Below, piece after piece: positions 1 to 64,000 of a stretch of DNA of 64,000 nt. This stretch comes from Marsupella aquatica (Eukaryota; Plantae; Marchantiophyta). The position numbers were made by a program, and so were the translations under genes. The stretch spans positions 7,464,963 to 7,528,962 of the forward strand of contig OZ316893.1 of assembly GCA_973895155.1 (NCBI GenBank). Direction: 5' to 3'. The notes under the pieces were generated by a model. The model searched no databases. It was not told the DNA's origin and worked only from the letters and a program-made list of their open reading frames with translations. Each line of letters opens with the position of its first letter. Within the stretch, counting starts at the first letter, position 1.

Positions 1-2873
1 CATCTCCTTCCCCCTCTCCCAGTAGGTTTGGGGAGGGTTGGAGTGTATGGGGGGGTAGGTGAGCCGAATGGAATACAAATATAGTGCTGACAAAAACGAT
101 GATCATATATTCTGGAATATTACTTTAAGTGCGCACTCTATCATTTGGTTCTTGCCTTATGTATCTTGTTGCCAGTTGCTAATGATATTTATATTACACA
201 TGCAACTACTCTAGTATGGACCTAGCAGCATTAATTGGGGTTCCTACCTTTGGGATCGTGTATCCTTGATAGTTTTTCTGTTCTTTCACAGGTTTGTATA
301 TCTCGAGACTCAAGAGTGTGCATTATAAATATTATTTTGGGTTGTAGCTCTTTGTAAGAGTTGTTTACAAAATGTGGTGGTCCATCCAGGCATTTTTTTC
401 ATTTAATTTGGAGAATGTTTTGAGGAAAGCAAAGCCTGGATGTACCAAGGGGTTTGCTGGATTTCCAAAGCTGAGATGGACTGACTCAGAGCATCAAAAT
501 ATGCTCAGATAGCGCTCTTTACAATTTTCACTCATATTTGACCTATAAACAGACTCCTAACCACTTGCAGCTGATTTCTATTAATATCCGTGGTGGTAGT
601 TTGCAGCTCACACAAACTACCCAGGGCATCCTTCATAGAATTGCAGCATCCTTTCCCAACATGGTAAGTTGGTACTTGTGCCCAAGGGCCCAGAATTTTA
701 ATAGACCCAATCAGTTGCTCATTGTCCTGCCACGGATTTACTGATGGCCCCAGCGTCGGCAGATCCCCCATCACCAGGTGCTTCTCTCGCAAGTGAAGCA
801 TGAGAAGGCCTACTAAGGGTATTCTTCACAAAAGTGAAACATTTGTTCACTTGGCAATTAGTTAATATTTGATAATCTTTGTACTCATTGGCAATGGAGC
901 AAATGGTATCAAAAATAAATAAAATGTTGTCAGATAATAGATTAAATATTATGCCGGAACTCTACTAGACTTTTGAGTTCTCCGCTCGGTAGGGTGTTAG
1001 CCTTCACAGCTCTTTTATAGGTTACATGTCTGTCGGCTTTTGGGTTAAGGACCCCTTGGCTTGTTTTTTCTTGGGGCCCTTTCCCCTCTTTTCCTTCCCT
1101 TCTTTGGGTTCCTTTGCCTTTGGGATCTTGTCTCTGGGTTTGGCGTGTTGTGCCCTTGGGCACTGTGATATACATCAGAGAACATGTTAGAAAATTTTGA
1201 GCTGAAACAAAGATTCAAGAATTGTTTAAATAAATACACAAGTTTGTTAAAAAACTAGTATTTCACAGTTGTCAAACCACCTGGAAAAACCTTTTGGAGT
1301 GTCCTTCTCAAACTGAAACCTCCTTCCAAAGTTAGCCCGGCTATGTGGAATTTGGGTGTAAAGTGAAACAGTGTCACACTACATGGGGATAGGCAAAACA
1401 AATTCCTCCTTCCACCCGGGATTCACTTTCATGTTTTGCGTGACGTATTTTTATAGAAAAAAAAATGCCCCGCACTTCCCTGAGGACCCTTTTTGTTTCT
1501 TCCCATCCACAACTCTATCCACCCATAACAAAAGGGTACTCATAGAGACGGGCTTCACAGAGTTTGCGCATGGAAAACGTGCCCCTTTATTATTAGGGCC
1601 TGAGAATGTTGTTCAGGTCAGAAATGTGTGGACGCAAAAGTTTAGTTCACCACACTTTTCTTCGTCATCTCATGGGAGATTCTCATTCCGGCTGTCCTTA
1701 AGCGACACCTGTAAAATTCAGATTTCAGGGCCAAGTGTCACATTCTCCCTGCCAGTGGATACATGGACAACATTAATTTAAAAGATTCACTTCGGAATTA
1801 TTTTAATAGACAAACTGTTACAATCATATCCTAGTTTCTTGGAACTGTCCGCCGTCAAAAATGAACCGCCACGATCAACCGACTCTCAGTGTACCGCGAT
1901 TGGCTGCAGCAGGCACGGGATCTCCGCCACACAAATTTTATACTATGGGAGTCAAATCAATACCTTTCTTACCTGTGTGAGTAACATGTACTACTTGAGT
2001 ACGCTTCCACTGCCGACAGTAGTAAGTAAAGAATAAGAATGTACACGATGCCATGATCGTATAATCGTGGCGGCAGAATTTCTCAGTCCACGACTCCACG
2101 AGGACTATGGTGATTTATAAGATTTTAAAAATGGTGCCTGCACGCAATGGGAGACCATAGCTACTGTAGCATCCAGATTCAAAAGCACAGTAGTCGTCCC
2201 AATCAAATCATTCATCCACTCAATGTGTCATTCATCCACTCAATGTGAGATTGAATTAGATATTTATTTGAACAACTTTTAATTATGTTGTTACTAAAAA
2301 TATTCAAATTGATAATATTTTCATGATTTTTTTTAATTTATAAATATGTCATAGTTTTATATAAAGAGTACAAGTTCAACAAAATAACTAAAGTGTGAAT
2401 ATAAAGAAACTGTGATATATTTGTTGATAACTAAAATGTGAATATATGAAAATTGTGGTATATTTGTAAATACAATCAAACTAAAACTACTGATAGTAGT
2501 CTAAATAATATGTTTAGTGGCAATGCAGTTAAAAGATGTTTATTCGAAACAGATAATGGGGTGAATGGTCTCGAAATGGCTGGAGACTTTAGCTACAGTA
2601 GCATGCATCAATGTCTTCATTCCATTTCTCTTGAACATGCACCATACTGTCATCTGCTTCTTTAGAGCCTGGCCGGAATCTGGTCTTCGTTTTCAAATTG
2701 GAAAACCTTGTATAGGAAAAACTGTTGGGACAGAATTCAGGCAGAGAGAAAATGCATCCGACAACCTACAAGTGACATTGTCCATTGTACTTGAGTTATG
2801 GGAGTGCCTTATTTTGTTGACACCAAGCTTTGAGACGCCCTGTTGGAGGCAATCCAATATGAGTTCGGATCCG

Positions 2874-4640
2874 CATGTCCATATCCAATTCGGGACCTCT
2901 TACCCGGAGTGTCTTTGAATATAGACTAGACGTCAAGCCACATCTCCTGGCTCACCATCCATGCTCACTCCAACAGGTGCTGTGGTCCTTCCATTTCTAA
3001 CCGAGAATGGCATGTCCATATCCAATTCTGGACCTCTTACCCTGAGTATCTCTGAAAATAGACTAGACATCAAGCCAGATACTCATGGCTTGCCATCCAT
3101 GCAAACTCAGACAGATGCTGTGTTCTGTTCTTTTCCAACCGAAAATGGCCACTGGATGTGTGGATTTCTGATTTTAGCATGTACTGTGGAGATCTTGGTT
3201 CATTTAATTGGCGTACCGACATTATAGTCGTCCTCCGTTTGGGGCGAGATTAACAGTAGTAGTTTGGAAGATTAGATTTAGATACATTGGACTGGATGCT
3301 CATTTCTCAAAAAGAATCTCCTGTGGTCCACCCAATTGCCTTCTGCTACTGTACGATGCTTTTCCCAAAGAACTTTGGAGGTCTAGATTCCTCGGCTTTT
3401 TTTATATGCACGTGTGTGCTGGAGTCGGGCTCCATGCTCTCTTATGGCTAAGCTTTCTTCACGCTCGCAGCTGCAGTCGCCCTCTTCGGTCCGTCCTTCC
3501 TCACAATCGCCCTCTCAGCTTCCTCTTCTCAAACACTCGATTGTTGAAGTGACCGCAGCATCTGTCATGAATTTTCCAACATTGTCTTCGACCTTCTTTT
3601 TACCCAATTCGATTTATGTGGCGATGACCTATCAGCCATCTCTGCGTTTAGGAATGCACCATGATGGAACTTTCAAACTCTCCGAGACAGTAATTTCCTC
3701 AAACATTCTCCTTAGATATTGGAATTCATTCAATTGAGTGTATGTGGGTAATTTCCCATTTCTCACGTCGCTAACCTCAACGAATAGATTGGCTATAAAC
3801 TGACTTTAATAGGGTCCATCTCTTCCTGGATGGACAGTTTTACTGCTCTGTGTTGTCGAGATTTATTTGTTCTGCTTGAATTTGATCGCTGTATCCCTGT
3901 TTTACACCTGTTATTTAGTAACATCTACATGCAATGTAGGTTTATAGTCTCTATTGGAAAATGCAAGGCCAAAGAACATACCCAATTATTGCTACTAGGG
4001 CAGCAGGACGACTCGGGGGTAAAGCTGTCGGGTACATTCAGAGTGCCCGAGGTCAACCAGATGATGTCCTGAAGATTTCTCAAGTTGACAAGGTGTTCAA
4101 AAGTCTTAACTAGCTAGCACTCGCTATAGCTATGTGCGGATGCTCTAGAATGGTTTGAACTTTCACTGTCATTTGAACTTTCACTGGCACTCGACAATCA
4201 AAGGTCGTGATTTGCGCCCTGGGATTTAGAGACTTTTGGACAAGGCAGGAGTTAACTTTATTGGTGAACGGAAGTTCATCAGAGGGTGACCAAAAGGGGG
4301 GCGGCCTACCTAGAAATATAATGACACTCCCTTGAGATGTAAGTACATAAAGACTTGCAAGAGACGATGGCCCAGTGGGAGGCAATCTGACATGAGATCC
4401 GGGCGGCATGTCCACATCCAATTCTGGATGTTGTACCCGGAGTGTCTTGAATATAGACATCGAGCCAGATCTCCTGGTTCACAATCCATACAAACTCAGA
4501 CAGGTGCTGTGGTCTGTTCATTTCCAACCTATAATGGCATGTCCATATCCAACTCTGGACTTCTTACCCGGAGTGTCTTGAATATAGACATCAGGCCAGA
4601 TCCTCCTTGCTCACAATCCATGCAAACTCAGACTCCGAAA
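2874..4640. repeat. Dispersed ~130-bp repeat, four copies in two tandem pairs (~2874, ~3011, ~4407, ~4539)
   Basis: Recurrent CATGTCCAYATCCAAYTCKGGA...TACCCKGAGTRTCT...AATATAGAC...CCAGAT...CCATNCAAACTCAGAC; minus strand repeatedly reads (F)KTLRVxxPELDxDMP. Confidence 0.75.
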
Positions 4641-5649
4641 ATGGCCACTGCCCCACATGATATGTGGATTTCTGGATTTAGTATGTATTTTGGAGATCTT
4701 AGTCTACTCACAGAAGAGCCGTTTGCGTGGCAGAATGACATGCTGCTCTAAGAATTGCGTGGGAGAATGTCATTTTTGGGATGGTTGTTGTCGAGACAGC
4801 TACTTACAATAGTTTGCGCAAAGGATGGAGAATTAATTTAGGATTGCCAAATATTATGAATAAGCGGGAAAGACACTTCCTAACCAATACTTGTCTGTTA
4901 CAAACGTAGGTAAGTTCTGGTTGTGAGGTCAGCAAACATTGGTTCCAAATATAAATACCTTGGGAGGTCGTTCTTTTGATATCAAACTCAAATGTGCACC
5001 TGTTCAGTGCCCGCACTACATGAGATATATAGTTTAGAATGTGAATTGATTCGGATCCACTCACATCGATGCAGATGTATTTTAATGATCTACAGTGGTT
5101 GCAAGTGCCAAGGACGCACTAGCCTTTGGAAGTGGTTCCCACTTCAAGTTCTCAGAAACATTGGAGGGGCCAGTAGCGGATACAAAGGTATGGATAGCTT
5201 TGGCTTTGTAATTCTTTGAACAGTGCTAAATAACCACGACCCCTTTGCTTTGTTTATTACAGCCTGCACATTAGCAGTTCTCTTCATAATTCTATTCTGC
5301 TCAACCTTCTACATTGAAAATGTTGTTTTGGAAATGCAGGAGCTGCACAGACACTCATTGCAGTCAAGATATCAAGCACATTCAGTATCAAGATCCAGAA
5401 TTAGGAGCAATTTCATGCTTTTGAGTTCAGTCACTCGCTGCCTTGGTTGACATGCAATGCCTGCTCAACATGGAAGAAACTTAATCTGAGATTTTGACGA
5501 ATATTTGTGGGAGGTTATGCTAGAATTTCGCTGGCGTCTCATGACAGAAAAACACGAGAATCCCCAGAATAGTAGGTGCAAAGAGCCGAGAATTCGTAAG
5601 GTAGACAGCAGTCCTGACCACCTGCTGTCCCCTTCATCCCAGTGCCACA

Positions 5650-6760
5650 GTTCATCCCAGTGCCATGGTCGAGTAGCCTTATTCAGATCAGGTCCTCTCC
5701 ATCGTTCTTTGACGGTCTTTTGAAATACTCAATATCAGAACTCCCCAAATGCTCATTTAGAACCCTAAGAGAGGACAAATCGACAATGCCAATTGGTTCA
5801 ATGTCCAAGACTAAATTGATCCCCTGATTCCTTGGATGCCATCAAACCGAAACTATGGGACTATTTTATTGTGGATTCCTGTCACTATTGTTTTCACCAA
5901 GTGCGACAGGACGAAGAAAAGGAAAAATGGTGGGAAGCCGCCTCTGGCGAAAATGTTGCAGAGTTTGAGAAACAACTTCAGGAGTCATATGCTCAGACAC
6001 ACCCCTGGGTCATGACTAGTTCTACAACCGGGCAAGGCAACGACGACCTTTGAAGCACATTGCCAGACTAATACATTACGGGGACAATTAATTGACTTCC
6101 AAGGCGTAGAATACAACCTGCAAAAGGCGACAGTAATGTTAATGTCAACTTGTAAGTGCATGCCCCTTTCCTTGCGGAAGGGTTATATGTAAAATGTTTC
6201 AAAAGGCAGGCTCGGGTGAACAATATCCAGTATTAGTGGTTAAATCCCCTCTTGTTGGGCATTTCCACACGTGCAATTGAGGTGATGAGTTCAGCCTACA
6301 GTAATAAGTAGGTAGCAAAACTCAGTGACATTCACAAATATCCAGAACAACCGGCGGCTCTTTTCACGTTATTAGCACTTGCAGATCGTCGAAAGTAGGC
6401 CTTTGTGAAATCATTCCACTGTCTTTACCGCCACTGGGGCTTTGGAATACCTGGGTAGACATTATTGGCACAGTCCGACGGAACGAAACCTCGTCTAAGA
6501 GCTAGTAAATATTTTTCAGAAGTCACAAAATATGAAACCCAGATCATCGAATGAGTGAGCAATTCCAGCCAGACATCGACAGGTATGAGCTTTTGATCGG
6601 TAGAGGATCCAAATATACTTTTCAATCACCCTCTTACAGACCAGACTCCCCTTCGCACCTTTCCCAAGCTCTGTTCACCGAAGATTTGAGGGACCAATAG
6701 CAGCACAGTAGGAGAAAGTCACCCGATAAAGATACTTTCATAAAACGCCGTCCCCGAATG
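5650..6760 (-). pseudogene. Possible highly decayed receptor-like kinase remnant
   Basis: Manual minus-strand reading gives, in order, FSY...ELGKGAKGS (6640-6720), APVAVKTVE (~6415-6440), PRNVLV (~6065-6085) and TIK*SHSFGLM (~5840-5875), resembling kinase subdomains I, II, VIb and IX; many stops. Confidence 0.3.
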
Positions 6761-7083
6761 TATCTCCACTGAGAGATGATAAAACTCTCATCTAAACTGA
6801 TGATTCTACATCTAGAATTACTCCTCGTCAAGGTTCGAAAGCATCACCCATAGCCAGGCAACTCCACCAGGTAACAGCTCGTACTTATGCGAAAATAGTT
6901 GATTAGTCGCGTTCTTCCTGCACAAACCAATTCACAAATCTTCAGCCGTCAACAGAAATCAGTGAGCATCCACTTTCCATCAAAGCATCTCATGAAATTA
7001 CGGCACTGAATCTACATCTGCAATCACGATACGAACACACTCCCCTACACAACCACTATCAAAGACTCATCCAACATTCGATA

Positions 7084-8371
7084 TCACGAGTGAGCACTAG
7101 ACTCTGTACATACCTCAAGTGAGGCGCGAGGGCTCGATTCCCTGCCGAGTTTCATAATGTATAACACACAAGAAAAGAGAGTTGAAATTTGTGCACGGTC
7201 TAATTGTTTGGATTCTGCGCAAGAAAGAAGTATCGGAAGACTGTGCTGGTCGTGGACCTGCTGCCCTGATGTATCCGGAGTTAATCTACTGAATCGCCAT
7301 TTCCACCCGTCACTGAGAATAAAAAAGACAGGGCCTCCGCTACCACCCACACCACGCCCCATTTTTTTTCTGTAGTTGAGCGACACTGCAGCTTGAGCGA
7401 GGACTTGTTTACTGGCATCGTCATAAGTACGCCCCGTTTTTACCTCAACGGAGGAAAAGAGCGGCATCTGGAGAAATCATGTTATCGGTCCTGGAATATC
7501 CAACTACAAAATCGGCCGCTCCAGAATACTTAACAAGAAGAACTGACTTCTCAGTAGGTCTATCCTGGATATAGGAGAGAGGAGTCTCTTCGTCGATACA
7601 CTGGGAACTTGTTTCATCTGCACTGATGTCAATAGCATAATGCAGAATAGTCGAAACCATGTAACGTCTGGAACTCTCTAGGCGGAGAGTATTATTGCGA
7701 ACAAAAACTTCCAGAGTTTTCAACATCGCTCCAGGAGCTAATTTCAATTTAGCTTCTTTGCTTATTTCCCAACAGACTTTGTCTTCGACAAGGTGGAAAT
7801 CTTTTCGCAATTGAAAAGGATCCATCGAGGAATCAGAGAAACGAATTTCAAAATCGACAGTGGACTTTCGTCTCAATTTCCATTCATGTACTTTTGCTGT
7901 TGTAAATCTATTTATACTCAATCCATCAGTACCTTCAATGATGGGCAAAATGTCAGCACCTTCCTTATAATAGACGACCTGAACATCGCCAAAATCATGC
8001 ATCCTCAAGAGAGAAGGCATATGTACGCGCTCGCCAAAAAGTGCAATATTCTTTGTCATGAAGGGCTTATTTTCCTTCCATTCGAAAAACTTAACTCTCG
8101 TTGTGCTCTTGGCCAAGGGTTCACTCTTGTACACTTCTATTTCTCTCAACGCTTCCATGAGCGCTTTCTCCTTGGTGGCAAGCGCTTTGTCCTTGGTGGT
8201 AAGTTGTTTCATCAACTTTTCAATCTGCTCTGCATGCGTCGGTGCGGTTTCTTCAAGCGGTCTAGAACTGCTGGTTGTGGCACTAGATTGCCGTCGACCG
8301 CTTCCTCTCTTATTATTGCGGGCCATCTCTGCTCTCAAACTCTGTGAGGCCAATCGGAGAGTGGGGCGCAA
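7084..8371 (-). pseudogene. Intronless Crinkler/HsdR_N-like PD-(D/E)xK nuclease-domain protein with N-terminal coiled coil; one frameshift near 7450
   Basis: ORF 7445..8371 ends YSGAADFVVG; overlapping ORF 7084..7467 continues VEVK...QVLAQ...FFILSDGWKWRF, giving the D...ExK, Q..xQ and (T/S)DG.xW.F pattern of CR-REase/HsdR_N-type domains. Confidence 0.6.
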
Positions 8372-8479
8372 TGTTCGGCGACGGTGCTCCCTGCTTTGAC
8401 TAATTGAGAGCGGAGAGTAGTGAGTCGAGATACGAGAGACTAGTCTGAGTTAGAAGCTTTGAGCACTCGACCCTGCTTT

Positions 8480-8725
8480 TGAAACCCCGTATTTCGGCCT
8501 CCAACGCATTTCGATCCATGCCGTGCATCAGTTCGACGACCTTGAAACCACGTATTCGGGCGACGTAAATTTCAAACTTGAACACCGGCCTCCAACGCAT
8601 TTCGATCCATGCCTTGCATCAGTTTGACGACCTTGAAACCCCGTATTCGGGCGACGTAAATTTCAAACTTGGACATCGGCCTCCAACGCATTTCCATCCA
8701 TGCCGTGCATCAGTTTCACGACCCT
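8480..8725. repeat. ~92-bp tandem repeat (~2.6 copies) upstream of the nuclease-like gene
   Basis: GGCCTCCAACGCATTTCGATCCATGCC...CATCAGTT recurs at ~8496, ~8587 and ~8678. Confidence 0.85.
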
Positions 8726-8799
8726 GAGTCCACTGCAGATCGTGTAGTCGTCCGGTCGTGCCAAATGTGATCCGCACCGTTTAGATTCGTCCTTAATAT

Positions 8800-9114
8800 T
8801 AGGGCGTCTCAACCCTGCGCGTTCTAGGACTCCTTCCGGTCACCCGGATGTCTCTAATCGCCGCCCGATATTGAACACCGGTACCCAAAATCGGGTCCCA
8901 AAAAACTGGGGGTCTGAACTTTACCTCGCACCTCAAAGGAGTCCCGGCACGGGTTAGACCTGGGTTTTTCCAAAGAAAAATTGTAATAAAAAAAACCCGG
9001 GAAAAACTTTACGGTCACCAAATCAGTGGGCCGACCACCTGATCCGGGCGGCCCGCGACTGTGAAATCCCGGGTGCCATTCGGAATTCCAAATGCTTAAG
9101 TTTGAGACGCCCTA
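8800..9114. mobile_element. ~315-bp TIR element (hAT-like MITE)
   Basis: 13-bp TIR TAGGGCGTCTCAA ... TTGAGACGCCCTA; TSD only partial (TTAATAT/TTAATGA). Confidence 0.6.
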
Positions 9115-9634
9115 TTAATGAGGGGCTCGGCCCTTCCCCATAATGGCCGGGCATAATGGAGTGCCGGCCTACGTGTATCGCCAGCCCACATCCACATAAT
9201 CATGCTCTACCCTACACCCTATTATGGAAAGTTAGCCCATGGTTGAAGGTACTGACGGGTTGAGTACTAGCGTGATATCACTTTCCTTGAATGCAAGTAG
9301 AGGTGACAAAAACAAACTATTTTGCAAAAACAAATTCCTGGCTCTGTTAATCCTTCCCATCTCTGTTTTTGTTTGCACCCTCACTTTAAGGTACGCCATG
9401 AGTTAATGTCTACAGTATAGGCTCTAAAAGTAAATTTCCGTTGCAAATCACTAGTAAGATATTTAGAGTCTTGTCTTGCTCCTTAATAATGGAGAATTTG
9501 AGTGACAGTATCTTGATCCATAATACTTTGTAAACCTGTCTTACATGTACTGGGTCCAAGTAAATATTGATGTGGTATTTTAGTCTAGAATTTTAGACTA
9601 CCTCCAAAGGTGGTCCAAACATATCCAAAATTTG

Positions 9635-9925
9635 CACTACAAAGAAAGAGACAATATACACCAGAAGGTGTTTGAGACGCCATATTTATAACACCACTAA
9701 TCCTGATGTTATGGGACGTGTTCCTTAGGAATAAAGTAAATTAGCAACTGACTGGCAGCATTTTTTATGACAAGTAAGGGGACATGTAGAGGCCTGTTGT
9801 TGGGACATATTCCTGTAGTTTTGTTGAGACATTATTGCATCTTTGGGAGCAGTGGTGTAGGGACATATTTGCCATGGTCCTTCTAGACGTTGCATCTATG
9901 GGAGAGATGTTGTAGGGACATATTC
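9635..9925 (+). mobile_element. Probable CACTA left terminus, interrupted at ~9926
   Basis: CACTACAAAGAAAG at 9635 followed by repeated GGGACAT/GAGAC subterminal motifs. Confidence 0.5.
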
Positions 9926-12111
9926 ATCAGCCTATTCATTAAAAGTGTATTATTATTTGATTTATGTACATTTGGGCAATGAAAAATGTACTTTTGGGCT
10001 TGGAAAAGTGTACATTTGGGGATAGAAAAGTGTACAATTGGCCTAAAGAGTGTACATTTGGGCAATGAAAAGTGTATATTTGAACATCAAGATAGGTATA
10101 TTTGGCTTTAAAAGTGTACATTTGAGTACATTTGGCCTAGAAAGTGTACATTTGAGTGAAAGAAACATACATTTGGCTTTAAAAGTGTACATTTGAGTAT
10201 ATTTGGTCTAGAAAGTGTAGCTTTGAGTGCAACAAAGTGTACATTTGGCCTAAAAAGTGTATATTTTCCTACCAACTCTTATTATAATTATTTAAAAGAA
10301 AGGAATGAATAGAAAAATATTTTTAATTATGCAAAAAAAGCAAACATTCATATTCATAACGATCAAAAGTTTAGAAAATGAGGAGATAGTATAACTAACA
10401 CTCAATGGCATGGTCTCACATTAAAACTATTAGAATAGTAAATAATTAGTACGGAAGTTACTATGTTTGAATGAGTGTCGACTATTTACATAAAAACTAG
10501 GTAAGTAACTATCTATTTAATTATTATAGCTTCGCAAGTAACAACTAAGTCCACTTGTCCATCCTTTGGAGATAACTTTGGACAGCTTGTAGAACATTTC
10601 GAGGAATCTTCAAACCTCTGCCCGCCATGCTTTCTTCTTTCATGCAAGATTTTAAACCATACATTGCAGAATTTGCATACTGCCAATGTTGAGCGTTCTC
10701 ACCAAGGATCTCGTTCCCATGTCTTAGTGGACATGAAGTAGTTTAGATATTGTGCACTCTCAGTCACATCAAGTTTAGAGTGTTGAGGCCTCCACCATTC
10801 GACTAGAAACATTGGAGCATATTGTTAAGGCAGAGGAGGGTTTGTTGGAGATGTAGTTGGGACTTCATGCTTAGGGTCCACCGAACCCAAAGCTCTCACC
10901 AACCAGAAATGACCTCCACCATTTTTATTCTTCCAGTCATCCTCGGGTCGAAGAAATACAAAGTTCCCTTCACGAATATCCTGTAGGGGAATCCACCGTC
11001 CTTGTTCTCTCTCAGCTCGAGATCCAACAAATGGTGCTGCTTGATCTTCCATCTCTTCCAAGGCCTCATTTTGAAGAGCCGTCATCTCTACATTCTCCTC
11101 ATCTTCACTTGGAGGACCACTTTGTTCCGGTTGGTTGACCTTGTAACCAGTGCCGTGGTTAGTCTTAGGCCAAAATCCGTTTTTCAAGGGAAATTGAGTA
11201 CTTCCTCCCCTTCTAGTGCGAGCCCATTTGTCAACAACTCCACAATTCTCTCCCAATATTTCACAATCTGAGGAAATCTTTCCTTATATGCTATAGATGT
11301 CTCATTGATAGTGCAACTCCTTCTCAAAAAATCAAGGTACTTGTTAAGAAATGGGATAATCTCTTCAGATTTGTTGTGTATCTCTCCAATGGATTTAGCT
11401 AAGGGCTCTCCACTAGGTAAAAGAAGAGAACTTGTTGTCAGATCTGTTGCCCAAATGCACCTTCCTCCAACTGGAGCCCAAGCTTGCTTTACATGGGACT
11501 TATACTGAAATATTGGTACATTATCTCTCATAGAGAAAAGAAATGATATGGGTTTGAGTGACCTTGAATATCTTTAACTTTGAAAGTTTGAAGATATTCT
11601 TTGTAAGATGCAACTTCTTGTATCAATCTGGAAACTGGATGAATGCTCTCACATTCCCAAACCTCTGCCATAGAGCAAGGAGAGTTGCAACTTCCTTGTG
11701 CTGAACTTGATATGATACCTTCGAAAAGAGTGCATCAATATCTTCGTGTGTATGACCAACCATTAGAAAAGACATTTGAACAGTTTCAAATACTCCTCTA
11801 CTCACAAGTTCACTACAAAATGCCATGACAGCCTGGTTTTTGTTATCCTTTGCTGAGTTATCCATTTGCAGTGTTAGGTGCCTTGGCAAGGCCTTGAAAG
11901 ATGGACTGCCTTGTTCCCCATGCATGTCTCCTCCTTGATCCTCACCATGTTGGGTGGAGACCGTCTCCGTCTGACTCTCGGCTGCATCTTCAGAACCAAT
12001 ATACCTATTCATTGGAATACTCTTTGGTTCCAAATATCCCTTAAGAAATGCATCAAAGTCAAGAAGGGCTTGAAAGAAAGGTATGTGTATGAGGTTCCAA
12101 ATAAAGGCCAT
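9926..12111 (-). mobile_element. Sola-like (DUF7869-type DDD transposase) element, copy 1, 3' half; transposase pseudogene ~10590-12111
   Basis: LQMDNSAKDNKN...FLMVGHTHEDIDALF motifs (11623..12150) with frameshifted continuations 11184..11531 and 10825..11256; end ATCAGCCTATTCATTAAAA shared with 18950; ~22-bp TGTACATTTG subterminal repeats at 9960-10265. Confidence 0.75.
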
Positions 12112-13835
12112 AACACAGTGACGGACCAAACGGGAAGTGTGACCACCCAACGAGAAGTGTGTTTTGGATTTTTTTGAAAACGGTAAAAAATCTCATAAAT
12201 TTATCTAAAAAACATGAATTCTAGTAAGAATCCGAAATTGGATCCAACATCGGATTCAAACTCGAGATACTTTCTAACCAAAACTGGCAAATCTCTATAA
12301 TTTATAACTTCCTAACACTTCATCTCTAAAATGAGGGAAAACTCTGAAACGCCTAAAACAATGATTTCCAAGTCCTCTCTCCGAAAGCTCAATCAAGGCG
12401 TCTCAAAACACACCAAAAACAAAAAACGTCGATCGTCAATCCAGTAGTGCAAAACAAAATGGGATACCGCGTATCCCACTTTGCATTCATTCAAAGAAAA
12501 CCAATTGAAAACATCCTAAGTCAACTGTTTGGTGGACACATTTACCAAAAAGGGTAAACCGGGTTTGAATATTTACTAAGCGTAAAATCACCTACCACGA
12601 AACATTTCCTCCAAACCATGGTTGATCCTCACAGTCAGTTAAGTTAACCCAAGTGTATTTTGGGGTCGGAACGCAATTTCAAAGTTAGATCCAAGTATCC
12701 AATATAGTATTTAACCTCCAAATACTCGATCGCCGCGCCACGCGCCTGGAAATTCAGGTTTGAATACCAATAAGGATCCACATATCCCATTTTTTTGAAC
12801 AAGTCCAAAAATAACCCTCTCAAAACCAAGGATGAATACCAAATAGGATCCCATTTGGTATTCGCCTGCCAAAATTTGCCCTTGCCGCACCTTGCACCTT
12901 GATATTGAGGTTTGAATACCAACACGGATCCACGGATCCCATTTGGTATTCACCCGCCAAAATTTGCCCTTGCCACACCTCGCACCTCAATATTAAGGTT
13001 TGAATACTGACACGGATCCATACCGACACAGATCCATGAGTCCCATTTGTCGATTCAACTCCAAAACAATTTTGGATTTTCCTTGCTCAACACAACCCCA
13101 ATCACATCCATTTTTTACTCTTTCAAAATATGTAGGACCAATCAACAGACCTACCTAAAAATGGAGGCAAATACCAAGTGGGTTTGTGGATCCCACCTCA
13201 GATTCAAAGTCCAGGATTGGCCCTCGGTCACAAGTCACTCATCCATTTTCACATTTGAATACCAAATTGGATCTCATCTGGTCTTTGTTAAATTCTTATC
13301 ACTCTTTGTAAAGTTCTTGATTTGTAAAATAATATGTTCTTATACCAAATGGGATAAAACAACATGTTCTTATACCAAATGTGTGATCCATGGATCCCAC
13401 TTGGTATTCATACAAGGTTTTATGACTTTTTACTTTCTAGATTTGTGAAATAACATGTTTGAATACTACATGGGATACTTGGTATCCCACTTGGTATTCC
13501 TCTTGAAGTTTTGATCATTTGTGATCTTTTTAGAAATGCAATCTGATTTTTTTGCGAGATTTTGCCTGATCTCAGATTTTTTCTTTTTCTATTTTTGTAG
13601 CGCCGAGTAAAGCGGCTGAAGAGTCTCAAGCTCTTCTTTCTAACGGTATCAATTATAAAGAATTTGGATAAATACCGATAAAGATATGGCTTCCAAAGCA
13701 TGATAGGGTACAAACTTAAGTTTTTGTAATTTTGTAATTTCACCCCACAACTTAATCTGATCATATCTTAGTCAATCTTTCATCGTTTTCATATCAATTC
13801 TTGTCACAACTAGTGATGAAGATGTTAAGTATGAA

Positions 13836-16800
13836 TGTGACGCCGCCAGTACGGCGAGTAATGAGTAATTCGATCTAAACCGTGCCTAGCACGCGCGTTA
13901 GGAGCATCTTAGGTCGCTATGATTAGCATAACGACAGTATTTTAGGTAGCCATTATGAGTAGGAAATCATTAGTCAATAAGGGGAATTCATGTTCGGGCT
14001 GGCGGCGCGTCGCCATTTGCAAGCCCGGGTTACAAGCGTGGAGGGGCCCCTCCCTCGGGTCTGTATAACGAACTTCGGGAGGCGTCCACTGACACGCGGT
14101 GACTCAGACCGGCGGAGTGGCCGGTACACTACAAGCGTGAACGGTTCAGCCTATAGGCAACGAGGAGATGTCGAGGATCGGCAAGCCCTCAAGGTATAAA
14201 AAGGGAGCCGACCCTTTGGAGTGCACCAGTCCATCAGTCCACACGTCAGCTTCGACCCCAGCTCTCTCGTTCGCTCTAAGTCGCCACTACTATCTCCTCT
14301 GAATGTCGCACACGATCCTCTCCAGTTCGGCCATTCGATTCTGGACGTAGTTCCTATCTACCTGAAGGCACTTGGCCGACTCATTGAAACACGCCAACCC
14401 GCGCCGATACGAAATCGAACGCAAGTACGAGAGAGCCATCCGCCTAGCAGGACGACACCACTACATCCTTAACTTTGACTACCCGTCTCAGAGCGAGCTT
14501 TACCGACCAGCGATATCTGGGTACTTCTTCAACGGAGACAAATATATCGGTTTCTGGGAAGCATTGCTTTGGCTTCCGGACGAGGTCTTCAATATCCCGG
14601 GTATGATCGACTTGCAATGACATCACTTTGACCACATCCCTGCTTAGGTTCGGGCTATCATCAACAGCGAGTCCAACACTACCCGTTTGACAAGGTCGTC
14701 CGCACTTGCTTTAGAGAACTTCTACCAGCACCTGCAGAGCTTCATGGGAACTAGACCCGCAAACACCGGCGCCAGCCCAGTGGACCCCATACCCATACCC
14801 GTACCAACGCAGACTCAGGCTCAGGCTCAGCTTCAGGCTCAGCTTCAGTCTCAGTCTCAGCCTCAGCCTAGCCAACCCCCACCGCCGATCGCCCCGCCAG
14901 CAGTACAAGTACGCTCCGTCATCAACGCTGTGGACCTTAGCGACGACGACGAGGCTATCCCACCCTTGCTCAGGCGGCCCAGAGGAGCAAACACTCAGGG
15001 GGCCGACACTACATCGTCCCCTCCCCATGCTCGGACCCAAGGAGCGGCTCCAGCAGACAACACGGTGACTGTGGCCGCCCCGGGACCAATACTAACGGCG
15101 GTAGCACTACCTATGCCCGATCGAGAGGATGGGGAGGTGTCACCTTCCCCGAGCCAGTCACGGGGGAAGAAGAGGAAGGAACCCGCCACTCCATCCGGGT
15201 TACCATTGGCCACGGTAGCTGTGGCCAAGGTGACAATGCACCGCATGGGGGAAAATGTGCATAAGAACATCCTCCATCCCAAGCATGCGGTGTACCTGAA
15301 GACTCAGGGATTCGAGCACCTCGCCGCTCTGCCCTGGAACACTGGCAGGTACTACGGGGAGGACATGACAGAATTCATCAAGAATTATGATGATGCACGT
15401 CAGCATACTCGGCTGCGGGGAAGGAATATGTCCCTCACGGAAGAACGGCTCAAGATGATCTTCGGATTACCCGAAGGTGACCATCGAGTCGAATCATGGG
15501 CTCCCGGGGGCAAGGGAGCCAAGTACCAATCCTCGAGTTTTCCCTCAGAAGGAGCAGTGGACAACGGGCTCGTGATGAGGACCTGCCTCATCCCCGAGGT
15601 AGCTGAGCGACTGGAGTTCCAAAGGTACGCGCTCCACATGATGGAACCCCGGGGGGAGATCTCCGCCGCCCAGGTTATCCAGGTCGAGAACTATCGACCT
15701 AGGAAGTGGGCGTCGTACTTCGCTAAGAAATTCCATGAAGAGATGGAGCGTCGAAGGAAGACGTTGTACATTGGCGGGAAGGCGTATTTTGCCAGCCACA
15801 TCGAGATCATTCTTGAGTGGTACGCTCGGTTTGATCGACGAACCCTTCCCCGTGTTAACGTTACAAAGCTGGTCCCAGCTAGGTGGGTTTTTCCGGCCTT
15901 GGAGAGATGGCCCCAACCCGAGGCCCGAAGTCCAGCGGACACGCAAGCTTCACCCACCCCACCTCCACAAGTAGCTGTAGTCGTAACCGAGGAGGTACCG
16001 GATGGGTCAGTTATCGCAACCGTTGATGCGATCCAACAGGCCGGGCTAAGTACAGAAGTCGGTACAGCGGAGGTCTTACTCAAGCCCGGGTCTCCCAAAG
16101 ACCCACCGGTGGCTATTCCGGAGAACCGGACATTACTGCAGGAGGACACTCCAGCCCCTTCCAACATTACGTCCCCAGGGCTGGATGTCACTGCCCCGGC
16201 CCCCGCGCGTGTTGACGTCTGCCCGTGCCCAACTCCGGACAGGCACAACCTGGACCACCCGGAACTCTTTGTACCGGGTACATTTCTGAACGGGCTTCTG
16301 GGAGATTTCTCTCATCAAATTGCCCGAGATACCGGGGAGTTCATGGCTCGGAAGGTAGCCTGTTTCTTCAATCAGGAGTTAGTTGCCGCAGTAAAGGAGG
16401 TCGGGCCCAGTCAGAGGCCCTTAAGAGGATAGAGCGGTACCGGGTGGAGTCCGTATACTTAAAGAACGAAGTTGTGGCTCAAGAGGCTGAGCTTCTGCAA
16501 CTACGACCCAAAGTTGCAGCCGCCGATGATTTGTTAGCAAAGGCGCACGCCCTTACCGCCAAGCAGGCCAAAGCTGGGAATGAGGCCGAGATTGCACGAC
16601 TCTGGAATGAGGCCGAGATTGCACGACTCTGGCAGAAGGACCTGGAGGAGGCCAAAGAATGGGCCTAGCGGGACACTGCGGAGATAGCCACGCTATAGGC
16701 CGAAGTGGCACGGCTCCAAACCGAAGCCGAGAAGCAGGACCAGCTGGCGGGCAAGCTGACGAGCGACGCCCAGCAGCTGGAGGAGGCATGCCAGGAGGCA

Positions 16801-17837
16801 GCAGAGGAGACAGACGCGGCAAAGCAAGAGAACGAATCTTTGCTGGACCAGGTCCAGCTCCTCAAGGCAGACAACGATAGACTTCGTAAGCAGTGGGATG
16901 GCTGCTCCCACTCGGGCGGCTCTGGCAAGCGTACCAGGCATAAGCGGCGGAGTAGGAATAGAATAGGGTTAGGAGTAGCTAAGTCAGGCTATTGGGACAG
17001 GCACCTGCCTTAGTTACAGCAGCACTGCCATGCTGTCCAGCCTGCGTAGATTAGGATCTTCTAATAAGATACAACCGTTTTTCGGCCTGACAGTCAGATT
17101 AGTTAGGACCTAAGTCAGCGAATCTTTGGTCAGGAGGACACTTCGTTCCCCGGCCCTTAGTATTTAGTGCACCCCTCGGTAGAGGCAAGGGGGGGTTTTT
17201 AGTCTCAGAGTTGGACATCCATGGTATGCGCGGGGAGTCCCAACCTCTGGGAGTGAAAGAGTACCAAGGGGAGGGGGTAGGACTAAGCTCGTCGGGCGAG
17301 TGCGGAGCCAGGCTCCGTTGTAGTATACTGTCTCGGCCTTGAATCTGTTCATTCCGGAGCTGTCAGGTCAACCAAGTGTACGCACATGTCCCCTATGTAG
17401 TAAAATCCTTTCCCATTATTTCCTTCGTGTAAATCGAGATTGTATGCTTGTACGCGCGTATGTGTGTGTGAATCTTGTGTATAGGTGGCAACGCCGGGCC
17501 GAATGCACTACCCGAGTCGTGCACGGGGTGCAGCGTGCGGATATGTGGTTGCAAGCACGGGTTGAGGACCTGTATCATTGAATCCGGATCAAAGGCGGAC
17601 AACATGAAGGCTTAGAAGTCCTTAAGCCGGGGTCGATCCTGTCTAAGGTACGTTCCGGCGGTGGAACATAAACCATACCTAGGAGATGTCCGTATCTAAC
17701 AGTAGGCGCACTTAGCGCTAGTTTATGTGAATTAGGTGCATTACGCGCTTCCCTCCCTGCCCGAACCCTCATATTTACGAAGGAGGTGCCCGTTTAAAGC
17801 TGAAGCCCGAGTTAAGGCCAAGGCTGATGACGTGACA
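13836..17837 (+). mobile_element. 4002-bp solo LTR (family 1) containing a long ORF
   Basis: TGTGACG...CGTGACA termini; perfect 5-bp TSD ATGAA (13831-13835 / 17838-17842); TATA-like TATAAAA at ~14196; no gag/pol inside. Confidence 0.8.
14372..17013 (+). pseudogene. LTR-internal ORF: Pro/Gln-rich region, PMD/Transposase_32-like domain, C-terminal coiled coil
   Basis: 14372..14620 and 14687..16432 share a frame; frameshift near 16420 into the frame of 16225..16668 and 16705..17013; motif LAALPW...EFIKNYD...RLRGRNMSLTEERLKMIFGLP. Confidence 0.65.
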
Positions 17838-18949
17838 ATGAATTTGGATCATTTCAAGATTCTCAAGCAGCTAGATAGGGTCTTTGGATTTGTCTTTGAA
17901 AAAACAATTGAAAGCTTAGGGGCTCAAAGTTAAAAATGACTCGGTATTCACTAGTTTTGAATTGAATTTCTTAATTTATGGCTTGTGCATTTCAAAAGCC
18001 TCATATCCTTGGATTGAATCCAAAGTAGGATACGTGGTATCCCATTTCGTATTCAACTCCTGAACTTACGGCTTGTGCATTCCCACTCCTCATTTGGTTC
18101 ATCATTGTGTTTATTGTGAGATACCCAATGGGATACCCAGTCTTCACATTCAACCTCTGTCTTTCAGACCTAAGGTGAGAGATATTTAGAGGTTGAATAC
18201 CAAATGGGATACTTGGTATCCCACTTTGCATTCAACATTGAATTTTTCTATCTTTTGATTCTAAAATGCGTGTGATTCACCGGTTGAATCCGAAATGGGA
18301 TACGCGGTATCCCATTTTGCATTCAACCTTGAATTTCTTGCATTTTGCACCTAAATGCTTCATGTTCAGAGGTTGAATGCAAAGTGGGATACCCCGTATC
18401 CCACTTTGCATCCAACCTCATTTTTTCACGTTTATGATACCCAAAGTGGAATTTTGAAGATTGAATCCCAAATGGGATACGCCGTATCCCATTTGGGATT
18501 CATCCTCATCATTTCCAAAAAGATATATCATTCTCACTTGTTCATATTCTAGTTTGATTCGGGGGGATACAAATTTGCATAGAGAGTGTGGAGTCTCGGG
18601 GGAGCAAGAGGATGCGGGAGCAAGAAGAAATGAGCGGAACGATTTGATCATGGCTCTCCTATTTCTAGTTTGCCCCCGACCGTGGTCAATTTCTAATTGC
18701 AGTTTCATCGCAGTCAGTTAAAAGTTACCATTAAAAAGAATTTTCTAGGAATATTCTTGATGGGTAAAATGACCTTGCCCCTTTTACTGCGTTTGTTGTT
18801 TTTTTCTTTTTGGAAAACTGCGGTGGGATCCGAAATGGGATACGCCGTATCCCAGCTTCGAATTCAAGTCATTTTTTTTCGTTTTTAAAATCTAAAATCT
18901 GGGTTTTTAGAGGGAATACCAATTCCATATCTAGTATGTTTTTGCCTTA

Positions 18950-21900
18950 ATCAGTCTATTCATTAAAACTGGAAAATTCTTTGATATTTGGACATTTAGG
19001 CACCAAAAAATATATATTTGGGCACAAGAATTGTACATTTGGGCAGTGGGAGTTATACATTTGGGCACCAGAAGTTGTACATTTGGGGGATCAAGATTGT
19101 ACATAGGAGAAAATGAAATATTAATTTGGATTCTAAAGAAAAACATTTGGGTGATAATAATGTAAAATATGTTGGATAAGAAGTAGAACTTACTTACATT
19201 GATTCAATCTAACTAATAGAATATAACTATCTAGTAAAGCTTCAATATGATCTCTACCCATATAACTAGTAAAGCTTCAATATGATCTCTACCCTCTAGC
19301 TAAATTAACCTTCTACTTAGTTACTAATTGAATTAAAGCATTTAATATATTAAATTTGAATGATACCTGGCTTACTATCCATTCAGACAAGTAATTTTGT
19401 TACATTCTAAGCAACTCGAGTTGAAACTAAGGTTTACTAGTAAGAGGCAGTCACATCCTATCATGGATATTAAGACTTCATGTAATATATAGTCTGTATT
19501 GATGTAATAATTAATTAAAGCAATTATAAAGGTATCCAAGTCCAATTACCTCCACCTATTCAAACTAGTATCCCAAATTATTATAATAATTAGTTACTTA
19601 AATAGATATACTACTTAGTACTAACCAACAGTAAGTACTAAAGACATGTCTGATTCCAAACTAATTGACATAGACTCCCTCACTCCCGCCCTCACTCTGA
19701 CATGTCTAATTCCAAACTAATTGACATAGACTCCCTCACTGTGATAGAGTGACTACTAAAAACCATTTGACTTAGTTACTCAACAATCCCTTCCATGTAG
19801 GTTTTGAGTGTTTTCAAAACATTCTTGGGAATGGTCAAACCTCTATCAATTATATTTTCTTCTCTAGAGCGTGACTTGAATCCATACTTAGCAGAATTAG
19901 CAAATTGCCAACGTTCAGTGGCACTATCAAACCCAGGATCCACCTCCCATTCAAGTCTTAGTGGTCTGAAAGCAACGTGAATATCGCACATGATCTGGTG
20001 CATCATGTTTACCATGTTTAGGCCTCCACCATTGCACTTGGAACATAGGAGCATACCGTGTACTAGTAGGAGAATTCTCATTGCATTGCAAGTCTCCTTA
20101 AGGAACTTCATGGTTTGGGTCCACAACACCCAAAGCTCTCACCAACCAGAAACGTTCTTTCCCATTCTTCTTTTCCTATTCATCCTTTGGACGGAGAAAT
20201 ACAAAGTGACCCTCTTGAATGTCCTGCAGAGGAATCCAACGTGCAAGTTCACGCTCGTGTCGAGCGCCAACAAATGTTGCAGCTTGATCCTCCATCTCTT
20301 CCAGGTACTCATTCTGAAGCTCCACCATTTCTGGATTCTGTGTACTACTACTAGGCTCCCCAATGGTTCAGAGGTTTCTGTACTATTAACCTTGTAACCA
20401 GTTCCGTGGTTGGTTTTTGGCCAGAACTCATATGTCAATGCTAATTGTATTTCTGCCTCCCCTTCAATTGTAAGCTCCCCGGATAATACTTTCACCACCA
20501 TCTCCCAATATTTCACCAAAGGAAACCGCTCACGATATGCTATAGAGGTCTCATCCTTACAGCTCTTCTTCAAAAACTCAATGTAACGTTTAAGGAATGG
20601 GATGATTTCTTCAACCTTGCCTCGTACATCCCCGGAGATGGGTTTTGCAAATGGTTGACCTTCTGGTAAAATGAGAGCATTGGTGTTGGAATCAGTTCTC
20701 CAAATGGACCTTCCGGTTGGAGGGTACCAAGGTTGTTTCACATGTGCTTTGTATTGATATATTGGAACATTATCTCTCATAGAGAAAAGAAATGCCACTG
20801 GTTTTGAGTGACCCTCTATGTCTTTTACCTTGAAAGTTTTCAAAAACTCTTTGTAAGTTGTAACCTCTTGGATCAACCGTGGGACAGGATGAATGCTTTC
20901 ACACTCCCAAACCTCAGCCATCAACCCCAAGAGGGTAGAAACCTCCTTGTACTTCACTTGGTTGGATACTTTCGAAAACAATGCATCGACATCCTCATGG
21001 GTGTGACCAACCATGAGAAACGACATCTGCACTGTTTCAAAAACCCCTCTACTAACAAGCTCACTGCAAAATGCCATCACGTACTGGTTTTTGTTATCTT
21101 TCCCTGAATTATCCATTTGCAAGGTCAGGTGCCTTGGCAATGGTTTGAAAGAGGTAGATGTAGCCTTGGGATCAACACCAAAGTTGTCATCCACCATATT
21201 TGATAACCCAAGATCTTGGTCATGATCTTCAGCTCCTTGAAATCTAGCAATTGAGACTTTTTTGGGTTCTAAGTAACCAGCGAGAAATGCTTCAAAGTCC
21301 AAAAGAGATTGAAAATTTGGCCTCGTTGCAGCCCAATATAATCCTTCAAGGAGGTCTCCAGATTTGTCCCCCTTGTAATCCTCTAGATCTCTAAGGCACT
21401 TGGCCAATGATGTCACTATGAAGTCTGCATCTCCCGGCCAAAGCCCAATGAAACTGAAGTGAGCATACACTATGGGATCCCTTCCATGGGTCAACATCCC
21501 AGTGAGCGCAATGGGGAGCGGTTGACCACTACCAGACAATGATTTAGGAGTGGGGACCAACCTAGGGATCCATGTCTTGGCTTGGTCCATCTTGTCATGT
21601 ATAATGCAAAGATAGTTCTCAGGATCCTTCTTCGCAAGAACCCTATGAGCATAGTAAACATATCTCCTAGACATTTGCTCACGAAGATGGCGAGCTCTTC
21701 TTTCCTCAATCTCTAAACGCTCTTTCTTTCTCTTCTCCCACATCAACTGATCTTTGAACTCAGTGCAAAGTGTACACTTTGCAAATGCACTTCCCTTGTG
21801 AAAGTCAAAATTCATGAAGGACTCACTCCAGAGTTTATACATAGTGTTTTTACTCACCTTCACGTAGCCATCTAATTCCATTTTTGAGTATACCTCCTCA

Positions 21901-22172
21901 AAAATCTCTTTCTTTGTGAAACAAGATGGAAGTCTGTACTCAACCGTGTCAGTACCATGAGACCCTCCATAGGGAAGATGCGGCATGGGTTCTCCGTTTT
22001 GGGTTAGAATGGACTCCAACAAAGCACGAGCGTGCAAGGTGCTTCCCCGTGTCTTGTGTGAACCCTTGTTTCCATGGAATCCAACCGTGCAACCTGCTTC
22101 ATATTGATTTTTGTAATCATAATACTTGGCAATGTTGAATCCATGCATTTTAATAAATGCACCCTTGCAAAC
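18950..22172 (-). mobile_element. Sola-like element, copy 2, truncated at its 5' side by MULE A
   Basis: End ATCAGTCTATTCATTAAAA plus TGTACATTTGG repeats (18990-19110); transposase breaks at VCKGAFIKMHG directly against the GGGTAT MULE end. Confidence 0.75.
19776..22172 (-). pseudogene. DUF7869/Sola-like DDD transposase, 5'-truncated, frameshifted near the C-terminus
   Basis: CTLC Zn motif, IIHDKMDQ, LQMDNSGKDNKN and FLMVGHTHEDVDALF in ORF 20139..22148; C-terminal fragments run to 19776. Confidence 0.75.
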
Positions 22173-22941
22173 GGGTATAACATTGGTGATAGGAAATAGG
22201 TAACAGAATTCCTGTTATCAGGTAACTCTTAACTGGTAACAGGAAAGTCTTATGGTAAAAGTGTACTTTTTGGCTAAGTTTGCCAAAAATTAACGTCATT
22301 TTCCACCACATCATCAAGTTGAATGTCTTCTTAGTGCCAAATGTGACGCAGTCAGATATAAGCCAAGGGTGTGGTCACAACTGCAAAGAGAGGTTCCAAA
22401 CCGAGTGTCCATCTGTTCTACATGAATAATGTTGTCATAGAATATCCCTGCTATTTAGATACAGCATCATTTCAGAACAGTCCAGTTCAGAAAGCGCAGT
22501 TCAGCCTATGAGAAGGAAAAATAAAATCCATGCAGGAATGGAGTAATTTATGGTGGGACCCACCCTAAATCCAGTTATAGGCTTAAACAACCAATCGACG
22601 AAGAAGGGTTCTGGCATTTTCAATATTGGAGTCGGACAAAGTGTGAAACTAGCACCACACGCTAACAAAGCTTTAACAGGGACAAAAGTTTAAGTTAAGG
22701 GACAACAACATGACAATAACCAGATAAAATTCAAAATTTAACAATATTAATGTTCTGGAACCAGCGCCAGGCGCTAACCTAAAGCAAGAAAAAACCAGTG
22801 TAATATCCGTTGACTACAGACAAAAAGCATAGTATCCGTTACGAAAAATGATAGTCTCTAGAATGTCGTGTTACTCTACAAACCATTCGCGTTCTGCCTA
22901 TCCAGCACGAGTCTGACTTCCGCAACTATGAAAATGGGCTG

Positions 22942-25900
22942 TGTGATGCCTAGACAGGAATCACTCGGCCAGTTAAGTGGGTAAAGCAGGAAGGCACCCT
23001 AGGAACACCTTAGTATAGGGACAAAACAAGGAAAATATAAACCATTAGGGGCAACCATGGAACCCGGGCCGAGGCCGGAGGTAAGGACGCCGAGGGTGAA
23101 AACTCGATTAGGGTTAGGGCGCGTTAAGCGTCGGCGGCTAGGAAGGATCAACGGGAAGAAGGACCGGCAGAGGAGAGGGGTAAGGAGCGCTTGCAGGAGA
23201 TTGTGGCTCATTTGCGAGCACGAACTAGGCAGACGACTACGGGAGGCCAACTACTGTCAGCTGCTTAGGCAAGCACTCGGGGGGAGAGTAGATACCGACG
23301 ATCGACCTAAGGAGGGTATGAGCAACGTCAATCAAGCGACATATTTCTGGGGATGCCTGTTCGAATGGGCAACTGAGTACATCAAGACTTATGAGGATGA
23401 GGAATCAGAAAGGGCAGCTCAAGAATGGCAGGAGCTCGCTCGATTGTGGGAGCTGCGCAAGACGGCTTTCTTAGGAGGCGAACTCATCAAGGACGAGTTC
23501 CTGTGGACGCCTACCTCCAATCAACTCGACGATCTTCTGTTTTGCAAAGACAGCATCGTTGGCATCCAAGAGGCCATCAAGAACTGCAACGACATACACT
23601 AGGAATTAAAGGGTAGCACGGAAAGGTGGACCCAGGCAACGGTGCTAGGAGAAACCTCCACAGCAGCAGAGATGAAAAGGAAGGGAGCCGTCAACGATGA
23701 AGCCACCCCGGCAAAAAGAACGAGGTCGGCGGCACCAAAGAAGCCAGCCGAGCAGCAGAGCAGGAGGCAGGGAGAAGCCGAAGAGGAGGAGGTCGATCCC
23801 ATCAAGGCCATTCCAACCAGGGATGACACCTGGAAGGGCTGGGCGGCAACCCTACCGGTGGAAGTGCAACTACATTTTGCACGGGAGGAGGATGCATGCT
23901 TTACGGCAATGCAGACCAAGAAGTATCAAGGCTTCATGGCCGGATCCGGCTTAGAGGCCTTTGTAAGATTACCATGGCTGAAGTCGGAGGTACCGGAGTC
24001 AGACCTATTAGAATTCGTGGGGTCATGGGAACCCGAGACCAATTGCACGAGGATATATGGGAAGGATTTCTATCTTACTCCCAAGGTAATTGTCGAAGTG
24101 TTTGGCTTGCCGATAGGCAATAAGACCAAAGTTGATACCAGGAAGACCTTGCCTGACAAGGAGTTCCGGTCGTTCCCCGGGCCATCAACGAAGAATGGCT
24201 TCTTCCGGAACACCTGCACCAACCCGCACATAGGAGAGATGATCGACTTCTTGCGGGTGACCATGCATTGTAACTTGTCGAGGGCAGAGATCGGCAAGGC
24301 ACAGGTCTATCTGGCAGAAAGGCCAGACCCAAGCCGGGACTACAACGGGTACCTCCTCAACCAATTGAAGAAGATCTTAAAGGAGGAGCAGCAGGTAATC
24401 GGCATGGGGAGCGTGTCGCGGCTTGGCTATCACATGCTGCTGTTGTGCCGGTATGCCAGAGGTCAGACTTTTGCCCCAGTACTTCCCCTGTAGGTAAGGG
24501 CACCCGAGGAAGCTCCAACGCCGAGGTCGTTGGCTGAGAAGCCTCAACCACCTGTTAGCCCTACGATTGAGCAGGTGTTTAGACCCAGGAAGGAGGACCT
24601 GCCGATGCAGCAACCAGGCATGCAGAGTCTGCTGAAACTACTGGAGAAAGAAAAGAAATCGGCATCGGCAACAACAACGGCAACAATGCAGAACACTACT
24701 ACAGAGGTAGGCCTACACCGGCTCACAAGAGAAAACCCCTTTGCTGGAGACAAGGAGAGAATCAGGCCGGAATCCAAGCCAGGTGTTCGAATGTATGTGG
24801 GAATCTCAAGCTCCGAATCTGAGGCAAAATTGCCTGAAGCTCCTACCGACGAAGAAGAGAGGGAGAAGCCGGACGTCCAAGAAGTAGAGGAGGCAGTGGA
24901 GGACTGCAGCCATGATAATTCCGGCTATGGGTCGGACCATCACGTTCCAGGAGTAAGGACCTGTGGCCGGTTTGTCCCCACACTTCCAAGGGTAGTGCGA
25001 GGGGACCCCAACCAGCAGAGTAGCCCTGAGTCTCCCCCACCAGATGTTTCTCCCTCGAGCTTTGACGGCATAAAACAGATGGTGCAGGAATTTCAGGAGC
25101 GAATCAGGCAGGACGAGGAGGCAGCCCTGGCTAGGGAAAAGGATTTACCAGGAGGAGATTGGCCGGAGGACATCAGGCGGCTAGCCAAAAAAGGAAGCAA
25201 ACCTCTAGCCACGATTGAAGAGATCCGCAAGACGGCTTGGGAGCAGAGGCCGCGATGGGCGATGCCGATCACTTCTACTTACTCCACCTACGCTAAGAAT
25301 AGAGCCATGGAGTATGGTGAGATGTGTGGGGAACTTGCGCTCGGCATCTTTGGAGAGGAGTTGGAGGTAGGACCCTTTTTCCATAGGGAGCAGTTGGAGA
25401 AGCACCAATTAGAAGAAGCGGTGGCTTTAGAGAGAAGCAAGAAGGACGAGGTCATTCGGCGGCTTAGGAGGATGGAAGCCGAGATTGAAGATCTAAGGGC
25501 GGCGAAGAAAGCCCAAGATGAACTGCGGATTAAACGGCATGAGCTGAACATCATGCAGGGGCAGTTGGACATCGCGCAGGCTGAGAATCAGAATATCAAG
25601 GATAAGCTGACTCAGACGCAGGGAGAGTTGGCCGACACGATCAAAGAGAGGGAGAAGTGGAAGCAAGAGCTGAAGAATACAGAGGAGGCCCACATAACAG
25701 CCAACAGCCGGGCCATGGCGGAGACCCAAAGAAAGGAATGGGCGTTGAAGGGGGAGCTCGAGAAAATCCGCGGAGCCCTTGAGCAGAAGGAGGCCGAGTT
25801 AGGGAAATCCTATCAAGGGATTATGGCGCTGCAGCAGGAGCTTGCGTCCCTGACGGCCAGCTTCAAGGCCGACCTAAGGGAGAAGGATGAGATGCTCGAT

Positions 25901-27598
25901 CAGACTTACGCCAAGATGAACCAGATGGAGTCTGTCATCATTGCAGAGCTCGACAAGGAGCTAAGAGCAACCCGGGAGGAGAGGACTACCTTGAAACAAG
26001 AACGGGAGGAAGCCCAGAAGGAACTAGAGGAGGCACGCAAGGACCTGGATGAGACCCAGGAGGAGTTGGAGGAAATCACGAGGAAGATGGAGAACCTCCA
26101 GCGGCGGGCCGACAACCAAACGAAGCGGCTGAAGAAACAAGCCGCAGTATTTAAGTGCTTGTCTTCATCAGGCCCAACTCCAATTGGGGCAACCAAGTTA
26201 CCAGGAGTGGTACTGGCCGAAGAAAAAGCCGCGCCACCTGCACCAGTGCCGGAAGTAAGTGGGAAGGGGAAGGGACCAGCTGCCGAACCAGAAAAGAAGA
26301 AAAAGCGGAAACCTTCAGGGTCAAGGAGTAATCCGACTCCTCAAGCCGTGGTGACCAGGGAGGTAGAACCAGCACCATCCTCCGGCATGAATACGGCAAT
26401 AGATCCCGCTATCATCACAGGTGGGGGTGGTGCGGCCCAAGCCAAACTACTCAGTAATGAGGCCAGTATTCCAGATCCGCCTCTTGAGCAGGCCGGGGAG
26501 ACCATAGCCGAGGCTGAGGCCGTAACCGATTCCCGAGCCAATGCCGACGCCGATGGTGGACCCAGTCAGGCCGATGGAGAGTTGACTCAGTCAAGGGCAG
26601 GTAATCTGTCAGAGAATGAACCTACGGCAGTGGTTGAGGAGGAAGCGTTGGGGGCATCCATTAAGGATCCTCCACCGGTGTCGTGACGGCGCAAGGGCGC
26701 CGTTCCTTTTAGGGAGGGCGGACGTGGAGGGAGGAGGCGTGAGTGGGCAGGGCGGACGCTGATCTCCAAGTTTAGGATTAGGATCAGGACCAGGAGCGGC
26801 CCTGACACTTAGCTTAGTGGGATTGCGGTTCCACTGGTAGGAGCAACACTTGTGCTCTTGCCTTGCTGTACATAGGTAGATTCGGGCAAGTAGATTACTG
26901 TTAGGTAGATTAGGCTTACAATGCAAAGAATGGCGGATCCACTACCAGGATAAGTACCTGGGCAGCGGGGAGCTCAGGGCCTCTTCTTTAGCAAGTTTTT
27001 AGTTTGCACCAGCCGGGCTGGGATCAAGTAGTACGAGAAGCTCTCGGTTAGTCATACAGTGACCCTTGTGTATATTCATGTTTCCTCATGCCTAAGAGCT
27101 GAATAGAGTTGGCCTCACGGCTTAGTTCGCAGAGCTTGTGTATGAGATGTACTGTTTGTATGGCAAGTGCATGGTATGACTCAGTCAGAATGAGTCATTT
27201 TGCTATTTGTGTGTCGCATTAACTTGTGTGAAGAGTGCCCACATCAACCAAAAGGAAGGAAAGTAAGCAGGGGAGTGAGAGTTGGATGTGTCGAGCTGAG
27301 AGAGGTCTTAGCGGCTTAACCAAGCCTATTGGGGATCATTCCGGCGGCGGAATCCAAACATACCTAACAAGACGGAGGGGAAGACAGGGGAAGGCCTAGA
27401 TTAGGCCGGCTACGTATCTCATGACCCGATGAAGGACCTGTCCAGTATATGTGTGTAAAATGTTAACAGTAGTAGTAGAAGGTTAGCAGCGTCCCATGCC
27501 GCTAAGCCACGGAAACGGCCTCGCCAAGCTCGAAACCTGCGGGAATCGGCTTGAGCTGGGGGGTTTCTTGGGTTTAGGGAGCCATGGGACGCACCACA
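22942..27598 (+). mobile_element. 4657-bp solo LTR (family 2, Ty3/gypsy Tat-like) containing a long ORF
   Basis: TGTGATGC...GCACCACA termini; TSD GGCTG/GGTTG (one transition); flanks rejoin to restore the transposase C-terminus; full-length homology to 44856-49628, which is followed by a PBS. Confidence 0.9.
23057..26686 (+). pseudogene. LTR-internal ~1209-codon ORF: PMD-like domain plus long Smc-like coiled coil; two in-frame stops
   Basis: ORFs 23057, 23642 and 24530 share a frame; stops at 23600 and 24491 are TGG and CAG in the paralog; motif LLEFVGSWEPETNCTRIYGKDFYLTPKVIVEVFGLPIG. Confidence 0.8.
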
Positions 27599-30500
27599 GG
27601 TTGGCTACACAGGGTAGACTCCTCTACATGAAACTTGAAGACATTTATAAACACCCAATACAAATGTTTACAAGGCATATATGGCTTGCCGCGAGAATGA
27701 CGACGGAAGAAATCCTCATAGGAACAGGTTGGGAAGATGCAAATTTGGACAAAGTAAGTGTTCGGGGATCAAAGGTTCTCGTGGGTCCGGATTTTGAATT
27801 GCTTCCCAAATGCAATTCCAATACCCACATCCCACTCGCCATCCAGAGTCATAGCTTCTTTCCGAGCCGACTCCATTCGTGTACTGTGAGCCAAAGTTAG
27901 ATTTGATCAAGGTCTGGAGTTTCTCCCATTCCTGGTCCGAAGGCGTACGTTGGGGTCAGCAAAATTGATTCTTTCAAGAAATGCGTTTACATTAATTCTC
28001 AAGTCGAATGGAACAGGTGCATCTCGAGACGTCGCAGCTGTTTGGACCATCGAGACTCCCTGTGCTTGAAGGAACTCTACCTCGGCAGGTGACAAGTTGG
28101 TCCCTCTCACAACTGGCAAGATATCCGAAACAGGAGGAAGGCGTTCAACACCACGACGCGGATGGCTCTTGTAGCATGTTTTGTTTGCGCAGAACCATAT
28201 CATTTCTGCAATGGGTGTGCCTCTGAAAATTTGATGTCCGCTGACAACAATGCCGACAACACCTGTTGCCGAATGGAACCCGGATTTTTTTACACGATTT
28301 CGACACTCATCCCTCTCAGAATTTCCATGCAAAGTCCCATTGCACTGAGGCCCTGCCCCATATTTGGCCGTCCACCGCAAATGCCAGGTCCCTCTAGGAA
28401 CGTCCATTTCCAAAGGAGTTGACTCTGTCGGCAAATGTTGAAGAACAGCTGGAGCACTGAGTGGGGGTTGCGATGGTGTTGCTATTCCTCTGGCTTCAAG
28501 GATGTTTGCGAGGGAATCACTTCCATTCGTTGAAGTGTCGCTCCCGCCGAGGTCGACTATGGGATCTGTTACATTTTCGGGAAAGGAAGTGAAGGCAGTG
28601 TTGTTGAGATTCTTCCGTTTGAACCCTCGAGTATTTGGTGTAGTGATGAGAATGGTGTCATGCCGATGGGAGTCTTGTGGCGAGACAATCCCAGTTGCGA
28701 GTCCCTTCCTCTTAACTGACTTCATGACAATATCTCCATTCAGAGGAGAGCTCCTATCCAGATCCAAATCAGCAGCGTTGGAAAGAATCATGTTGGTTGC
28801 TTCTTCAAATAACTTGGGTGAACCAGATTGGTCTGCGGATAAATCTGCAGCACTAGTATAAACACACTGAGGTTTGACGAATAAAAGCATCAGGAAAACT
28901 TACCACACAAATGAAATTCCCCCATTGACGCCATCGAACAACCCACCAAGATATCCAACTCTACAACATCATCAGCTTTCCTGGGACACAATTTCCCGCT
29001 TGCCACCACAACACGATTTCCCTCGAAACTCGATACGCCGCAACAAACATTGGAGCATTCCGCAGTTTCTCCCATAGTTGCCGATGTTCTGGTTGCTTAC
29101 CCTCCAAAACTCCTTCTATAGAATGTCGATGGAAAGACTGGTAAAAGTGAAATGCATCAAAGCGTTCACGTTCAGGGTCTGGATGCCCTCCAAAAAAGAC
29201 ATTGCGAACGGCAATCCATCCAGCCTGAGCATTGTCAGCCATAAAACCTTGAATGACAACATCCTGTAACCCATTTTCCTTACAAACCTCAATCATAATT
29301 CTCCACGCTTTCTCAAAGGACTCCGTGTCTTCAGCTTTTAGTTTGCATGTGAAGATTGTACAAAGAGCTTGGAAGTTGTGATCATAAAGGTGTGCACTGA
29401 AAGTAAACCAGTCGGTTGTCACTCGCTTCATCACATCAAAACTCACCCAAGCTCCTTCCAATCTTCCGCCGGGTTGCATCTGCCGGAGAAGATCTACACC
29501 AGATCCATGACCCTTGACTGTCATTTTGAATATATGGGGCCTATCTGCTACACAACCCTGACCCGGCAGGAGGTACCTTTGGAGGAAAGAAATGTTATTT
29601 GACCTTTGCATCCAAGCTAGGAAATCTAACTCACCACGACCAGCCTGGTCCATACGAACGCTTCGACAAAGCGATGCAAATTTTTGGGGGGTAGACAGTA
29701 CCATGAGAGACTTCCAAATCTCCGTTTCTTCAATATCTACTATGTCTTCGATGTTTTCGCAAAGAGCTTTCACGAGCGATTCGGTTGCGGAATTCAAAAT
29801 ACCAGCCGGCTTTGCTAGAGGATTGGCTTCATGATTTCTTCTTATCAAATCCTCAGCTATCTTCTTAGCGCTCCTCGAGAAAACTTTCCTACTCTGATGG
29901 TTATGCTCACCTATATGAATTGCGAGCCGAGACATGTGACTATAGGTCTCTGTATCAAGGACTTGAGGGTACATATAAAACAAGCGAGCAGGGGCAAGAC
30001 TTCACACAGAAAGGAATCTGCTCACAATAGTGACAGACTACACCACCCTCTTCAATCAACGAACCCACCACGTGCTGGCCACTGAGTTTAGGAGCACCAT
30101 GCCAGGCCTTTGCATTGCATCTCTTCTTTTGTTGAAAGTACTCACAGGACTTGTTCCTGCACTCGATGAACCCGGTACACGTAACCTTACCAAATTCCCA
30201 ATGTTTCTTTGGATGCAGGCTCGCAGTTGTCGGAAAATTTGGGTCCAAATGTAACAATCTTTGGCACGGTCCATGTCACGAAGTCTAGATCCCTTGGAGA
30301 GCGTTCCCTCAATGGGAGGAAGTTCAAATACAACATTTCCGTTGTACTTGTCTGGCAAACAAGGAACTTGCTCATGCCGAAAATCCCCTGCCGAGATAAA
30401 TCTTGACAGTTCACTATGTCCCGTGGCCTTGAGTAAGGCGTCCATCGCACTCCTTCGATAGACTTTATGACCAACTCGGGAGGTAGCCACCGGCTCATCC

Positions 30501-31689
30501 TTAACAAAAGCGGGAACCGGAACATTGTACTGCGATGGAGGAGTGGGTGCAACATCACCATCTTCACTGTCAGATATGTCAACAACAACAACAGGAATGT
30601 TCCCAACTACTGGTTCCGGAGCAAGACGTCTGACATTAAGCGTGTAACTAAGCCCGACATTCATATGCCAAAAGCGTACTCCCTCATCTACATCGAATGC
30701 CGCAGCCCGTTGAAGTTCTCTTTGGGAAGGATTTTTGAGGGTTTAATAAGGAGCCTCCTAGGATTCCGCTATGTCAGTTGGTGCACATGGAGGTCGTCCG
30801 CACTTTGCAGAAAGATAGCTCCTCCATTGACAAGTTGAAAGACTCTTTTCATAGTATGGGATACAATTCGTCGATAGGAATTGAGGTTTTATGTTCAGCC
30901 GACGGACGCTGAGGGTGTGACGCTCACTTGCACACAGGAAATTCGTGATAGTTGGGATCCAATATGGATATCCGAAAACAAAAAGTTCGAGGAAGAGTGT
31001 GCGGCAGACCCCGATTTTCTCATTCTGAAGGATAAGATGTTCTCAGTTTTTGACGGGAACCATCGGTTTGTACTCCTGGACGCTTGTCACGGGTATAGCG
31101 ACGGAGACAGCAAACAGGCAAACAGGAAATACTTTTCCTGTTTGCCTTATGCTGTTACCAGGAAAAAACATCTTGTACCAGGGGAAAGAACACACAATCA
31201 GCAGTTTAGAATTGTTGAAGTTGGAGTTAGTCCATTGCGGTGAGGGAGGATACCTTGTAATGAATTGCTGAACCACATAATAATTGAACCCTAAATCCCA
31301 ACACAAACAAGGGGGAGCATACATAAAAATGTCAAGGAATGCGCACAAAATGGTAGGTCCCACCACAATCGGCAACAAAATATATGAAAATAATACAAAA
31401 TCAACGCAGCCCTAAACTTTATGTCATTATGTGGTCCAAAATAAAAGCGAACAACGGATTGACTAGCGCCTGGCGCTATCTTATTGTTATTCAAGGAAAC
31501 AAATAGTTGGCGTTGAGAACATAAATCACAACACAATGACATTTAATGGTGTAGCCTAGACGAAAAATTTACCAGCGCCTGGCGCTAACAAAACATGATG
31601 CGACATCAATAACACTATACCGTTGACATACGACAAAATCAATATAACCGTTTGGACCAATAATACAACCTACATCATCATGATTCATG

Positions 31690-34600
31690 CTATAAACGAT
31701 GAGCATTTTGCCTCTCTAATATGAGCCGAACCTCTCCAACAGTGAGAATTGGTTGGCTGGTCAATGTAGATTCCTCAACGTCTAGTTTGAAAACGGTAAG
31801 GAAAATCCAATACAAATGTTTGCAAGGCATATATGGATGTTTCCGGGAATGTCGCCGGTAGAAATCCTCACACGAGCAAGTGGGGAAAATGCAAATTTGA
31901 ACAAAGTAACAATTTGGCGTCCACATATTTTCGTGCGTTTGCACCTTAAACTGTTTTCCCCATGCATTCCCAATCGCAACATCCCACTCTCCCTGAATGG
32001 ACATCGTCTCTTTTTTTGCAGACGCAATTCTGTTCATGTGACCCTGGGTAAGATTTGACCGAGGAACCGTATTCCTCCCATTCCGGCTTCGGAGACGAAC
32101 ATTGGGTTCGAGAAGATTCACATGTTCTGGAAAGATATTGACATTGATTCGAAGATCAAAATCTGACGGGGGTCTAGTTGTAAGTTCATTTCCGCGCACT
32201 AGGGAGATTCCGTTGTCAAGAAGATATTGCAGCTCGTCCTCCGAAACATTTGTCCCTTTCAAAACGGGAAGAACATCAGGGAAAGGGGGAAAATTCAAGA
32301 CACCTCGACGCGGGCGACTTCTGTAACATGTATTGTTTGGGCAAAACCAAATCATTTCGGTTATGGGTTCCCCCCTGAAAATCTGTTGACCTTTGACAAC
32401 AATACCGATAACACCATGTGGTGAGGGAAATCCAACTTTTTTCACGCGATTGCGACACTCATCTCTTTCAGAATTACGGGAAAATGATCCGTTGCACTGA
32501 GGACCAGCGCCAAATTTTGAAGTTCGACGTAATTGCCATGCAGCTAGAGCAACCTCCGTCTCATGGACAGGACACTCTTGTAACGGTTGCTGAAGCACGG
32601 AGGGAGCAGTCTGGGGAAGCCTCGTTGAACGCGTTCGGTCTCGAGCAGGAGGGGTATTGAAATCGACATCTTCTCCAGCGCCCGAAATGTCACTTCCAGA
32701 CAGATTAACAACAGGATCAACTTGAGGCGTGGGGCCAGGGATAGCATCAAACGCCATGCGATTAAGATTCTTCCTTTTCATCGATCTAGTATTGGGCGAG
32801 GTGACAAGGATTTTATCATGCCTATGGGAGTCTTGTGGCGAGATATTCCCAGATGCATGTCCTTTCCTCTTCAAAGACTTGGTGACAACGTCTCCATTGA
32901 GAGGTGCACGTCTCTCCAAGTCAAACTCGGCAGCGTTGGACAGTAGCATATTCATTGCGTCTTCATACAACTTGGGGGAGCCTGCTTGGTCCGCTGATCG
33001 GAAAGCGAGTTCCCAAATTGTGGGACCTCTTCCTCTATGCAACCCTTTCCGATACGTAGTGTAAGCAGCAACCTGAGAAATAGCTCGATTTTGGTCCATT
33101 TCACATGCCTCAAAGAGCCCAACCTTTTTCTTCATTACCCATGCTTTCATACCTGCGTGCACGGACTCTGATCCTGTACAATTAGGAATCTTAGCCCCTT
33201 CTTGGACACTCTTGTTCTGCAATCACATAGAATAAAGTGTCTATTACAGAACAAGAAAACACTAGCGTCGGGCGTTAGTGAAGTGGACTCTCTCCTTAGA
33301 AGTCAAAACTGGCGCTGTACATTAAGGGACAATTTATTTTGTCCTATTGTGTCATATGACAGTTTGAATAAATGATAGCGCCAGGCGCTAGTATTAAAGG
33401 ATGCTATGGTATTGTAATATTTGAATATGGATACAAACATTTTGAAATGAGAATATAGCACTACAATACCTAAAGAGCGGAAAGCAAAGTAAACTAACTT
33501 ACCAAACGAATAAAATTTCCCCATTGTCTCCACCTGACGACCCACCATGAAATCCAACTCTGGAGCATCCGGAGCTTCCCGGGGACACAGTTACCCGACT
33601 GCCACCACAAATCAATCTCCCTTGAAATTCTGTAAGCCTCTACAAACGTGGGGGCATTTCGCATCTTATCCCAAAGCCTACGATGCTCTGCTTGACTATC
33701 TTCAATCACTCCTTCAATCGAATGGCGATGGAAGGCTTGGTAGAAATGGAATGCATCAGTTCGCTCACGCTCAGGGTTTGGATGCCCTCCAAAAAAGACA
33801 TTTCGGACTGCAAGCCAACCAGCTTGAGCATTGTCCGCCATGAATCCATGAATAATCGGATTTTCTAATCCATTCTCTTTGGACACCTCAATCATTAGTC
33901 TCCAAGCCTTCTCGAACGACTCTGTATCCTCTGCTTTTAGTTCGCAGGTGAACAAGGTACACAGAGCGCGATAGTTGTGATCATAAATATGCGCACTAAA
34001 AGTAACCCAGTCTTTTGTAAGCTATTTCATCACATCAAAACTTATCCAAGCACCTTCGAGACTTCCACCAGGTTGCATTTGTCTCAAAAGATCAACGCCT
34101 GATCCATGGCCGATCGAAGTCATCTTGAAAATGTGAGGACGGTCTTCTTGAGATCCTTGACCTGGTAGGAGGTACCTTTGGAGGAAAGGCATGTTGATAT
34201 TTCTTTGATACCGAACAAGAAAATCTAGTTCACCTCGACCTTTCTGGTCCTGTCTAACACTACGAAAGAGGGACGCAAACTTTTGGGGTGTGGAAACTAC
34301 CATGAGAGACTCAAATATCTCTGTTTCTTCAATATCTTGAATATCTTCCATACTTTCACACAAGGACTTTACAAAAGACCCTGTCGCCACATTTTTTACA
34401 CCAGCAGGGGTGAAAATTGGATTTCCTTCCAATTTCTTTTTGATAACCTCCTCAACAATCTTCTCTGCGCTCCGAGAAAACACCTTTCTTGAAGGATGGT
34501 TGTGGATCCCCATATGAATTGCCAAGCGGGACATGTGAGTACAGGTGTCTGAGTCAACTAGAACCTGGGGGTACATGTAAAATAACCTTGCTGGACAGGA

Positions 34601-35554
34601 TTGGACACAAAACGGAACTTGATCACAAAATTGGCAAACAACTCCACCTTCGTCAATGAAGGAGCCAACACGATGTTGCCCGCCAAGTTTGGGGGTTCCA
34701 CCCCAGGCCTTCTGGTTCCTCCTTTTCTTCCGCTGAAAATAGTCGCAAGTATTATTCCTACACTCAATGGAACCAGTGCACGTTACTTTACCAAATTCCC
34801 AATATTTCTTGGGATGAACATTAGCTGATGTAGGAAATATTCTGGTCCAGATGTAGCAATCCTTTGACCGGTCCATGTCGCGTAGACGTGACCCCTTCGA
34901 AAGAGCTGCCGTCGTAGGAGGCAACTCGAATACAATATTTCCATTGTATTTCTTTGGCAAACAGTCGACTTGTTCATGGCAGAAGTCCCCAGCCGCAATG
35001 AACCTCGAGATTTCACTGGAACCAGTTGACTTGAGAATGGTATCCATTGCACTTCTCCAATACACAATGGAATTTTTGGTAAAAACTGCTGTAATCTCCT
35101 GTTTAACAACGGTGTGAGCGGATTTAGCACTATGCTCAGGCAAAGCAGGTCCATCATCGTCGCTATCTGAAAGCAGGACAACATCAACAAAGGGTTTGGA
35201 TGAAGATGGGAGATCGGATTCGACTGGTTTTCGAATGACAATAGAATACCGAATTCCTGCATTCAGGTGCCAAAAACGAATCCCGTCATCAACATCAAAA
35301 GAAGCAGTGGAATTAGATGCTTCATCTCCATTTCCCTCCTCCAAAATGTCCTCAATGTCGTTCAAATCCAAACCAAAGCGCCCACAGAGATAATTCTCAC
35401 TAACTTGCTTGTATACGACATTGGCCGACAATGGAATGGATACAAGGTCACAGGTAGACAGACGCGTCAGAACGATTGACCTCGACATTTTAAGATCATC
35501 CAACCCAAAAACACTCAGTTCACGATAATGAATGACGTCTTCGAATGTACACAA
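31690..35554 (-). pseudogene. MULE transposase B (GCM/WRKY-like Zn domain, DDE, SWIM zinc finger), one intron (~33217-33502), premature stop at 34022
   Basis: SFDVMK / FMADNAQAG / DAFH / ESVH; SWIM CSCEDF...PCKHLYW; GTAAG...TTGCAG intron ends. Confidence 0.88.
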
Positions 35555-36436
35555 TGGTATTCATAGTGAATAATCCGTTTGTCAGAGCCGTTATAATACG
35601 ACAGAAACACTACCGGTCGAAAGCACATCTGACACAATAAATGTTTTTTGTCGTTATGTCAACGACATTTACACTAATGAGCCTAAGATGTCCGTTTCCA
35701 AAGAGCATAATCATGATAATTAAATCATGTTAATTGAGTAGCGCCCGACGCTACTCAAACATCCTACCTTCAACATGGACCCAAAATGGTGAAATATGGC
35801 GCTACTCAAACACACACCATAAATTATGGTATAAAAGTGGAATGTTTTATCCGGGGTTTCAGAATAAATACTAAATGTTTGTAGCTAATTTTTTAATATT
35901 ATCTAAAATATTACCAAAATGTGCCCATTTAATATTAGCGTCGGGCGCTAATCCAAAACGGTAATCATGACATTCATTTATGGAAAAATATTCAAAAATT
36001 GTATTCATTTGGCTTTTTATTGTATACTTGAGGGTGAATGTTGACCTAACTTTGGGAAATTTTATGGTTTAAATTGTGATGATTTTGAGTAGCGCCTGGC
36101 GCTACTATTGACCAATATCAGATTTGAACTAGGAATATATATTAAATTCAACGAACTGTTCTTTAACGGTCATATTCAACGGTAACGTTAGGTCGCGTAA
36201 CGTCGAAGATATGCCAACGGTATTCGGACAACTAATCCAGAATTGACAAGTGGCGCTCAAGAGATAGATATCAAAGTAGCAAGGGGATAGTTTAGAGATG
36301 ATACTCCCCCCCCCCCTCCCTTGTCCGCTGTATTTAGGTTCCGTTTCGGAGGTTCTTCGTGCAAGAATTCTCTAGAAGAAGTACGGTACGAATGAGGTAC
36401 TCATCACGATCGTGAAGCACTTCGTGTCTGAGAAAC

Positions 36437-39400
36437 ATGGACCTTCTCCCCACTACCTCGCATGGGTATAGTGCTGTTGGGCAGGGAGAGTAGATCCATT
36501 CGCAGACATCTGAGTGCTCGTTTTCTGGATCTGTTTACAGTCGTCGAGTGACACGGTCTACAGCATCCCAAGCTCCCAAAACAGTCTCTGTAGTCACATT
36601 TCCGAAGAGCAGGAGAGCGAAGATGGATGATCTCGACACATATGCTGTGGAAGATCGAGGAGAAATGTCGCTGACGATGTCCGACATTATCTCCAAGCAT
36701 GTTATGGTGTTTGGCAAAGATTTTCGAGGGCACGACAAAGACCCCCCAAGGATTCCAATGTGCCGCTTGGTTCACATGGAAGTTGTCTGCACCTTACAGA
36801 AGGGAAGTCCTTCAATTGAAAAGTTGAAGGACTCTTTTCGTAGCACAGGATACAACTCAAAAATCGGAATGTTGTTCTATGTCCAGCCGACAGATTCAAA
36901 TGGGAATGTCCAGACGTGTACTCCAGAAATTCGAGCTTCCTGGGACCCGATGTGGGTGGCCGAGAACGAGAAGTTTGAAGCTGAATGTGCGGCCGATCCA
37001 GACTTCATGGTGTTACAAGATAAGATGTTTTACGTTTTTGATGGTAACCATCAACTTTACGCATGTCGATCGTTACGAAAGAAAATCCGGAAGATATCAA
37101 GTATCACCCGCGTGTGCAATGTACTATCTTCAAGGGTGAAAAGGGATCTTTGATTGAGATTGAGGCGGCTATGCATACTGTGAACCAGTAAGTCTCTCGT
37201 TGAGTTTCACTTATCCTTACCTTTTATAGTGTAGTTTTTACTAGCGCCTGGCGCTATTGACTGACAAATTCTTCTGTAGACTTGGACAGGCCGTGGTGGA
37301 ACCTTCCTGGATACTTGATGCAGACCGAATTAAGAGGATTTTGTCCAACGATCTAGAATACTACAAATCAATCATCGATGGGGCAAACTTCAAGAAGTTT
37401 GGGCAGGTGATGCAGAAGACTCAAAAAGGATCGTGGTATTCCAAGAAAATGCCTCAAGAAGCACTTCTGTATATCTTATGCGAGAATAAGATTAAATCCT
37501 ATTCTCGACAATTCAAGATGGACATGGAGTCGGCCACCGCTCAGGGAAATCCTTGGTCTCAGGAAGAGACATCCAAACGACATGCGGTCATGATGAAAGA
37601 AGCAACGAAGGATTGGGCGATCAAGGTCTCAAAGATCACTCCCTTGTTGAGTCCAGAGTTTGAAGACTTCATGACAACCTGTGCTGAGATGTATCCGATG
37701 ATCGAGATGAACAAACGCGAGAAGAAACCGGATGCGGTTGTCTGTACCATGGATCGTGCCAGGTTATTTACAGCAGTCTCCGCACTCGACCCCAAATTGA
37801 GGAGCACTTTGTTAGTAGCGCATTGCACGCCAGAGCTCAGGAAGCAATTCTTTCATCCACAAAGTGTTAGTGATGACCCTGTGAAGCAGTGGTGCCACAC
37901 TTGGCAAACTTGGAATAGCGTGGAGGGAATTGCTATTGGTATGCTGCAGACTGCCCTCCAGCAAATCAGTGAAATAATTCCTTCCAATCGATTGGAGGAA
38001 TGGAAGTGTGAGTCTTATGATTCACTCGTTGAAATAGTGTGCAATGATTTCAAAAAATTTGGGGATGCAGTGAAAGGTAAGTTTTTCAATACGATGTGGA
38101 TGTCCAAGTACCCGGACAAGGAAGACTACACACTCAAGAATCAAAAGCGAGCGAAACGATATGTCTATCGTTTCTTCATGCACATGGAGATTGTGAAGCC
38201 TGATTTTTTTTGGGCTTACCCAGCTGCTTTCCAGAATTGGGTCATCTGCGCAGATGGAGATATTTTGGCCGAACTGTATTCGATGTATCCGGCTGAGGGT
38301 ATACTTCCACCGAGGAAATTGTCAGAGTGGGAGAGAATTCACTGCCCTTGGTATCTTGACACCGACAGATGGGATTCTCCTTTTGACGACACTGAGAAGG
38401 ATCCTTTCCATAAACTGTCTAAATCCCAAGTTCCGAGACAATTTGTCTCCGACATGAAGCAAGGAATTGAGGGGGACGTCAACTCGTCGACGACTGAGTT
38501 GCAAAAAAAATGCGAAACCACAGTGGTTCATGTTGATCGAAGCCGAAAACCAAGAGCCAAAGCCAAGGCGGATGCCCGTGTGGCAAGTGCTAGTGCCAAG
38601 TCTGGGAAAAAATGTAAGCTACACCTCCTTTTTCCGACTTCCTTCTTTGTTAGCGCCTAGCGCTATCATGTGTCGTGAGTTTAATGTGTCATATTTCCCA
38701 AAATTAATGTGGTGTGTTTGGTCAGTGCCTGGCGCTAACACTCTTTCTGTGCTTGACACCATTTTGGGTAGGTGGTCGAAAATCTGATGCCGCCACGGAT
38801 GACACAAAAGTCGATGCAACACCAGAAGTCTCTAAGGCCAACACTGGTGCCAATCCAGACCCCATCACCCCTGTTGAGAAGGGGCAGGTTATAGTTCCTG
38901 TGGATGCTACAAGGACAAAAAAGAAGAAGAAAAGGACCGTCGATGTCTGGGAATCTTCTCGAGATAATGCTTCTGGGGCCGGTATCCAACGGGATGTGGG
39001 GACTTTCAAGACCAAACTCGGAAGACATTGTATGGTTGAATCAAGCTTGGCAGAATTTATTGATAGTGCATTTAGTAAGGAAGAGAAGCCAGATTGGGTC
39101 TCAGACGCTGAGAAGTGGGGTAAGGATTTGATCAAATCGGGGTGTAGAGATAAAGGAATCATTCGAGGTGGGAAGGAACGATCATTTGGGGTGAATGCGG
39201 GTTTCATCTATCTCCCAACTGGTTTGAAACCCACAATTGTTGACCGTCGGGTCCCGAAATGGAATGTCACAGATCACACAGCAGCCGAATCATTCTGTCG
39301 GACGATGGACCCTTTCCTTTCCAATGACGGAATGCTCGCTATCTTATACTCGGATGACCACGATCAGATTTCCCAGGTCATTTCTGCATGTCAGCAATCC

Positions 39401-40164
39401 AAGAAGTTCATGTGCATCAATACGCACAACGTTTTCATGTCTGTCCCAATGTACAGATCCAAGACAGATGTCCAGGTAAATATTCTCTCTCAGTATAGCT
39501 ATACTAGCGCCCGGCGCTACTCTTTATTTCTTAGGAGGTCTTCTCTCATGAGAAAAAGATTTTTGAAATCCAGTTGGTTCATCAACTTTTGCAGGTCTTC
39601 ACTCTTCGACTGGACATATTTTGTCGAGTTTCTTTTAAAGGAAAGGTCCCAAAGGATCCAAGATTCAAGCCATTATCTAGCGCTGAAGATCCTTCAATCT
39701 CGAACCTTATTGGGCTACAATCTTTGAAGGAAGATCATTGTCCTGAACTCCATTTTACTGGGAATTCCCGACTGCCGGTTGGTTTTATGCAAACTGTCCT
39801 TGAACTCTTTACAATACCTAAGGATATTGTAATTGATTGGACCGTCGGCTCAGGTAGTACGTTCATTGCTGGGGATTACTCGGGCCGTTTTGTCATCGGG
39901 TTAGAAAATCATCGGGAGTTTGTTGAGACCGCTTCGAGGATTTTTTTGGACCTCATTTCTCCAAAACCTTTGGAGACACAACCTCCCCCTCCTCAAATAA
40001 CCGGACGAAAAAAGAAAGATAGACTTAGATCTATCCTCAACTTTGATTCGGACGAAGATGATGGGACGCCAGAAGATGATGTTCCTGAGGATGTCAATGA
40101 CGGCGGGAAAGAGGAAACCCGACATGATGGGTCAACGGAGGACAGCGAAGAGTCTTCCGAGTAA
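36437..40164 (+). pseudogene. ParB/Srx-like + helical region + beta-class N6A/N4C DNA-methyltransferase-like fusion gene, copy B (4 exons: ~36437-37187, 37280-38612, 38772-39475, 39595-40164)
   Basis: RIPMCRL...SIEKLKDSFRSTGY...VFDGNHQL; GFIYLPTG...FLSNDGMLAIL; RLPVGFMQTVLELFTIPKDIVIDWTVGSGSTFIAGDYSGRFVIGLE; GT-AG introns at the same places in A and C; stop near 36491 and frameshift near 37066. Confidence 0.8.
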
Positions 40165-40279
40165 TTTTCGTCTCTCGTAAGCTCCTTCATCCTTTCAATT
40201 GTTGGCTAATCTTCAATTCCGCCAGTTCTATCGGTTAAGTACTTACTTCCTCTTTCTCTTCTGCTTCTCTTTTGAGCAG

Positions 40280-40589
40280 GTCAGAATGGAACCAAAGAAA
40301 ATGGTTTCAACTCTGGAGGAAAGTGGCTCAAAATGTAATCATCACTCCCGAGAAGCCATTTGTATTGCCATCATACGCTGAGAACGTCGCGAGGAAGGTA
40401 GAGAAATTTAGAACTCTCTGCTGGGAAACAAAAGGACTTAGGCTTCTTAGGGGAGTAGACAGGAAGTTCATGAGGAACCCCTACGTAGATGATGTTTCTA
40501 GAAGCAAGTATATTGATGATGAGGCAGAGTCGACCGACAGATCTCATAGCTCCCAGAATGAGAGCTCAGAATCTGACTTTGAAGGGTAG
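40280..40589 (+). CDS. Third small MULE ORF/exon (~100 aa, basic then acidic), unknown function
   Basis: SEWN...TPEKPFVLPSYAEN...RTLCWExKGLRL...NPYVDDVxRSKYxDDEA conserved with copy C (~51890-52188, minus); preceded by a CAG acceptor. Confidence 0.6.
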
Positions 40590-43500
40590 CAATTTTCTCC
40601 TCTCTCAGGTCAAACTTCCTCCCAATTGTACGAGTATGCCCTTGGTTTTTGTTAGCGCCGGGCGCTATTGAATTTATTAAAAATGAATTGAGTTTTAGGG
40701 ATGTTGCCCCTTCCTTTCAATGGTTAATGTGGTCTTGAGTACCGTCCTTTGTGTGGGTTCCTCGGCTTGGTTAATTGGCGCCCGCCGATACCCAAAAAAC
40801 ACGTCGGAAGCTTCCGTTTGTTATTTGTCGTTTCCGCCCTAGTGTCATTTGGCTTTCACTCGAAGACTGGTACCGACAAGAGGACCTGTAACGATAAATC
40901 CAAGCCCCTTATTGACATACTATTGTTTCTTTCAAAGTCCATTTCTCTCATTTTTCTCCTTCTCGGTTCCATGGAAGGCCAGTTTATCGACGGCCCACGA
41001 GAGCATATGTCAACTTCCGATTAGATGGTTTCCACCAAGATCCAGATTGTCAGAACTCTGGGATTGATGATGAATGTCACTCTTCGAGATAGGACATTGT
41101 ACGAGGAGGCACCCACCGGGAGTGTTAGCGCCTGGCGCTAGTTACAATTGTTCTGGAAACTTTAGTGTTCCTAAGTAGAAATATTTGTACACCGAGGACA
41201 ATATGTTTCACTTAAATAAAAAATCTCGGGTTTTTTTTCTTTCAATTTCCCTTTAGAAGTTATGACTCAGATACCTTGGTTAAGTCCTACTTCTGTGCTT
41301 TGATATTGAACTTAGACTATTATTAATGTTTGGTTCTACTTGGATCTCAGCCTGAACATCAATCCTAGGTTCTCGTGATTTTTTGCACAAAGAATTGGAA
41401 GCGGCTGGCTCTAATATTCGGCATGTTTGGGCGATTAATGTGTCAATATTTTGGGTTTGAACGCCCGGCGCTAGTATTCGGCATGATGCGTTTGTGATTA
41501 TTTTTCCTGTGGACTCCCGGCGCTAATATTCGGCATCGCATAATTATCAGTATTTTAGGAACTGATTTTTTTAATTTTGCCACAATACCAGGAGAAATGT
41601 GCTCCCAAAATAGGAAATTTTGCTGTTACCAGTTCCTGTTATATTTTGCTGTTTGCTGTTTACTGCCTTTTGTAAACACCTCCTTGTCACTAAGGAGAAT
41701 CTAGAAAACATGAAATACCACCCGCGAGTGCTCTGTACTGTCTTCAATGGGGACAAGGGTTCACTGATTGAAATTGAAGTGACGATGCACACCGTGAACC
41801 AGTAAGTTTGTCTTTTTAGCATATCTTGGAGAGGAATTGTTTTACAAGCGCCCAACGCTGCTTAAATGTTTTTCAAATTGCTTTCTTTTCCTTCAGGCTT
41901 GGACAAGCCATGGTCGAACCGTCATGGATCCTTGACGCAGATTGAATCAAGAGGATTTTGATTCACGACCTGGAGTACTATAGTAAGCTCATCGACCCTA
42001 CGAATTATAAGAAGTTTGAGCTGATCAGGCTAAAGATGCGGAAAGGATCCTGGTACACGAAGAAGATGCCTCAAGAGGCTCTTGTCTATATTCTATGTGA
42101 GAATAAGATTAAATCATATTCTAACCAGTTCAAGCTTGACATGGAGTCCGCTGCGGCCTAGGTACCCCTTGGTCGGCCGAGGAGGTTTCCACAAGGCATG
42201 CCGTAATGATGAAGGAGGCCACCAAGGAGTGGGCAATGAAAACATCAAAAATCACTCCTTTGTTGAGTCCAGAATTTGAGGACTTTCTGTCTACGTGCGC
42301 AGAAATGTATGCTGTGATGGAGAGAAATAAGTGAGAGAAGAAACCAGATACCGTCTTGTGTACGATGGACCGAGCCAGGCCTTTTACTGCTGTTTCCGCA
42401 CTCGACCCCAAGCTCAGGAGTACTTTGCTTGTCGCCCATTGCAATCCTGAGCTCCGAAGGCAATTCTTCCATCCGAACAGAGTCAATGATGATCCAATAA
42501 AACAGTGGTGTCACACCTGAATAACGTGGAACAATGTAGAGGGGATTGCAGTGGGGATGTTACAGTGTGCTTTGAGAGAGATCCAACAAATTATTCCCAA
42601 GAATCGCCTGCAAGCCTGGGCATGTGAATGTTTTGAAGCTCTCATTGATATAGTTACTAATGATTTCAAGAGATACGAAGACTCGGTGAAGAGTAAGTTT
42701 TTTAATACAATGTGGCCTTCGAAGTATCCGGACAAAGAGGACTACTCTTTGAAGAACCAGAAGCGAGCAAAAAGGTACCTCTACCAATTTTACATCCACA
42801 TGGAAGTAACTAGACCTAATTACTTCTGGGCATATCCCGCCGCTTTTCAGAAGTGGACAGTAATATCAGAAGGTGACAATTTATGTGATTTGTACTCTAT
42901 GTACCCCACGGAGGGAATTTTCCCAGCAAGACCTTTAAGTGAATGGGAGAGAACCCACTGTCCATGGTACCTAGATATAGACAGATGGGACTCGCCCTTT
43001 GATCACCGAGAAAAGGATGCTTTCCACAAGCTCTCTAAGTTGTAGATACCAGTCAATATTGTTTCTGACATGAAGCAGGGACTAGCGGACAATGTAGATA
43101 AGTCCACAACAGAATTGCAAATGAACTGTGAGACCACAGTTGTTCACGTTGACCAAAGCCGGAAGCCTCGCGCGAAAGGGAAAGCTGATACTGTTGTCCC
43201 AAGTGAATCAACAAGGTCCGGGAAAAAACGTAAGTATAATTTGCAGTTCTTTGGTTAGCGCCTGGCGCTGCTATGCCATTCAATATATGTTAGATTGCAT
43301 TTGTCTCATTTGTTCCAGAAATATATATATTTCCTTCCATCTCTTCAAGAAAGTTTGGCCAGCGCCGGGCGTTAGTATACTTTGCATTTTCCATACGCTC
43401 AAATGTAACATCGCCTTCCATTGGATCAGGGAGAAAGACAAACGCCATCGGCAATGGCGATACAAAGATAGATGCCACCCCAGAGGCATCTGAAGCCAAT

Positions 43501-44964
43501 ACAGGGCCTCCATTTGACCCACTTACACCCGTCGAGAAAGGGAAGTCAATTGCTCCAGTAGATGCGGTCAGTACTAGAAAGAAGCGAAAAAGGGCAATTG
43601 AAGGTGGATCCTCCTCCGCTCGGGAAAGTGCGGTTGCAACGAGTGTTCAACGTGAAGTTGGTGACTTCAAAAACACTCTTTCAAGGCATTGCATGGTTGA
43701 GTCTAGCATCTCAAAATTCTATGACACAACGTTCAACAAAGAGGAGAAGCCTGACTGGGTAAATGGTGTAGAGAAATGGGCAAAGGAACTCATGAAGTCG
43801 GGATATCGAGACAAGGGAATTGTCCATGGGGGGAAGGAAAGATCCTTTGGAGTACACGCGGGATTCATTTACCTTCCTACGGGTCTGAACCATCGCTGCT
43901 AGATAGAAAAGTCCCAAAATGGAATACCCCTGACCACACACTGGCAACATCATTCTTTCGTGGAATGGACCCATTTTTATCAAATGACGGAATGCTAGCA
44001 GTTTTGCATAATGGGGAGTACGATCCTATGTCTCAGGTTATATCCACATGTTAGGAATCGAAGAAGTTTCATTGCATCTCCACACACAATGTTGTTATGT
44101 CAGTTCCTATGTACGTGCCGAAGACTGACCGACAGGTAAATTCCAAGTCATGATCTCTATTTTTTACACTCAAAAATGTGTATGAATGCAAGGAATGACA
44201 TATCATTCTTGGTTTATCTCGCAGATATTCACGCTCAGGCTAGACGTCTTTTGCCGAGTATCTCAGAAAGGGAAAGTACCCAAGGACTCGAGGTTTAGAC
44301 CTCTGTTTGTTACAGAAGATCCCTCCATCACTAATTTAATTGGGCTTCCAACTCTCAATATAGATCCAACACCTGAGATGGAATTCGCAGGGAATGCCCG
44401 TTTGTCGGTTGGATTCATGCAGTTTGTGATAGAGCTCATCATTCGGCCTCAGGATATTTTCATAGATTGGACAGTTGGTTCGGGTAGCTCTTTTGTAGCT
44501 GGAGACTATTCTGGGAGGTTTGTTATTGGACTGGAGAATTGGAAGGATTTTGTTGAAACTGGTTCCAAGGCGTTCTTAAATCTACTCTCTTCTAAGGAAG
44601 TAGAAACCTTGCCTCCCCCAATTCAACCACCGGAAAAGAAAAAGAGGGACAAGCTCCGGTCTGTACTTAATTTTGACTCCGATGATGAGTCAAGTGGGGG
44701 GACAGCAGATGAAGTGGACGGGGAGACAACTCAAGGGGAGTAAGGAGCAATCTGCTGGCGAGAGTGACAGCGATGACTCTTTCGAGTAATGTTCTGAAAC
44801 TCGTAAGCTTCTTTCTCTTTTCCAGCTCCTTCATGCATTTTGTGCTATTGATTATTGTGATGCCTAACCAGGAATCACTAGGCCGGTTAAGTGGGAAAAC
44901 GGAAGTGTACCCTAGAAACACCTTAGTATAGTTACAAGAATGAGGAAAATATATACAATTAAGG

Positions 44965-47900
44965 ATGACTATGGAACCCGGGCCGAGGCCGGAAGTAAGG
45001 ACGCCGGGGGAGAGAATACAATTAGGGTTAGGGCGCACTAAGTGTCGACGGCTAGGGATAACCAACGATAGGGAAGACCAGAGGAGGAGAGGGGTAAGGA
45101 CGGCTCACGAGGAATGGTGGCTCATTTGCAAGCACGAACTGGGCAGACGACTATGGGAGGCCAACTACTGTCAGCTGCTTAGACAAGCACTCTGGGCGGG
45201 AGCAGATACCAACGAATAACTCAAGGAGGGTATGAGCAACGTCAATCAAGCGGCACATTTTTGGGGATGCATGTTCGAACGGGCAATTGAGTACATTGGG
45301 ACTTATGAGGACGAAGAATCGGAGAGAGCAGCTCGAGAACAGCAGGAGCTCGCTCGACTATGGGAGTTGCTGAAATCTGCCTTCTTAGGAGGAGAATTCA
45401 TCAAGGTCGAGTTCTTGTGGACTCCTACTGCCAATCAGCTTGATGACCTTCTGTTTTGCGAAAACAGGATCGTCGGTATTTGGGAAGCCATCAACCGCTG
45501 CAACGACATACACTGGGAGTTGAAGGGTAGCATGGAGGGGTGGACAAAGGCAACCATGCTAGGAGAAACATCCATGGCAGCCGAGATGAAGAGAAAAGGA
45601 AACAACAACGAAGAGGCCACCCCAGCAAAAAGAACAAGGTCGGCAGCACCAAGGAAGCTAGCAGAGCAGGGAAGCAGGAGGCAGGCGGAAGCTGACAAGG
45701 AGGAGGTCAATCCCATCAATGCCATTCCAACAAAGGATGACACCTGGAAAGGCTGGGCGGCGACCCTACCAGAAGAAGTGCAACTGCATTTTGCACGGGA
45801 GGAGGATGCATGCTTTACCCATGCAGACCAAGAAGTACCAGGGCTTCATAGCCGGATCCAGCTTGGAAGCCTTCGTAAAATTACCATGGCTGAAGCCGGA
45901 GGTGCCGGATTCAGACTTATTAGAATCTGTGGGATCATGGGAGCCCAAGACCAATTCCACAAGGGTGTATGGGAAGGATTTCTATCTCACTCCCCGGGTG
46001 ATTGCCGAAGTGTTTGGCTTGCCGATGGGCAATAAGACCAAAGTAGATACCAGGAAGACCTTGCCAGACAAGGAGTTCCGGTTGTTTCCAGGGCCATCAA
46101 CAAAGAATGGCTTCTTTTGAAACACCTGCACCAACCCACACATAGGAGAAATGATCGATTTCTTGCGGGTGACCATGCATTGTAACTTGCCGAGGGCAGA
46201 GATCGGCAAGACATAGGTCTATCTGGCGGAGAGGCCAGACCCAAGCCGAGACTACAACGGGTACCTCCTCACCCAACTAAAGAAGATCTTGAAGGAGGAA
46301 CAGCTGGTGATCGGCATGGGAAGCGTGTCCCGGCTTGGCTATCACATGCCGCTATTGTGCCGGTATGCCAGAAGTCAGATCTTTGCCCCAGTACTTCCCC
46401 TACAGGCGAGGGCACCAGAGGAAGTCCCGAAGCAGAGGCCGGCAATAGAGGAGCCCAACCAGCCCGCCAGTCCTACGATCAAGTAGATGTTTTGGCCAAG
46501 AAAAGAAGACTTGCCGATGCAGCAATCAGGCATGCAGAATCTGCTGAAATTGCTGGAAAAGGAGAAGAGAACGGCAACGGCACCGGCACCGGTACAGGAC
46601 ACTGCCCCAGAGGTTGGCCTAAGCCGACTCAGGAGGGAAAACCCCTTTACCGGAGCCAAGGTGAGAAGGAGGCCAGAACACGAGCCGGGAGTTCGAATGT
46701 ATGTGGGAGCCTCTAGCCCCGAATCGGAGGCAGAGCAGCCTAAGGCTCCTGCCCGCGGAAAGCAGAGGGAGAAGACAGCCTGGAAGCCAGAGGAGGAACC
46801 AGGGCCCATGATCTGTGAGGCCATTTTTACGGCGGGACCAGGAGAATAGAGGGGGAAGCCGGGAGTCCAAGCAGTGGAGGAGGCGGTGGAGGACTACAAC
46901 AATGATAACTCTGGCTATGGGTCGGATCATCATGTACCAGGAGTAAGAACCTGTGGCCGCTTTATCCCCATGCTTCCAAGAGTAGTTCGAGGGGATCCCA
47001 CCCAACAGAGCAGCCCCGAGTCCCCCCCACCAGATGTCGCTCCCCCGAGATTTGATGGCATAAAGCAGACGGCACAAGAGTTTCAGGAGCGACTCAGAGA
47101 GGAAGAGAAGGCAGCCCTGGCTAGGGAGAAAGATTTACCAGGAGGAGATTGGTCGGAGGACATCAGGCGGCTTGCCGAAAAAAGAAGCAACCCTCTTGCC
47201 ACCATAGAAGAAATCCGCAGGGCGGCTTGGGAACAGAGGCCGAGGTGGTTGATGCCGATGACTTCTACTTACTCCACCTATGCTAAAGATAGAGCCATGG
47301 AGTATGGGGAGATGTGTGGGGAACTTGCGCTCAGCATCTTTGGGGAGGAGTTGGAGCAGGGACCCTTTTTCCAGAGGGAGATATTGGAGAAGCACCAATT
47401 AGAAGAAGCGGTGGCTTTGGAGAGAAGCAAGAAGGACAAGGTCATCCGGCGGCTTAGGGAGATGGAAGCCGAGGTGGAAGACCTAAAGGCAGCCAAGAAA
47501 GCCCAAGATGAGCTACGGATTAAACGGCATGAGTTAAACATCATGCAGGGGTAGTTGGATACCGTGCAGTCTGATAATCAGATTATCAAGGATAAACTGA
47601 CTCAGACCCAAGGAGAGTTGGCCGAGGCGGTCAAAGATAGGGAGAAGTGGAAGCAAGAGCTGAGAGACGCAGAGGAGGCCCACATAGCAGCCAACAAGCG
47701 GGCCATGACGGAGACTCAGAGAAGGGAGAGGGTGTTGAAGGGGGAACTCAAGGATATCCGTGCAGCCCTAGAGCAGAAGGAGGCCAAGTTAGGGAAATCC
47801 TATCAGGCGATTATTGTGCTGCGGTAGGAGCTCGCATCCATGATGGCCAGCTTCAAGGCCAACCTCCGCAAGAAAGATGACCAGCTCGACCAGACTTATG

Positions 47901-48709
47901 CCAAGATGAATAAAATGGAGTATGAGGTCGTTACAGAGCTCGACAAGGAGCTGAGAGCAACCCAGGAGGAGAGGGCTACCTTAAAGAAAGAGTTGGAGAA
48001 AGCCCATAAAGAGTTGGAGGAAGCCCAGAAAGAGTTGGAAGAAGCCCAGAAGGAGCTGAAGGAGGCAAGGAAGGACCTGGATGAATTGCAGGAGGAGTTG
48101 GAGGAAAGCACACGGAAGATGGAGAACTTACAGCGGCGGGCCGACAACCAAACGGAGCGGCTAAAGAAACAGGCCGCAGTATTTAAGTGCTTAGCTTCAT
48201 CTGTTCCAACTCCAATTGTGGGAACCCCATTACCAGGAGTGGTACTGGCAGAAGGACAAGCCAAGACACACGCCCTGGTGCCGGAGGTAAGTGGCAAAGG
48301 GAAGGGACCAGCTGCCGAAATAGGGAAGAAGAAGAAGCGGAAACCTTCTGGGTCTGGGAGTTATACGGCTCCTCCAGCCGTTGTGACCAAGGAGGTAAAC
48401 CCGGCACCAACCTCCGGCATGGTCACGACAATGGATCCACCTGTCAAGGAAGGTGGGGATGGCAAGGCCGAGGCCGGGACAACTATTGATGAAGCTGTGG
48501 TAGCAAACCCACCACTAGAGCTAGCCGAGGAAACCATAGCCGGGGAGGCTGTGGCCGATACTGATGCCAAAGCCGAGGGTGGACCCAGTCAGGCCGATGA
48601 AGAGTTGACTTGGTCTGAGGCAGGTAATCTGTCAGAGGAAGGACCGACGGCAGTGACTACGGGGGAAGCGTTGGGGGCGTCCATTGAGGATCCACCATTG
48701 GTGTCGTGA
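44965..48709 (+). pseudogene. LTR-internal PMD-like/coiled-coil ORF, more decayed paralog of 23057-26686
   Basis: Colinear fragments 44965, 45232, 45719, 46289, 46487, 46874, 47555 and 47840; multiple TAG/TAA/TGA stops and one frameshift. Confidence 0.8.
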
Positions 48710-49632
48710 CGGTGCAAGGGCGTCGTTCCTTTTAGAACGGCGGACGTGGAGGTAGGAGGCGTGAGTGGGCAGGGCGGGCTCGGATCTCCAAGTTTAGGTT
48801 GAGGATCAAGACCAGGAGACGGCCCTGACACTTAGATTAGTGGGATTGCGGATCCACTAGTAGGAGCAACACTTGTGCTCCTGCCTCGATGTACATATGT
48901 AGATTACAGTTAGGTATATTACAGGTAGGATAGATTAAGCTTACGCTGCTATGAATTGGCGGATCCACTTCCAGGATAAGTACCTGGGCAGCGAGGAGTC
49001 CAGGGCCTTTTTTTTAGCAAGTTTTTAGTTGCACCAGCAGGGCTGGGATCAAGTAGTAAGAGAAGCTCTCGGTTAGTTATACAGTGACCCTTGTGTATAT
49101 TCATGTTTCCTCATGCCTAAGAGCTTAATAGAGTTGGCCTCACGGCTTAGTTCGCAGAACTTGTGTATGAGATGTACTGTTTGTATGGCAAGTGCATGGT
49201 ATAACTCAGTCAGAAGGAGTCATTTTGCTATTTGTGTGTCGCATTAACTTGTGTGAAGAGTGCCCACATCAACTAATAGATGAAGGGAAGTAAGCAAGGG
49301 AGTGAGAGTTGGATGTGTCGAGCTGAGAGAGGTCTTAGCGGCTTAACCAAGCCAATTGGGGATCATTCCGGTGGCGGAATCCAAATACACCTAAAGAAAA
49401 GGAGGGGAATACAAGGGAAGGCCTAGATTAGGCCGGCTACGTATCTCATGACCCGATGAAGGATCTATCTAGTATATGTGTGTAAAATGTTAATAGTAGT
49501 AGTAGAAGGAAGTTAGCAGCATCCCATGCCGCTAAGCCGCGGAAACGGCCTAGCCGAGGACAAAACCTGCGGGAATCGGCCTGCGCAAGGGGGTTTCTTG
49601 GGTTTGGGGAGCCATGGGACGCACCACATTTT

Positions 49633-49650
49633 TGGCGCTAGATGTAGGGG
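49633..49650 (+). promoter_or_regulatory. Primer-binding site, tRNA-Asn type
   Basis: TGGCGCTAGATGTAGGGG 4 nt after the LTR-terminal CA; 16/18 match to TGGCGCTAGAAGGAGGGG, the complement of the plant tRNA-Asn 3' end (recalled consensus). Confidence 0.75.
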
Positions 49651-49697
49651 GCATTTCTTAAGCCGTGAGATATGAAGATAGGAAGAAGGTGTAGGTA

Positions 49698-49935
49698 ATG
49701 ACTGAACCTACGCCAAGGGAAGAAAGAGTGATTCAATGGGAGAGAGCTCGTCTACAACAACTCGCCAGGTGGCATGATACACAACGACTGAGAGGGGCAG
49801 AAAGAGCTAGTAGCTCCGTAACTGAAAGTGGCATCGAAGAAGACATACCGGAAGAAGAGTCCGCAAGGAGAAGTGAGTCTCCAACCGACATGGGAGAACC
49901 AGAGGCACGGCCAGACCAGAGGCCAGGGACCAGAC
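49698..49935 (+). pseudogene. Probable gag N-terminus, truncated
   Basis: ATG ORF ~50 nt after the PBS, cut by the GGGGTATTTAC terminus; identity inferred from position only. Confidence 0.5.
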
Positions 49936-52900
49936 GGGGTATTTACAAACGACAGGAACCAGGAAACAGTAACAGCAAACAGTTTCTGTTACCAGGAGAA
50001 ATGGAAAAAACAACATGTGATTGAGCTCCATTATTTGGTCAAGAAGTAAAAAAAACACCATCAATAAACCCCATTTTCAGTCGTTTTCAATACCACCATC
50101 CAATTGTGAAGGAAAGTAGGGGCCATTAGAACAAAGGTGTTGTCGAAAACTGAAGATTAGCAGCTCCCAACGCTAGTATGCCGGCAGGGAAGGGCCAAAA
50201 TTTAGGTATTTCTAAAATAATGAAAAAGATGGAGATTCTACTTAACGTCAAGCAAGAAGAGAATTGTTGCCAAAATTTGTTGATATTAGCAGCGCCCAGC
50301 GCTAGTATTTTGGAAGAGATTGTCCGTCACATCAATCGAGAAGTGAACATAGGAAACTCAATTTGAAGCATTTCCAACAAAGAGGGGCCACAATAGACGT
50401 TGAATATTTTCAGCGATGGGCGCTACATTAAATGTCGGACTTCAAGAAATCAATGTCAGCGCCTAAACACGGAACACAATGAACATAAGCAGCGCTTGGC
50501 GCTAGCTCAAATCTAGGAATCAATGACTGACCATGAAAGAACAAGAGAGCCGATCCAAAACTGCATTCCTTACTTCCAAAATTGGTCAAAACATATAACC
50601 GGTATTACACCATCCGCAGATCATCTTCAAATCAACCCACGGCATAACATGAACATAAGTAGCGCTCGGCGCTAGCTTAAATCTAGCTCTCTTAAATGTA
50701 AACAAAAACTGGACCTTCTGTCACTGAAATCACACCCACCCCGAGCACTAGAATCTTAGCAATTTCCAGTAGTCGTCGAAGCCCGCCCTGGCCCGTATGT
50801 GCTTTTTCTTGACCTGAGCCGCACATAACAGGGCCGCTGATCCAAAATGGGCCTAAAGATGTAGCCGGAAATACATGAACTTTGAATCAACCAAAGAAGA
50901 AATCCCACGGTCCAAGACGAACAAAGCAACGCTCGGCGCTAGCTTAAATGGCAAGCTTATGGCCATTGAAGCTTGTGTCACTGAAACCACCTCCGTCATG
51001 AACAACTTTAGCTCTACGATTGGCAGTCGTCGTCAATGCCCGCCCTAGCCCGTCTGTGGTTTTGCTTGAAACCTAGACCCCTGAGCCGCACATAAGAGGA
51101 CGAGGGGCGCAAAAACTCCGCATTCTGATTCTCGAGGTCTAGAACATTTGTATCCAGGAAGTCAACACGTCCCAGTCGCTCTTGTACTCGTCGCTCAATA
51201 GGCTGAATACCATCAGCAGGAATGACAAAATGTTCAAAATGAAAACCGATCAGGAACTGCGAGTGGAGTGTCCCGGTCGTTAGTCCAAGGTAAGTTCCTC
51301 TCCCCGGGACTAATCGCCTCATCATAAGGAAGCGCAAAACGATTCCTGAAGGTCGAGGTCTCGCTGGAAGTGTCACCATGAATGGACTCAAAGGAGCTAA
51401 AGTGACTCTCATCCGGTCGAACTCTGGAAGGAGCGAAGAAGGCCTCCAAAGACATGATCTCCTTCTTCTCCATCTAGTGGGCACTGTTAAACGCAATCGA
51501 GGCTAATGACAAGACCAGTGTTGTTGAAATGACCCGACTTCGAGAGAGGTTGTGTTTGAAATAACTTGCAAGAGTGACCTAATGGAGAGTTTAGGTTTGG
51601 AGATCAGCAAAAACGTATCACAGAAAGGTGAAACGCAAAAAGGACCGTTGAGAAGGAGACGACAATTTCCGGTAACGACAAAATATGCGGGGCCAAGGAA
51701 CGGACGGAGGATTCAAAATTTGCAATTAGAAAAATAGACGTTTGGGGAGCGCTCGGCGCTAGTAAGGGAAATGAGGAATTTAATACATTTTATTATCAAT
51801 GTAATGTAAATAAATCATATATGGGATAACAAATACATGTATTATTATAACAGCGCCCGGCACTGGTAAAATCTAAGCCGCAAAACCGCTTCAAGAATCG
51901 GACGATTCCGATTCAGAGCTCTGTGACCTCTTGGTAGAGACCGCCTCGTCATCTACATACTTGCTCCTACAAACGTCGTCTACATAAGGATTTCAGACAA
52001 ATTTTCTATTAACTCCTCTCCGTAGCCGGAGACCTTTGTTTTCCCAACAAAGAGTCCTCTGATTATCTTCCATTCTTGCAGCGTTCTCAGCATAAGAGGG
52101 TAAAACAAATGGTTTCTCCGGAGTGACAATTTCAAAACGAGCTGCTTTTCTTTTGAGTTTGAAGCGTCTTCTCGTATTCCATTCGGACCTGGGTGAGAAC
52201 AGAAGTTTGTCAATCGATTGTATGAATGGATAGCACAAAAGCATGAAGGAATTGGAAAGGAGAAAGAAGCTTACGAGTTCCAGAACATTACTCAGTAGAG
52301 TCATCGCTGTCACTCTGGCCAGCGGATTGTTCTTGACCCTTCCCCTCAGGTGTGCCATCCTCATCTTCGTCTGCTGTACCACCACTTGACTCATCGTCAG
52401 AGTCAAAATTAAGTATAGAACGGAGCTTTCTCTCCTTTTCTTTTCGGGTGGCTGAATTGGGGGTGGCAAAGTTTCGACTTCCTTTGGAGAAAGTAGATCT
52501 AAGAACACCTTGGAACCAGTTTCAACAAAATCTTTCCTATTCTCCACTCCAATTACAAACCTCCTAGAATAGTCTCCAACTACAAAAGAGCTACCTGACC
52601 CCACTGTCCAATCCATGAAAATATCCCTAGGACGAGTGATGAGCTCAATCACAGATTGCATGAATCCAACCGACAAACGGGCATTTCCAGCAAATTCCAT
52701 CTCAGGTGTTGGATCGACTTTGAGAGAGGGAAGTCCAATTAAATTTGTAATGGAGGGATATTCCATGGCAGACAGAGGTCTAAACCTCAAGTCTTTTGGC
52801 ACCTTCCCTTTTTCAGACACTCGACAGAAGACGTCCAGCCTGAGCGTGAAGATCTGTAATATAACCCAAGAAAGGTATGTCAATGGATGCATTCATAAAC

Positions 52901-55223
52901 ATTTTTTGAACCGCAAACCAGATGTCATGTTGAGAAATTTACCTGTCGGTCAGTCTTCGGCGCGTACATTGGAACTGACATGACAACATTATGTGACGAG
53001 ATGCAATGAAACTTCTTCGAATCCTGACAAGCCGATATAACCTGAGACATCGGATCGTACTCCCCACTATGTAAAATGGCCAGCATTCCGTCATCAGATA
53101 AAAATGGATCCATTCCATGAAAGAAAGAGGTGGCCAAAGTGTGGTCTGGGACATTCCATTTCGAAACTTTTCTGTCTAGCAGAGATGGTTTAAGTCCTGT
53201 CGGAAGGTAGATAAAACCCGTGTGGACTCCAAATGATCTCTCCTTTCCACCATGCACAATGCCCTTCTCTTGAAAGCCAGACTTCATGAGATCCTTTCCC
53301 CACTTCTCTACACCATTCACCCAGTCAGGCTTCTCCCCTTTGTTAAACGTTGAGTCGTAGAATTCTGAGATGCTAGATTCAACAAGGCAGTGCCTTGAAA
53401 GTCTACTCTTGAAGTCCCCGACTTTGCGTTGAAGACCTACAGTAGTAGCACTTTCTCGAGAGGAAGATCCACCTTCAATGGTCCTTTTTCTCTTCTTCCT
53501 TGTACTGGTCGCATCCACTGGAGCGATCGCCTTCCCTTTGTCGGTGGGAGTAATTGGATCGGATGGTGCTCCGGTATTGGCTTCAGAAGCCTCTGGGGTG
53601 GCATCTATCTTTGTATCTCCGCTCCCCACGGCGTCTGACTTTCTCCCTGTTCAAATGGATGTCGAGGTGATATTTGTTAATATTGAGACAAAGACAATGC
53701 TAACGCCCAGCGTTGGCCAAACTATCTCTAAGACTTGGCCAATTCAGTTTCTGAAATATTGACTCTTATAACAGTGTCGGGCGCTAACAATGTAACAGAT
53801 ATTGATTGTCTAGGCAGCGCCGGGCGCTAACAATGTCCCTATATTGAATTCCATAGCAGCGCCAGGCGCTAACCAAAAGAAACAAAATATACTTACGTTT
53901 TTTCCCAGATCTTGTTGATTCACTTGGGGCCGTAGTATATGCTTTTGCTTTGGCGCGAGGCTTCCTGCTTCGGTCAACATGAACAATTGTTGTCTCGCAT
54001 ATTGTTTTCAATTGTGTTGTGGATTGATCCACATCGTCCGGAAGCCCCTGCTTCATGTCAGAAACAACGTTGATTGGGATCTGGGACTTAGACAGCTTAT
54101 GGAAAGCATCCTTTTCTCTATGATCAAAGGGCGAGTCCCATCTATCTGTATCTAGGTACCATGGACAATGGGTTCTCTCCCATTCACTCAAGGTCTTGCT
54201 GGGAAAATTCCCTCGGCAGGATACATAGAATACAATTTAGCTAAAGAATCACTCTCTGGTATTACAGTCCACTTGAGGAAGGCGGCGGGATACGCCCAGA
54301 AGTAATCAGGTTTTGTAGCTTCCATGTGGATGTAAAAACGGTAGAGGTACCTTTTTGCTCCCTTGTGGTTCTTCAAAGAGTAATCCTCTTTGTCAGGATA
54401 CTTTGAGGGCCACATTGTATTAAAAAACTTACCCTTGACAGAGTCACCATGTTTCCTAAAATCATTCGTGACTATGTCAATGAGAGATTTGAATGATTCA
54501 CATGCCCAATCTTGTAAACGATTCACGGGAATCGTTTGTTGGACCTCTCGCAGAGCACATTGCAACATCCCTACCGCAATCCCTTCTACATTATTCCATG
54601 TAATCCAAGTGTGACACCACTATTTTACTGGATCATCATTGACGCTATTCGGATGGAAGAATTGTCTCCGGAGCTCCGGATTGCAATGTGCTACAAGCAA
54701 AGTACTTCGTAGCTTGGCGTCAAGAGCCAAAACAGTTGTAAAAAGCCTGGCCCGGTCCATGGTACACAACACGGTATCTGGCTTCTACTCCCGCTTATTC
54801 CTCTCCATGACAGCATACATTTCTCCGCACATAGACAGAAAGTCCTCAAACTCTGGACTCAACAAAGGAGTGATTTTTGAGGTCTTCATTGCCCATTCCT
54901 TGGTTGCTTCCTTCATCATAACGGCATGCCTTCTGGAAACCTCCTCGACCGACCAAGGGGTACAGAGGGCCGCAGCGGACTCCATATCAATCTTGAACTG
55001 GTTCGAATATGACTTCATCTTATCCTGACATAGAATGTACACAAGAGCCTCTTGAGGCATCTTCTTTGTGTACCAGGATCCTTTTCGCGTCTTCATCCTG
55101 ATCTGCTCAAACTTCTTGTAATTCGCAGGGTCGATGAGCTTACTATAGTACTCCAGGTCATGCATCAAGATCCGCTTAATTCGATCGGCGTCTAGGATCC
55201 AGGAGGGTTCCACAACGGCTTGT

Positions 55224-55577
55224 GGTGGATTGCATGATTGAGGACTACTATTTTAGTCCTTTTTTCTCCATAAGAAAGGACTCCATGAGCACTTAATAGG
55301 AGTCCATGAACACTGAATGTGCCATATATCCCTTGGTGGCTAGGATTGAGTAGTTGAGATTGAAAGGTTAGATCTTGCATGCCAAGTCTTTTGGAAGTGT
55401 GTCCACACTTTTTGAAAGTCCTTAACCTCTTGGAAGTGTGCCCAACATTTGTGGAACTGTGTCATGAAGTATTTTTTACCTAAGATGTGCTAATCTTGGC
55501 CGTTGACAGTCCTTGGATTAGTGAAAGGACTGGAGACTTTTTGCCTCCTTTGGTAGTCCTCAATCATGCAATCCACC
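55224..55577. mobile_element. 354-bp MITE with 25-bp perfect TIR and 4-bp TSD
   Basis: GGTGGATTGCATGATTGAGGACTAC...GTAGTCCTCAATCATGCAATCCACC; TSD TTGT; removal restores the exon start seen in A and B. Confidence 0.92.
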
Positions 55578-55968
55578 TTGTCCAAGTCTGAAATAAAAGA
55601 ACGAAATGAGGAGAACATATAAGCAACGTCGGGCGCTTGCAAAACATGGCCTCGGAAAGTTACGCTAGAAAGAATGAACAATTTACAATGACTCACGAAG
55701 TTATGCACAAAAGAGTATCTTACTAGTTAACCGTGTGCATAGCCGCTTCGATTTCTATCAGCGAACCCTTGTCGCCATTGAAAACAGTACAAAGCACATG
55801 TGGGTGGTACTTTGGGTTTTTGGGACTCTCCTGAGTGACAAGAGTCCACGAGTAAAGCCTATGGTTCCCGTCAAAAACTGAGAACATTCTGTCCTTCAAA
55901 ACCAGAAAATCTGGGTCGGCAGGACATTCTTCCTCGAATTTCTCATTCTCAGATGTCCATATTGGATC

Positions 55969-56305
55969 GGGTATGGCATGCGTGACAGTAAACAGGAAAC
56001 AGGAAATTTACAGTTACCAGGAAAAATAACAATGTCAAAATATTTTCTAAAACGTCAAATTTTCCAAAAAAAATTAAATTATAACATTTTTTGGCTAGCT
56101 TTGGGCGCTAGCATTACCAGCGCCGGGCGCTAGCAAAAATTAAAAAAAATTCGAAAAAAAAAACTTTTTTTTCCAAAAAACAATTTCAAAAAAAAAATTC
56201 AAAAAAAAATTCAAAAAAAAATTCAAAAAAATTACCACTCATTTCCTGTTACCAGTTTCTGTTTCCTGTTACTGTTTGCTGTTTCCTGTCGTTTGTAAAT
56301 ACCCC
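55969..56305. mobile_element. 337-bp non-autonomous derivative of the MULE family
   Basis: GGGTATGG...GTAAATACCCC ends with AAACAGG repeats; perfect 9-bp TSD TATTGGATC; two internal 15-bp palindromes. Confidence 0.92.
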
Positions 56306-59300
56306 TATTGGATCCCAACTCTCACGAATTTCTTGAGTACAGGTGAGAAGCACTCCCTTAGCATTGGTAGGCTGAACGTAAAACCTCATTCCAATCAAAG
56401 AATTGTATCCCATGCTACGGAAAGAGTCTTTCAGCTTGTCGATGGAAGAACTATCTTTCTATAGAGTTCGGACAACCTCCATATGCACCAATCAACATAG
56501 TGGAATTTGTGGAGGCTCTTTGTCAAACCCTCTGAAATCCTTCCCAAATGACATAACATGTTTCAAAATAAGATCCGTCTCGGAAAACGAAACATCTTGA
56601 ATCGCAAATGTGTCAAGATTCTCCATGTTCTTTCTCGCTGGCTTGGCAAACAAAATACCAGAGATTGGAACAAGCGATGCGATGGACCTCGTTACTCGAC
56701 GCGTATACACTGAACCAGAGAATGAAGACTCAGAAGACTCGCAATACCCACGATCCTGATCCCCAACCACACTATACCCCCTCGACGAGGAGGGGATTGC
56801 ATCCATCGTCTTTACGATAAAAGGTGTACGAACGGAATCCTCACGACTGATTACCAGTTCTTCGTACCATATTAACAGTTGCGGCCATATTATATCCGAT
56901 CAATGAGCGCTATTCCCCTCTTTGTAATCGGTTGGAGAGATGTTACTCATTGCGAATGACGAGATTCAATATTATTTATCCGTGACAAAAAGCGATATTT
57001 TAGAAATTGCGATAAGTATTAATGTGAATTACGCTAAAATGTTGTCGTGATCATCACGCTAAACATTAGTTACCGTTAAATGTTACCGTTGTCTCAACAC
57101 CTTTCAGGCAGACATGCAATGCCAGCGCCGGGCGTTAACGAAGAAGTGACTACCAAATTCAAACATTTATTGGTGAACAAATGCTAGCGCCCGGCGCTAG
57201 CCATTTGAATAATTTCATTAACATTCTATTTTAGTAACAGATATTGTCAACCAACTTCCAAGTGTACTCATTTCACCCGTAGTACGCTCATATGCGCATA
57301 AGCTCATAGGCGCATAAGCGTATTAGTGCTTTCGCGTCTAAGCAAAAAATAGTAATACTAAAATATTTTTAACTTTCAAACCACATGTAGGTTTAAGTTG
57401 AGATTTTCAGGGTAGGTTCTACTTAGTAAGGGCTACCTCCTAGAAAAGTATGAGACTTTTCTGACTACTTTAACTATTTAACTAAAATTGTGTGGATCTA
57501 TATAACTTAACTATGGTCGTAGGAGAGTTAATCTTCTTGGAGTAGTGCTGTATGATCTGGTTGCTAAACTCTTGTGTAGGTATTCTCTTGCATAGCTTCT
57601 CGAATTATATCCATGTCTTGAGCGTGATGCCGATAGAATGGTAAAGACTTCCGCTGTCATTCAAGATTGAGAATAGGAAGTAGTCTCCGGTGTAACATGG
57701 TATTAGGTAAAGTGTCCAGTTGATCTAAATTGCTACAAAAGGTAACTTTATTGCACCTTTGAGTTAGAAAAAGTTCAAAATTTATAATTTTTCTATCATT
57801 TCTAACTAATGTACTGTATTACATACTTGGCAACATGGTTGTGCCTGATGAATGTCTCTCCTTTGGTCTCCTTTCTCGAGTCCCCGATTCCTCCTCTAAG
57901 AAGGCTTCCTTGACTGGTGGGGGCTCAGAATCACCCGCAATGTCCTCACCATCAAGCCCCACATTGTCCAAAATCAAATCATCATCATGCTCATCATCTG
58001 AAAAGTCAAGCTCATGAGCGGCAGGGCTAACTTCCTCTTTTTCAAAGTAGTCAGCCCGTGGATCGCCAAGGCTTGCGACGCTAGCGGGGGTCGTATCAAT
58101 TGCCTTACTCTTACGTCGTTGTCCAGAGATTTCCAACAAAGTAAGAGGGTCGGAATGAAGCCCCCTACTGATGTCCCACTCATTAGAGTGAATAGAGGGG
58201 CGTGAGCCACTTCAACCATTGATTTTGCCTTGGTACGTCGCTTTCGTCCTTCCCCCTTGGCCATCCCAAGATCTATTGCAAATGCTTTCAATCGCATCAC
58301 CAAGCCCAAGCCGTTAAGATATGGCCCCACAAAAAATACTTATTTTCTTTTGGATTCTGACTTAACTTGACGTTTGGCCCTGGCGTGTATGAAAGCATAA
58401 GCTCTGATACCACAAGTGGTGGCCCTCCCACCACGTGCCCGTCCAAACTCGTTTCTCAGCCTTGAAACAAGTAGAACCTTGCACTAACATGGAATGTTGG
58501 GGCAAGTTCTCTCCGACTATACTCCTTGTCATTAGCGACCCCTCCCATACGAAGCCGCACTTGCCCTCGTCAGCACAACCGTCGCTCAACGGTCTTTACT
58601 ATCTGCACAAGCAACCAACCAACCGGTAAGAACCCGTCTTGATTTCAGAACTCCCAAGACCATTATCTTGCATCAAGCTCAACAGTCGTTAGTAAGTAGG
58701 TCAGCGGATAGAGCCTCCCAAGCCCGCATGGCCTTGCCATAAGCTGAAACTAAGGTCGGCATCACTGTTCATCCGGAATAGTCTATCTACCGCATGTCGC
58801 CCAAGCTTCTCCACTTTCTACCCGTCAATGGCTGACCGCACTACCTCCAAGACATGCCCATGGCCCAATCTCAGTTTGTCACAAACTAGTAGTAACACGT
58901 CGGGACCATTCAATTTCTAGATCTTAGCCACCTCTCAGCGAAATCGGGTTCCGCTCAACCTCTCACCATGCATCGGCACCAGATCTCAACGGCAGCCCCA
59001 GAGTCTACTTGGTTCTACCTCTCCAACATCAGGTCCCCGTGGGAACCAAATGCGGTTTGATGAATGTTCGACTTCAGATCGGCAAGAGGGACTCCCCCCA
59101 TTGCCAGCCTCAAAACCAAAACCATCCAATGCACAATCATAGAGCAGCATGAGGTAGTTTTCTTCATTAGCTTTCCAATGAGCCCAAGAACTCCTCCAAC
59201 AGAGATCCGGTCGTCGAGTTATGCTTGTTTCCGCTTCAAAACTTGAAACGACGTATCTTCGTCGATCGCGATCAGCTCAAGCTCAACTTGAGAGGACCAC

Positions 59301-59537
59301 TCCCCTCATATATGCTTATGGGGACCTGCCCTCCTGGACCAGCTTTGGTACCCTATCTTTGGCCCCCTACCCAAGGGTCCGTGGACCCCGCCACTTAGCT
59401 CGAAACGAAGATAATCAAAAACCTTCCGTAACTTGGCCTCAAGCACAAATTGTGACATAGGGGGCTAAAAGTTGCGGCCCTAAACCCGCTCTGGTCCAGG
59501 CAACCCCCCTTGGTCCATCGATATGCGACGACTCTAA

Positions 59538-59830
59538 ATTGGCCATAACTTTTGGCCCCTAGGTCTATTGGCCAAAAAATACGCGGCCCCATGATCGGGC
59601 TCATGTGGGGCTTCTTGGGCCCCCATGGTGATCCATCGGAAAAATAGTTCATTTTTCTGTGATCGGCCATCAGCCCAAACTACAAGTATGCGGTTTGAGT
59701 TGGCCATAACTTTTGGCCCCTGGGTTCGTTGGCCGAGAAATATGTGGCCCCATGATTGGGCTCATGTGGGGCTTCTCGGGCCCCTATGGTGATCCGTTGG
59801 AAAAATAGTTCATTTTTCCTTGATCGACAG
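59538..59830. repeat. ~160-bp direct repeat, two copies
   Basis: TTGGCCATAACTTTTGGCCCC...GGCTCATGTGGGGCTTCT...AAAATAGTTCATTTT at ~59539 and ~59700. Confidence 0.85.
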
Positions 59831-60027
59831 TGGGCCCAATAGAGTTAAATTGGAGCGCGCTTTTCTCAAGTCTTGTCCTTGCTCTTACTAGCCTCCTCTT
59901 TGTTAGTCGCATTCCTAATGGCCATGATGGTAGAAAATCTAAGAGGGGCTCAACGCTGGAGTTAGGCAACGCCGGAGCAATTACAAGTAGGTGAAAGTTA
60001 TATTCGCGACTCCGAAGGACGATAGCC

Positions 60028-61600
60028 TTCCATTGGTGTTGCGCTACTTCTTGTAGAGACAAAAATGGCTTCATTTCCCTTTGGATAGGATGGTATGCAT
60101 CAATGGTGACACTTTTGAAAAATTACTCCAAAGTTGTATGACTTGGGAGTGATTTCCCCAAGATTGTATCATCCCTTAAATAAACACATAAATGAGATAC
60201 CAAAGTGCTAATGGTGCAACTAGTGGTTGGAGAATAGTAAATATAGTATTTGGCACCTAGTGGAGGGGTTGCGAGCTCTATGTGGGGCCACATGGCACTC
60301 TAGGGCCCACCTCCAGCCCTTAGCCCCAAATTGGTCATTCATGCTTGTCTTCAATCACTACACTAGAGACCCCTCAAATGACAACAAGTCCAGTCATTTG
60401 AATTATATGACATCCCATATGACCATTTCAATGACCCTACTTGTGGTCATTGGCACTTATGACATGATTTTGTTAAAAAATGACCCAATGAAGGTCGTAG
60501 TACCTTCAAAGAGAGCCCGCTCTAGATTCCTTGCAAAAATGGAATATTCGTATACCTTTAAACATCAGACACATCACAGAGGGAAGCATCACTACCATGC
60601 CCATTCCATTGGTGTTGCGCTACCTCTTGGAGAGACAAAAAATGGCTTCATTTGCGTTTGGATACGGTGGTATGCATCCATGGTGACACTTTTGGCAAAT
60701 GACTCCAAAGTCATATGAGTTGGGAGTGATTTCCCCAAAGGTGCATCGTGCCTTAAGTAAACGCAAAAACATGTGTCCAAAGTGTTCATGGCAGAACTAG
60801 TGGTTGGAAAATGATGAGTATAGTGTCCCCCACCTAGTGGAGGGGTTCTCAGCTCTATGTGGGGCCACATGGCACTCTAGGGCCCGCTTCCAGCCCCTAG
60901 CCCCAAACTGGTCATTTGTGCTTCTGCTTAATGACTGCATGAGGGACCACACCAATGACCACAAGTCCAATTATTTGACTTATATGACATCTCATATGAC
61001 AAGTTTAATGACCCTACTTGTAGTCATTGGAATTTATGACACGAATATTTTCAGAAATGACCCAATAAAGATTACACTGCCTCCTTGATTGCCCCGTCAC
61101 TATTCATTTGCAAAATAGAATATTCCCCATCCAAACACCGGCACAAACATGACACAATTACATTGAAGGATGACAACCTTCCATTGGTGTTCCGCTACTT
61201 CTTGGAGAGACAAAAAATGGCATCATTTGCGTTTGGATACGGTGGTGTGCATCCATGGTGACACTTTTGGCAAATCACTCCAAAATCATATGACTTGGAA
61301 GTGATTTCCCCAAAGGTGTATCATGCCTTAAGTAAACGCAAAAACATGTGTCCAAAGTGTTCATGGCACAACTAGTGGATGGACAATGATGAGTATAGTG
61401 TCCCCCACCTAGTGGAGAGCTTCCCACCTCTATGTAGGGCCCATGGCACACTCAGGCCCACCTTAAGCTCGTAGGCCAAAAATGGTCATTTTTGCTGGTC
61501 CATAATGACACCACGAGGGATGTCTTGAATGACGACATCCCCGGTCATTTGGTCAAAATGACCTCTAATATGATAGCCAACATTATCCTTACTGCAGTCA
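60028..61600. repeat. ~575-bp tandem repeat, ~2.7 copies
   Basis: TTCCATTGGTGTT(G/C)CGCTAC...GAGACAAAAA recurs at ~60028, ~60605 and ~61179 with colinear downstream sequence. Confidence 0.9.
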
Positions 61601-62328
61601 TAGACATTCTTCAATGACTACAATTATGACCAGTGTTCGCAATGACTGTATAATATTTTAATCATTGATATATCCAGGATGCCTTAATGACTCTATAAAT
61701 AGTCATTTATGACTCAAGTCTGTAATGACAGTATATATCCTGATTTTTAGATTGACTCTACACGTAGTCATTTATGAAACAAGTCCATAATGACTGTATG
61801 TTGCTGTAAATACTGATATATCTTAATTCTTAGATTGACACTAGATTTAGTCATTTATGAGACAAGTCCATAATGACTGTTTGTTGTTGTAAACATTGAT
61901 ATCTATTGATTTTTTGATTGACCATAGATTTAGTCATTTAGCACCGTTGGTTAAAATGACCGAATTAGTTTTTTTGTCATTTATTACTGTTGTCCAAAAT
62001 GACTCAAATAGGTTTTTTGTCATTTCAATCATAGTCCAAAATGAATACAATGGTGCTAAACACTGATTTATCATTGTTTTGATAGGTTACGTCATTTAGG
62101 ACATATGTTTGAATAGACCATTTTAAGAAAATGGTGTCATTTTGGTCATATCAATCATTACAGACCTTTTACAAAATGACACAAAAATGATCATTTTGTC
62201 ATTTCAGTCTATTGGTTATTTGGACAGTCATTCTCCGGTCATTCATTTTGTGTCATTGAGTATTTAGGTCATTTATGCATTTCAGTCATTGGGCGGTAGG
62301 TCATAAAGGGCCATGTTTTCTTCTAGTG
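61600..62328. mobile_element. CACTA right terminus with AATGAC/GTCATT subterminal repeat array
   Basis: Ends GGCCATGTTTTCTTCTAGTG (= CACTAGAAGAAAAC...); dozens of GTCATT/AATGAC motifs in both orientations. Confidence 0.8.
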
Positions 62329-62640
62329 TTTGTCGATAGAGATGCTGAAGTCGGGGCTTGATTGGAAAATAATGAAAGACCTACCAAAATCAATGTAACA
62401 TCATCAATTTGACGTCAATAACCCTAAACGTCCTTCCAAGCTACGTGACAGAAATAAGAACAGGGTCACAAATGATGTTTTTTTACTATGATGTACCTTG
62501 CAACATTTCTTATTGTTTCACATACGACGTTAATAAAAATCTGCGTTGTGTTAGAAGACGCTAAGTTAGGTTGACGACGTAAAGTAATCGAGTAACATAG
62601 GTATATACAACATAGTTTGAAAGAACGCAACCCTAAAAGT

Positions 62641-64000
62641 CAGACTTTTGGTTTTTTATCAGTGTATGCACCGAATAATACTGGGGAACGGACCTTGCTG
62701 TGGAATGATCTTCGGGATGAACTCCCTTGCAACCGTTGGGTTGTTTGTGGGGATTTCAACATGACAGAATTTTGCTGTGACTCCACGGGCGTTTCACCTC
62801 TACTCGCTGGACGGGAATTAGAGTTTTGGAGGTTTCTGAAGACCTGCCTCGACTTACAAGATGCAATTACCATTCTGAACGAGGTGACAGGTTCCAGGTT
62901 CACTTGGCGTAGGGTGCGCAATGGTATACTTCTTCAGTCCCGCCTTGATCGGTTTTACTTCAGTGAGAAAGGCAGATGGACTGACGAGATTGTTGATCTC
63001 ACTCATGACGGGACTTCTGCACTGTCTGACCATGATCCAGTGATTATTTCTTTCCGAATGGGTTCCATTGCATTGGTTGAATCACAAAGGCGACGAGGCA
63101 CATACTTTAAGGCTAATCCGACTGTGCTCAGGGACTCCGCAAATCTGGAACGACTTAAATTGGCATGGACAGACGGAACTGAGGATGTTGTTGACCCCCA
63201 CCTGAAATTAGATCGGGCCTTCCATAGGTTTCGTGTCTGCTTCATGGATCTTCAGTCCTTGAAACGACCTCAAGTGGTCGAATTGGCTGAACTTAAAGAA
63301 AAGCTACGACTTCTTAAGATTTCCATCATGGATGACTACTCTATAGACAGCATCAGGGATTTCTCCTATCCCGAAGACTGTGTTCGGACGTTGGAGCTAG
63401 CGGAGGCACATCACAACCGCAGGCTCTCCCGGATTAAATGGCTTGGCCAAGGGGACGAGCCTTCTAAGTTTTATTTCTCCTTAGTGAAAGCTAAATGTCA
63501 GAGGGAGAAAATGGAGGTGCTACTAATAGAAGGCGGTGAGATGATTCTGGAGGAAACACTAATTGTAGAGGAAGTGCAGAGACACTACGAGGAATTATAT
63601 TCTCCACCTGAGATGAGTGCAGCACTCGTGAGCGAGAGGATTGCTGCCCGCAGGAGACTGAGCAGCCACACTCATTTTGCCCCTTCTGCGGTTGAGATCC
63701 GGAAACTTGCAGCTCTTCCATCCATACAGGAATTACATGAAACATTGATGCTGCTGCCCGCTGACAAAGCCCCAGGAGTGGACGGGTTGACAGCCGAGGT
63801 TTTCAAGTGCTGTTGGGAATTTATGAAGGTTGATATTCATAATATGGTCTGTGAGTTTTGGCAGACTGGAGAACTGGCACATTGCATCAAAGAAGGGGTG
63901 ATTCGATTCATCCCCAAGAAAACTGACAAGAGGAAACTGAGCGATTGGCGACCTTTAACTATGCTGACCACTATGTACAAAATCTTGGCTAAACTGCTGG
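62641..64000 (+). mobile_element. 5'-truncated L1/Tx1-like LINE ORF2 (APE endonuclease and start of RT), running off the window
   Basis: Manual translation: SVYAPN, WVVCGDFN, FTW, SRLDRFY, SDHDPV, KWLGQGD, KAPGVDG, IPKK, WRPLTML. Confidence 0.93.

Follow-up and report, generated by a model that had tools for sequence, protein, structure and literature searches.

A gene with a predicted VANC21-like fold within giant LTR-like units of two diverged families in Marsupella aquatica

Three long TG...CA units, here called A, B and C, lie in a 64,000-nt window of Marsupella aquatica contig OZ316893.1 (GCA_973895155.1), to whose forward strand all coordinates refer (Table 1). Unit A opens with TGTGATGCC at 22942 and closes with CACCACA at 27598, and within the window both end motifs are confined to units A and B (0 expected from shuffles). 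On either side its flanks form one contiguous alignment with a host paralog carrying a single GGTTG at 31751-31755; the left-flank alignment scores 132 against a shuffled maximum of 43. A sequence-only reading had described a TG...CA unit with a 5-bp target-site duplication (TSD). Both ends stand, whereas the duplication proved imperfect (GGCTG/GGTTG). No internal copy of either unit end was found within units A and C. As a whole, the earlier observation was largely confirmed.

Table 1 Features of the three units and their surroundings in the 64,000-nt window.
Feature	Positions	Strand	Remarks
Unit C, TG...CA unit	13836..17837	+	4002 bp; perfect ATGAA duplication (13831-13835, 17838-17842)
Sole TATAWA box of unit C	14195..14200	+	offset +360, upstream of C ORF
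Sense ORF of unit C, decayed	14303..17013	+	open 14648-16429; frameshift near 16430
Core domain, unit C	15200..15862	+	AF2 pLDDT 83.5; structural match VANC21, Z 8.1-8.2
Unit A left target-site copy GGCTG	22937..22941	+	right copy GGTTG at 27599-27603; match 4/5
Unit A, solo-LTR-like insertion, TG...CA	22942..27598	+	4657 bp; terminal inverted match 7/8
Sole TATAWA box of unit A	23036..23041	+	offset +95, same offset in B
97%-conserved block	23057..23092	+	ATG first, GTAAG donor-like motif inside; mini-exon or RNA element candidate
Sense ORF, unit A	23318..26686	+	1122 codons; stops at 23600, 24491 private to copy A
Conserved core, unit A	23783..24490	+	dN/dS 0.15; homologous to C core
Coiled-coil region, unit A	25403..26149	+	heptad-rich segments; weak Pfam coiled-coil matches
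3' non-coding block, unit A	26687..27598	+	A-B identity 92%, 97% in 26991-27240
Empty insertion site, paralogous host repeat	31751..31755	+	GGTTG present once
Unit B, paralog of A, likely 5' LTR of truncated element	44856..49628	+	ORF decayed: 7 stops, one frameshift
Primer-binding-site-like motif	49633..49650	+	4 nt past terminal CA of unit B; TGG-starting
Possible gag start, frame behind PBS	49698..49934	+	79 codons; no family match; unrelated repeat from 49936

Unit B is colinear with unit A over the full length at 83-85% identity, in agreement with the end-to-end homology proposed earlier, and has the same terminal inverted match (7/8). Each of the five A-B indels inside 24658-26531 has a length divisible by 3, and a 2-bp indel lies near 23905/45818. 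No target duplication was found around unit B. Its end is followed by TTTT and then, at 49633, by TGGCGCTAGA, which lies within the 0-5 nt behind a 5' LTR that is the spacing of a primer-binding site (PBS). The earlier call of a PBS after unit B therefore holds at the level of a TGG-starting PBS-like motif, putatively of tRNA-Asn type. A tRNA scan of the 64-kb window found no tRNA genes and an Rfam scan gave no match. The 'gag-like start' placed behind the PBS did not hold up, as the 79-codon frame has no Pfam match and is interrupted by an unrelated repeat; no continuation of it was found in the sequence beyond 56305. Asn-type PBSs with a 5-bp TSD are known in Athila, TatII and Retand, with Asn shares of 12%, 15% and 4%, respectively (PMC6317226 supplement).

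Unit C is a new observation and represents a second, distantly related family with the layout of A/B and a homologous core. GC steps mark it on both sides and its terminal inverted match is 6/7, while the right boundary is without empty-site support and chance alone would produce CA+ATGAA roughly once every 6 kb. The 9-mer TGTGAYGCC occurs three times in the 64 kb, at the starts of units C, A and B. The A and C cores share 25.5% identity (tblastn, E 2e-14) and reach 99.5% over 196 columns with hhalign; searching the window with an HMM of the core revealed no fourth copy. Behind the frameshift of unit C follow a coiled coil and a basic tail.

The A/B sense frame evolved under purifying selection from about 23300 on. 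From that point dN/dS of the A-B pair ranges over 0.05-0.3, and the overall value is 0.305 (95% bootstrap 0.25-0.37). Four other frames give 0.84-1.40, and the antisense mirror frame has a dN/dS of 0.365 but 27-29 stops. Because dN/dS is 1.2 in 23057-23300 and unit B has a stop there, the selected ORF likely begins at the ATG at 23318 (1122 codons) rather than at 23057 (1210 codons). Of the sense gene of about 1,200 codons first read here, the long constrained frame stands, with a length of about 1,120 codons and a start at about 23300. The two stops of the A frame (23600, 24491) are indeed sense codons in B, the B frame has seven stops of its own, and all three ORF copies in the window are broken. 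Downstream of the A coiled coil lies a disordered tail bearing a basic KKKKRK run, and no transmembrane segment was found (19-residue hydropathy maximum 1.0).

In every unit a TATA box precedes the gene and a poly(A)-like tract follows it, with about 1.29 kb of non-coding sequence. The TATAWA box of unit A is a candidate promoter of its gene, a TGTA cluster lies about 440-530 bp before the unit's end, and the 3' non-coding block is likely the poly(A) region plus U5. GC-box-like and telo-box-like motifs lie directly past the ORF stop. The CpG ratio is 0.66 in A, 0.57 in B and 0.84 in C, compared with 0.69 in the window; A and B thus give no sign of methylation escape, their CpG depletion being similar to that of the window, and C is higher.

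We consider it very probable that the whole A/B/C unit is an LTR. A single LTR is the most likely identity of the unit because A is an insertion with an empty site, A and B are colinear, and B is followed by a PBS-like motif. The claim that the whole 4.7 kb is an LTR carrying a gene is accordingly well supported, short of proof, by the empty site, the lack of an internal terminal repeat, the PBS-like motif, a sharp 5' boundary common to the whole family in public contigs and the second family. In public contigs, 12 of the 20 listed contig pieces (among 307) start exactly at 44856, and none in four runs spans 44826-44845. The flanks upstream of 44856 are mixed (agreement 0.47 in X1, 0.53 in X2), the sequence past 27598 is likewise mixed, and the empty form is present in X1. 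The public contigs also join the unit end into further family copies, and therefore nested insertion occurs. Purine-rich loose ends were seen at two places: the one in X5, before 44856, comes from two contigs only with an agreement of 0.8, which is chance level, and the one at 22938 was rejected as a polypurine tract, since it matches a motif within the LTR's first 45 bp. No gag-pol domain, polypurine tract or element with two such repeats was seen, with unit B truncated and the public contigs short. Contig collections from metagenomes, viruses and prokaryotes were scanned for two-copy elements or homologs and yielded none, and word-index homolog searches restricted by length windows gave no match. 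The ORF is likely a non-chromovirus Ty3/gypsy accessory gene relocated into the LTR; the PBS-like motif and the TSD are compatible with Athila/Tat.

The core of A, B and C is, with good confidence from structural modelling, a predicted DNA-binding domain of the VANC/PMD superfamily. The AF2 model of the C core reaches a pTM of 0.82 along with the pLDDT given in Table 1, and is confident in one of five models (the others 57-42). Among 48,161 PDB chains it matches VANC21 alone (Z 8.1, rmsd 4.2, 199 of 221 residues), with the runner-up at Z 2.3; the comparison with VANC21 (VIA) gives Z 8.2 and rmsd 4.0 over 201 residues. Foldseek also places VANC21 first for the C model, with a TM of 0.48 and all other listed rows at or below 0.16, at an E of only 0.27, an rmsd of about 4 Å and 11% identity. 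The A core model has a pLDDT of 53 and did not retrieve VANC21, and a VANC21/DUF1985/PMD-like fold is predicted for it by transfer from C through homology. With E values up to 5 allowed, none of the 26 aligned members was matched by the Pfam HMMs of PF10536 (plant mobile domain, PMD), PF20167 (Transposase_32) and PF09331 (DUF1985); ESM features point to DUF1985, PMD, Transposase_32 and ATHILA with scores of 0.84-0.89, as leads only. A viral fold library gave no match to the C model, and PDB sequence searches were negative. The earlier PMD label thus fails at the Pfam level and is right at the superfamily level, because VANC21/DUF1985 is reported to be structurally similar to PMD (PMC5418596; bioRxiv 10.1101/2024.09.27.615353).

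What the protein does is a separate question. We give an anti-silencing or self-activating role at best an even chance, and MAIN/MAIL1, which have the same fold, are described as silencing factors, a point against such a role. With the gene still LTR-borne, we think it unlikely, though worth weighing, that its protein instead directs where the element integrates, acts on element RNA or serves as a structural accessory, forming oligomers through its coiled coil. No VANC-type motif array or enriched 6-9-mer rises above the null in units A, B and C, nested insertion occurs in contigs, the function of the PMD-coiled-coil extra ORFs of Tat is stated as unknown (PMC4408406), and oligomerisation via coiled coils has been predicted for VANC and for Athila-domain proteins (PMC13547354). 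On the other hand, VANC21, the sole structural match, is an anti-silencing factor in its DNA-bound state and the protein has basic NLS-like runs; an Env-like membrane role is unlikely for a protein without a transmembrane segment.

Rather than LTRs, the units could be independent non-autonomous elements, either TG...CA DNA elements or retro-derivatives, with B standing before the PBS-like motif by accident. Two of the three units are free-standing and flanked by a TSD, Mutator-like DNA transposons carry VANC and some PMDs, TGGCGCTAG occurs at two further window positions and no gag-pol was found. We nevertheless regard this as improbable: features of a TIR DNA transposon were not found, with an inverted match of at most 8 bp (7 of 8 identical) and no Pfam match to a transposase family, B has no TSD and a PBS-like motif just past its CA, and TG...CA ends with a 5-bp TSD are the signature of an LTR integrase. 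More improbable still is a short-LTR element in which the ORF would be a normal extra ORF of the internal region, with A and C as deletion or recombination derivatives, since, even though the plant extra ORFs described in the sources consulted are all internal and the GC-box-like and telo-box-like motifs behind the stop could be an old short LTR, there is no repeat of the 5' end inside A or C, the B ORF lies before the CA-PBS junction, the layout is common to two families at 25% identity and the contigs have a single sharp 5' boundary.

We favour, with some reserve, a model in which the units are giant LTRs from two diverged families of plant Ty3/gypsy elements, and in which each carries a long sense gene with a core of predicted VANC21-like fold, whose product would likely act on the chromatin of its own family. 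The LTR would be a complete transcription unit with a single TATA box, the ORF and a TGTA-rich poly(A) tract; reverse transcription would copy the gene to both element ends, and LTR-LTR recombination would leave solo gene cassettes. A stand-alone solo-LTR cassette would fit the two solo units and their promoter-like and poly(A)-like motifs. The product, with its predicted DNA-binding fold, coiled coil and basic NLS-like runs, would likely keep the family's chromatin active. We lean slightly towards a genomic RNA that starts from another promoter located downstream of the ORF, which would place the ORF in U3 as in MMTV sag. A start at the same TATA box, with the ORF within a 3-4 kb R, comes close to an even chance and would require the strong-stop DNA to be very long and read-through at the 5' poly(A) site to be regulated. 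More speculatively, an old plant Ty3/gypsy lineage may have moved a VANC-like, DNA-binding anti-silencing gene into its LTR. Each integration would then double the gene, and solo-LTR recombination, the principal way in which the host purges such elements, would leave solo cassettes that are expressed and reactivate the family in trans.

With a gene borne in the LTR, solo LTRs, usually regarded as dead ends, would become potential gene cassettes, and the layout sits uneasily with the usual picture of U3/R/U5 and reverse transcription. LTR finders and surveys of extra ORFs restricted to the sequence between LTRs would overlook it. Through the predicted fold, retrotransposon accessory ORFs are linked to VANC21, the transposon anti-silencing protein that has been studied best, and the question of function becomes testable.

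Among known systems, the PMD-coiled-coil extra ORFs of Tat/Ogre elements (TatIII-V) combine, like units A-C, a PMD-superfamily-like core with a coiled coil, and these elements share the 5-bp TSD and, putatively, a non-Met PBS (PMC4408406, PMC6317226). Ogre LTRs reach about 5-6.5 kb (PMC6431247). In these sources the Tat/Ogre ORF lies in the internal region, either at the 3' side in antisense or at the 5' side in sense orientation, and long plant LTRs are treated as non-coding, whereas in units A-C the ORF fills the LTR and has no PF10536 match; for Tat I/II and moss Tat-like elements, PMC4408406 reports no extra ORFs. VANC21 (DUF1985) of the Arabidopsis VANDAL21 Mutator-like transposons (PDB 9lnj/9lnk; PMC5735166) is element-encoded with the fold predicted for the C core, and VANC has a coiled coil behind its globular domain (PMC13547354), as do the units here. 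VANC belongs, however, to DNA transposons and is reported to be dicot-specific, it targets tandem motif arrays of a kind not found in A, B and C, and the C core has only 11% identity to VANC21 and no PF09331 match. The host PMD-C proteins MAIN/MAIL1/MAIL2 are described, in PMC5418596 and bioRxiv 10.1101/2024.09.27.615353, as chromatin regulators tied to DNA motifs; they are host genes without Pfam-level sequence similarity to the units' product.

A search of the open-access full-text literature returned no case of an ORF inside a plant LTR, an MMTV review being the only relevant match. For the position of the gene, the closest precedent is MMTV sag. The sag/naf ORF is about one third as long as the ORF here. 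According to that review (PMC9412291), it is a protein-coding ORF in the LTR and has an upstream promoter of its own, P2, in U3, although MMTV is a vertebrate retrovirus and the protein is unrelated to the A-C product.

Unit A is a real feature: together with its paralog, unit B, and with unit C it very likely represents the LTRs of two old families, with a selected accessory gene of predicted VANC-like fold inside. The sequence-only reading had described A as a TG...CA unit with a 5-bp target duplication, homologous to B from end to end, and both points were borne out. The two units align over their entire length at 83–85% identity, and each of A's two end motifs occurs twice in the window against none expected. 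The 5-mers flanking A are GGCTG on the left and GGTTG on the right; in a paralogous host repeat the two flanks are contiguous and GGTTG is present once, at 31751–31755 (left-flank alignment score 132, shuffled maximum 43). Hence, A inserted cleanly, and the 5-bp duplication that it produced has evidently mutated at one position since. It lies near the start of the first of two tandem host-repeat copies. Parts or all of the window are contained in 14 public runs from 10 studies, two of these runs holding half of its words or more. In contigs from four of 15 listed public runs (26,513, 14,929, 710 and 92 contigs), cover upstream of B's start is zero; 12 of the 20 pieces listed start exactly at 44856, upstream flanks are mixed, as they are behind 27598, and run X1 contains the empty form of A's site. 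In some contigs the unit's 3' end is joined to inner positions of other copies, which points to nested insertions; no polypurine tract was established from these contigs.

B has no target duplication (ATTAT/TTTTT). Directly 3' of it come TTTT and, at 49633, a motif starting with TGG, presumably a tRNA-Asn primer-binding site (PBS), whose 9-mer recurs in the window at 41133 and 50497; a scan of the window found no tRNA gene. The claim that B is followed by such a PBS and a gag-like start holds for the PBS-like junction but less well for gag: the 79-codon frame behind it has no Pfam match, is interrupted at 49936 by another repeat's terminus and has no continuation beyond 56305. Unit B sits as an insertion at the end of a copy of a multi-copy repeat family, whose broken gene combines an N-terminal part, presumably ParB-like, that bears a DGNH-like motif, with a methyltransferase-like C-terminal piece. 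An N4/N6 methyltransferase-like domain on a transposon in a plant genome is worth a separate study. The minus-strand PBS motif at 58412, which we take to be of tRNA-Met type, probably belongs to an unrelated LTR element, at its 5' end.

Coordinates of units, genes and neighboring repeats in the window
Feature	Position	Strand	Remarks
DUF7869-encoding repeat copies	10603–12192; 19828–22214	−	Pfam E 6e-44 and 3e-32
Palindromic tandem units	12846–13020; 18184–18509		88–91 bp; DUF7869 repeat copies around them
Unit C	13836–17837		4002 bp; TG...CA, perfect ATGAA duplication; contains frame matched by A's protein
tblastn match of A's protein	15281–15829		25.5% identity, E 2e-14
TAGATTA word	17045–17100; 26870–26915; 27399		Candidate binding site
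Unit A	22942–27598		4657 bp; first bases TGTGATGCC, last bases CACCACA
Sense frame of A	23003–26686	+	Two stops
Maximal constraint (core)	23900–24500		dN/dS 0.15
Coiled coil	about 25400–26150	+	Behind core in A's ORF
Tandem host repeat	27907–30742; 31690–35560	−	Long minus-strand ORFs, no Pfam match
Multi-copy repeat, long broken gene	36494–40164 (+); 41686–44848 (+); 51916–55223 (−)		
C-terminal piece of its gene	39535–40161		Pfam N6_N4_Mtase, E 1e-8
Unit B	44856–49628		
79-codon frame	49698–49934		Truncated by left inverted terminus
Inverted termini	49936–49997; 56244–56305		87% over 62 bp, no target duplication; similar end at 41619–41680
PBS motif	58385–58430	−	
Tandem unit	60014–61573		576 bp, about 2.7 copies, 77–80% identity
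LINE-like ORF start	62596–64000	+	Endonuclease domain, Pfam E 5e-4

Both stops in A's sense frame are sense codons in B, as had been noted; in the same frame B carries seven further stops and a 2-bp indel. The 1202 codon pairs compared give dS 0.415 and dN 0.127, and the dN/dS of 0.305 (bootstrap 0.25–0.37), a comparison proposed earlier, reveals purifying selection; four other frames give 0.84–1.40, and the antisense mirror frame 0.365, yet with 27–29 stops. Given a dN/dS of 1.2 and a stop in B across 23057–23300, the selected gene likely begins at ATG 23318 and has 1122 codons rather than the ~1200 first claimed. The 36 bp that begin with ATG 23057 are 97% conserved and may be a mini-exon or RNA signal. 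A basic tail follows the coiled coil, and A's ORF has no transmembrane segment.

Unit C represents a second family, homologous to the first in the core of its protein. Comparison of the two cores in hhalign gives 99.5% over 196 columns, using an alignment that also contains two sequences closer to C. GC content steps from 0.33 to 0.54 and from 0.51 to 0.37 at C's ends; CA+ATGAA by itself turns up roughly every 6 kb, and no empty counterpart of C's site was found, so that support for its right end comes from the GC step together with an inverted match. The 64 kb contain the word TGTGAYGCC at three positions, one at the start of each of the three units. Although A and C have no alignable DNA in common, they are built alike. 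Upstream of the ORF stands the sole TATAWA box (at +95 in A and B, at +360 in C); the sense ORF encodes, in this order, a core, a linker, a coiled coil and a basic tail; a TGTA cluster lies 360–530 bp from the 3' end; and, in B too, about 1.29 kb is non-coding, given the ORF limits chosen here. Neither A nor C repeats its own ends internally.

HMMER with A's core against 1.84 billion proteins returned 19 relatives; two of the ten looked up carried a species name, in each case that of the liverwort Calypogeia fissa (E 6e-5 and 3e-4), no more than a hint of a non-seed plant. Pfam PMD (plant mobile domain), Transposase_32 and DUF1985 were matched by none of the 26 aligned members and appeared as sub-0.9 leads in ESM feature searches. 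The model of A's core was poor (pLDDT 53) and found no match in structural searches. Of five models of C's core, built from the 26-sequence alignment, one reached pLDDT 83.5 and pTM 0.82, and its top Foldseek match was DNA-bound VANC21, the DUF1985 anti-silencing protein of Arabidopsis VANDAL21 transposons (TM 0.48, other matches listed at 0.16 or less; E 0.27). VIA gave Z 8.2 (rmsd 4.0, 201 residues), and when 48,161 chains were searched without Foldseek, only VANC21 exceeded Z 2.3 (Z 8.1, rmsd 4.2, 199 residues); a Z near 8 by itself may reflect a common arrangement, but here the gap to the next chain and the coverage are large. The available parts of two sources report PMD and VANC's DUF1985 as structurally similar (10.1101/2024.09.27.615353; PMC13547354), and the earlier description of the gene as PMD-like survives at the level of the predicted fold but not of Pfam matches. 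The core is predicted to be a VANC/PMD-type DNA-binding domain with a coiled coil. PMC5735166 shows VANC21 to bind motifs within the transposon family it belongs to and to remove methylation; a fold in common is not proof of function. No enriched words were found as candidate target motifs in A, B and C, and CpG depletion of A and B equals the window's. The TAGATTA word that recurs 3' of the ORF in all three units is not significant in shuffles.

If the whole unit is an LTR, it would carry a promoter and a poly(A) signal along with the gene; reverse transcription would put the gene-bearing LTR at both element ends, and LTR–LTR recombination would yield solo cassettes like A and C. Most tentatively, the protein might enter the nucleus, oligomerise and protect or activate family copies in trans. 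The ORF would lie in either U3 or a giant R: the single TATA box upstream fits a giant R, and GC-box-like repeats (26711–26758) with a 97% block (26991–27240) would suit a second promoter 3' of the ORF.

LTR size alone is not new, since Ogre LTRs measure 1.9–6.5 kb in the available text of PMC6431247. Plant extra ORFs, PMD-coiled-coil ones included, are internal in the accessible parts of four papers (PMC6317226, PMC4408406, PMC11963269, PMC7264820), whereas those of A, B and C lie inside what is very probably the LTR. Searches of open-access text brought up no plant LTR containing an ORF. A precedent for this position is MMTV sag, placed within U3 with its own promoter in the available part of PMC9412291.

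Follow-up and report, generated by a model that had tools for sequence, protein, structure and literature searches.

A liverwort Mutator-like transposon with a predicted ParB/Srx-fold, probably inactive methylase-fold cargo protein and a dispersed palindrome: a candidate anti-silencing system

As far as the published accounts at hand go, ParB-methylase accessory genes have so far been noted only in algal transposons. The Ectocarpus element Sola1-1_Ec32 is described as carrying, opposite its transposase, a gene for a 1104-aa protein that combines ParB with an N4/N6-methylase; the protein is proposed to bind the element that encodes it and to modify that element, with 4mC or 6mA as the predicted mark (PMC12477816). 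In red-algal Plavaka elements, PAG2 is reported to consist of PF01555 and SET and PAG3 of ParB and a 2OG oxygenase, and Chondrus Mutators are said to contain homologs of the red-algal accessory genes (10.1101/2025.02.11.637652). Two further precedents are VirB, described as a ParB-type, CTP-dependent antisilencer (PMC10770331), and VANC21, described as binding motifs that are specific to its element and lie in non-coding DNA (PMC5735166). The cargo gene described here belongs to a large family in land plants.

The window (the whole stretch of Marsupella aquatica DNA analyzed, 64,000 nucleotides) holds three copies of this gene, on A (+), B (+) and C (-), within the following features.

27592..30742, - strand: broken transposase of copy B that has lost its 5' end, recognized by similarity to that of A
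30715..31090, + strand: 5' part of the copy B cargo gene (ParB domain, VVRTL and DGNHR), severed by element A
31091..41682, no strand: Mutator-like element A, delimited by its target duplication and the resumption of the B frame
31690..35488, - strand: MULE-type transposase of A, with DDE-like and SWIM-like motifs
36437..37187, + strand: cargo exon 1 of A, low-complexity leader, then predicted ParB/Srx-fold domain from about 36740
37280..38613, + strand: cargo exon 2, all-helical domain of about 420 aa, open frame
38772..39475, + strand: cargo exon 3, basic linker KKKKKR, then first half of the methylase fold
39595..40160, + strand: cargo exon 4, second half of the methylase fold, acidic tail
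40280..40589, + strand: cargo exon 5, predicted, LPSYAE..RNPYVDD, acidic end
41691..44856, + strand: remainder of the copy B cargo gene, comprising exons 1b-4 and cut off in intron 4 by an LTR-like insert
49936..56806, - strand: copy C, with the cargo gene (56806 to about 51900), 3' non-coding DNA and an element end at 49936
55969..56305, no strand: 337-bp non-autonomous derivative with family-type ends, in the ParB exon of C, with a 9-bp duplication

Element A (10,592 bp) is inserted inside the first cargo exon of copy B and is flanked by an 8-bp target duplication, CTTGTCAC (31083-31090 and 41683-41690), across which the reading frame of copy B continues; the whole of element A separates the N-terminal part of B from its remainder. 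Both this duplication and the 9-bp duplication of the small derivative are of Mutator/MULE size, described as 8-11 bp (PMC6446971). Long terminal inverted repeats are a MULE trait absent in the non-TIR groups, and the ends of element A, which are G-rich and carry AAACAG repeats, show short imperfect similarity only. The transposase of A comprises ∼1170 codons with one predicted intron (33502-33217), a putative start codon and splice, and one internal stop at 34024. Its single spliced frame contains the DDE-like motifs SFD, MAD, DAFH and SES and a C-terminal SWIM-like CxC..CxH. The transposase of B is 61%–80% identical to it in amino acids (dN/dS about 0.08) and matched MULE clusters (0.94), with agreement among 10 of the 10 best named matches; a Pfam search gave no transposase match. 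Element A is a decayed Mutator-like element of ∼10.6 kb, and the Mutator-like carrier proposed in an earlier note is supported by the target duplications, the MULE cluster matches and the DDE/SWIM-like motifs. The same note placed the cargo gene divergent from the transposase in A and B, and this head-to-head arrangement was indeed found in both. No transposase lies beside the cargo gene of copy C within the window, so that the linkage, known from this window alone, holds for two of the three copies. The partner end and target duplication of copy C were also sought in the window and neither was found; a candidate far end at 60943 was dropped, its terminal motif being missing. The observed/expected CpG ratio is 0.78 within the element cluster vs 0.64 in the remaining sequence, a difference that agrees with an anti-silencing role but may instead be due to age.

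The three cargo copies are homologous spliced genes, as had been noted (64%–85% amino-acid identity by segment), and share GT-AG introns at matching positions; the gene is longer than the ∼1100 codons first proposed, with five predicted exons and about 1221 codons in A, and no copy is intact. The acceptor of the first intron was not found in copy C. The start at 36437 was correctly placed, copy C having a matching ATG, but the proposed end at 40164 was not, since the apparent stop (40162-40164) overlaps a splice donor kept in A, B and C. From this common donor, exon 5 continues in frame to 40589, with an acceptor in A and C; its pN/pS between A and C is 0.20, and a similar segment closes the Riccia proteins P0163, P0164 and P0168. 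None of the read joints listed coincided with a predicted intron, the runs not being on record as RNA. The frame of copy A is interrupted by a TAG at 36491 and shifted by 1 nt near 37064. In related contigs, 36491 is a C in four of four runs and an extra base stands behind 37064 in three of four. Copies B and C each have several stops and frameshifts, and all three window copies are dead.

The N-terminal part of the protein is predicted to adopt a ParB/Srx fold. The motifs VVRTL and DGNHR, earlier ascribed to all copies, occur in B and C, and copy A has VVCTL and DGNHQ, the latter being box II at 37040-37054. A model of the region was built from the relative P0007, which is 53% identical to the corresponding piece of copy A (pLDDT 91.5). 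When it was compared with 48,161 chains in VIA, the eight best matches were all ParB/Srx (Z 5.0-7.0), with the best unrelated chain at Z 2.5. The top 10 rows of Foldseek comprised Noc, ParB, KorB and Srx, with a best E of 0.04; E never reached 0.001, and a VIA Z below 8 is not decisive by itself. The ParB/Srx assignment is supported by structure comparison and not by profiles: PF02195 had no match in the window pieces or in 64 aligned relatives, and a PDB profile search gave no match to ParB. Weak sequence matches were to DUF1015 and DndB, in four members each of the aligned relatives, and to DGQHR. Box II is well kept in the family: among 135-138 relatives, G, N, H and R occur in 93, 98, 93 and 80%, respectively. 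The last Asn is present in 65 of 65. [DE]GNHR occurs in 93 of 150 proteins listed, many of them fragments. The GxxR phosphate motif of box II is intact in B and C and has Q in A. The motif had been taken as a CTP signature, a reading that does not stand, since according to the account in PMC12704722 it does not reveal the nucleotide. ParB-fold proteins are described there as binders of ATP, CTP and GTP with no rule predicting which, and ParB-fold fusions as often ATP- or GTP-using or enzymes.

Canonical ParB clamps require a helix-turn-helix. The helical domain of exon 2 (427-aa model, pLDDT 84) gave no clear structural match in Foldseek or VIA when the whole model was used, and no helix-turn-helix was identified because this middle domain matched no known fold, a result that does not make the fold a new one. 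It is 28% identical to Riccia P0158 and is a candidate DNA-recognition or dimerization part.

A 15-bp palindrome, TAGCGCC-N-GGCGCTA, had been missed in the earlier note. Allowing at most one mismatch, 18 matches were counted, against 0 in every one of 100 shuffles. Those of element A span 31464..41473.

31464, 31573, 33263, 33376, 35739, 35936, 36090, no strand: palindromes 1-7 of element A
37242, 38651, 38723, 39505, 40653, 41126, 41459, no strand: palindromes 8-14 of element A

All 14 fall in non-coding DNA, which makes up 32% of the element (p = 1.3e-7), and none was found in the LTR-like inserts or elsewhere in the window outside the element cluster. In intron 2, 25 of 30 palindrome bases are identical between A and B, compared with 54 of 106 in the flanks; the intron-3 palindrome of A is missing from B. 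In the relative L001, a different palindrome occurs 13 times, each time within intron 1, in a pattern read by eye. This array of 818 bp is possibly a repeat of another kind, and there is no transposase on the 1.9-kb contig. As in VANC systems, the motif is element-specific and concentrated in non-coding DNA, with a different motif in L001. The cargo protein is predicted to bind the palindromes of its element, which offer a candidate target for the action on the element's own chromatin that the note had suggested. The transposase is also a conceivable binder, because the AtMu1 transposase is reported to activate its copies by itself (10.64898/2026.08.24.746577).

The reading we favor, to which we give about an even chance, is that the cargo protein is a self-targeting anti-silencing factor that is bound to the palindromes and spreads in the manner of ParB, its methylase fold being probably dead. 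It would bind the 15-bp palindromes of its own element, load as a nucleotide-dependent clamp and spread from them through the ParB-type domain, and the element would thereby escape silencing. The foremost alternative, which we consider unlikely, is a transposition helper similar to MudrB or TnpA: the palindrome-bound protein would bridge or compact the element so that its ends pair, leaving silencing unaffected. Short, imperfect element ends would suit such a helper, palindromes lie close to both ends of A, the 337-bp derivative retains one (56118), and MudrB is said to be necessary for integration (PMC6446971). However, nine of the 14 palindromes of A lie away from the ends, either in introns or in the region of the divergent promoter, and VANC-type coverage therefore fits better than end-binding.

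The palindromes of the promoter region also bear on a KorB-type long-range autorepressor, which would load at them, damp the divergent promoter and limit transposition. The interval between the start codons of cargo and transposase holds three full palindromes and one half-site, KorB was the best VIA match (Z 7.0, rmsd 3.1, 95 aligned), and KorB is described as controlling genes at long range (PMC12704722). SerK, PadC and Srx, however, are tied with KorB within 1 Z unit, and selection for a repressor would be less obvious because the plant host presumably already silences such elements. This explanation appears improbable.

The anti-silencing reading treats the methylase fold as inactive. The C-terminal motifs are present in the order first noted, and the beta-class layout of PF01555 is upheld, with motifs IV...X-I-II and the SAM-binding motif I (DWTVGSGS, 39835-39858) followed in exon 4 by motif II, GLE. 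PF01555 matched exon 4 at E = 1.1e-8 (35.8 bits, cut-off 26.7), and this exon is similar to DpnA, MboIIA and CcrM. Motif IV is Y-L-P-T (39209-39220 in A) in three of three window copies and lacks the catalytic form (D/N/S)-P/L-P-(Y/F/W); among 25 fetched relatives, only one has D-x-P-aromatic. A profile alignment sets the D-L-P-T of the relatives against phage D-L-P-Y with 97% probability over 200 columns, and the Y of the window copies occupies the D column. The window lineage has lost both the first and the fourth catalytic residues, the same two positions at which a change from SPPY to APPA is reported to abolish the activity of rotifer N4CMT (PMC8885841). With YLPT in place of DxPY, the fold probably has no catalytic activity, and the active methyltransferase of the original proposal is unlikely. 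An enzyme whose active site is unusual, and which would keep host 5mC away by placing 4mC or 6mA on the palindrome or close to it, is accordingly given little credence, about as little as the autorepressor. It would account for the conserved SAM motifs (motif I Asp and Gly each in 18 of 18, the acidic residue of motif II in 16 of 18) and for purifying selection on the domain; 24 of the 25 fetched sequences retain the motif IV Asp, the single one with D-x-P-aromatic, from a fern, reads D-V-P-F, and a 4mC or 6mA product is predicted for the Ectocarpus protein (PMC12477816). Set against this, besides the two lost residues, the HPTQKP motif of the phage enzymes is replaced, and the aromatic residue is missing in 21 of 21 Riccia sequences. 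In an anti-silencing factor, the fold would instead serve as a SAM- or DNA-binding reader or as a scaffold.

Although three of three copies are broken, neutral capture of the gene, or a motif match by chance, is hardly credible: it is largely refuted by a dN/dS of 0.133 between copies B and C (CI 0.106-0.168, 946 codons), and relatives form 234 clusters at 50% identity in a profile search, with the same architecture present in one predicted Riccia protein, P0158. The two halves of the methylase fold gave 0.13 and 0.18. The dN/dS check that had been proposed therefore yields a value far from 1 and clear past purifying selection; on this sequence record, the cargo gene has long been conserved as an accessory of a Mutator-like transposon in plants.

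Named members of the family come from two genera of liverworts and one of ferns; 14 of 30 proteins looked up were named, and 0 of the 14 were algal. Riccia members bear the UniRef label 'trimethylguanosine synthase', which seems to be an automatic assignment and was disregarded. A search of 3894 candidates with exon 2 gave no longer relatives, a sensitivity miss as the profile search showed, and a metagenome scan with exon 2 gave no match. A similar scan with P0188 gave one 1.9-kb locus. No close relative was found in viral contigs. The one genome match (L008) covers 19 residues and was taken as chance. Among the matches listed, phage methylases are about 21%–36% identical, mostly over motifs X-II, and do not point to a donor. 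In a literature search that covered open papers outside Repbase and the algal supplements, no ParB-methylase transposon cargo was found in land plants. The novelty is lower than had been suggested: the design itself has been published for the Ectocarpus Sola element, red-algal elements have its parts on separate genes, and Chondrus Mutators are reported to have homologs of such genes. The cargo is a new land-plant variant, likely a pseudo-enzyme, of a known, uncharacterized gene design.

More broadly, liverwort and fern Mutators may run a ParB/parS-style, nucleotide-gated sliding clamp with a dead methylase reader, in which protein and palindrome change together and the element is kept unsilenced; we regard this wider claim as possible but doubtful. 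If true, such a clamp would be a second land-plant anti-silencing mechanism with an origin separate from VANC, a transposon evading plant silencing by a borrowed bacterial loading-and-sliding device, and it could yield a sequence-specific epigenome tool. The family includes the tractable liverwort genus Riccia, and the locus supplies handles for tests: a 15-bp candidate site, the site of a second lineage, the conserved box II Arg and a predicted dead methylase.

The cargo shares the motif order IV...X-I-II and the SAM motifs with the beta-class methylases (CcrM, DpnA, MboIIA and the phage DLPYG enzymes). The eukaryotic 4mC writers MpDN4MT1 and rotifer N4CMT have TSPPY and SPPY, respectively, where the cargo has YLPT; both are host genes, and N4CMT helps to silence transposons, whereas the cargo is a transposon gene. 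The cargo recalls the ParB, Noc, KorB and VirB clamps in its predicted ParB/Srx fold, in its GxxR box and in a candidate site that is a palindrome similar in length to parS. In contrast to these, no helix-turn-helix or ParA was found, the fold has insertions, and it is fused to helical and methylase-fold parts. Compared by description, the likeness to VANDAL/VANC of Arabidopsis lies in an accessory gene of a plant MULE and lineage-specific non-coding motifs. The VANC21 motif, however, is described as 9 bases arrayed in one orientation with demonstrated activity, and the function here is predicted, with a 15-bp palindrome. With Plavaka PAG2 and PAG3, as reported, the cargo shares both domain types as transposon cargo, inverted repeats (there in arrays next to the ParB gene) and a proposal of self-binding. 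In Plavaka, different genes encode ParB and the methylase, and each of the two is joined to a further enzyme; here both are in one protein, and the palindromes are dispersed through introns. The closest likeness in description is to Sola1-1_Ec32, which also has about 1100-1200 aa with ParB-like and N4/N6-methylase parts in one gene on the strand opposite the transposase. From that element, as published, the present cargo differs in its MULE carrier, its land-plant-type genome, its degenerate catalytic motif and its defined palindrome.

Self-comparison of the window revealed a single gene present as three copies, as the earlier note had recognized:

36.4-40.6 kb, + strand: cargo gene copy A
30.7-31.1 and 41.7-44.9 kb, + strand: cargo gene copy B, split
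56.8-51.9 kb, - strand: cargo gene copy C

Copy B is in two pieces because a complete 10,592-bp element, A, interrupts exon 1 of this copy. The 8-mer CTTGTCAC lies on both sides of element A (31083-31090 and 41683-41690), and the reading frame of B continues across it; a target duplication of 8-11 bp is a hallmark of Mutator-like elements (MULEs) (PMC6446971). An insert of 337 bp within copy C has both end types as in A, plus a 9-bp duplication. The duplication flanking A, the resumed frame of B and the similarly ended insert in C indicate that A's cargo gene is part of a mobile unit, in which it is arranged head-to-head with the transposase. The latter had no match in Pfam. SFD, MAD, DAFH, SES and a C-terminal CxC..CxH are found within one spliced transposase frame with a single internal stop, and B's paralog groups with MULE clusters (0.94; 10/10 best named matches agree). 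No transposase adjoins copy C in the window. Over 27600-57300, the family is inserted in its own members, A in B's ParB exon and the 337-bp derivative in C's, at points ∼120 bp apart in cargo-gene coordinates; a preferred target, or open chromatin at such elements, may account for this. Two 4.7-kb inserts (22937-27608 and 44857-49628; 83-86% alike), both within element B, have TG...CA ends, long coiled-coil ORFs and no retroelement Pfam match, and may represent very large solo LTRs.

The cargo gene of A is predicted to have five exons, together ∼1221 codons:

36437-37187, + strand: predicted exon 1
37280-38613, + strand: predicted exon 2
38772-39475, + strand: predicted exon 3
39595-40160, + strand: predicted exon 4
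40280-40589, + strand: predicted exon 5

The fifth had been overlooked in the extent first given for the gene; the donor leading to it is kept in A, B and C, and a similar segment forms the end of three Riccia proteins. A stop at 36491 disables copy A, as does a frameshift near 37064, and neither of the arginines cited earlier survives in this copy. In related contigs (85 to 2155 per run), which represent numerous diverged copies, the stop is read through in 4/4 runs and the frameshift in 3/4. Past selection on the gene is purifying, with a dN/dS of 0.133 for B versus C (CI 0.106-0.168; 946 codons); silent sites are saturated between A and B or C (pS 0.81-0.83, pN 0.18). Intron 1 of copy C (55250-55600, - strand) holds ∼380 additional bases; the acceptor of this intron was not found. 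A profile search with N-terminal pieces gave 234 clusters at 50% identity. As 39 of the 67 listed matches reaching the first intron position stop there, this intron appears to be conserved across the family. The 30 proteins looked up came from Riccia sorocarpa (9), Adiantum (5) and entries without an organism name (16), and Calypogeia fissa has a further member. By this distribution the host of the window is probably a land plant outside the seed plants. In Riccia P0158 (1207 aa), the ParB-fold, middle and methylase parts are joined in a single predicted protein. The cargo gene is real, conserved and well bounded.

The ParB/Srx fold claimed for the N-terminal domain is supported by predicted structure, although sequence-based searches with this domain did not reach ParB. 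With P0007, a close relative, modelled at pLDDT 91.5, the best ten Foldseek rows were Noc, ParB, KorB and sulfiredoxin, none reaching E 0.001; among 48,161 VIA matches, the best eight were all ParB/Srx (Z 5.0-7.0), and the best unrelated chain had Z 2.5. The GxxR box is conserved in the family. CTP binding, previously read from the motif, does not follow from it, since the nucleotide choice of ParB-type domains is not predictable (PMC12704722). The exon 2 model is confident (pLDDT 84) and all-helical; searched whole, it gave no clear structural match, and no helix-turn-helix was identified.

Exon 4 scored above the PF01555 cut-off. The family profile aligned with CcrM across 200 positions and matched five phage enzymes with 97% probability, D-L-P-T facing D-L-P-Y. 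The proposed beta-class assignment therefore holds for the fold and the conserved SAM motifs I and II, but not for catalytic motif IV, which reads Y-L-P-T in the window; its Asp column is Y throughout this lineage (3/3 copies and P0169, another relative). Among 25 fetched sequences with motif IV, near-duplicates included, the aromatic residue is absent from 21 Riccia sequences, and D-V-P-F is kept only in one fern sequence. In a rotifer N4CMT, loss of the first and fourth motif residues abolished activity (PMC8885841). The likeliest reading of the sequence is a conserved pseudo-enzyme. Inactive methylases have been noted for DIRS1 elements (PMC4738411); MpDN4MT1 is a host gene with TSPPY (10.1101/2021.02.12.428880).

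The palindrome TAGCGCC-N-GGCGCTA occurs in the window at 18 sites with ≤1 mismatch, versus 0 in each of 100 shuffles, and at 26 with ≤2. Every site lies inside the element cluster, none within the two LTR-like inserts, and 14/14 in A are non-coding (p=1.3e-7). Two palindromes in intron 2 are identical between A and B at 25/30 bases, versus 54/106 for their flanks. Contig L001 carries a relative whose middle domain is 46% identical; this contig has no such site at ≤3 mismatches but holds AAGCCC-NN-GGGCTT 13 times, all in the first intron (0.13 expected), a pattern at chance levels in the window. This motif was picked by eye on one contig, so that joint evolution of protein and site counts as a lead rather than a result. 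In P0192 (JGI contig), a relative only 37% identical, read-through into intron 2 terminates in LLAPGA, the translation of a window-type palindrome. CpG depletion is weaker in the element cluster (0.78, CI 0.73-0.82) than elsewhere in the window (0.64, CI 0.60-0.67), a weak signal that may reflect age. It is strong (0.34-0.39) around two DUF7869 genes (10800-12200 and 20142-22214 (-)), where no ParB-methylase relative was detected; eight perfect copies of a different palindrome, GGATAC-NNN-GTATCC, lie close to these genes (12462, 13473 and 18028-18838). Tandem arrays (59500-61950; periods ∼160, 576 and 84 bp) and the endonuclease end of a LINE element (62596-64000, + strand; weak Pfam matches) were also seen.

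The chances are about even that the cargo protein uses the palindromes to recognize its own element and, aided by a ParB-type nucleotide switch, spreads and counters silencing, the probably dead methylase fold serving as reader or scaffold. The palindrome layout resembles that of VANC21, whose motif is enriched in the element's non-coding parts (PMC5735166), and VirB demonstrates that a ParB clamp can act as antisilencer (PMC10770331). The palindrome might instead be bound by the transposase itself (10.64898/2026.08.24.746577). A role as transposition helper has perhaps one chance in five. A KorB-like repressor is improbable; slightly less probable still is an unusual active methylase. A concrete candidate binding site opens the system to testing.

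The cargo design, not known to the earlier note from any characterized MULE, is already published. In Ectocarpus, the element Sola1-1_Ec32 has such a gene on the strand opposite its transposase; the 1104-aa product combines ParB with an N4/N6-methylase, and self-modification of the element was proposed for it (PMC12477816). No land-plant case was found in the open literature searched, and the land-plant version of this known but uncharacterised design is new, and probably pseudo-enzymatic. In red-algal Plavaka elements, PF01555 and ParB are accompanied by inverted-repeat arrays, and homologs of the accessory genes are reported from Chondrus Mutators (10.1101/2025.02.11.637652). The present element thus resembles Sola1-1_Ec32, with ParB and methylase in one gene opposite the transposase, and differs from Plavaka, where two separate genes carry what is here one protein.

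Follow-up and report, generated by a model that had tools for sequence, protein, structure and literature searches.

A beta-class DNA methyltransferase domain lacking both motif IV catalytic residues in an accessory gene of a Mutator-like transposon from the liverwort Marsupella aquatica: a candidate anti-silencing factor

A Mutator-like DNA transposon of Marsupella aquatica carries an accessory gene encoding a bacterial/phage-type beta-class DNA amino-methyltransferase (MTase) domain that has lost both catalytic residues of motif IV and has nevertheless been retained by purifying selection. We propose, with a probability of a little under one half, that this very likely inactive domain is kept in a protein that binds the non-coding palindromes of the element and protects it from host silencing. 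The analysis covered a window of 64,000 nucleotides (contig OZ316893.1, positions 7,464,963 to 7,528,962), and all coordinates below refer to this window.

The transposon and its accessory gene

Copy 1 of the transposon (31091 to 41682; 10,592 bp) is inserted into the first exon of a copy that predates it. It is flanked by the 8-bp target-site duplication CTTGTCAC, present at 31083-31090 on the left and at 41683-41690 on the right, beyond which the interrupted frame resumes. An empty-site joint connecting 31068 to 41683 was found in contigs of three of four runs. The element ends begin with GGGTAT and GAGGTG/GGGGTA and share only short similarity, a long terminal inverted repeat (TIR) being absent. 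Target-site duplications of Mutator-like elements (MULEs) typically measure about 9 bp; the lengths found here are 8 bp for copy 1 and 9 bp (GATCCAATA) for a non-autonomous derivative of about 330 bp (55969 to 56300) that possesses the same two ends.

Two genes are arranged head to head in this element. A putative MULE-type transposase gene with one intron is located on the reverse strand (31690 to 35554) and contains a stop at about 34022 in copy 1. Its candidate motifs for a DDE transposase with a conserved His and a C-terminal SWIM, namely, SFDV, MADN, DAFH, and a SWIM-like CxC...CKH (CSC...CKH), fit the architecture described in PMC1702500, and the gene had no match in Pfam or NCBIfam. A second transposase copy (27592-30706) is 54 to 80% identical, with a dN/dS of about 0.03 on one segment. 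The accessory gene, on the forward strand, is predicted to comprise five exons and to encode roughly 1,150 amino acids, with the MTase domain at its end. Predicted exon 1 (36623 to 37187), which has a frameshift near 37064 in copy 1, may contain a ParB/Srx-like domain with the motif DGNH(R/Q). The DG.H[RQ] motif is present in three copies, and the copy 3 piece produced a weak match to TIGR03187 DGQHR (E 0.027); a search for a ParB fold in exon 1 gave no Pfam, PDB, or phage match. Predicted exon 2 (37280 to 38613) encodes a 444-amino-acid region of no known family that is 72 to 75% identical to copies 2 and 3 and that had no match in Pfam, NCBIfam, or long proteins and no usable match in the Atlas. 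Predicted exon 3 (38772 to 39475) supplies a linker and the N-terminal half of the beta-class MTase fold, predicted exon 4 (39595 to 40160) the C-terminal half (motif X region, motif I, and motif II) and an acidic tail, and predicted exon 5 (40280 to 40589) a conserved C-terminal segment (PEKPFVLPSYAE...LxWE). In a comparison by eye, a similar segment follows the MTase domain of the Calypogeia protein P0042, and the only named relatives are from the liverwort Calypogeia fissa. Apart from N6_N4_Mtase, no Pfam family matched the exons, and a word-based search of exons 2 and 3 against longer proteins, a negative of little weight, returned nothing.

Two further copies of the accessory gene are present in the window. 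Copy 2 (41691 to 44855, forward strand, continuing at 30715-31082) is decayed; its counted pieces contain five stops, and LPTGL is directly followed by a frameshift. Copy 3 (49940 to 57400, reverse strand) has two stops in exon 2; its left boundary was seen, with the element end at about 49940, and its right boundary is approximate.

Loss of the catalytic residues of motif IV

The MTase domain has motif IV before motif I and a class I MTase fold, as judged from hhalign and Foldseek. Whole-domain hhalign comparisons with phage beta-class MTases gave probabilities of 97.7 to 97.9 over 202 to 206 columns and placed x-L-P-T/N on D-P-P-Y. Exon 4 matched Pfam N6_N4_Mtase (E 1e-8), with 5hek as the best PDB sequence match (E 3.7e-6), and the Atlas neighbours of the domain were N6_N4_Mtase clusters at 0.93-0.94. 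The catalytic half was modelled with high confidence, and the C-terminal half has a pLDDT under 50 in both structural models. The first model had no Foldseek match and Z scores to beta-class MTases of 4.2 to 4.3; the second had CcrM (6pbd_A) as its top Foldseek match (E 1.5e-4, rmsd 4.6, 129 columns). VIA Z scores to beta-class MTases were 4.2 to 6.2 across both models, with Trm14 ranked higher.

A first-pass annotation of this DNA had noted that three copies read GFIYLPTGL where motif IV is expected and DWTVGSGS at motif I, and both motifs were found in all three. GFIYLPTGL is located at 39200-39226 (+), 43861-43887 (+), and 53218-53192 (-), and DWTVGSGS starts at 39835 (+; 39835 to 39858), 44465 (+), and 52613 (-). 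A GT-AG intron (39476-39594) separates the two motifs of copy 1 and places them in different frames, and the splice junction agrees with contiguous Calypogeia gene models. The register in which YLPT corresponds to D[PILV]PY was confirmed by four hhalign runs against phage beta-class amino-methyltransferases. A family profile was needed for this, since the exon 3 profile of the window alone did not match the phage MTase profile; nor did it match PDB sequences, where two chance rows with E of about 0.9 were obtained. The annotation had described YLPT as replacing [D/S/N]PPY, which is correct as to register, but true replacement is limited to the catalytic Asp and Tyr; Leu also occupies slot 2 in ordinary phage enzymes, and motif I can read DxTxGSG there as well. 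Of two objections foreseen there, a canonical motif elsewhere does not apply, as [DNS][PLIV]P[YFW] is absent from every exon of copy 1, and variability of YLPT applies in part: the motif is stable in the subfamily of the window, but its first slot varies in the wider family.

The identity of the motifs across copies had been taken as an argument against random decay, and the substitution pattern bears this out. Between copy 1 and copies 2 and 3, pS is 0.83 to 0.94 and pN 0.15 to 0.20, and each of the other copies departs from copy 1 by synonymous changes in seven of the nine GFIYLPTGL codons. Because synonymous sites are saturated in these comparisons, motif identity exceeds what chance or recent duplication would produce.

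The wider family was aligned in 40 rows, 38 of which span motif IV. The Asp slot is occupied by Y (12 rows), A (11), F (8), C (3), S (2), R (1), and T (1), and the Tyr slot by T (27), N (6), and S, L, C, H, and K (1 each), with Y, F, or W in none, whereas D and Y are present at the catalytic slots of all 14 phage references. A survey of homologs for intact DPPY or SPPY variants, suggested at first pass, recovered none: the catalytic pattern [DNS]-x-P-[YFW] occurs in 0 of the 38 family rows, and both rows with Ser in slot 1 have Thr in slot 4. The TSPPY motif of the MpDN4MT1-type N4C methylase is not present in the transposon domain either. Since both catalytic residues of motif IV are absent, the domain is very likely inactive, and its sequence indicates with high probability that methyl transfer does not occur. 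According to the available text of PMC8885841, replacement of the two motif IV residues abolishes the activity of the rotifer N4CMT.

Between copies 2 and 3 a dN/dS of 0.08 to 0.16 was obtained, dS being saturated against copy 1, and the non-catalytic pattern is common to family clusters that share less than 50% identity. The accessory gene evolves under purifying selection. That a once-active methylase is decaying neutrally is hardly credible: stops or frameshifts do occur in all three window copies, but this damage is recent and differs between copies, and decay is contradicted by dN/dS values far below 1 and by the same pattern across the divergent clusters. A pseudo-enzyme kept by selection, one of the readings offered initially, is in turn well supported by dN/dS, the family-wide loss of Asp and Tyr, and the hhalign results.

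Features for cofactor and DNA binding

The aromatic residue of motif IV stacks on the flipped base in active enzymes, and its loss is accompanied by that of other features. The HPTQKP loop before motif I, of which H, K, and P are invariant in the 14 phage references, is replaced by GxxR[LM][SP]V in six family rows, and the WxK and HE of the phage references are lost in the transposon family. The initial idea of a base-flipping module is weakened by these combined losses. An active enzyme of altered chemistry or with a non-canonical motif, in which the conserved Thr/Asn or nearby residues would act on another acceptor, is very improbable, and the initial suggestion to this effect is poorly supported. 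Such an enzyme would be compatible with the conservation of LP[TN][GN]LRP, VPxWNxWD, and an invariant His (24/24) and with the retention of motif I and the motif II Glu, but its amine-activating residue would vary among seven types with no conserved replacement across 38 rows, the stacking aromatic is missing in 38/38 rows, and the target-binding loop is lost. A pseudo-enzyme is preferred over both new chemistry and a standard base-flipping pocket because the residue in the Asp slot varies, Y, F, and W are all missing from the Tyr slot, and HPTQKP is lost. Given the erosion of HPTQKP, WxK, and HE, there is no need to assume that the dead domain contacts DNA.

The SAM loop had been described as kept, and this holds for motif I and the acidic residue that follows: DW[TS]xG[SE]G and motif II G[LV]E are found in 7/7 family rows that cover them, and DFTMGSGS or DLTMGSGS is read in 3 of the 14 phage references. 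It may not extend to the Asp of the N-terminal GD (motif III), which appears to be lost; of 24 rows, none has D in one candidate column and a single row has it in the other, both columns being mostly Ser, in a register set by eye for a strand outside the hhalign alignment. A SAM/SAH sensor that couples element activity to the methylation capacity of the cell would draw on the retained motifs I and II, but it is very improbable: the residues kept are also structural, only seven rows cover motif I, and the GD Asp appears replaced.

The palindrome and the proposed role of the accessory protein

The family is also characterized by a 15-bp palindrome, TAGCGCCNGGCGCTA. The palindrome AGCGCC-N-GGCGCT proved to be real, with 33 sites (at most two mismatches) in the window compared to 0 to 5 in five Markov simulations. 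Every one of the 33 falls inside a family copy, and the remaining 38.9 kb is free of them, although the palindromes were in part a guide when the outer limits of the family copies were set. Element 1 contains 15 sites of the form (T/C)AGCGCC-N-GGCGCT(A) between 31465 and 41472, starting at 31465, 31574, 33264, 33377, 35740, 35937, 36091, 37243, 38652, 38724, 39506, 40654, 41127, 41400, and 41460. All 15 are non-coding, being located in introns, in the spacer between the genes, or at the ends, whereas non-coding DNA makes up 33% of the element (p 6e-8). This restriction, like the transposon setting itself, had gone unmentioned in the first-pass annotation. The sites cluster near both ends, also occupy the promoter spacer and the majority of internal introns, and persist as one perfect and one degenerate copy in the 330-bp derivative.

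The protein sequences of two relatives hint at palindromes as well. The distant relative P0017 shows SARRY just past the end of exon 3, as in intron 3 of the window, and P0024 has NDVVS three times outside the exon, a peptide that an 18-nt CG-rich palindrome can encode (control 4/150). Weak support for protection of the element comes from the CpG/GpC ratio, which is about 1.0 in element 1 versus 0.5-0.7 in 5/7 non-family regions; it is nearly as high in 2/7 (0.80/0.89 and 0.72/0.86) and about 0.8 in family copies 0 and 2, and the CpG excess of element 1 could also be caused by the youth of the insertion. Of the palindrome mismatches, 23/26 are C>T or G>A, an excess that was rejected as evidence of methylation, since the motif consists almost entirely of C and G and the excess merely reflects the transition class. 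The 118 metagenome loci with a palindrome were set aside as chance matches because none encodes the family and the 80 that were listed have one site each.

By analogy with VANDAL/VANC, the accessory protein would most likely be a self-recognising anti-silencing factor, and shielding from host methylation is our best guess as to its function. Recognition of the palindromes would probably involve a dimer of the protein and might be mediated by the ParB-like or exon 2 region, and the dead MTase fold may serve as a scaffold for dimerisation or DNA binding. Repressive methylation would in this way be kept away from the promoter spacer and introns, and the element would likely be protected from host silencing. 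The palindromes could instead be bound by the transposase. A more far-reaching version is advanced only tentatively: in an old and diverse Mutator-like family of seed-free plants, a captured phage-type methylase may have turned into a non-catalytic reader, the ParB-like/pseudo-methylase protein loading on subfamily-specific CG-rich palindromes in introns and the promoter spacer, much as ParB loads on parS, and shielding them against host DNA methylation. If true, sequence-specific anti-silencing would have arisen independently and convergently from prokaryotic parts.

The distribution of the palindromes also bears on a doubtful alternative in which the dead MTase is a transposition cofactor resembling MURB of MuDR, the accessory protein or the transposase condensing the element, pairing its ends, or choosing targets on the palindromes. 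The degenerate ends, the clustering of sites near both of them, and their retention in the 330-bp derivative are consistent with this, and a protein that clamps or bridges DNA would be in keeping with the ParB-like motif; yet end pairing does not require palindromes in internal introns and the promoter spacer, which are the places targeted by VANC. Alternatively, the dead domain might act as a partner or decoy that forms dimers with an active beta-class enzyme of the host, for instance DN4MT1, the 4mC methylase of liverworts, or with some other chromatin enzyme, whose activity it would block or redirect. METTL14, the partner of METTL3, is a precedent, and the catalytic half folds at high confidence with its conserved residues retained. 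Beta-class MTases act as dimers, as stated in the accessible part of PMC10406627, and the available text of bioRxiv 2021.02.12.428880 describes a liverwort beta-type N4C methylase with TSPPY, although the 4mC of DN4MT1 is reported there as mostly genic. A partner or decoy would leave the palindrome unexplained and is rather unlikely.

Relation to known systems

To our knowledge, sequence-specific anti-silencing by a transposon has been characterised mainly for VANDAL/VANC in Arabidopsis. The element analysed here, with its defined protein and defined 15-bp site, is a second, independent candidate, and one that is directly testable in Marchantia because both partners are defined. If the protein-palindrome pair removes methylation, it would represent a compact tool for targeted epigenetic control. 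As described in the accessible text of PMC10398659, the short motifs bound by VANC are located in the non-coding DNA of VANDAL MULEs, the TIRs of which are degenerate; VANC is likewise encoded by an accessory gene of a Mutator-like element, and a further resemblance is the hint that motifs differ between subfamilies. In contrast, the VANC motifs form tandem arrays rather than dispersed palindromes, anti-silencing is established for VANC whereas it is proposed by analogy for the liverwort element, and Pfam scans of the exons revealed no domain in common with VANC.

With beta-class DNA amino-MTases (PF01555; CcrM, M1.MboII, M1.HpyAVI, M.BceJIV, and the phage D[LP]PYG...WDxxIP enzymes) the transposon domain shares the motif order IV-I, colinearity over about 205 columns, the fold, motif I DxTxGSG, G[IL]E, and WDxx[IL]P after motif IV. 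It differs in the replaced Asp and Tyr, the lost HPTQKP, WxK, and HE, an insertion of about 35 amino acids before motif IV, and its location in a eukaryotic protein of roughly 1,150 residues encoded by an intron-containing gene. Here, a eukaryotic DNA transposon has long retained a prokaryotic DNA methylase as a pseudo-enzyme, in the same plant group in which an active bacterial-type 4mC methylase was domesticated. MpDN4MT1 of Marchantia and N4CMT of bdelloid rotifers likewise represent amino-MTases of bacterial type that eukaryotes acquired, a liverwort in the first case, but they are active host enzymes with SPPY, whereas the present domain is carried by a transposon and does not have the motif.

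The literature searched, mainly papers outside the subscription journals, contained no account of this element. DIRS1 retrotransposons, according to the accessible text of PMC4738411, also contain a catalytically degenerate amino-MTase (N6A) domain, but it is PCIF1-derived (group 2) and part of a retrotransposon polyprotein, whereas the domain described here is beta-class, phage-like, and encoded by a separate gene of a DNA transposon. The supplement of that article may list the present clade.

Gene structure and maintenance of the motif

The DNA of the window is eukaryotic and contains three copies of a motif pair, namely, GFIYLPTGL at 39200 (+), 43861 (+), and 53218 (-) and DWTVGSGS (motif I) at 39835, 44465, and 52613, at the positions reported in the first-pass annotation. 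In copy 1, these motifs lie in predicted exons 3 (38772 to 39475) and 4 (39595 to 40160), respectively, and the exon 3/4 junction KTDVQ/VFTLRL agrees with gene models of Calypogeia fissa, in which VDVQVQILSL is contiguous; these models are themselves predictions. The accessory gene has five predicted exons (approximately 1,150 amino acids) encoding, in this order, a DGNH(R/Q) region whose DGQHR/ParB-like match is weak (E 0.027), a 444-amino-acid region without a known family, the pseudo-methyltransferase (pseudo-MTase), and a conserved tail. None of the three copies in the window is intact. Exon 5 (40280 to 40589) contains a conserved PEKPFVLPSYAE...LxWE...YIDDEAE segment common to the Calypogeia relative P0042; it matched no family and may serve in interaction with a host protein.

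Synonymous sites are saturated when copy 1 is compared with copies 2 and 3 (pS 0.83 to 0.94, at a pN of 0.15 to 0.20), and seven of the nine GFIYLPTGL codons show synonymous differences from copy 1 in each of the other two copies, so that cross-copy identity, as had been argued, does not reflect random decay. In the comparison of copy 2 with copy 3, dN/dS was 0.08 over one set of 70 codons and 0.16 over another of 132 codons. Motif variation was scored by aligning 41 contigs, drawn from four public runs, to 39160 to 39260: of nine variant rows inside the motif, six were synonymous and three were replacements, each in a single contig per run, and none of the three restored D/N/S or an aromatic residue. 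One loose contig end reads LPM. On this evidence the motif is maintained with occasional decay, and neutral decay is an extremely unlikely explanation.

Position and rewriting of motif IV

Exon 4 matches Pfam N6_N4_Mtase (E 1e-8) and beta-class MTases in the PDB (5hek, E 3.7e-6). For the exon-3 half, HMMER found 38 clusters among 1.84 billion representatives; five of the 20 looked up are NCBI proteins of the liverwort C. fissa, and a separate search found one additional C. fissa protein. Fourteen annotated phage methylases, chosen among the search matches and then aligned, served as references. Family profiles aligned with these references across the entire domain (probability 97.7 and 97.9; 206 and 202 columns), and four agreeing runs placed x-L-P-T/N on D-x-P-Y (slots 1 to 4), which bears out the assignment of YLPT to the motif IV position; a window-only profile gave no alignment to the phage methylases. 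A canonical motif elsewhere was also sought, and no alternative catalytic tetrapeptide occurs in any exon of copy 1. In AlphaFold models of the relative P0009, confidence is restricted to the catalytic half (pLDDT 73 to 94 over residues 121 to 270; under 50 in the C-terminal half). The best Foldseek match of the second model was CcrM (E 1.5e-4, rmsd 4.6, 129 columns). In VIA, the P0009 model was colinear with the N-termini of M.MboIIA and M.BceJIV (Z 6.2), but since Trm14 (Z 8.8) and some unrelated folds score higher, this support for a beta-MTase fold is only modest.

Motif IV of the phage references reads DPPY (5), DIPY (4), DLPY (4), or DVPY (1), and 3 of the 14 carry D[FL]TMGSGS at motif I. 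Leu in slot 2 and the odd-looking motif I are thus inherited and not new, and the true changes are the two catalytic positions; the claimed rewriting holds for these and not for Leu. The family tally comprised 40 rows (38 database proteins and two window copies; the 61-amino-acid P0015 and three exon-4 rows were omitted), 38 of which span the motif. Among these, slot 1 is Y12 A11 F8 C3 S2 R1 T1, slot 2 L33, slot 3 P36, and slot 4 T27 N6 S1 L1 C1 H1 K1. By this tally, YLPT is a subfamily form of xLP[TN], constant in the window copies and variable across the wider family. An enzyme with altered chemistry, as had been proposed, should show a new fixed residue in slot 1; none is fixed in the 38 rows, which makes this explanation quite improbable.

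In rotifer N4CMT, Ser and Tyr are needed, activity being lost on the change from SPPY to APPA (PMC8885841), and slot 1 of CcrM is described as hydrogen-bonding the target amine (PMC10406627). In addition, HPTQKP, whose H, K, and P are invariant in the 14 references, reads GxxR[LM][SP]V in the family, and neither WxK nor HE is retained. Together with the replaced catalytic Asp and Tyr, these losses point to a pseudo-enzyme, as suggested earlier, with a dismantled target-base pocket. The SAM loop was said to be kept: motif I and the motif II Glu are present in all seven rows covering them, but the N-terminal GD Asp is seemingly replaced (register by eye). SAM binding is uncertain, and a SAM sensor is highly improbable. 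By itself, the motif change is an ordinary pseudo-enzyme signature; the point of interest is the surrounding element.

The transposon and its palindrome

Element 1 (31091 to 41682; 10,592 bp) has an 8-bp duplication on both sides and holds the accessory gene head-to-head with a gene bearing SFDV, MADN, DAFH, and a SWIM-like CxC...CKH. These motifs are compatible with the MULE architecture described in PMC1702500; the putative transposase gene gave no profile match. The element ends are short and degenerate. Element 1 sits inside exon 1 of an older copy, and its joined, empty site occurs in contigs of three of four runs. Thousands of contigs (three runs) tile it at 85 to 100% identity, as would be expected of a multi-copy family. 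Copy 3 is interrupted by a 330-bp derivative, which shares the ends of element 1, has a 9-bp duplication, and retains the palindrome. The older copy has its transposase gene directly adjoining its accessory gene at 30706 to 30715, an internal deletion having taken the whole promoter spacer together with its palindromes.

The reported palindrome, AGCGCC-N-GGCGCT, is real: 33 sites with at most two mismatches were found versus 0 to 5 in five simulations. In element 1, each of the 15 sites falls in non-coding DNA (p 6e-8). The full set of 33 is confined to family copies, and the remaining 38.9 kb contains none, the outer spans having been drawn with sites in view. The relative P0017 has SARRY directly after the exon-3 end, like intron 3 of the window, and P0024 contains three instances of NDVVS beyond the exon, in read-through intron sequence. 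TNDVVS is compatible with a coding sequence that forms an 18-nt CG-rich palindrome, and at least 16 nt is possible for only 4 of 150 random hexapeptides; this suggests a distant subfamily with a different CG-rich palindrome. Both proteins give indirect hints, at the protein level, that the palindrome extends to distant relatives. CpG/GpC is approximately 1.0 in element 1 versus 0.5 to 0.7 in five of seven non-family regions, with 0.84 to 0.9 in the other two and approximately 0.8 in family copies 0 and 2, so this excess is weak evidence.

Proposed role

The TIRs of VANDAL MULEs are described as degenerate, and their accessory protein VANC as binding short motifs in non-coding parts of the elements, leading to family-specific methylation loss (PMC10398659). 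The anatomy here is parallel, although the element is built from different parts, and owing to this parallel the accessory protein is tentatively seen as a self-recognising anti-silencing factor (probability slightly below one half). That it is instead a transposition cofactor is doubtful, and that it partners a host enzyme or acts as its decoy is improbable. For an anti-silencing factor, we infer every step beyond inactivity. Beta MTases are described as dimers (PMC10406627), and the two-fold symmetric palindrome would suit binding by a dimer; for these reasons the dead fold may provide dimerisation or else contact DNA without catalysis, and the site would be read by the ParB-like or exon-2 region.

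Retrotransposons with C5 methyltransferases are known. Reports are also available of inactive amino-MTase domains in DIRS1 transposons (PMC4738411) and of active bacterial-type 4mC enzymes in Marchantia (bioRxiv 2021.02.12.428880) and rotifers (PMC8885841). Among the papers that the literature searches covered, none was found to describe a Mutator-like element that combines a beta-class pseudo-methylase with a cognate palindrome in its introns.

Neighbouring repeats

GC-rich 4.7-kb repeats at 22942 to 27598 and 44856 to 49628 (83 to 85% identical, TG...CA ends) lie inside family copies and encode long coiled-coil ORFs with weak QLQ matches; no recognised pol domain was found in them. The ORF at 14648 to 16429 is a 25% relative. 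Two DUF7869 ORFs, at 20142 to 22214 (-) and 10828 to 12192 (-), resemble another DNA transposase type; the former has a CpG o/e of 0.38, below every other value measured in the window. Close to these elements, at 17975 to 18504 and 13422 to 13511, are approximately 90-bp repeats with the inverted motif TGGGATAC...GTATCCCA, possibly cis repeats of the DUF7869 element itself. A unit of approximately 576 bp occurs in three tandem copies, 68 to 81% alike, at 60014 to 61573.
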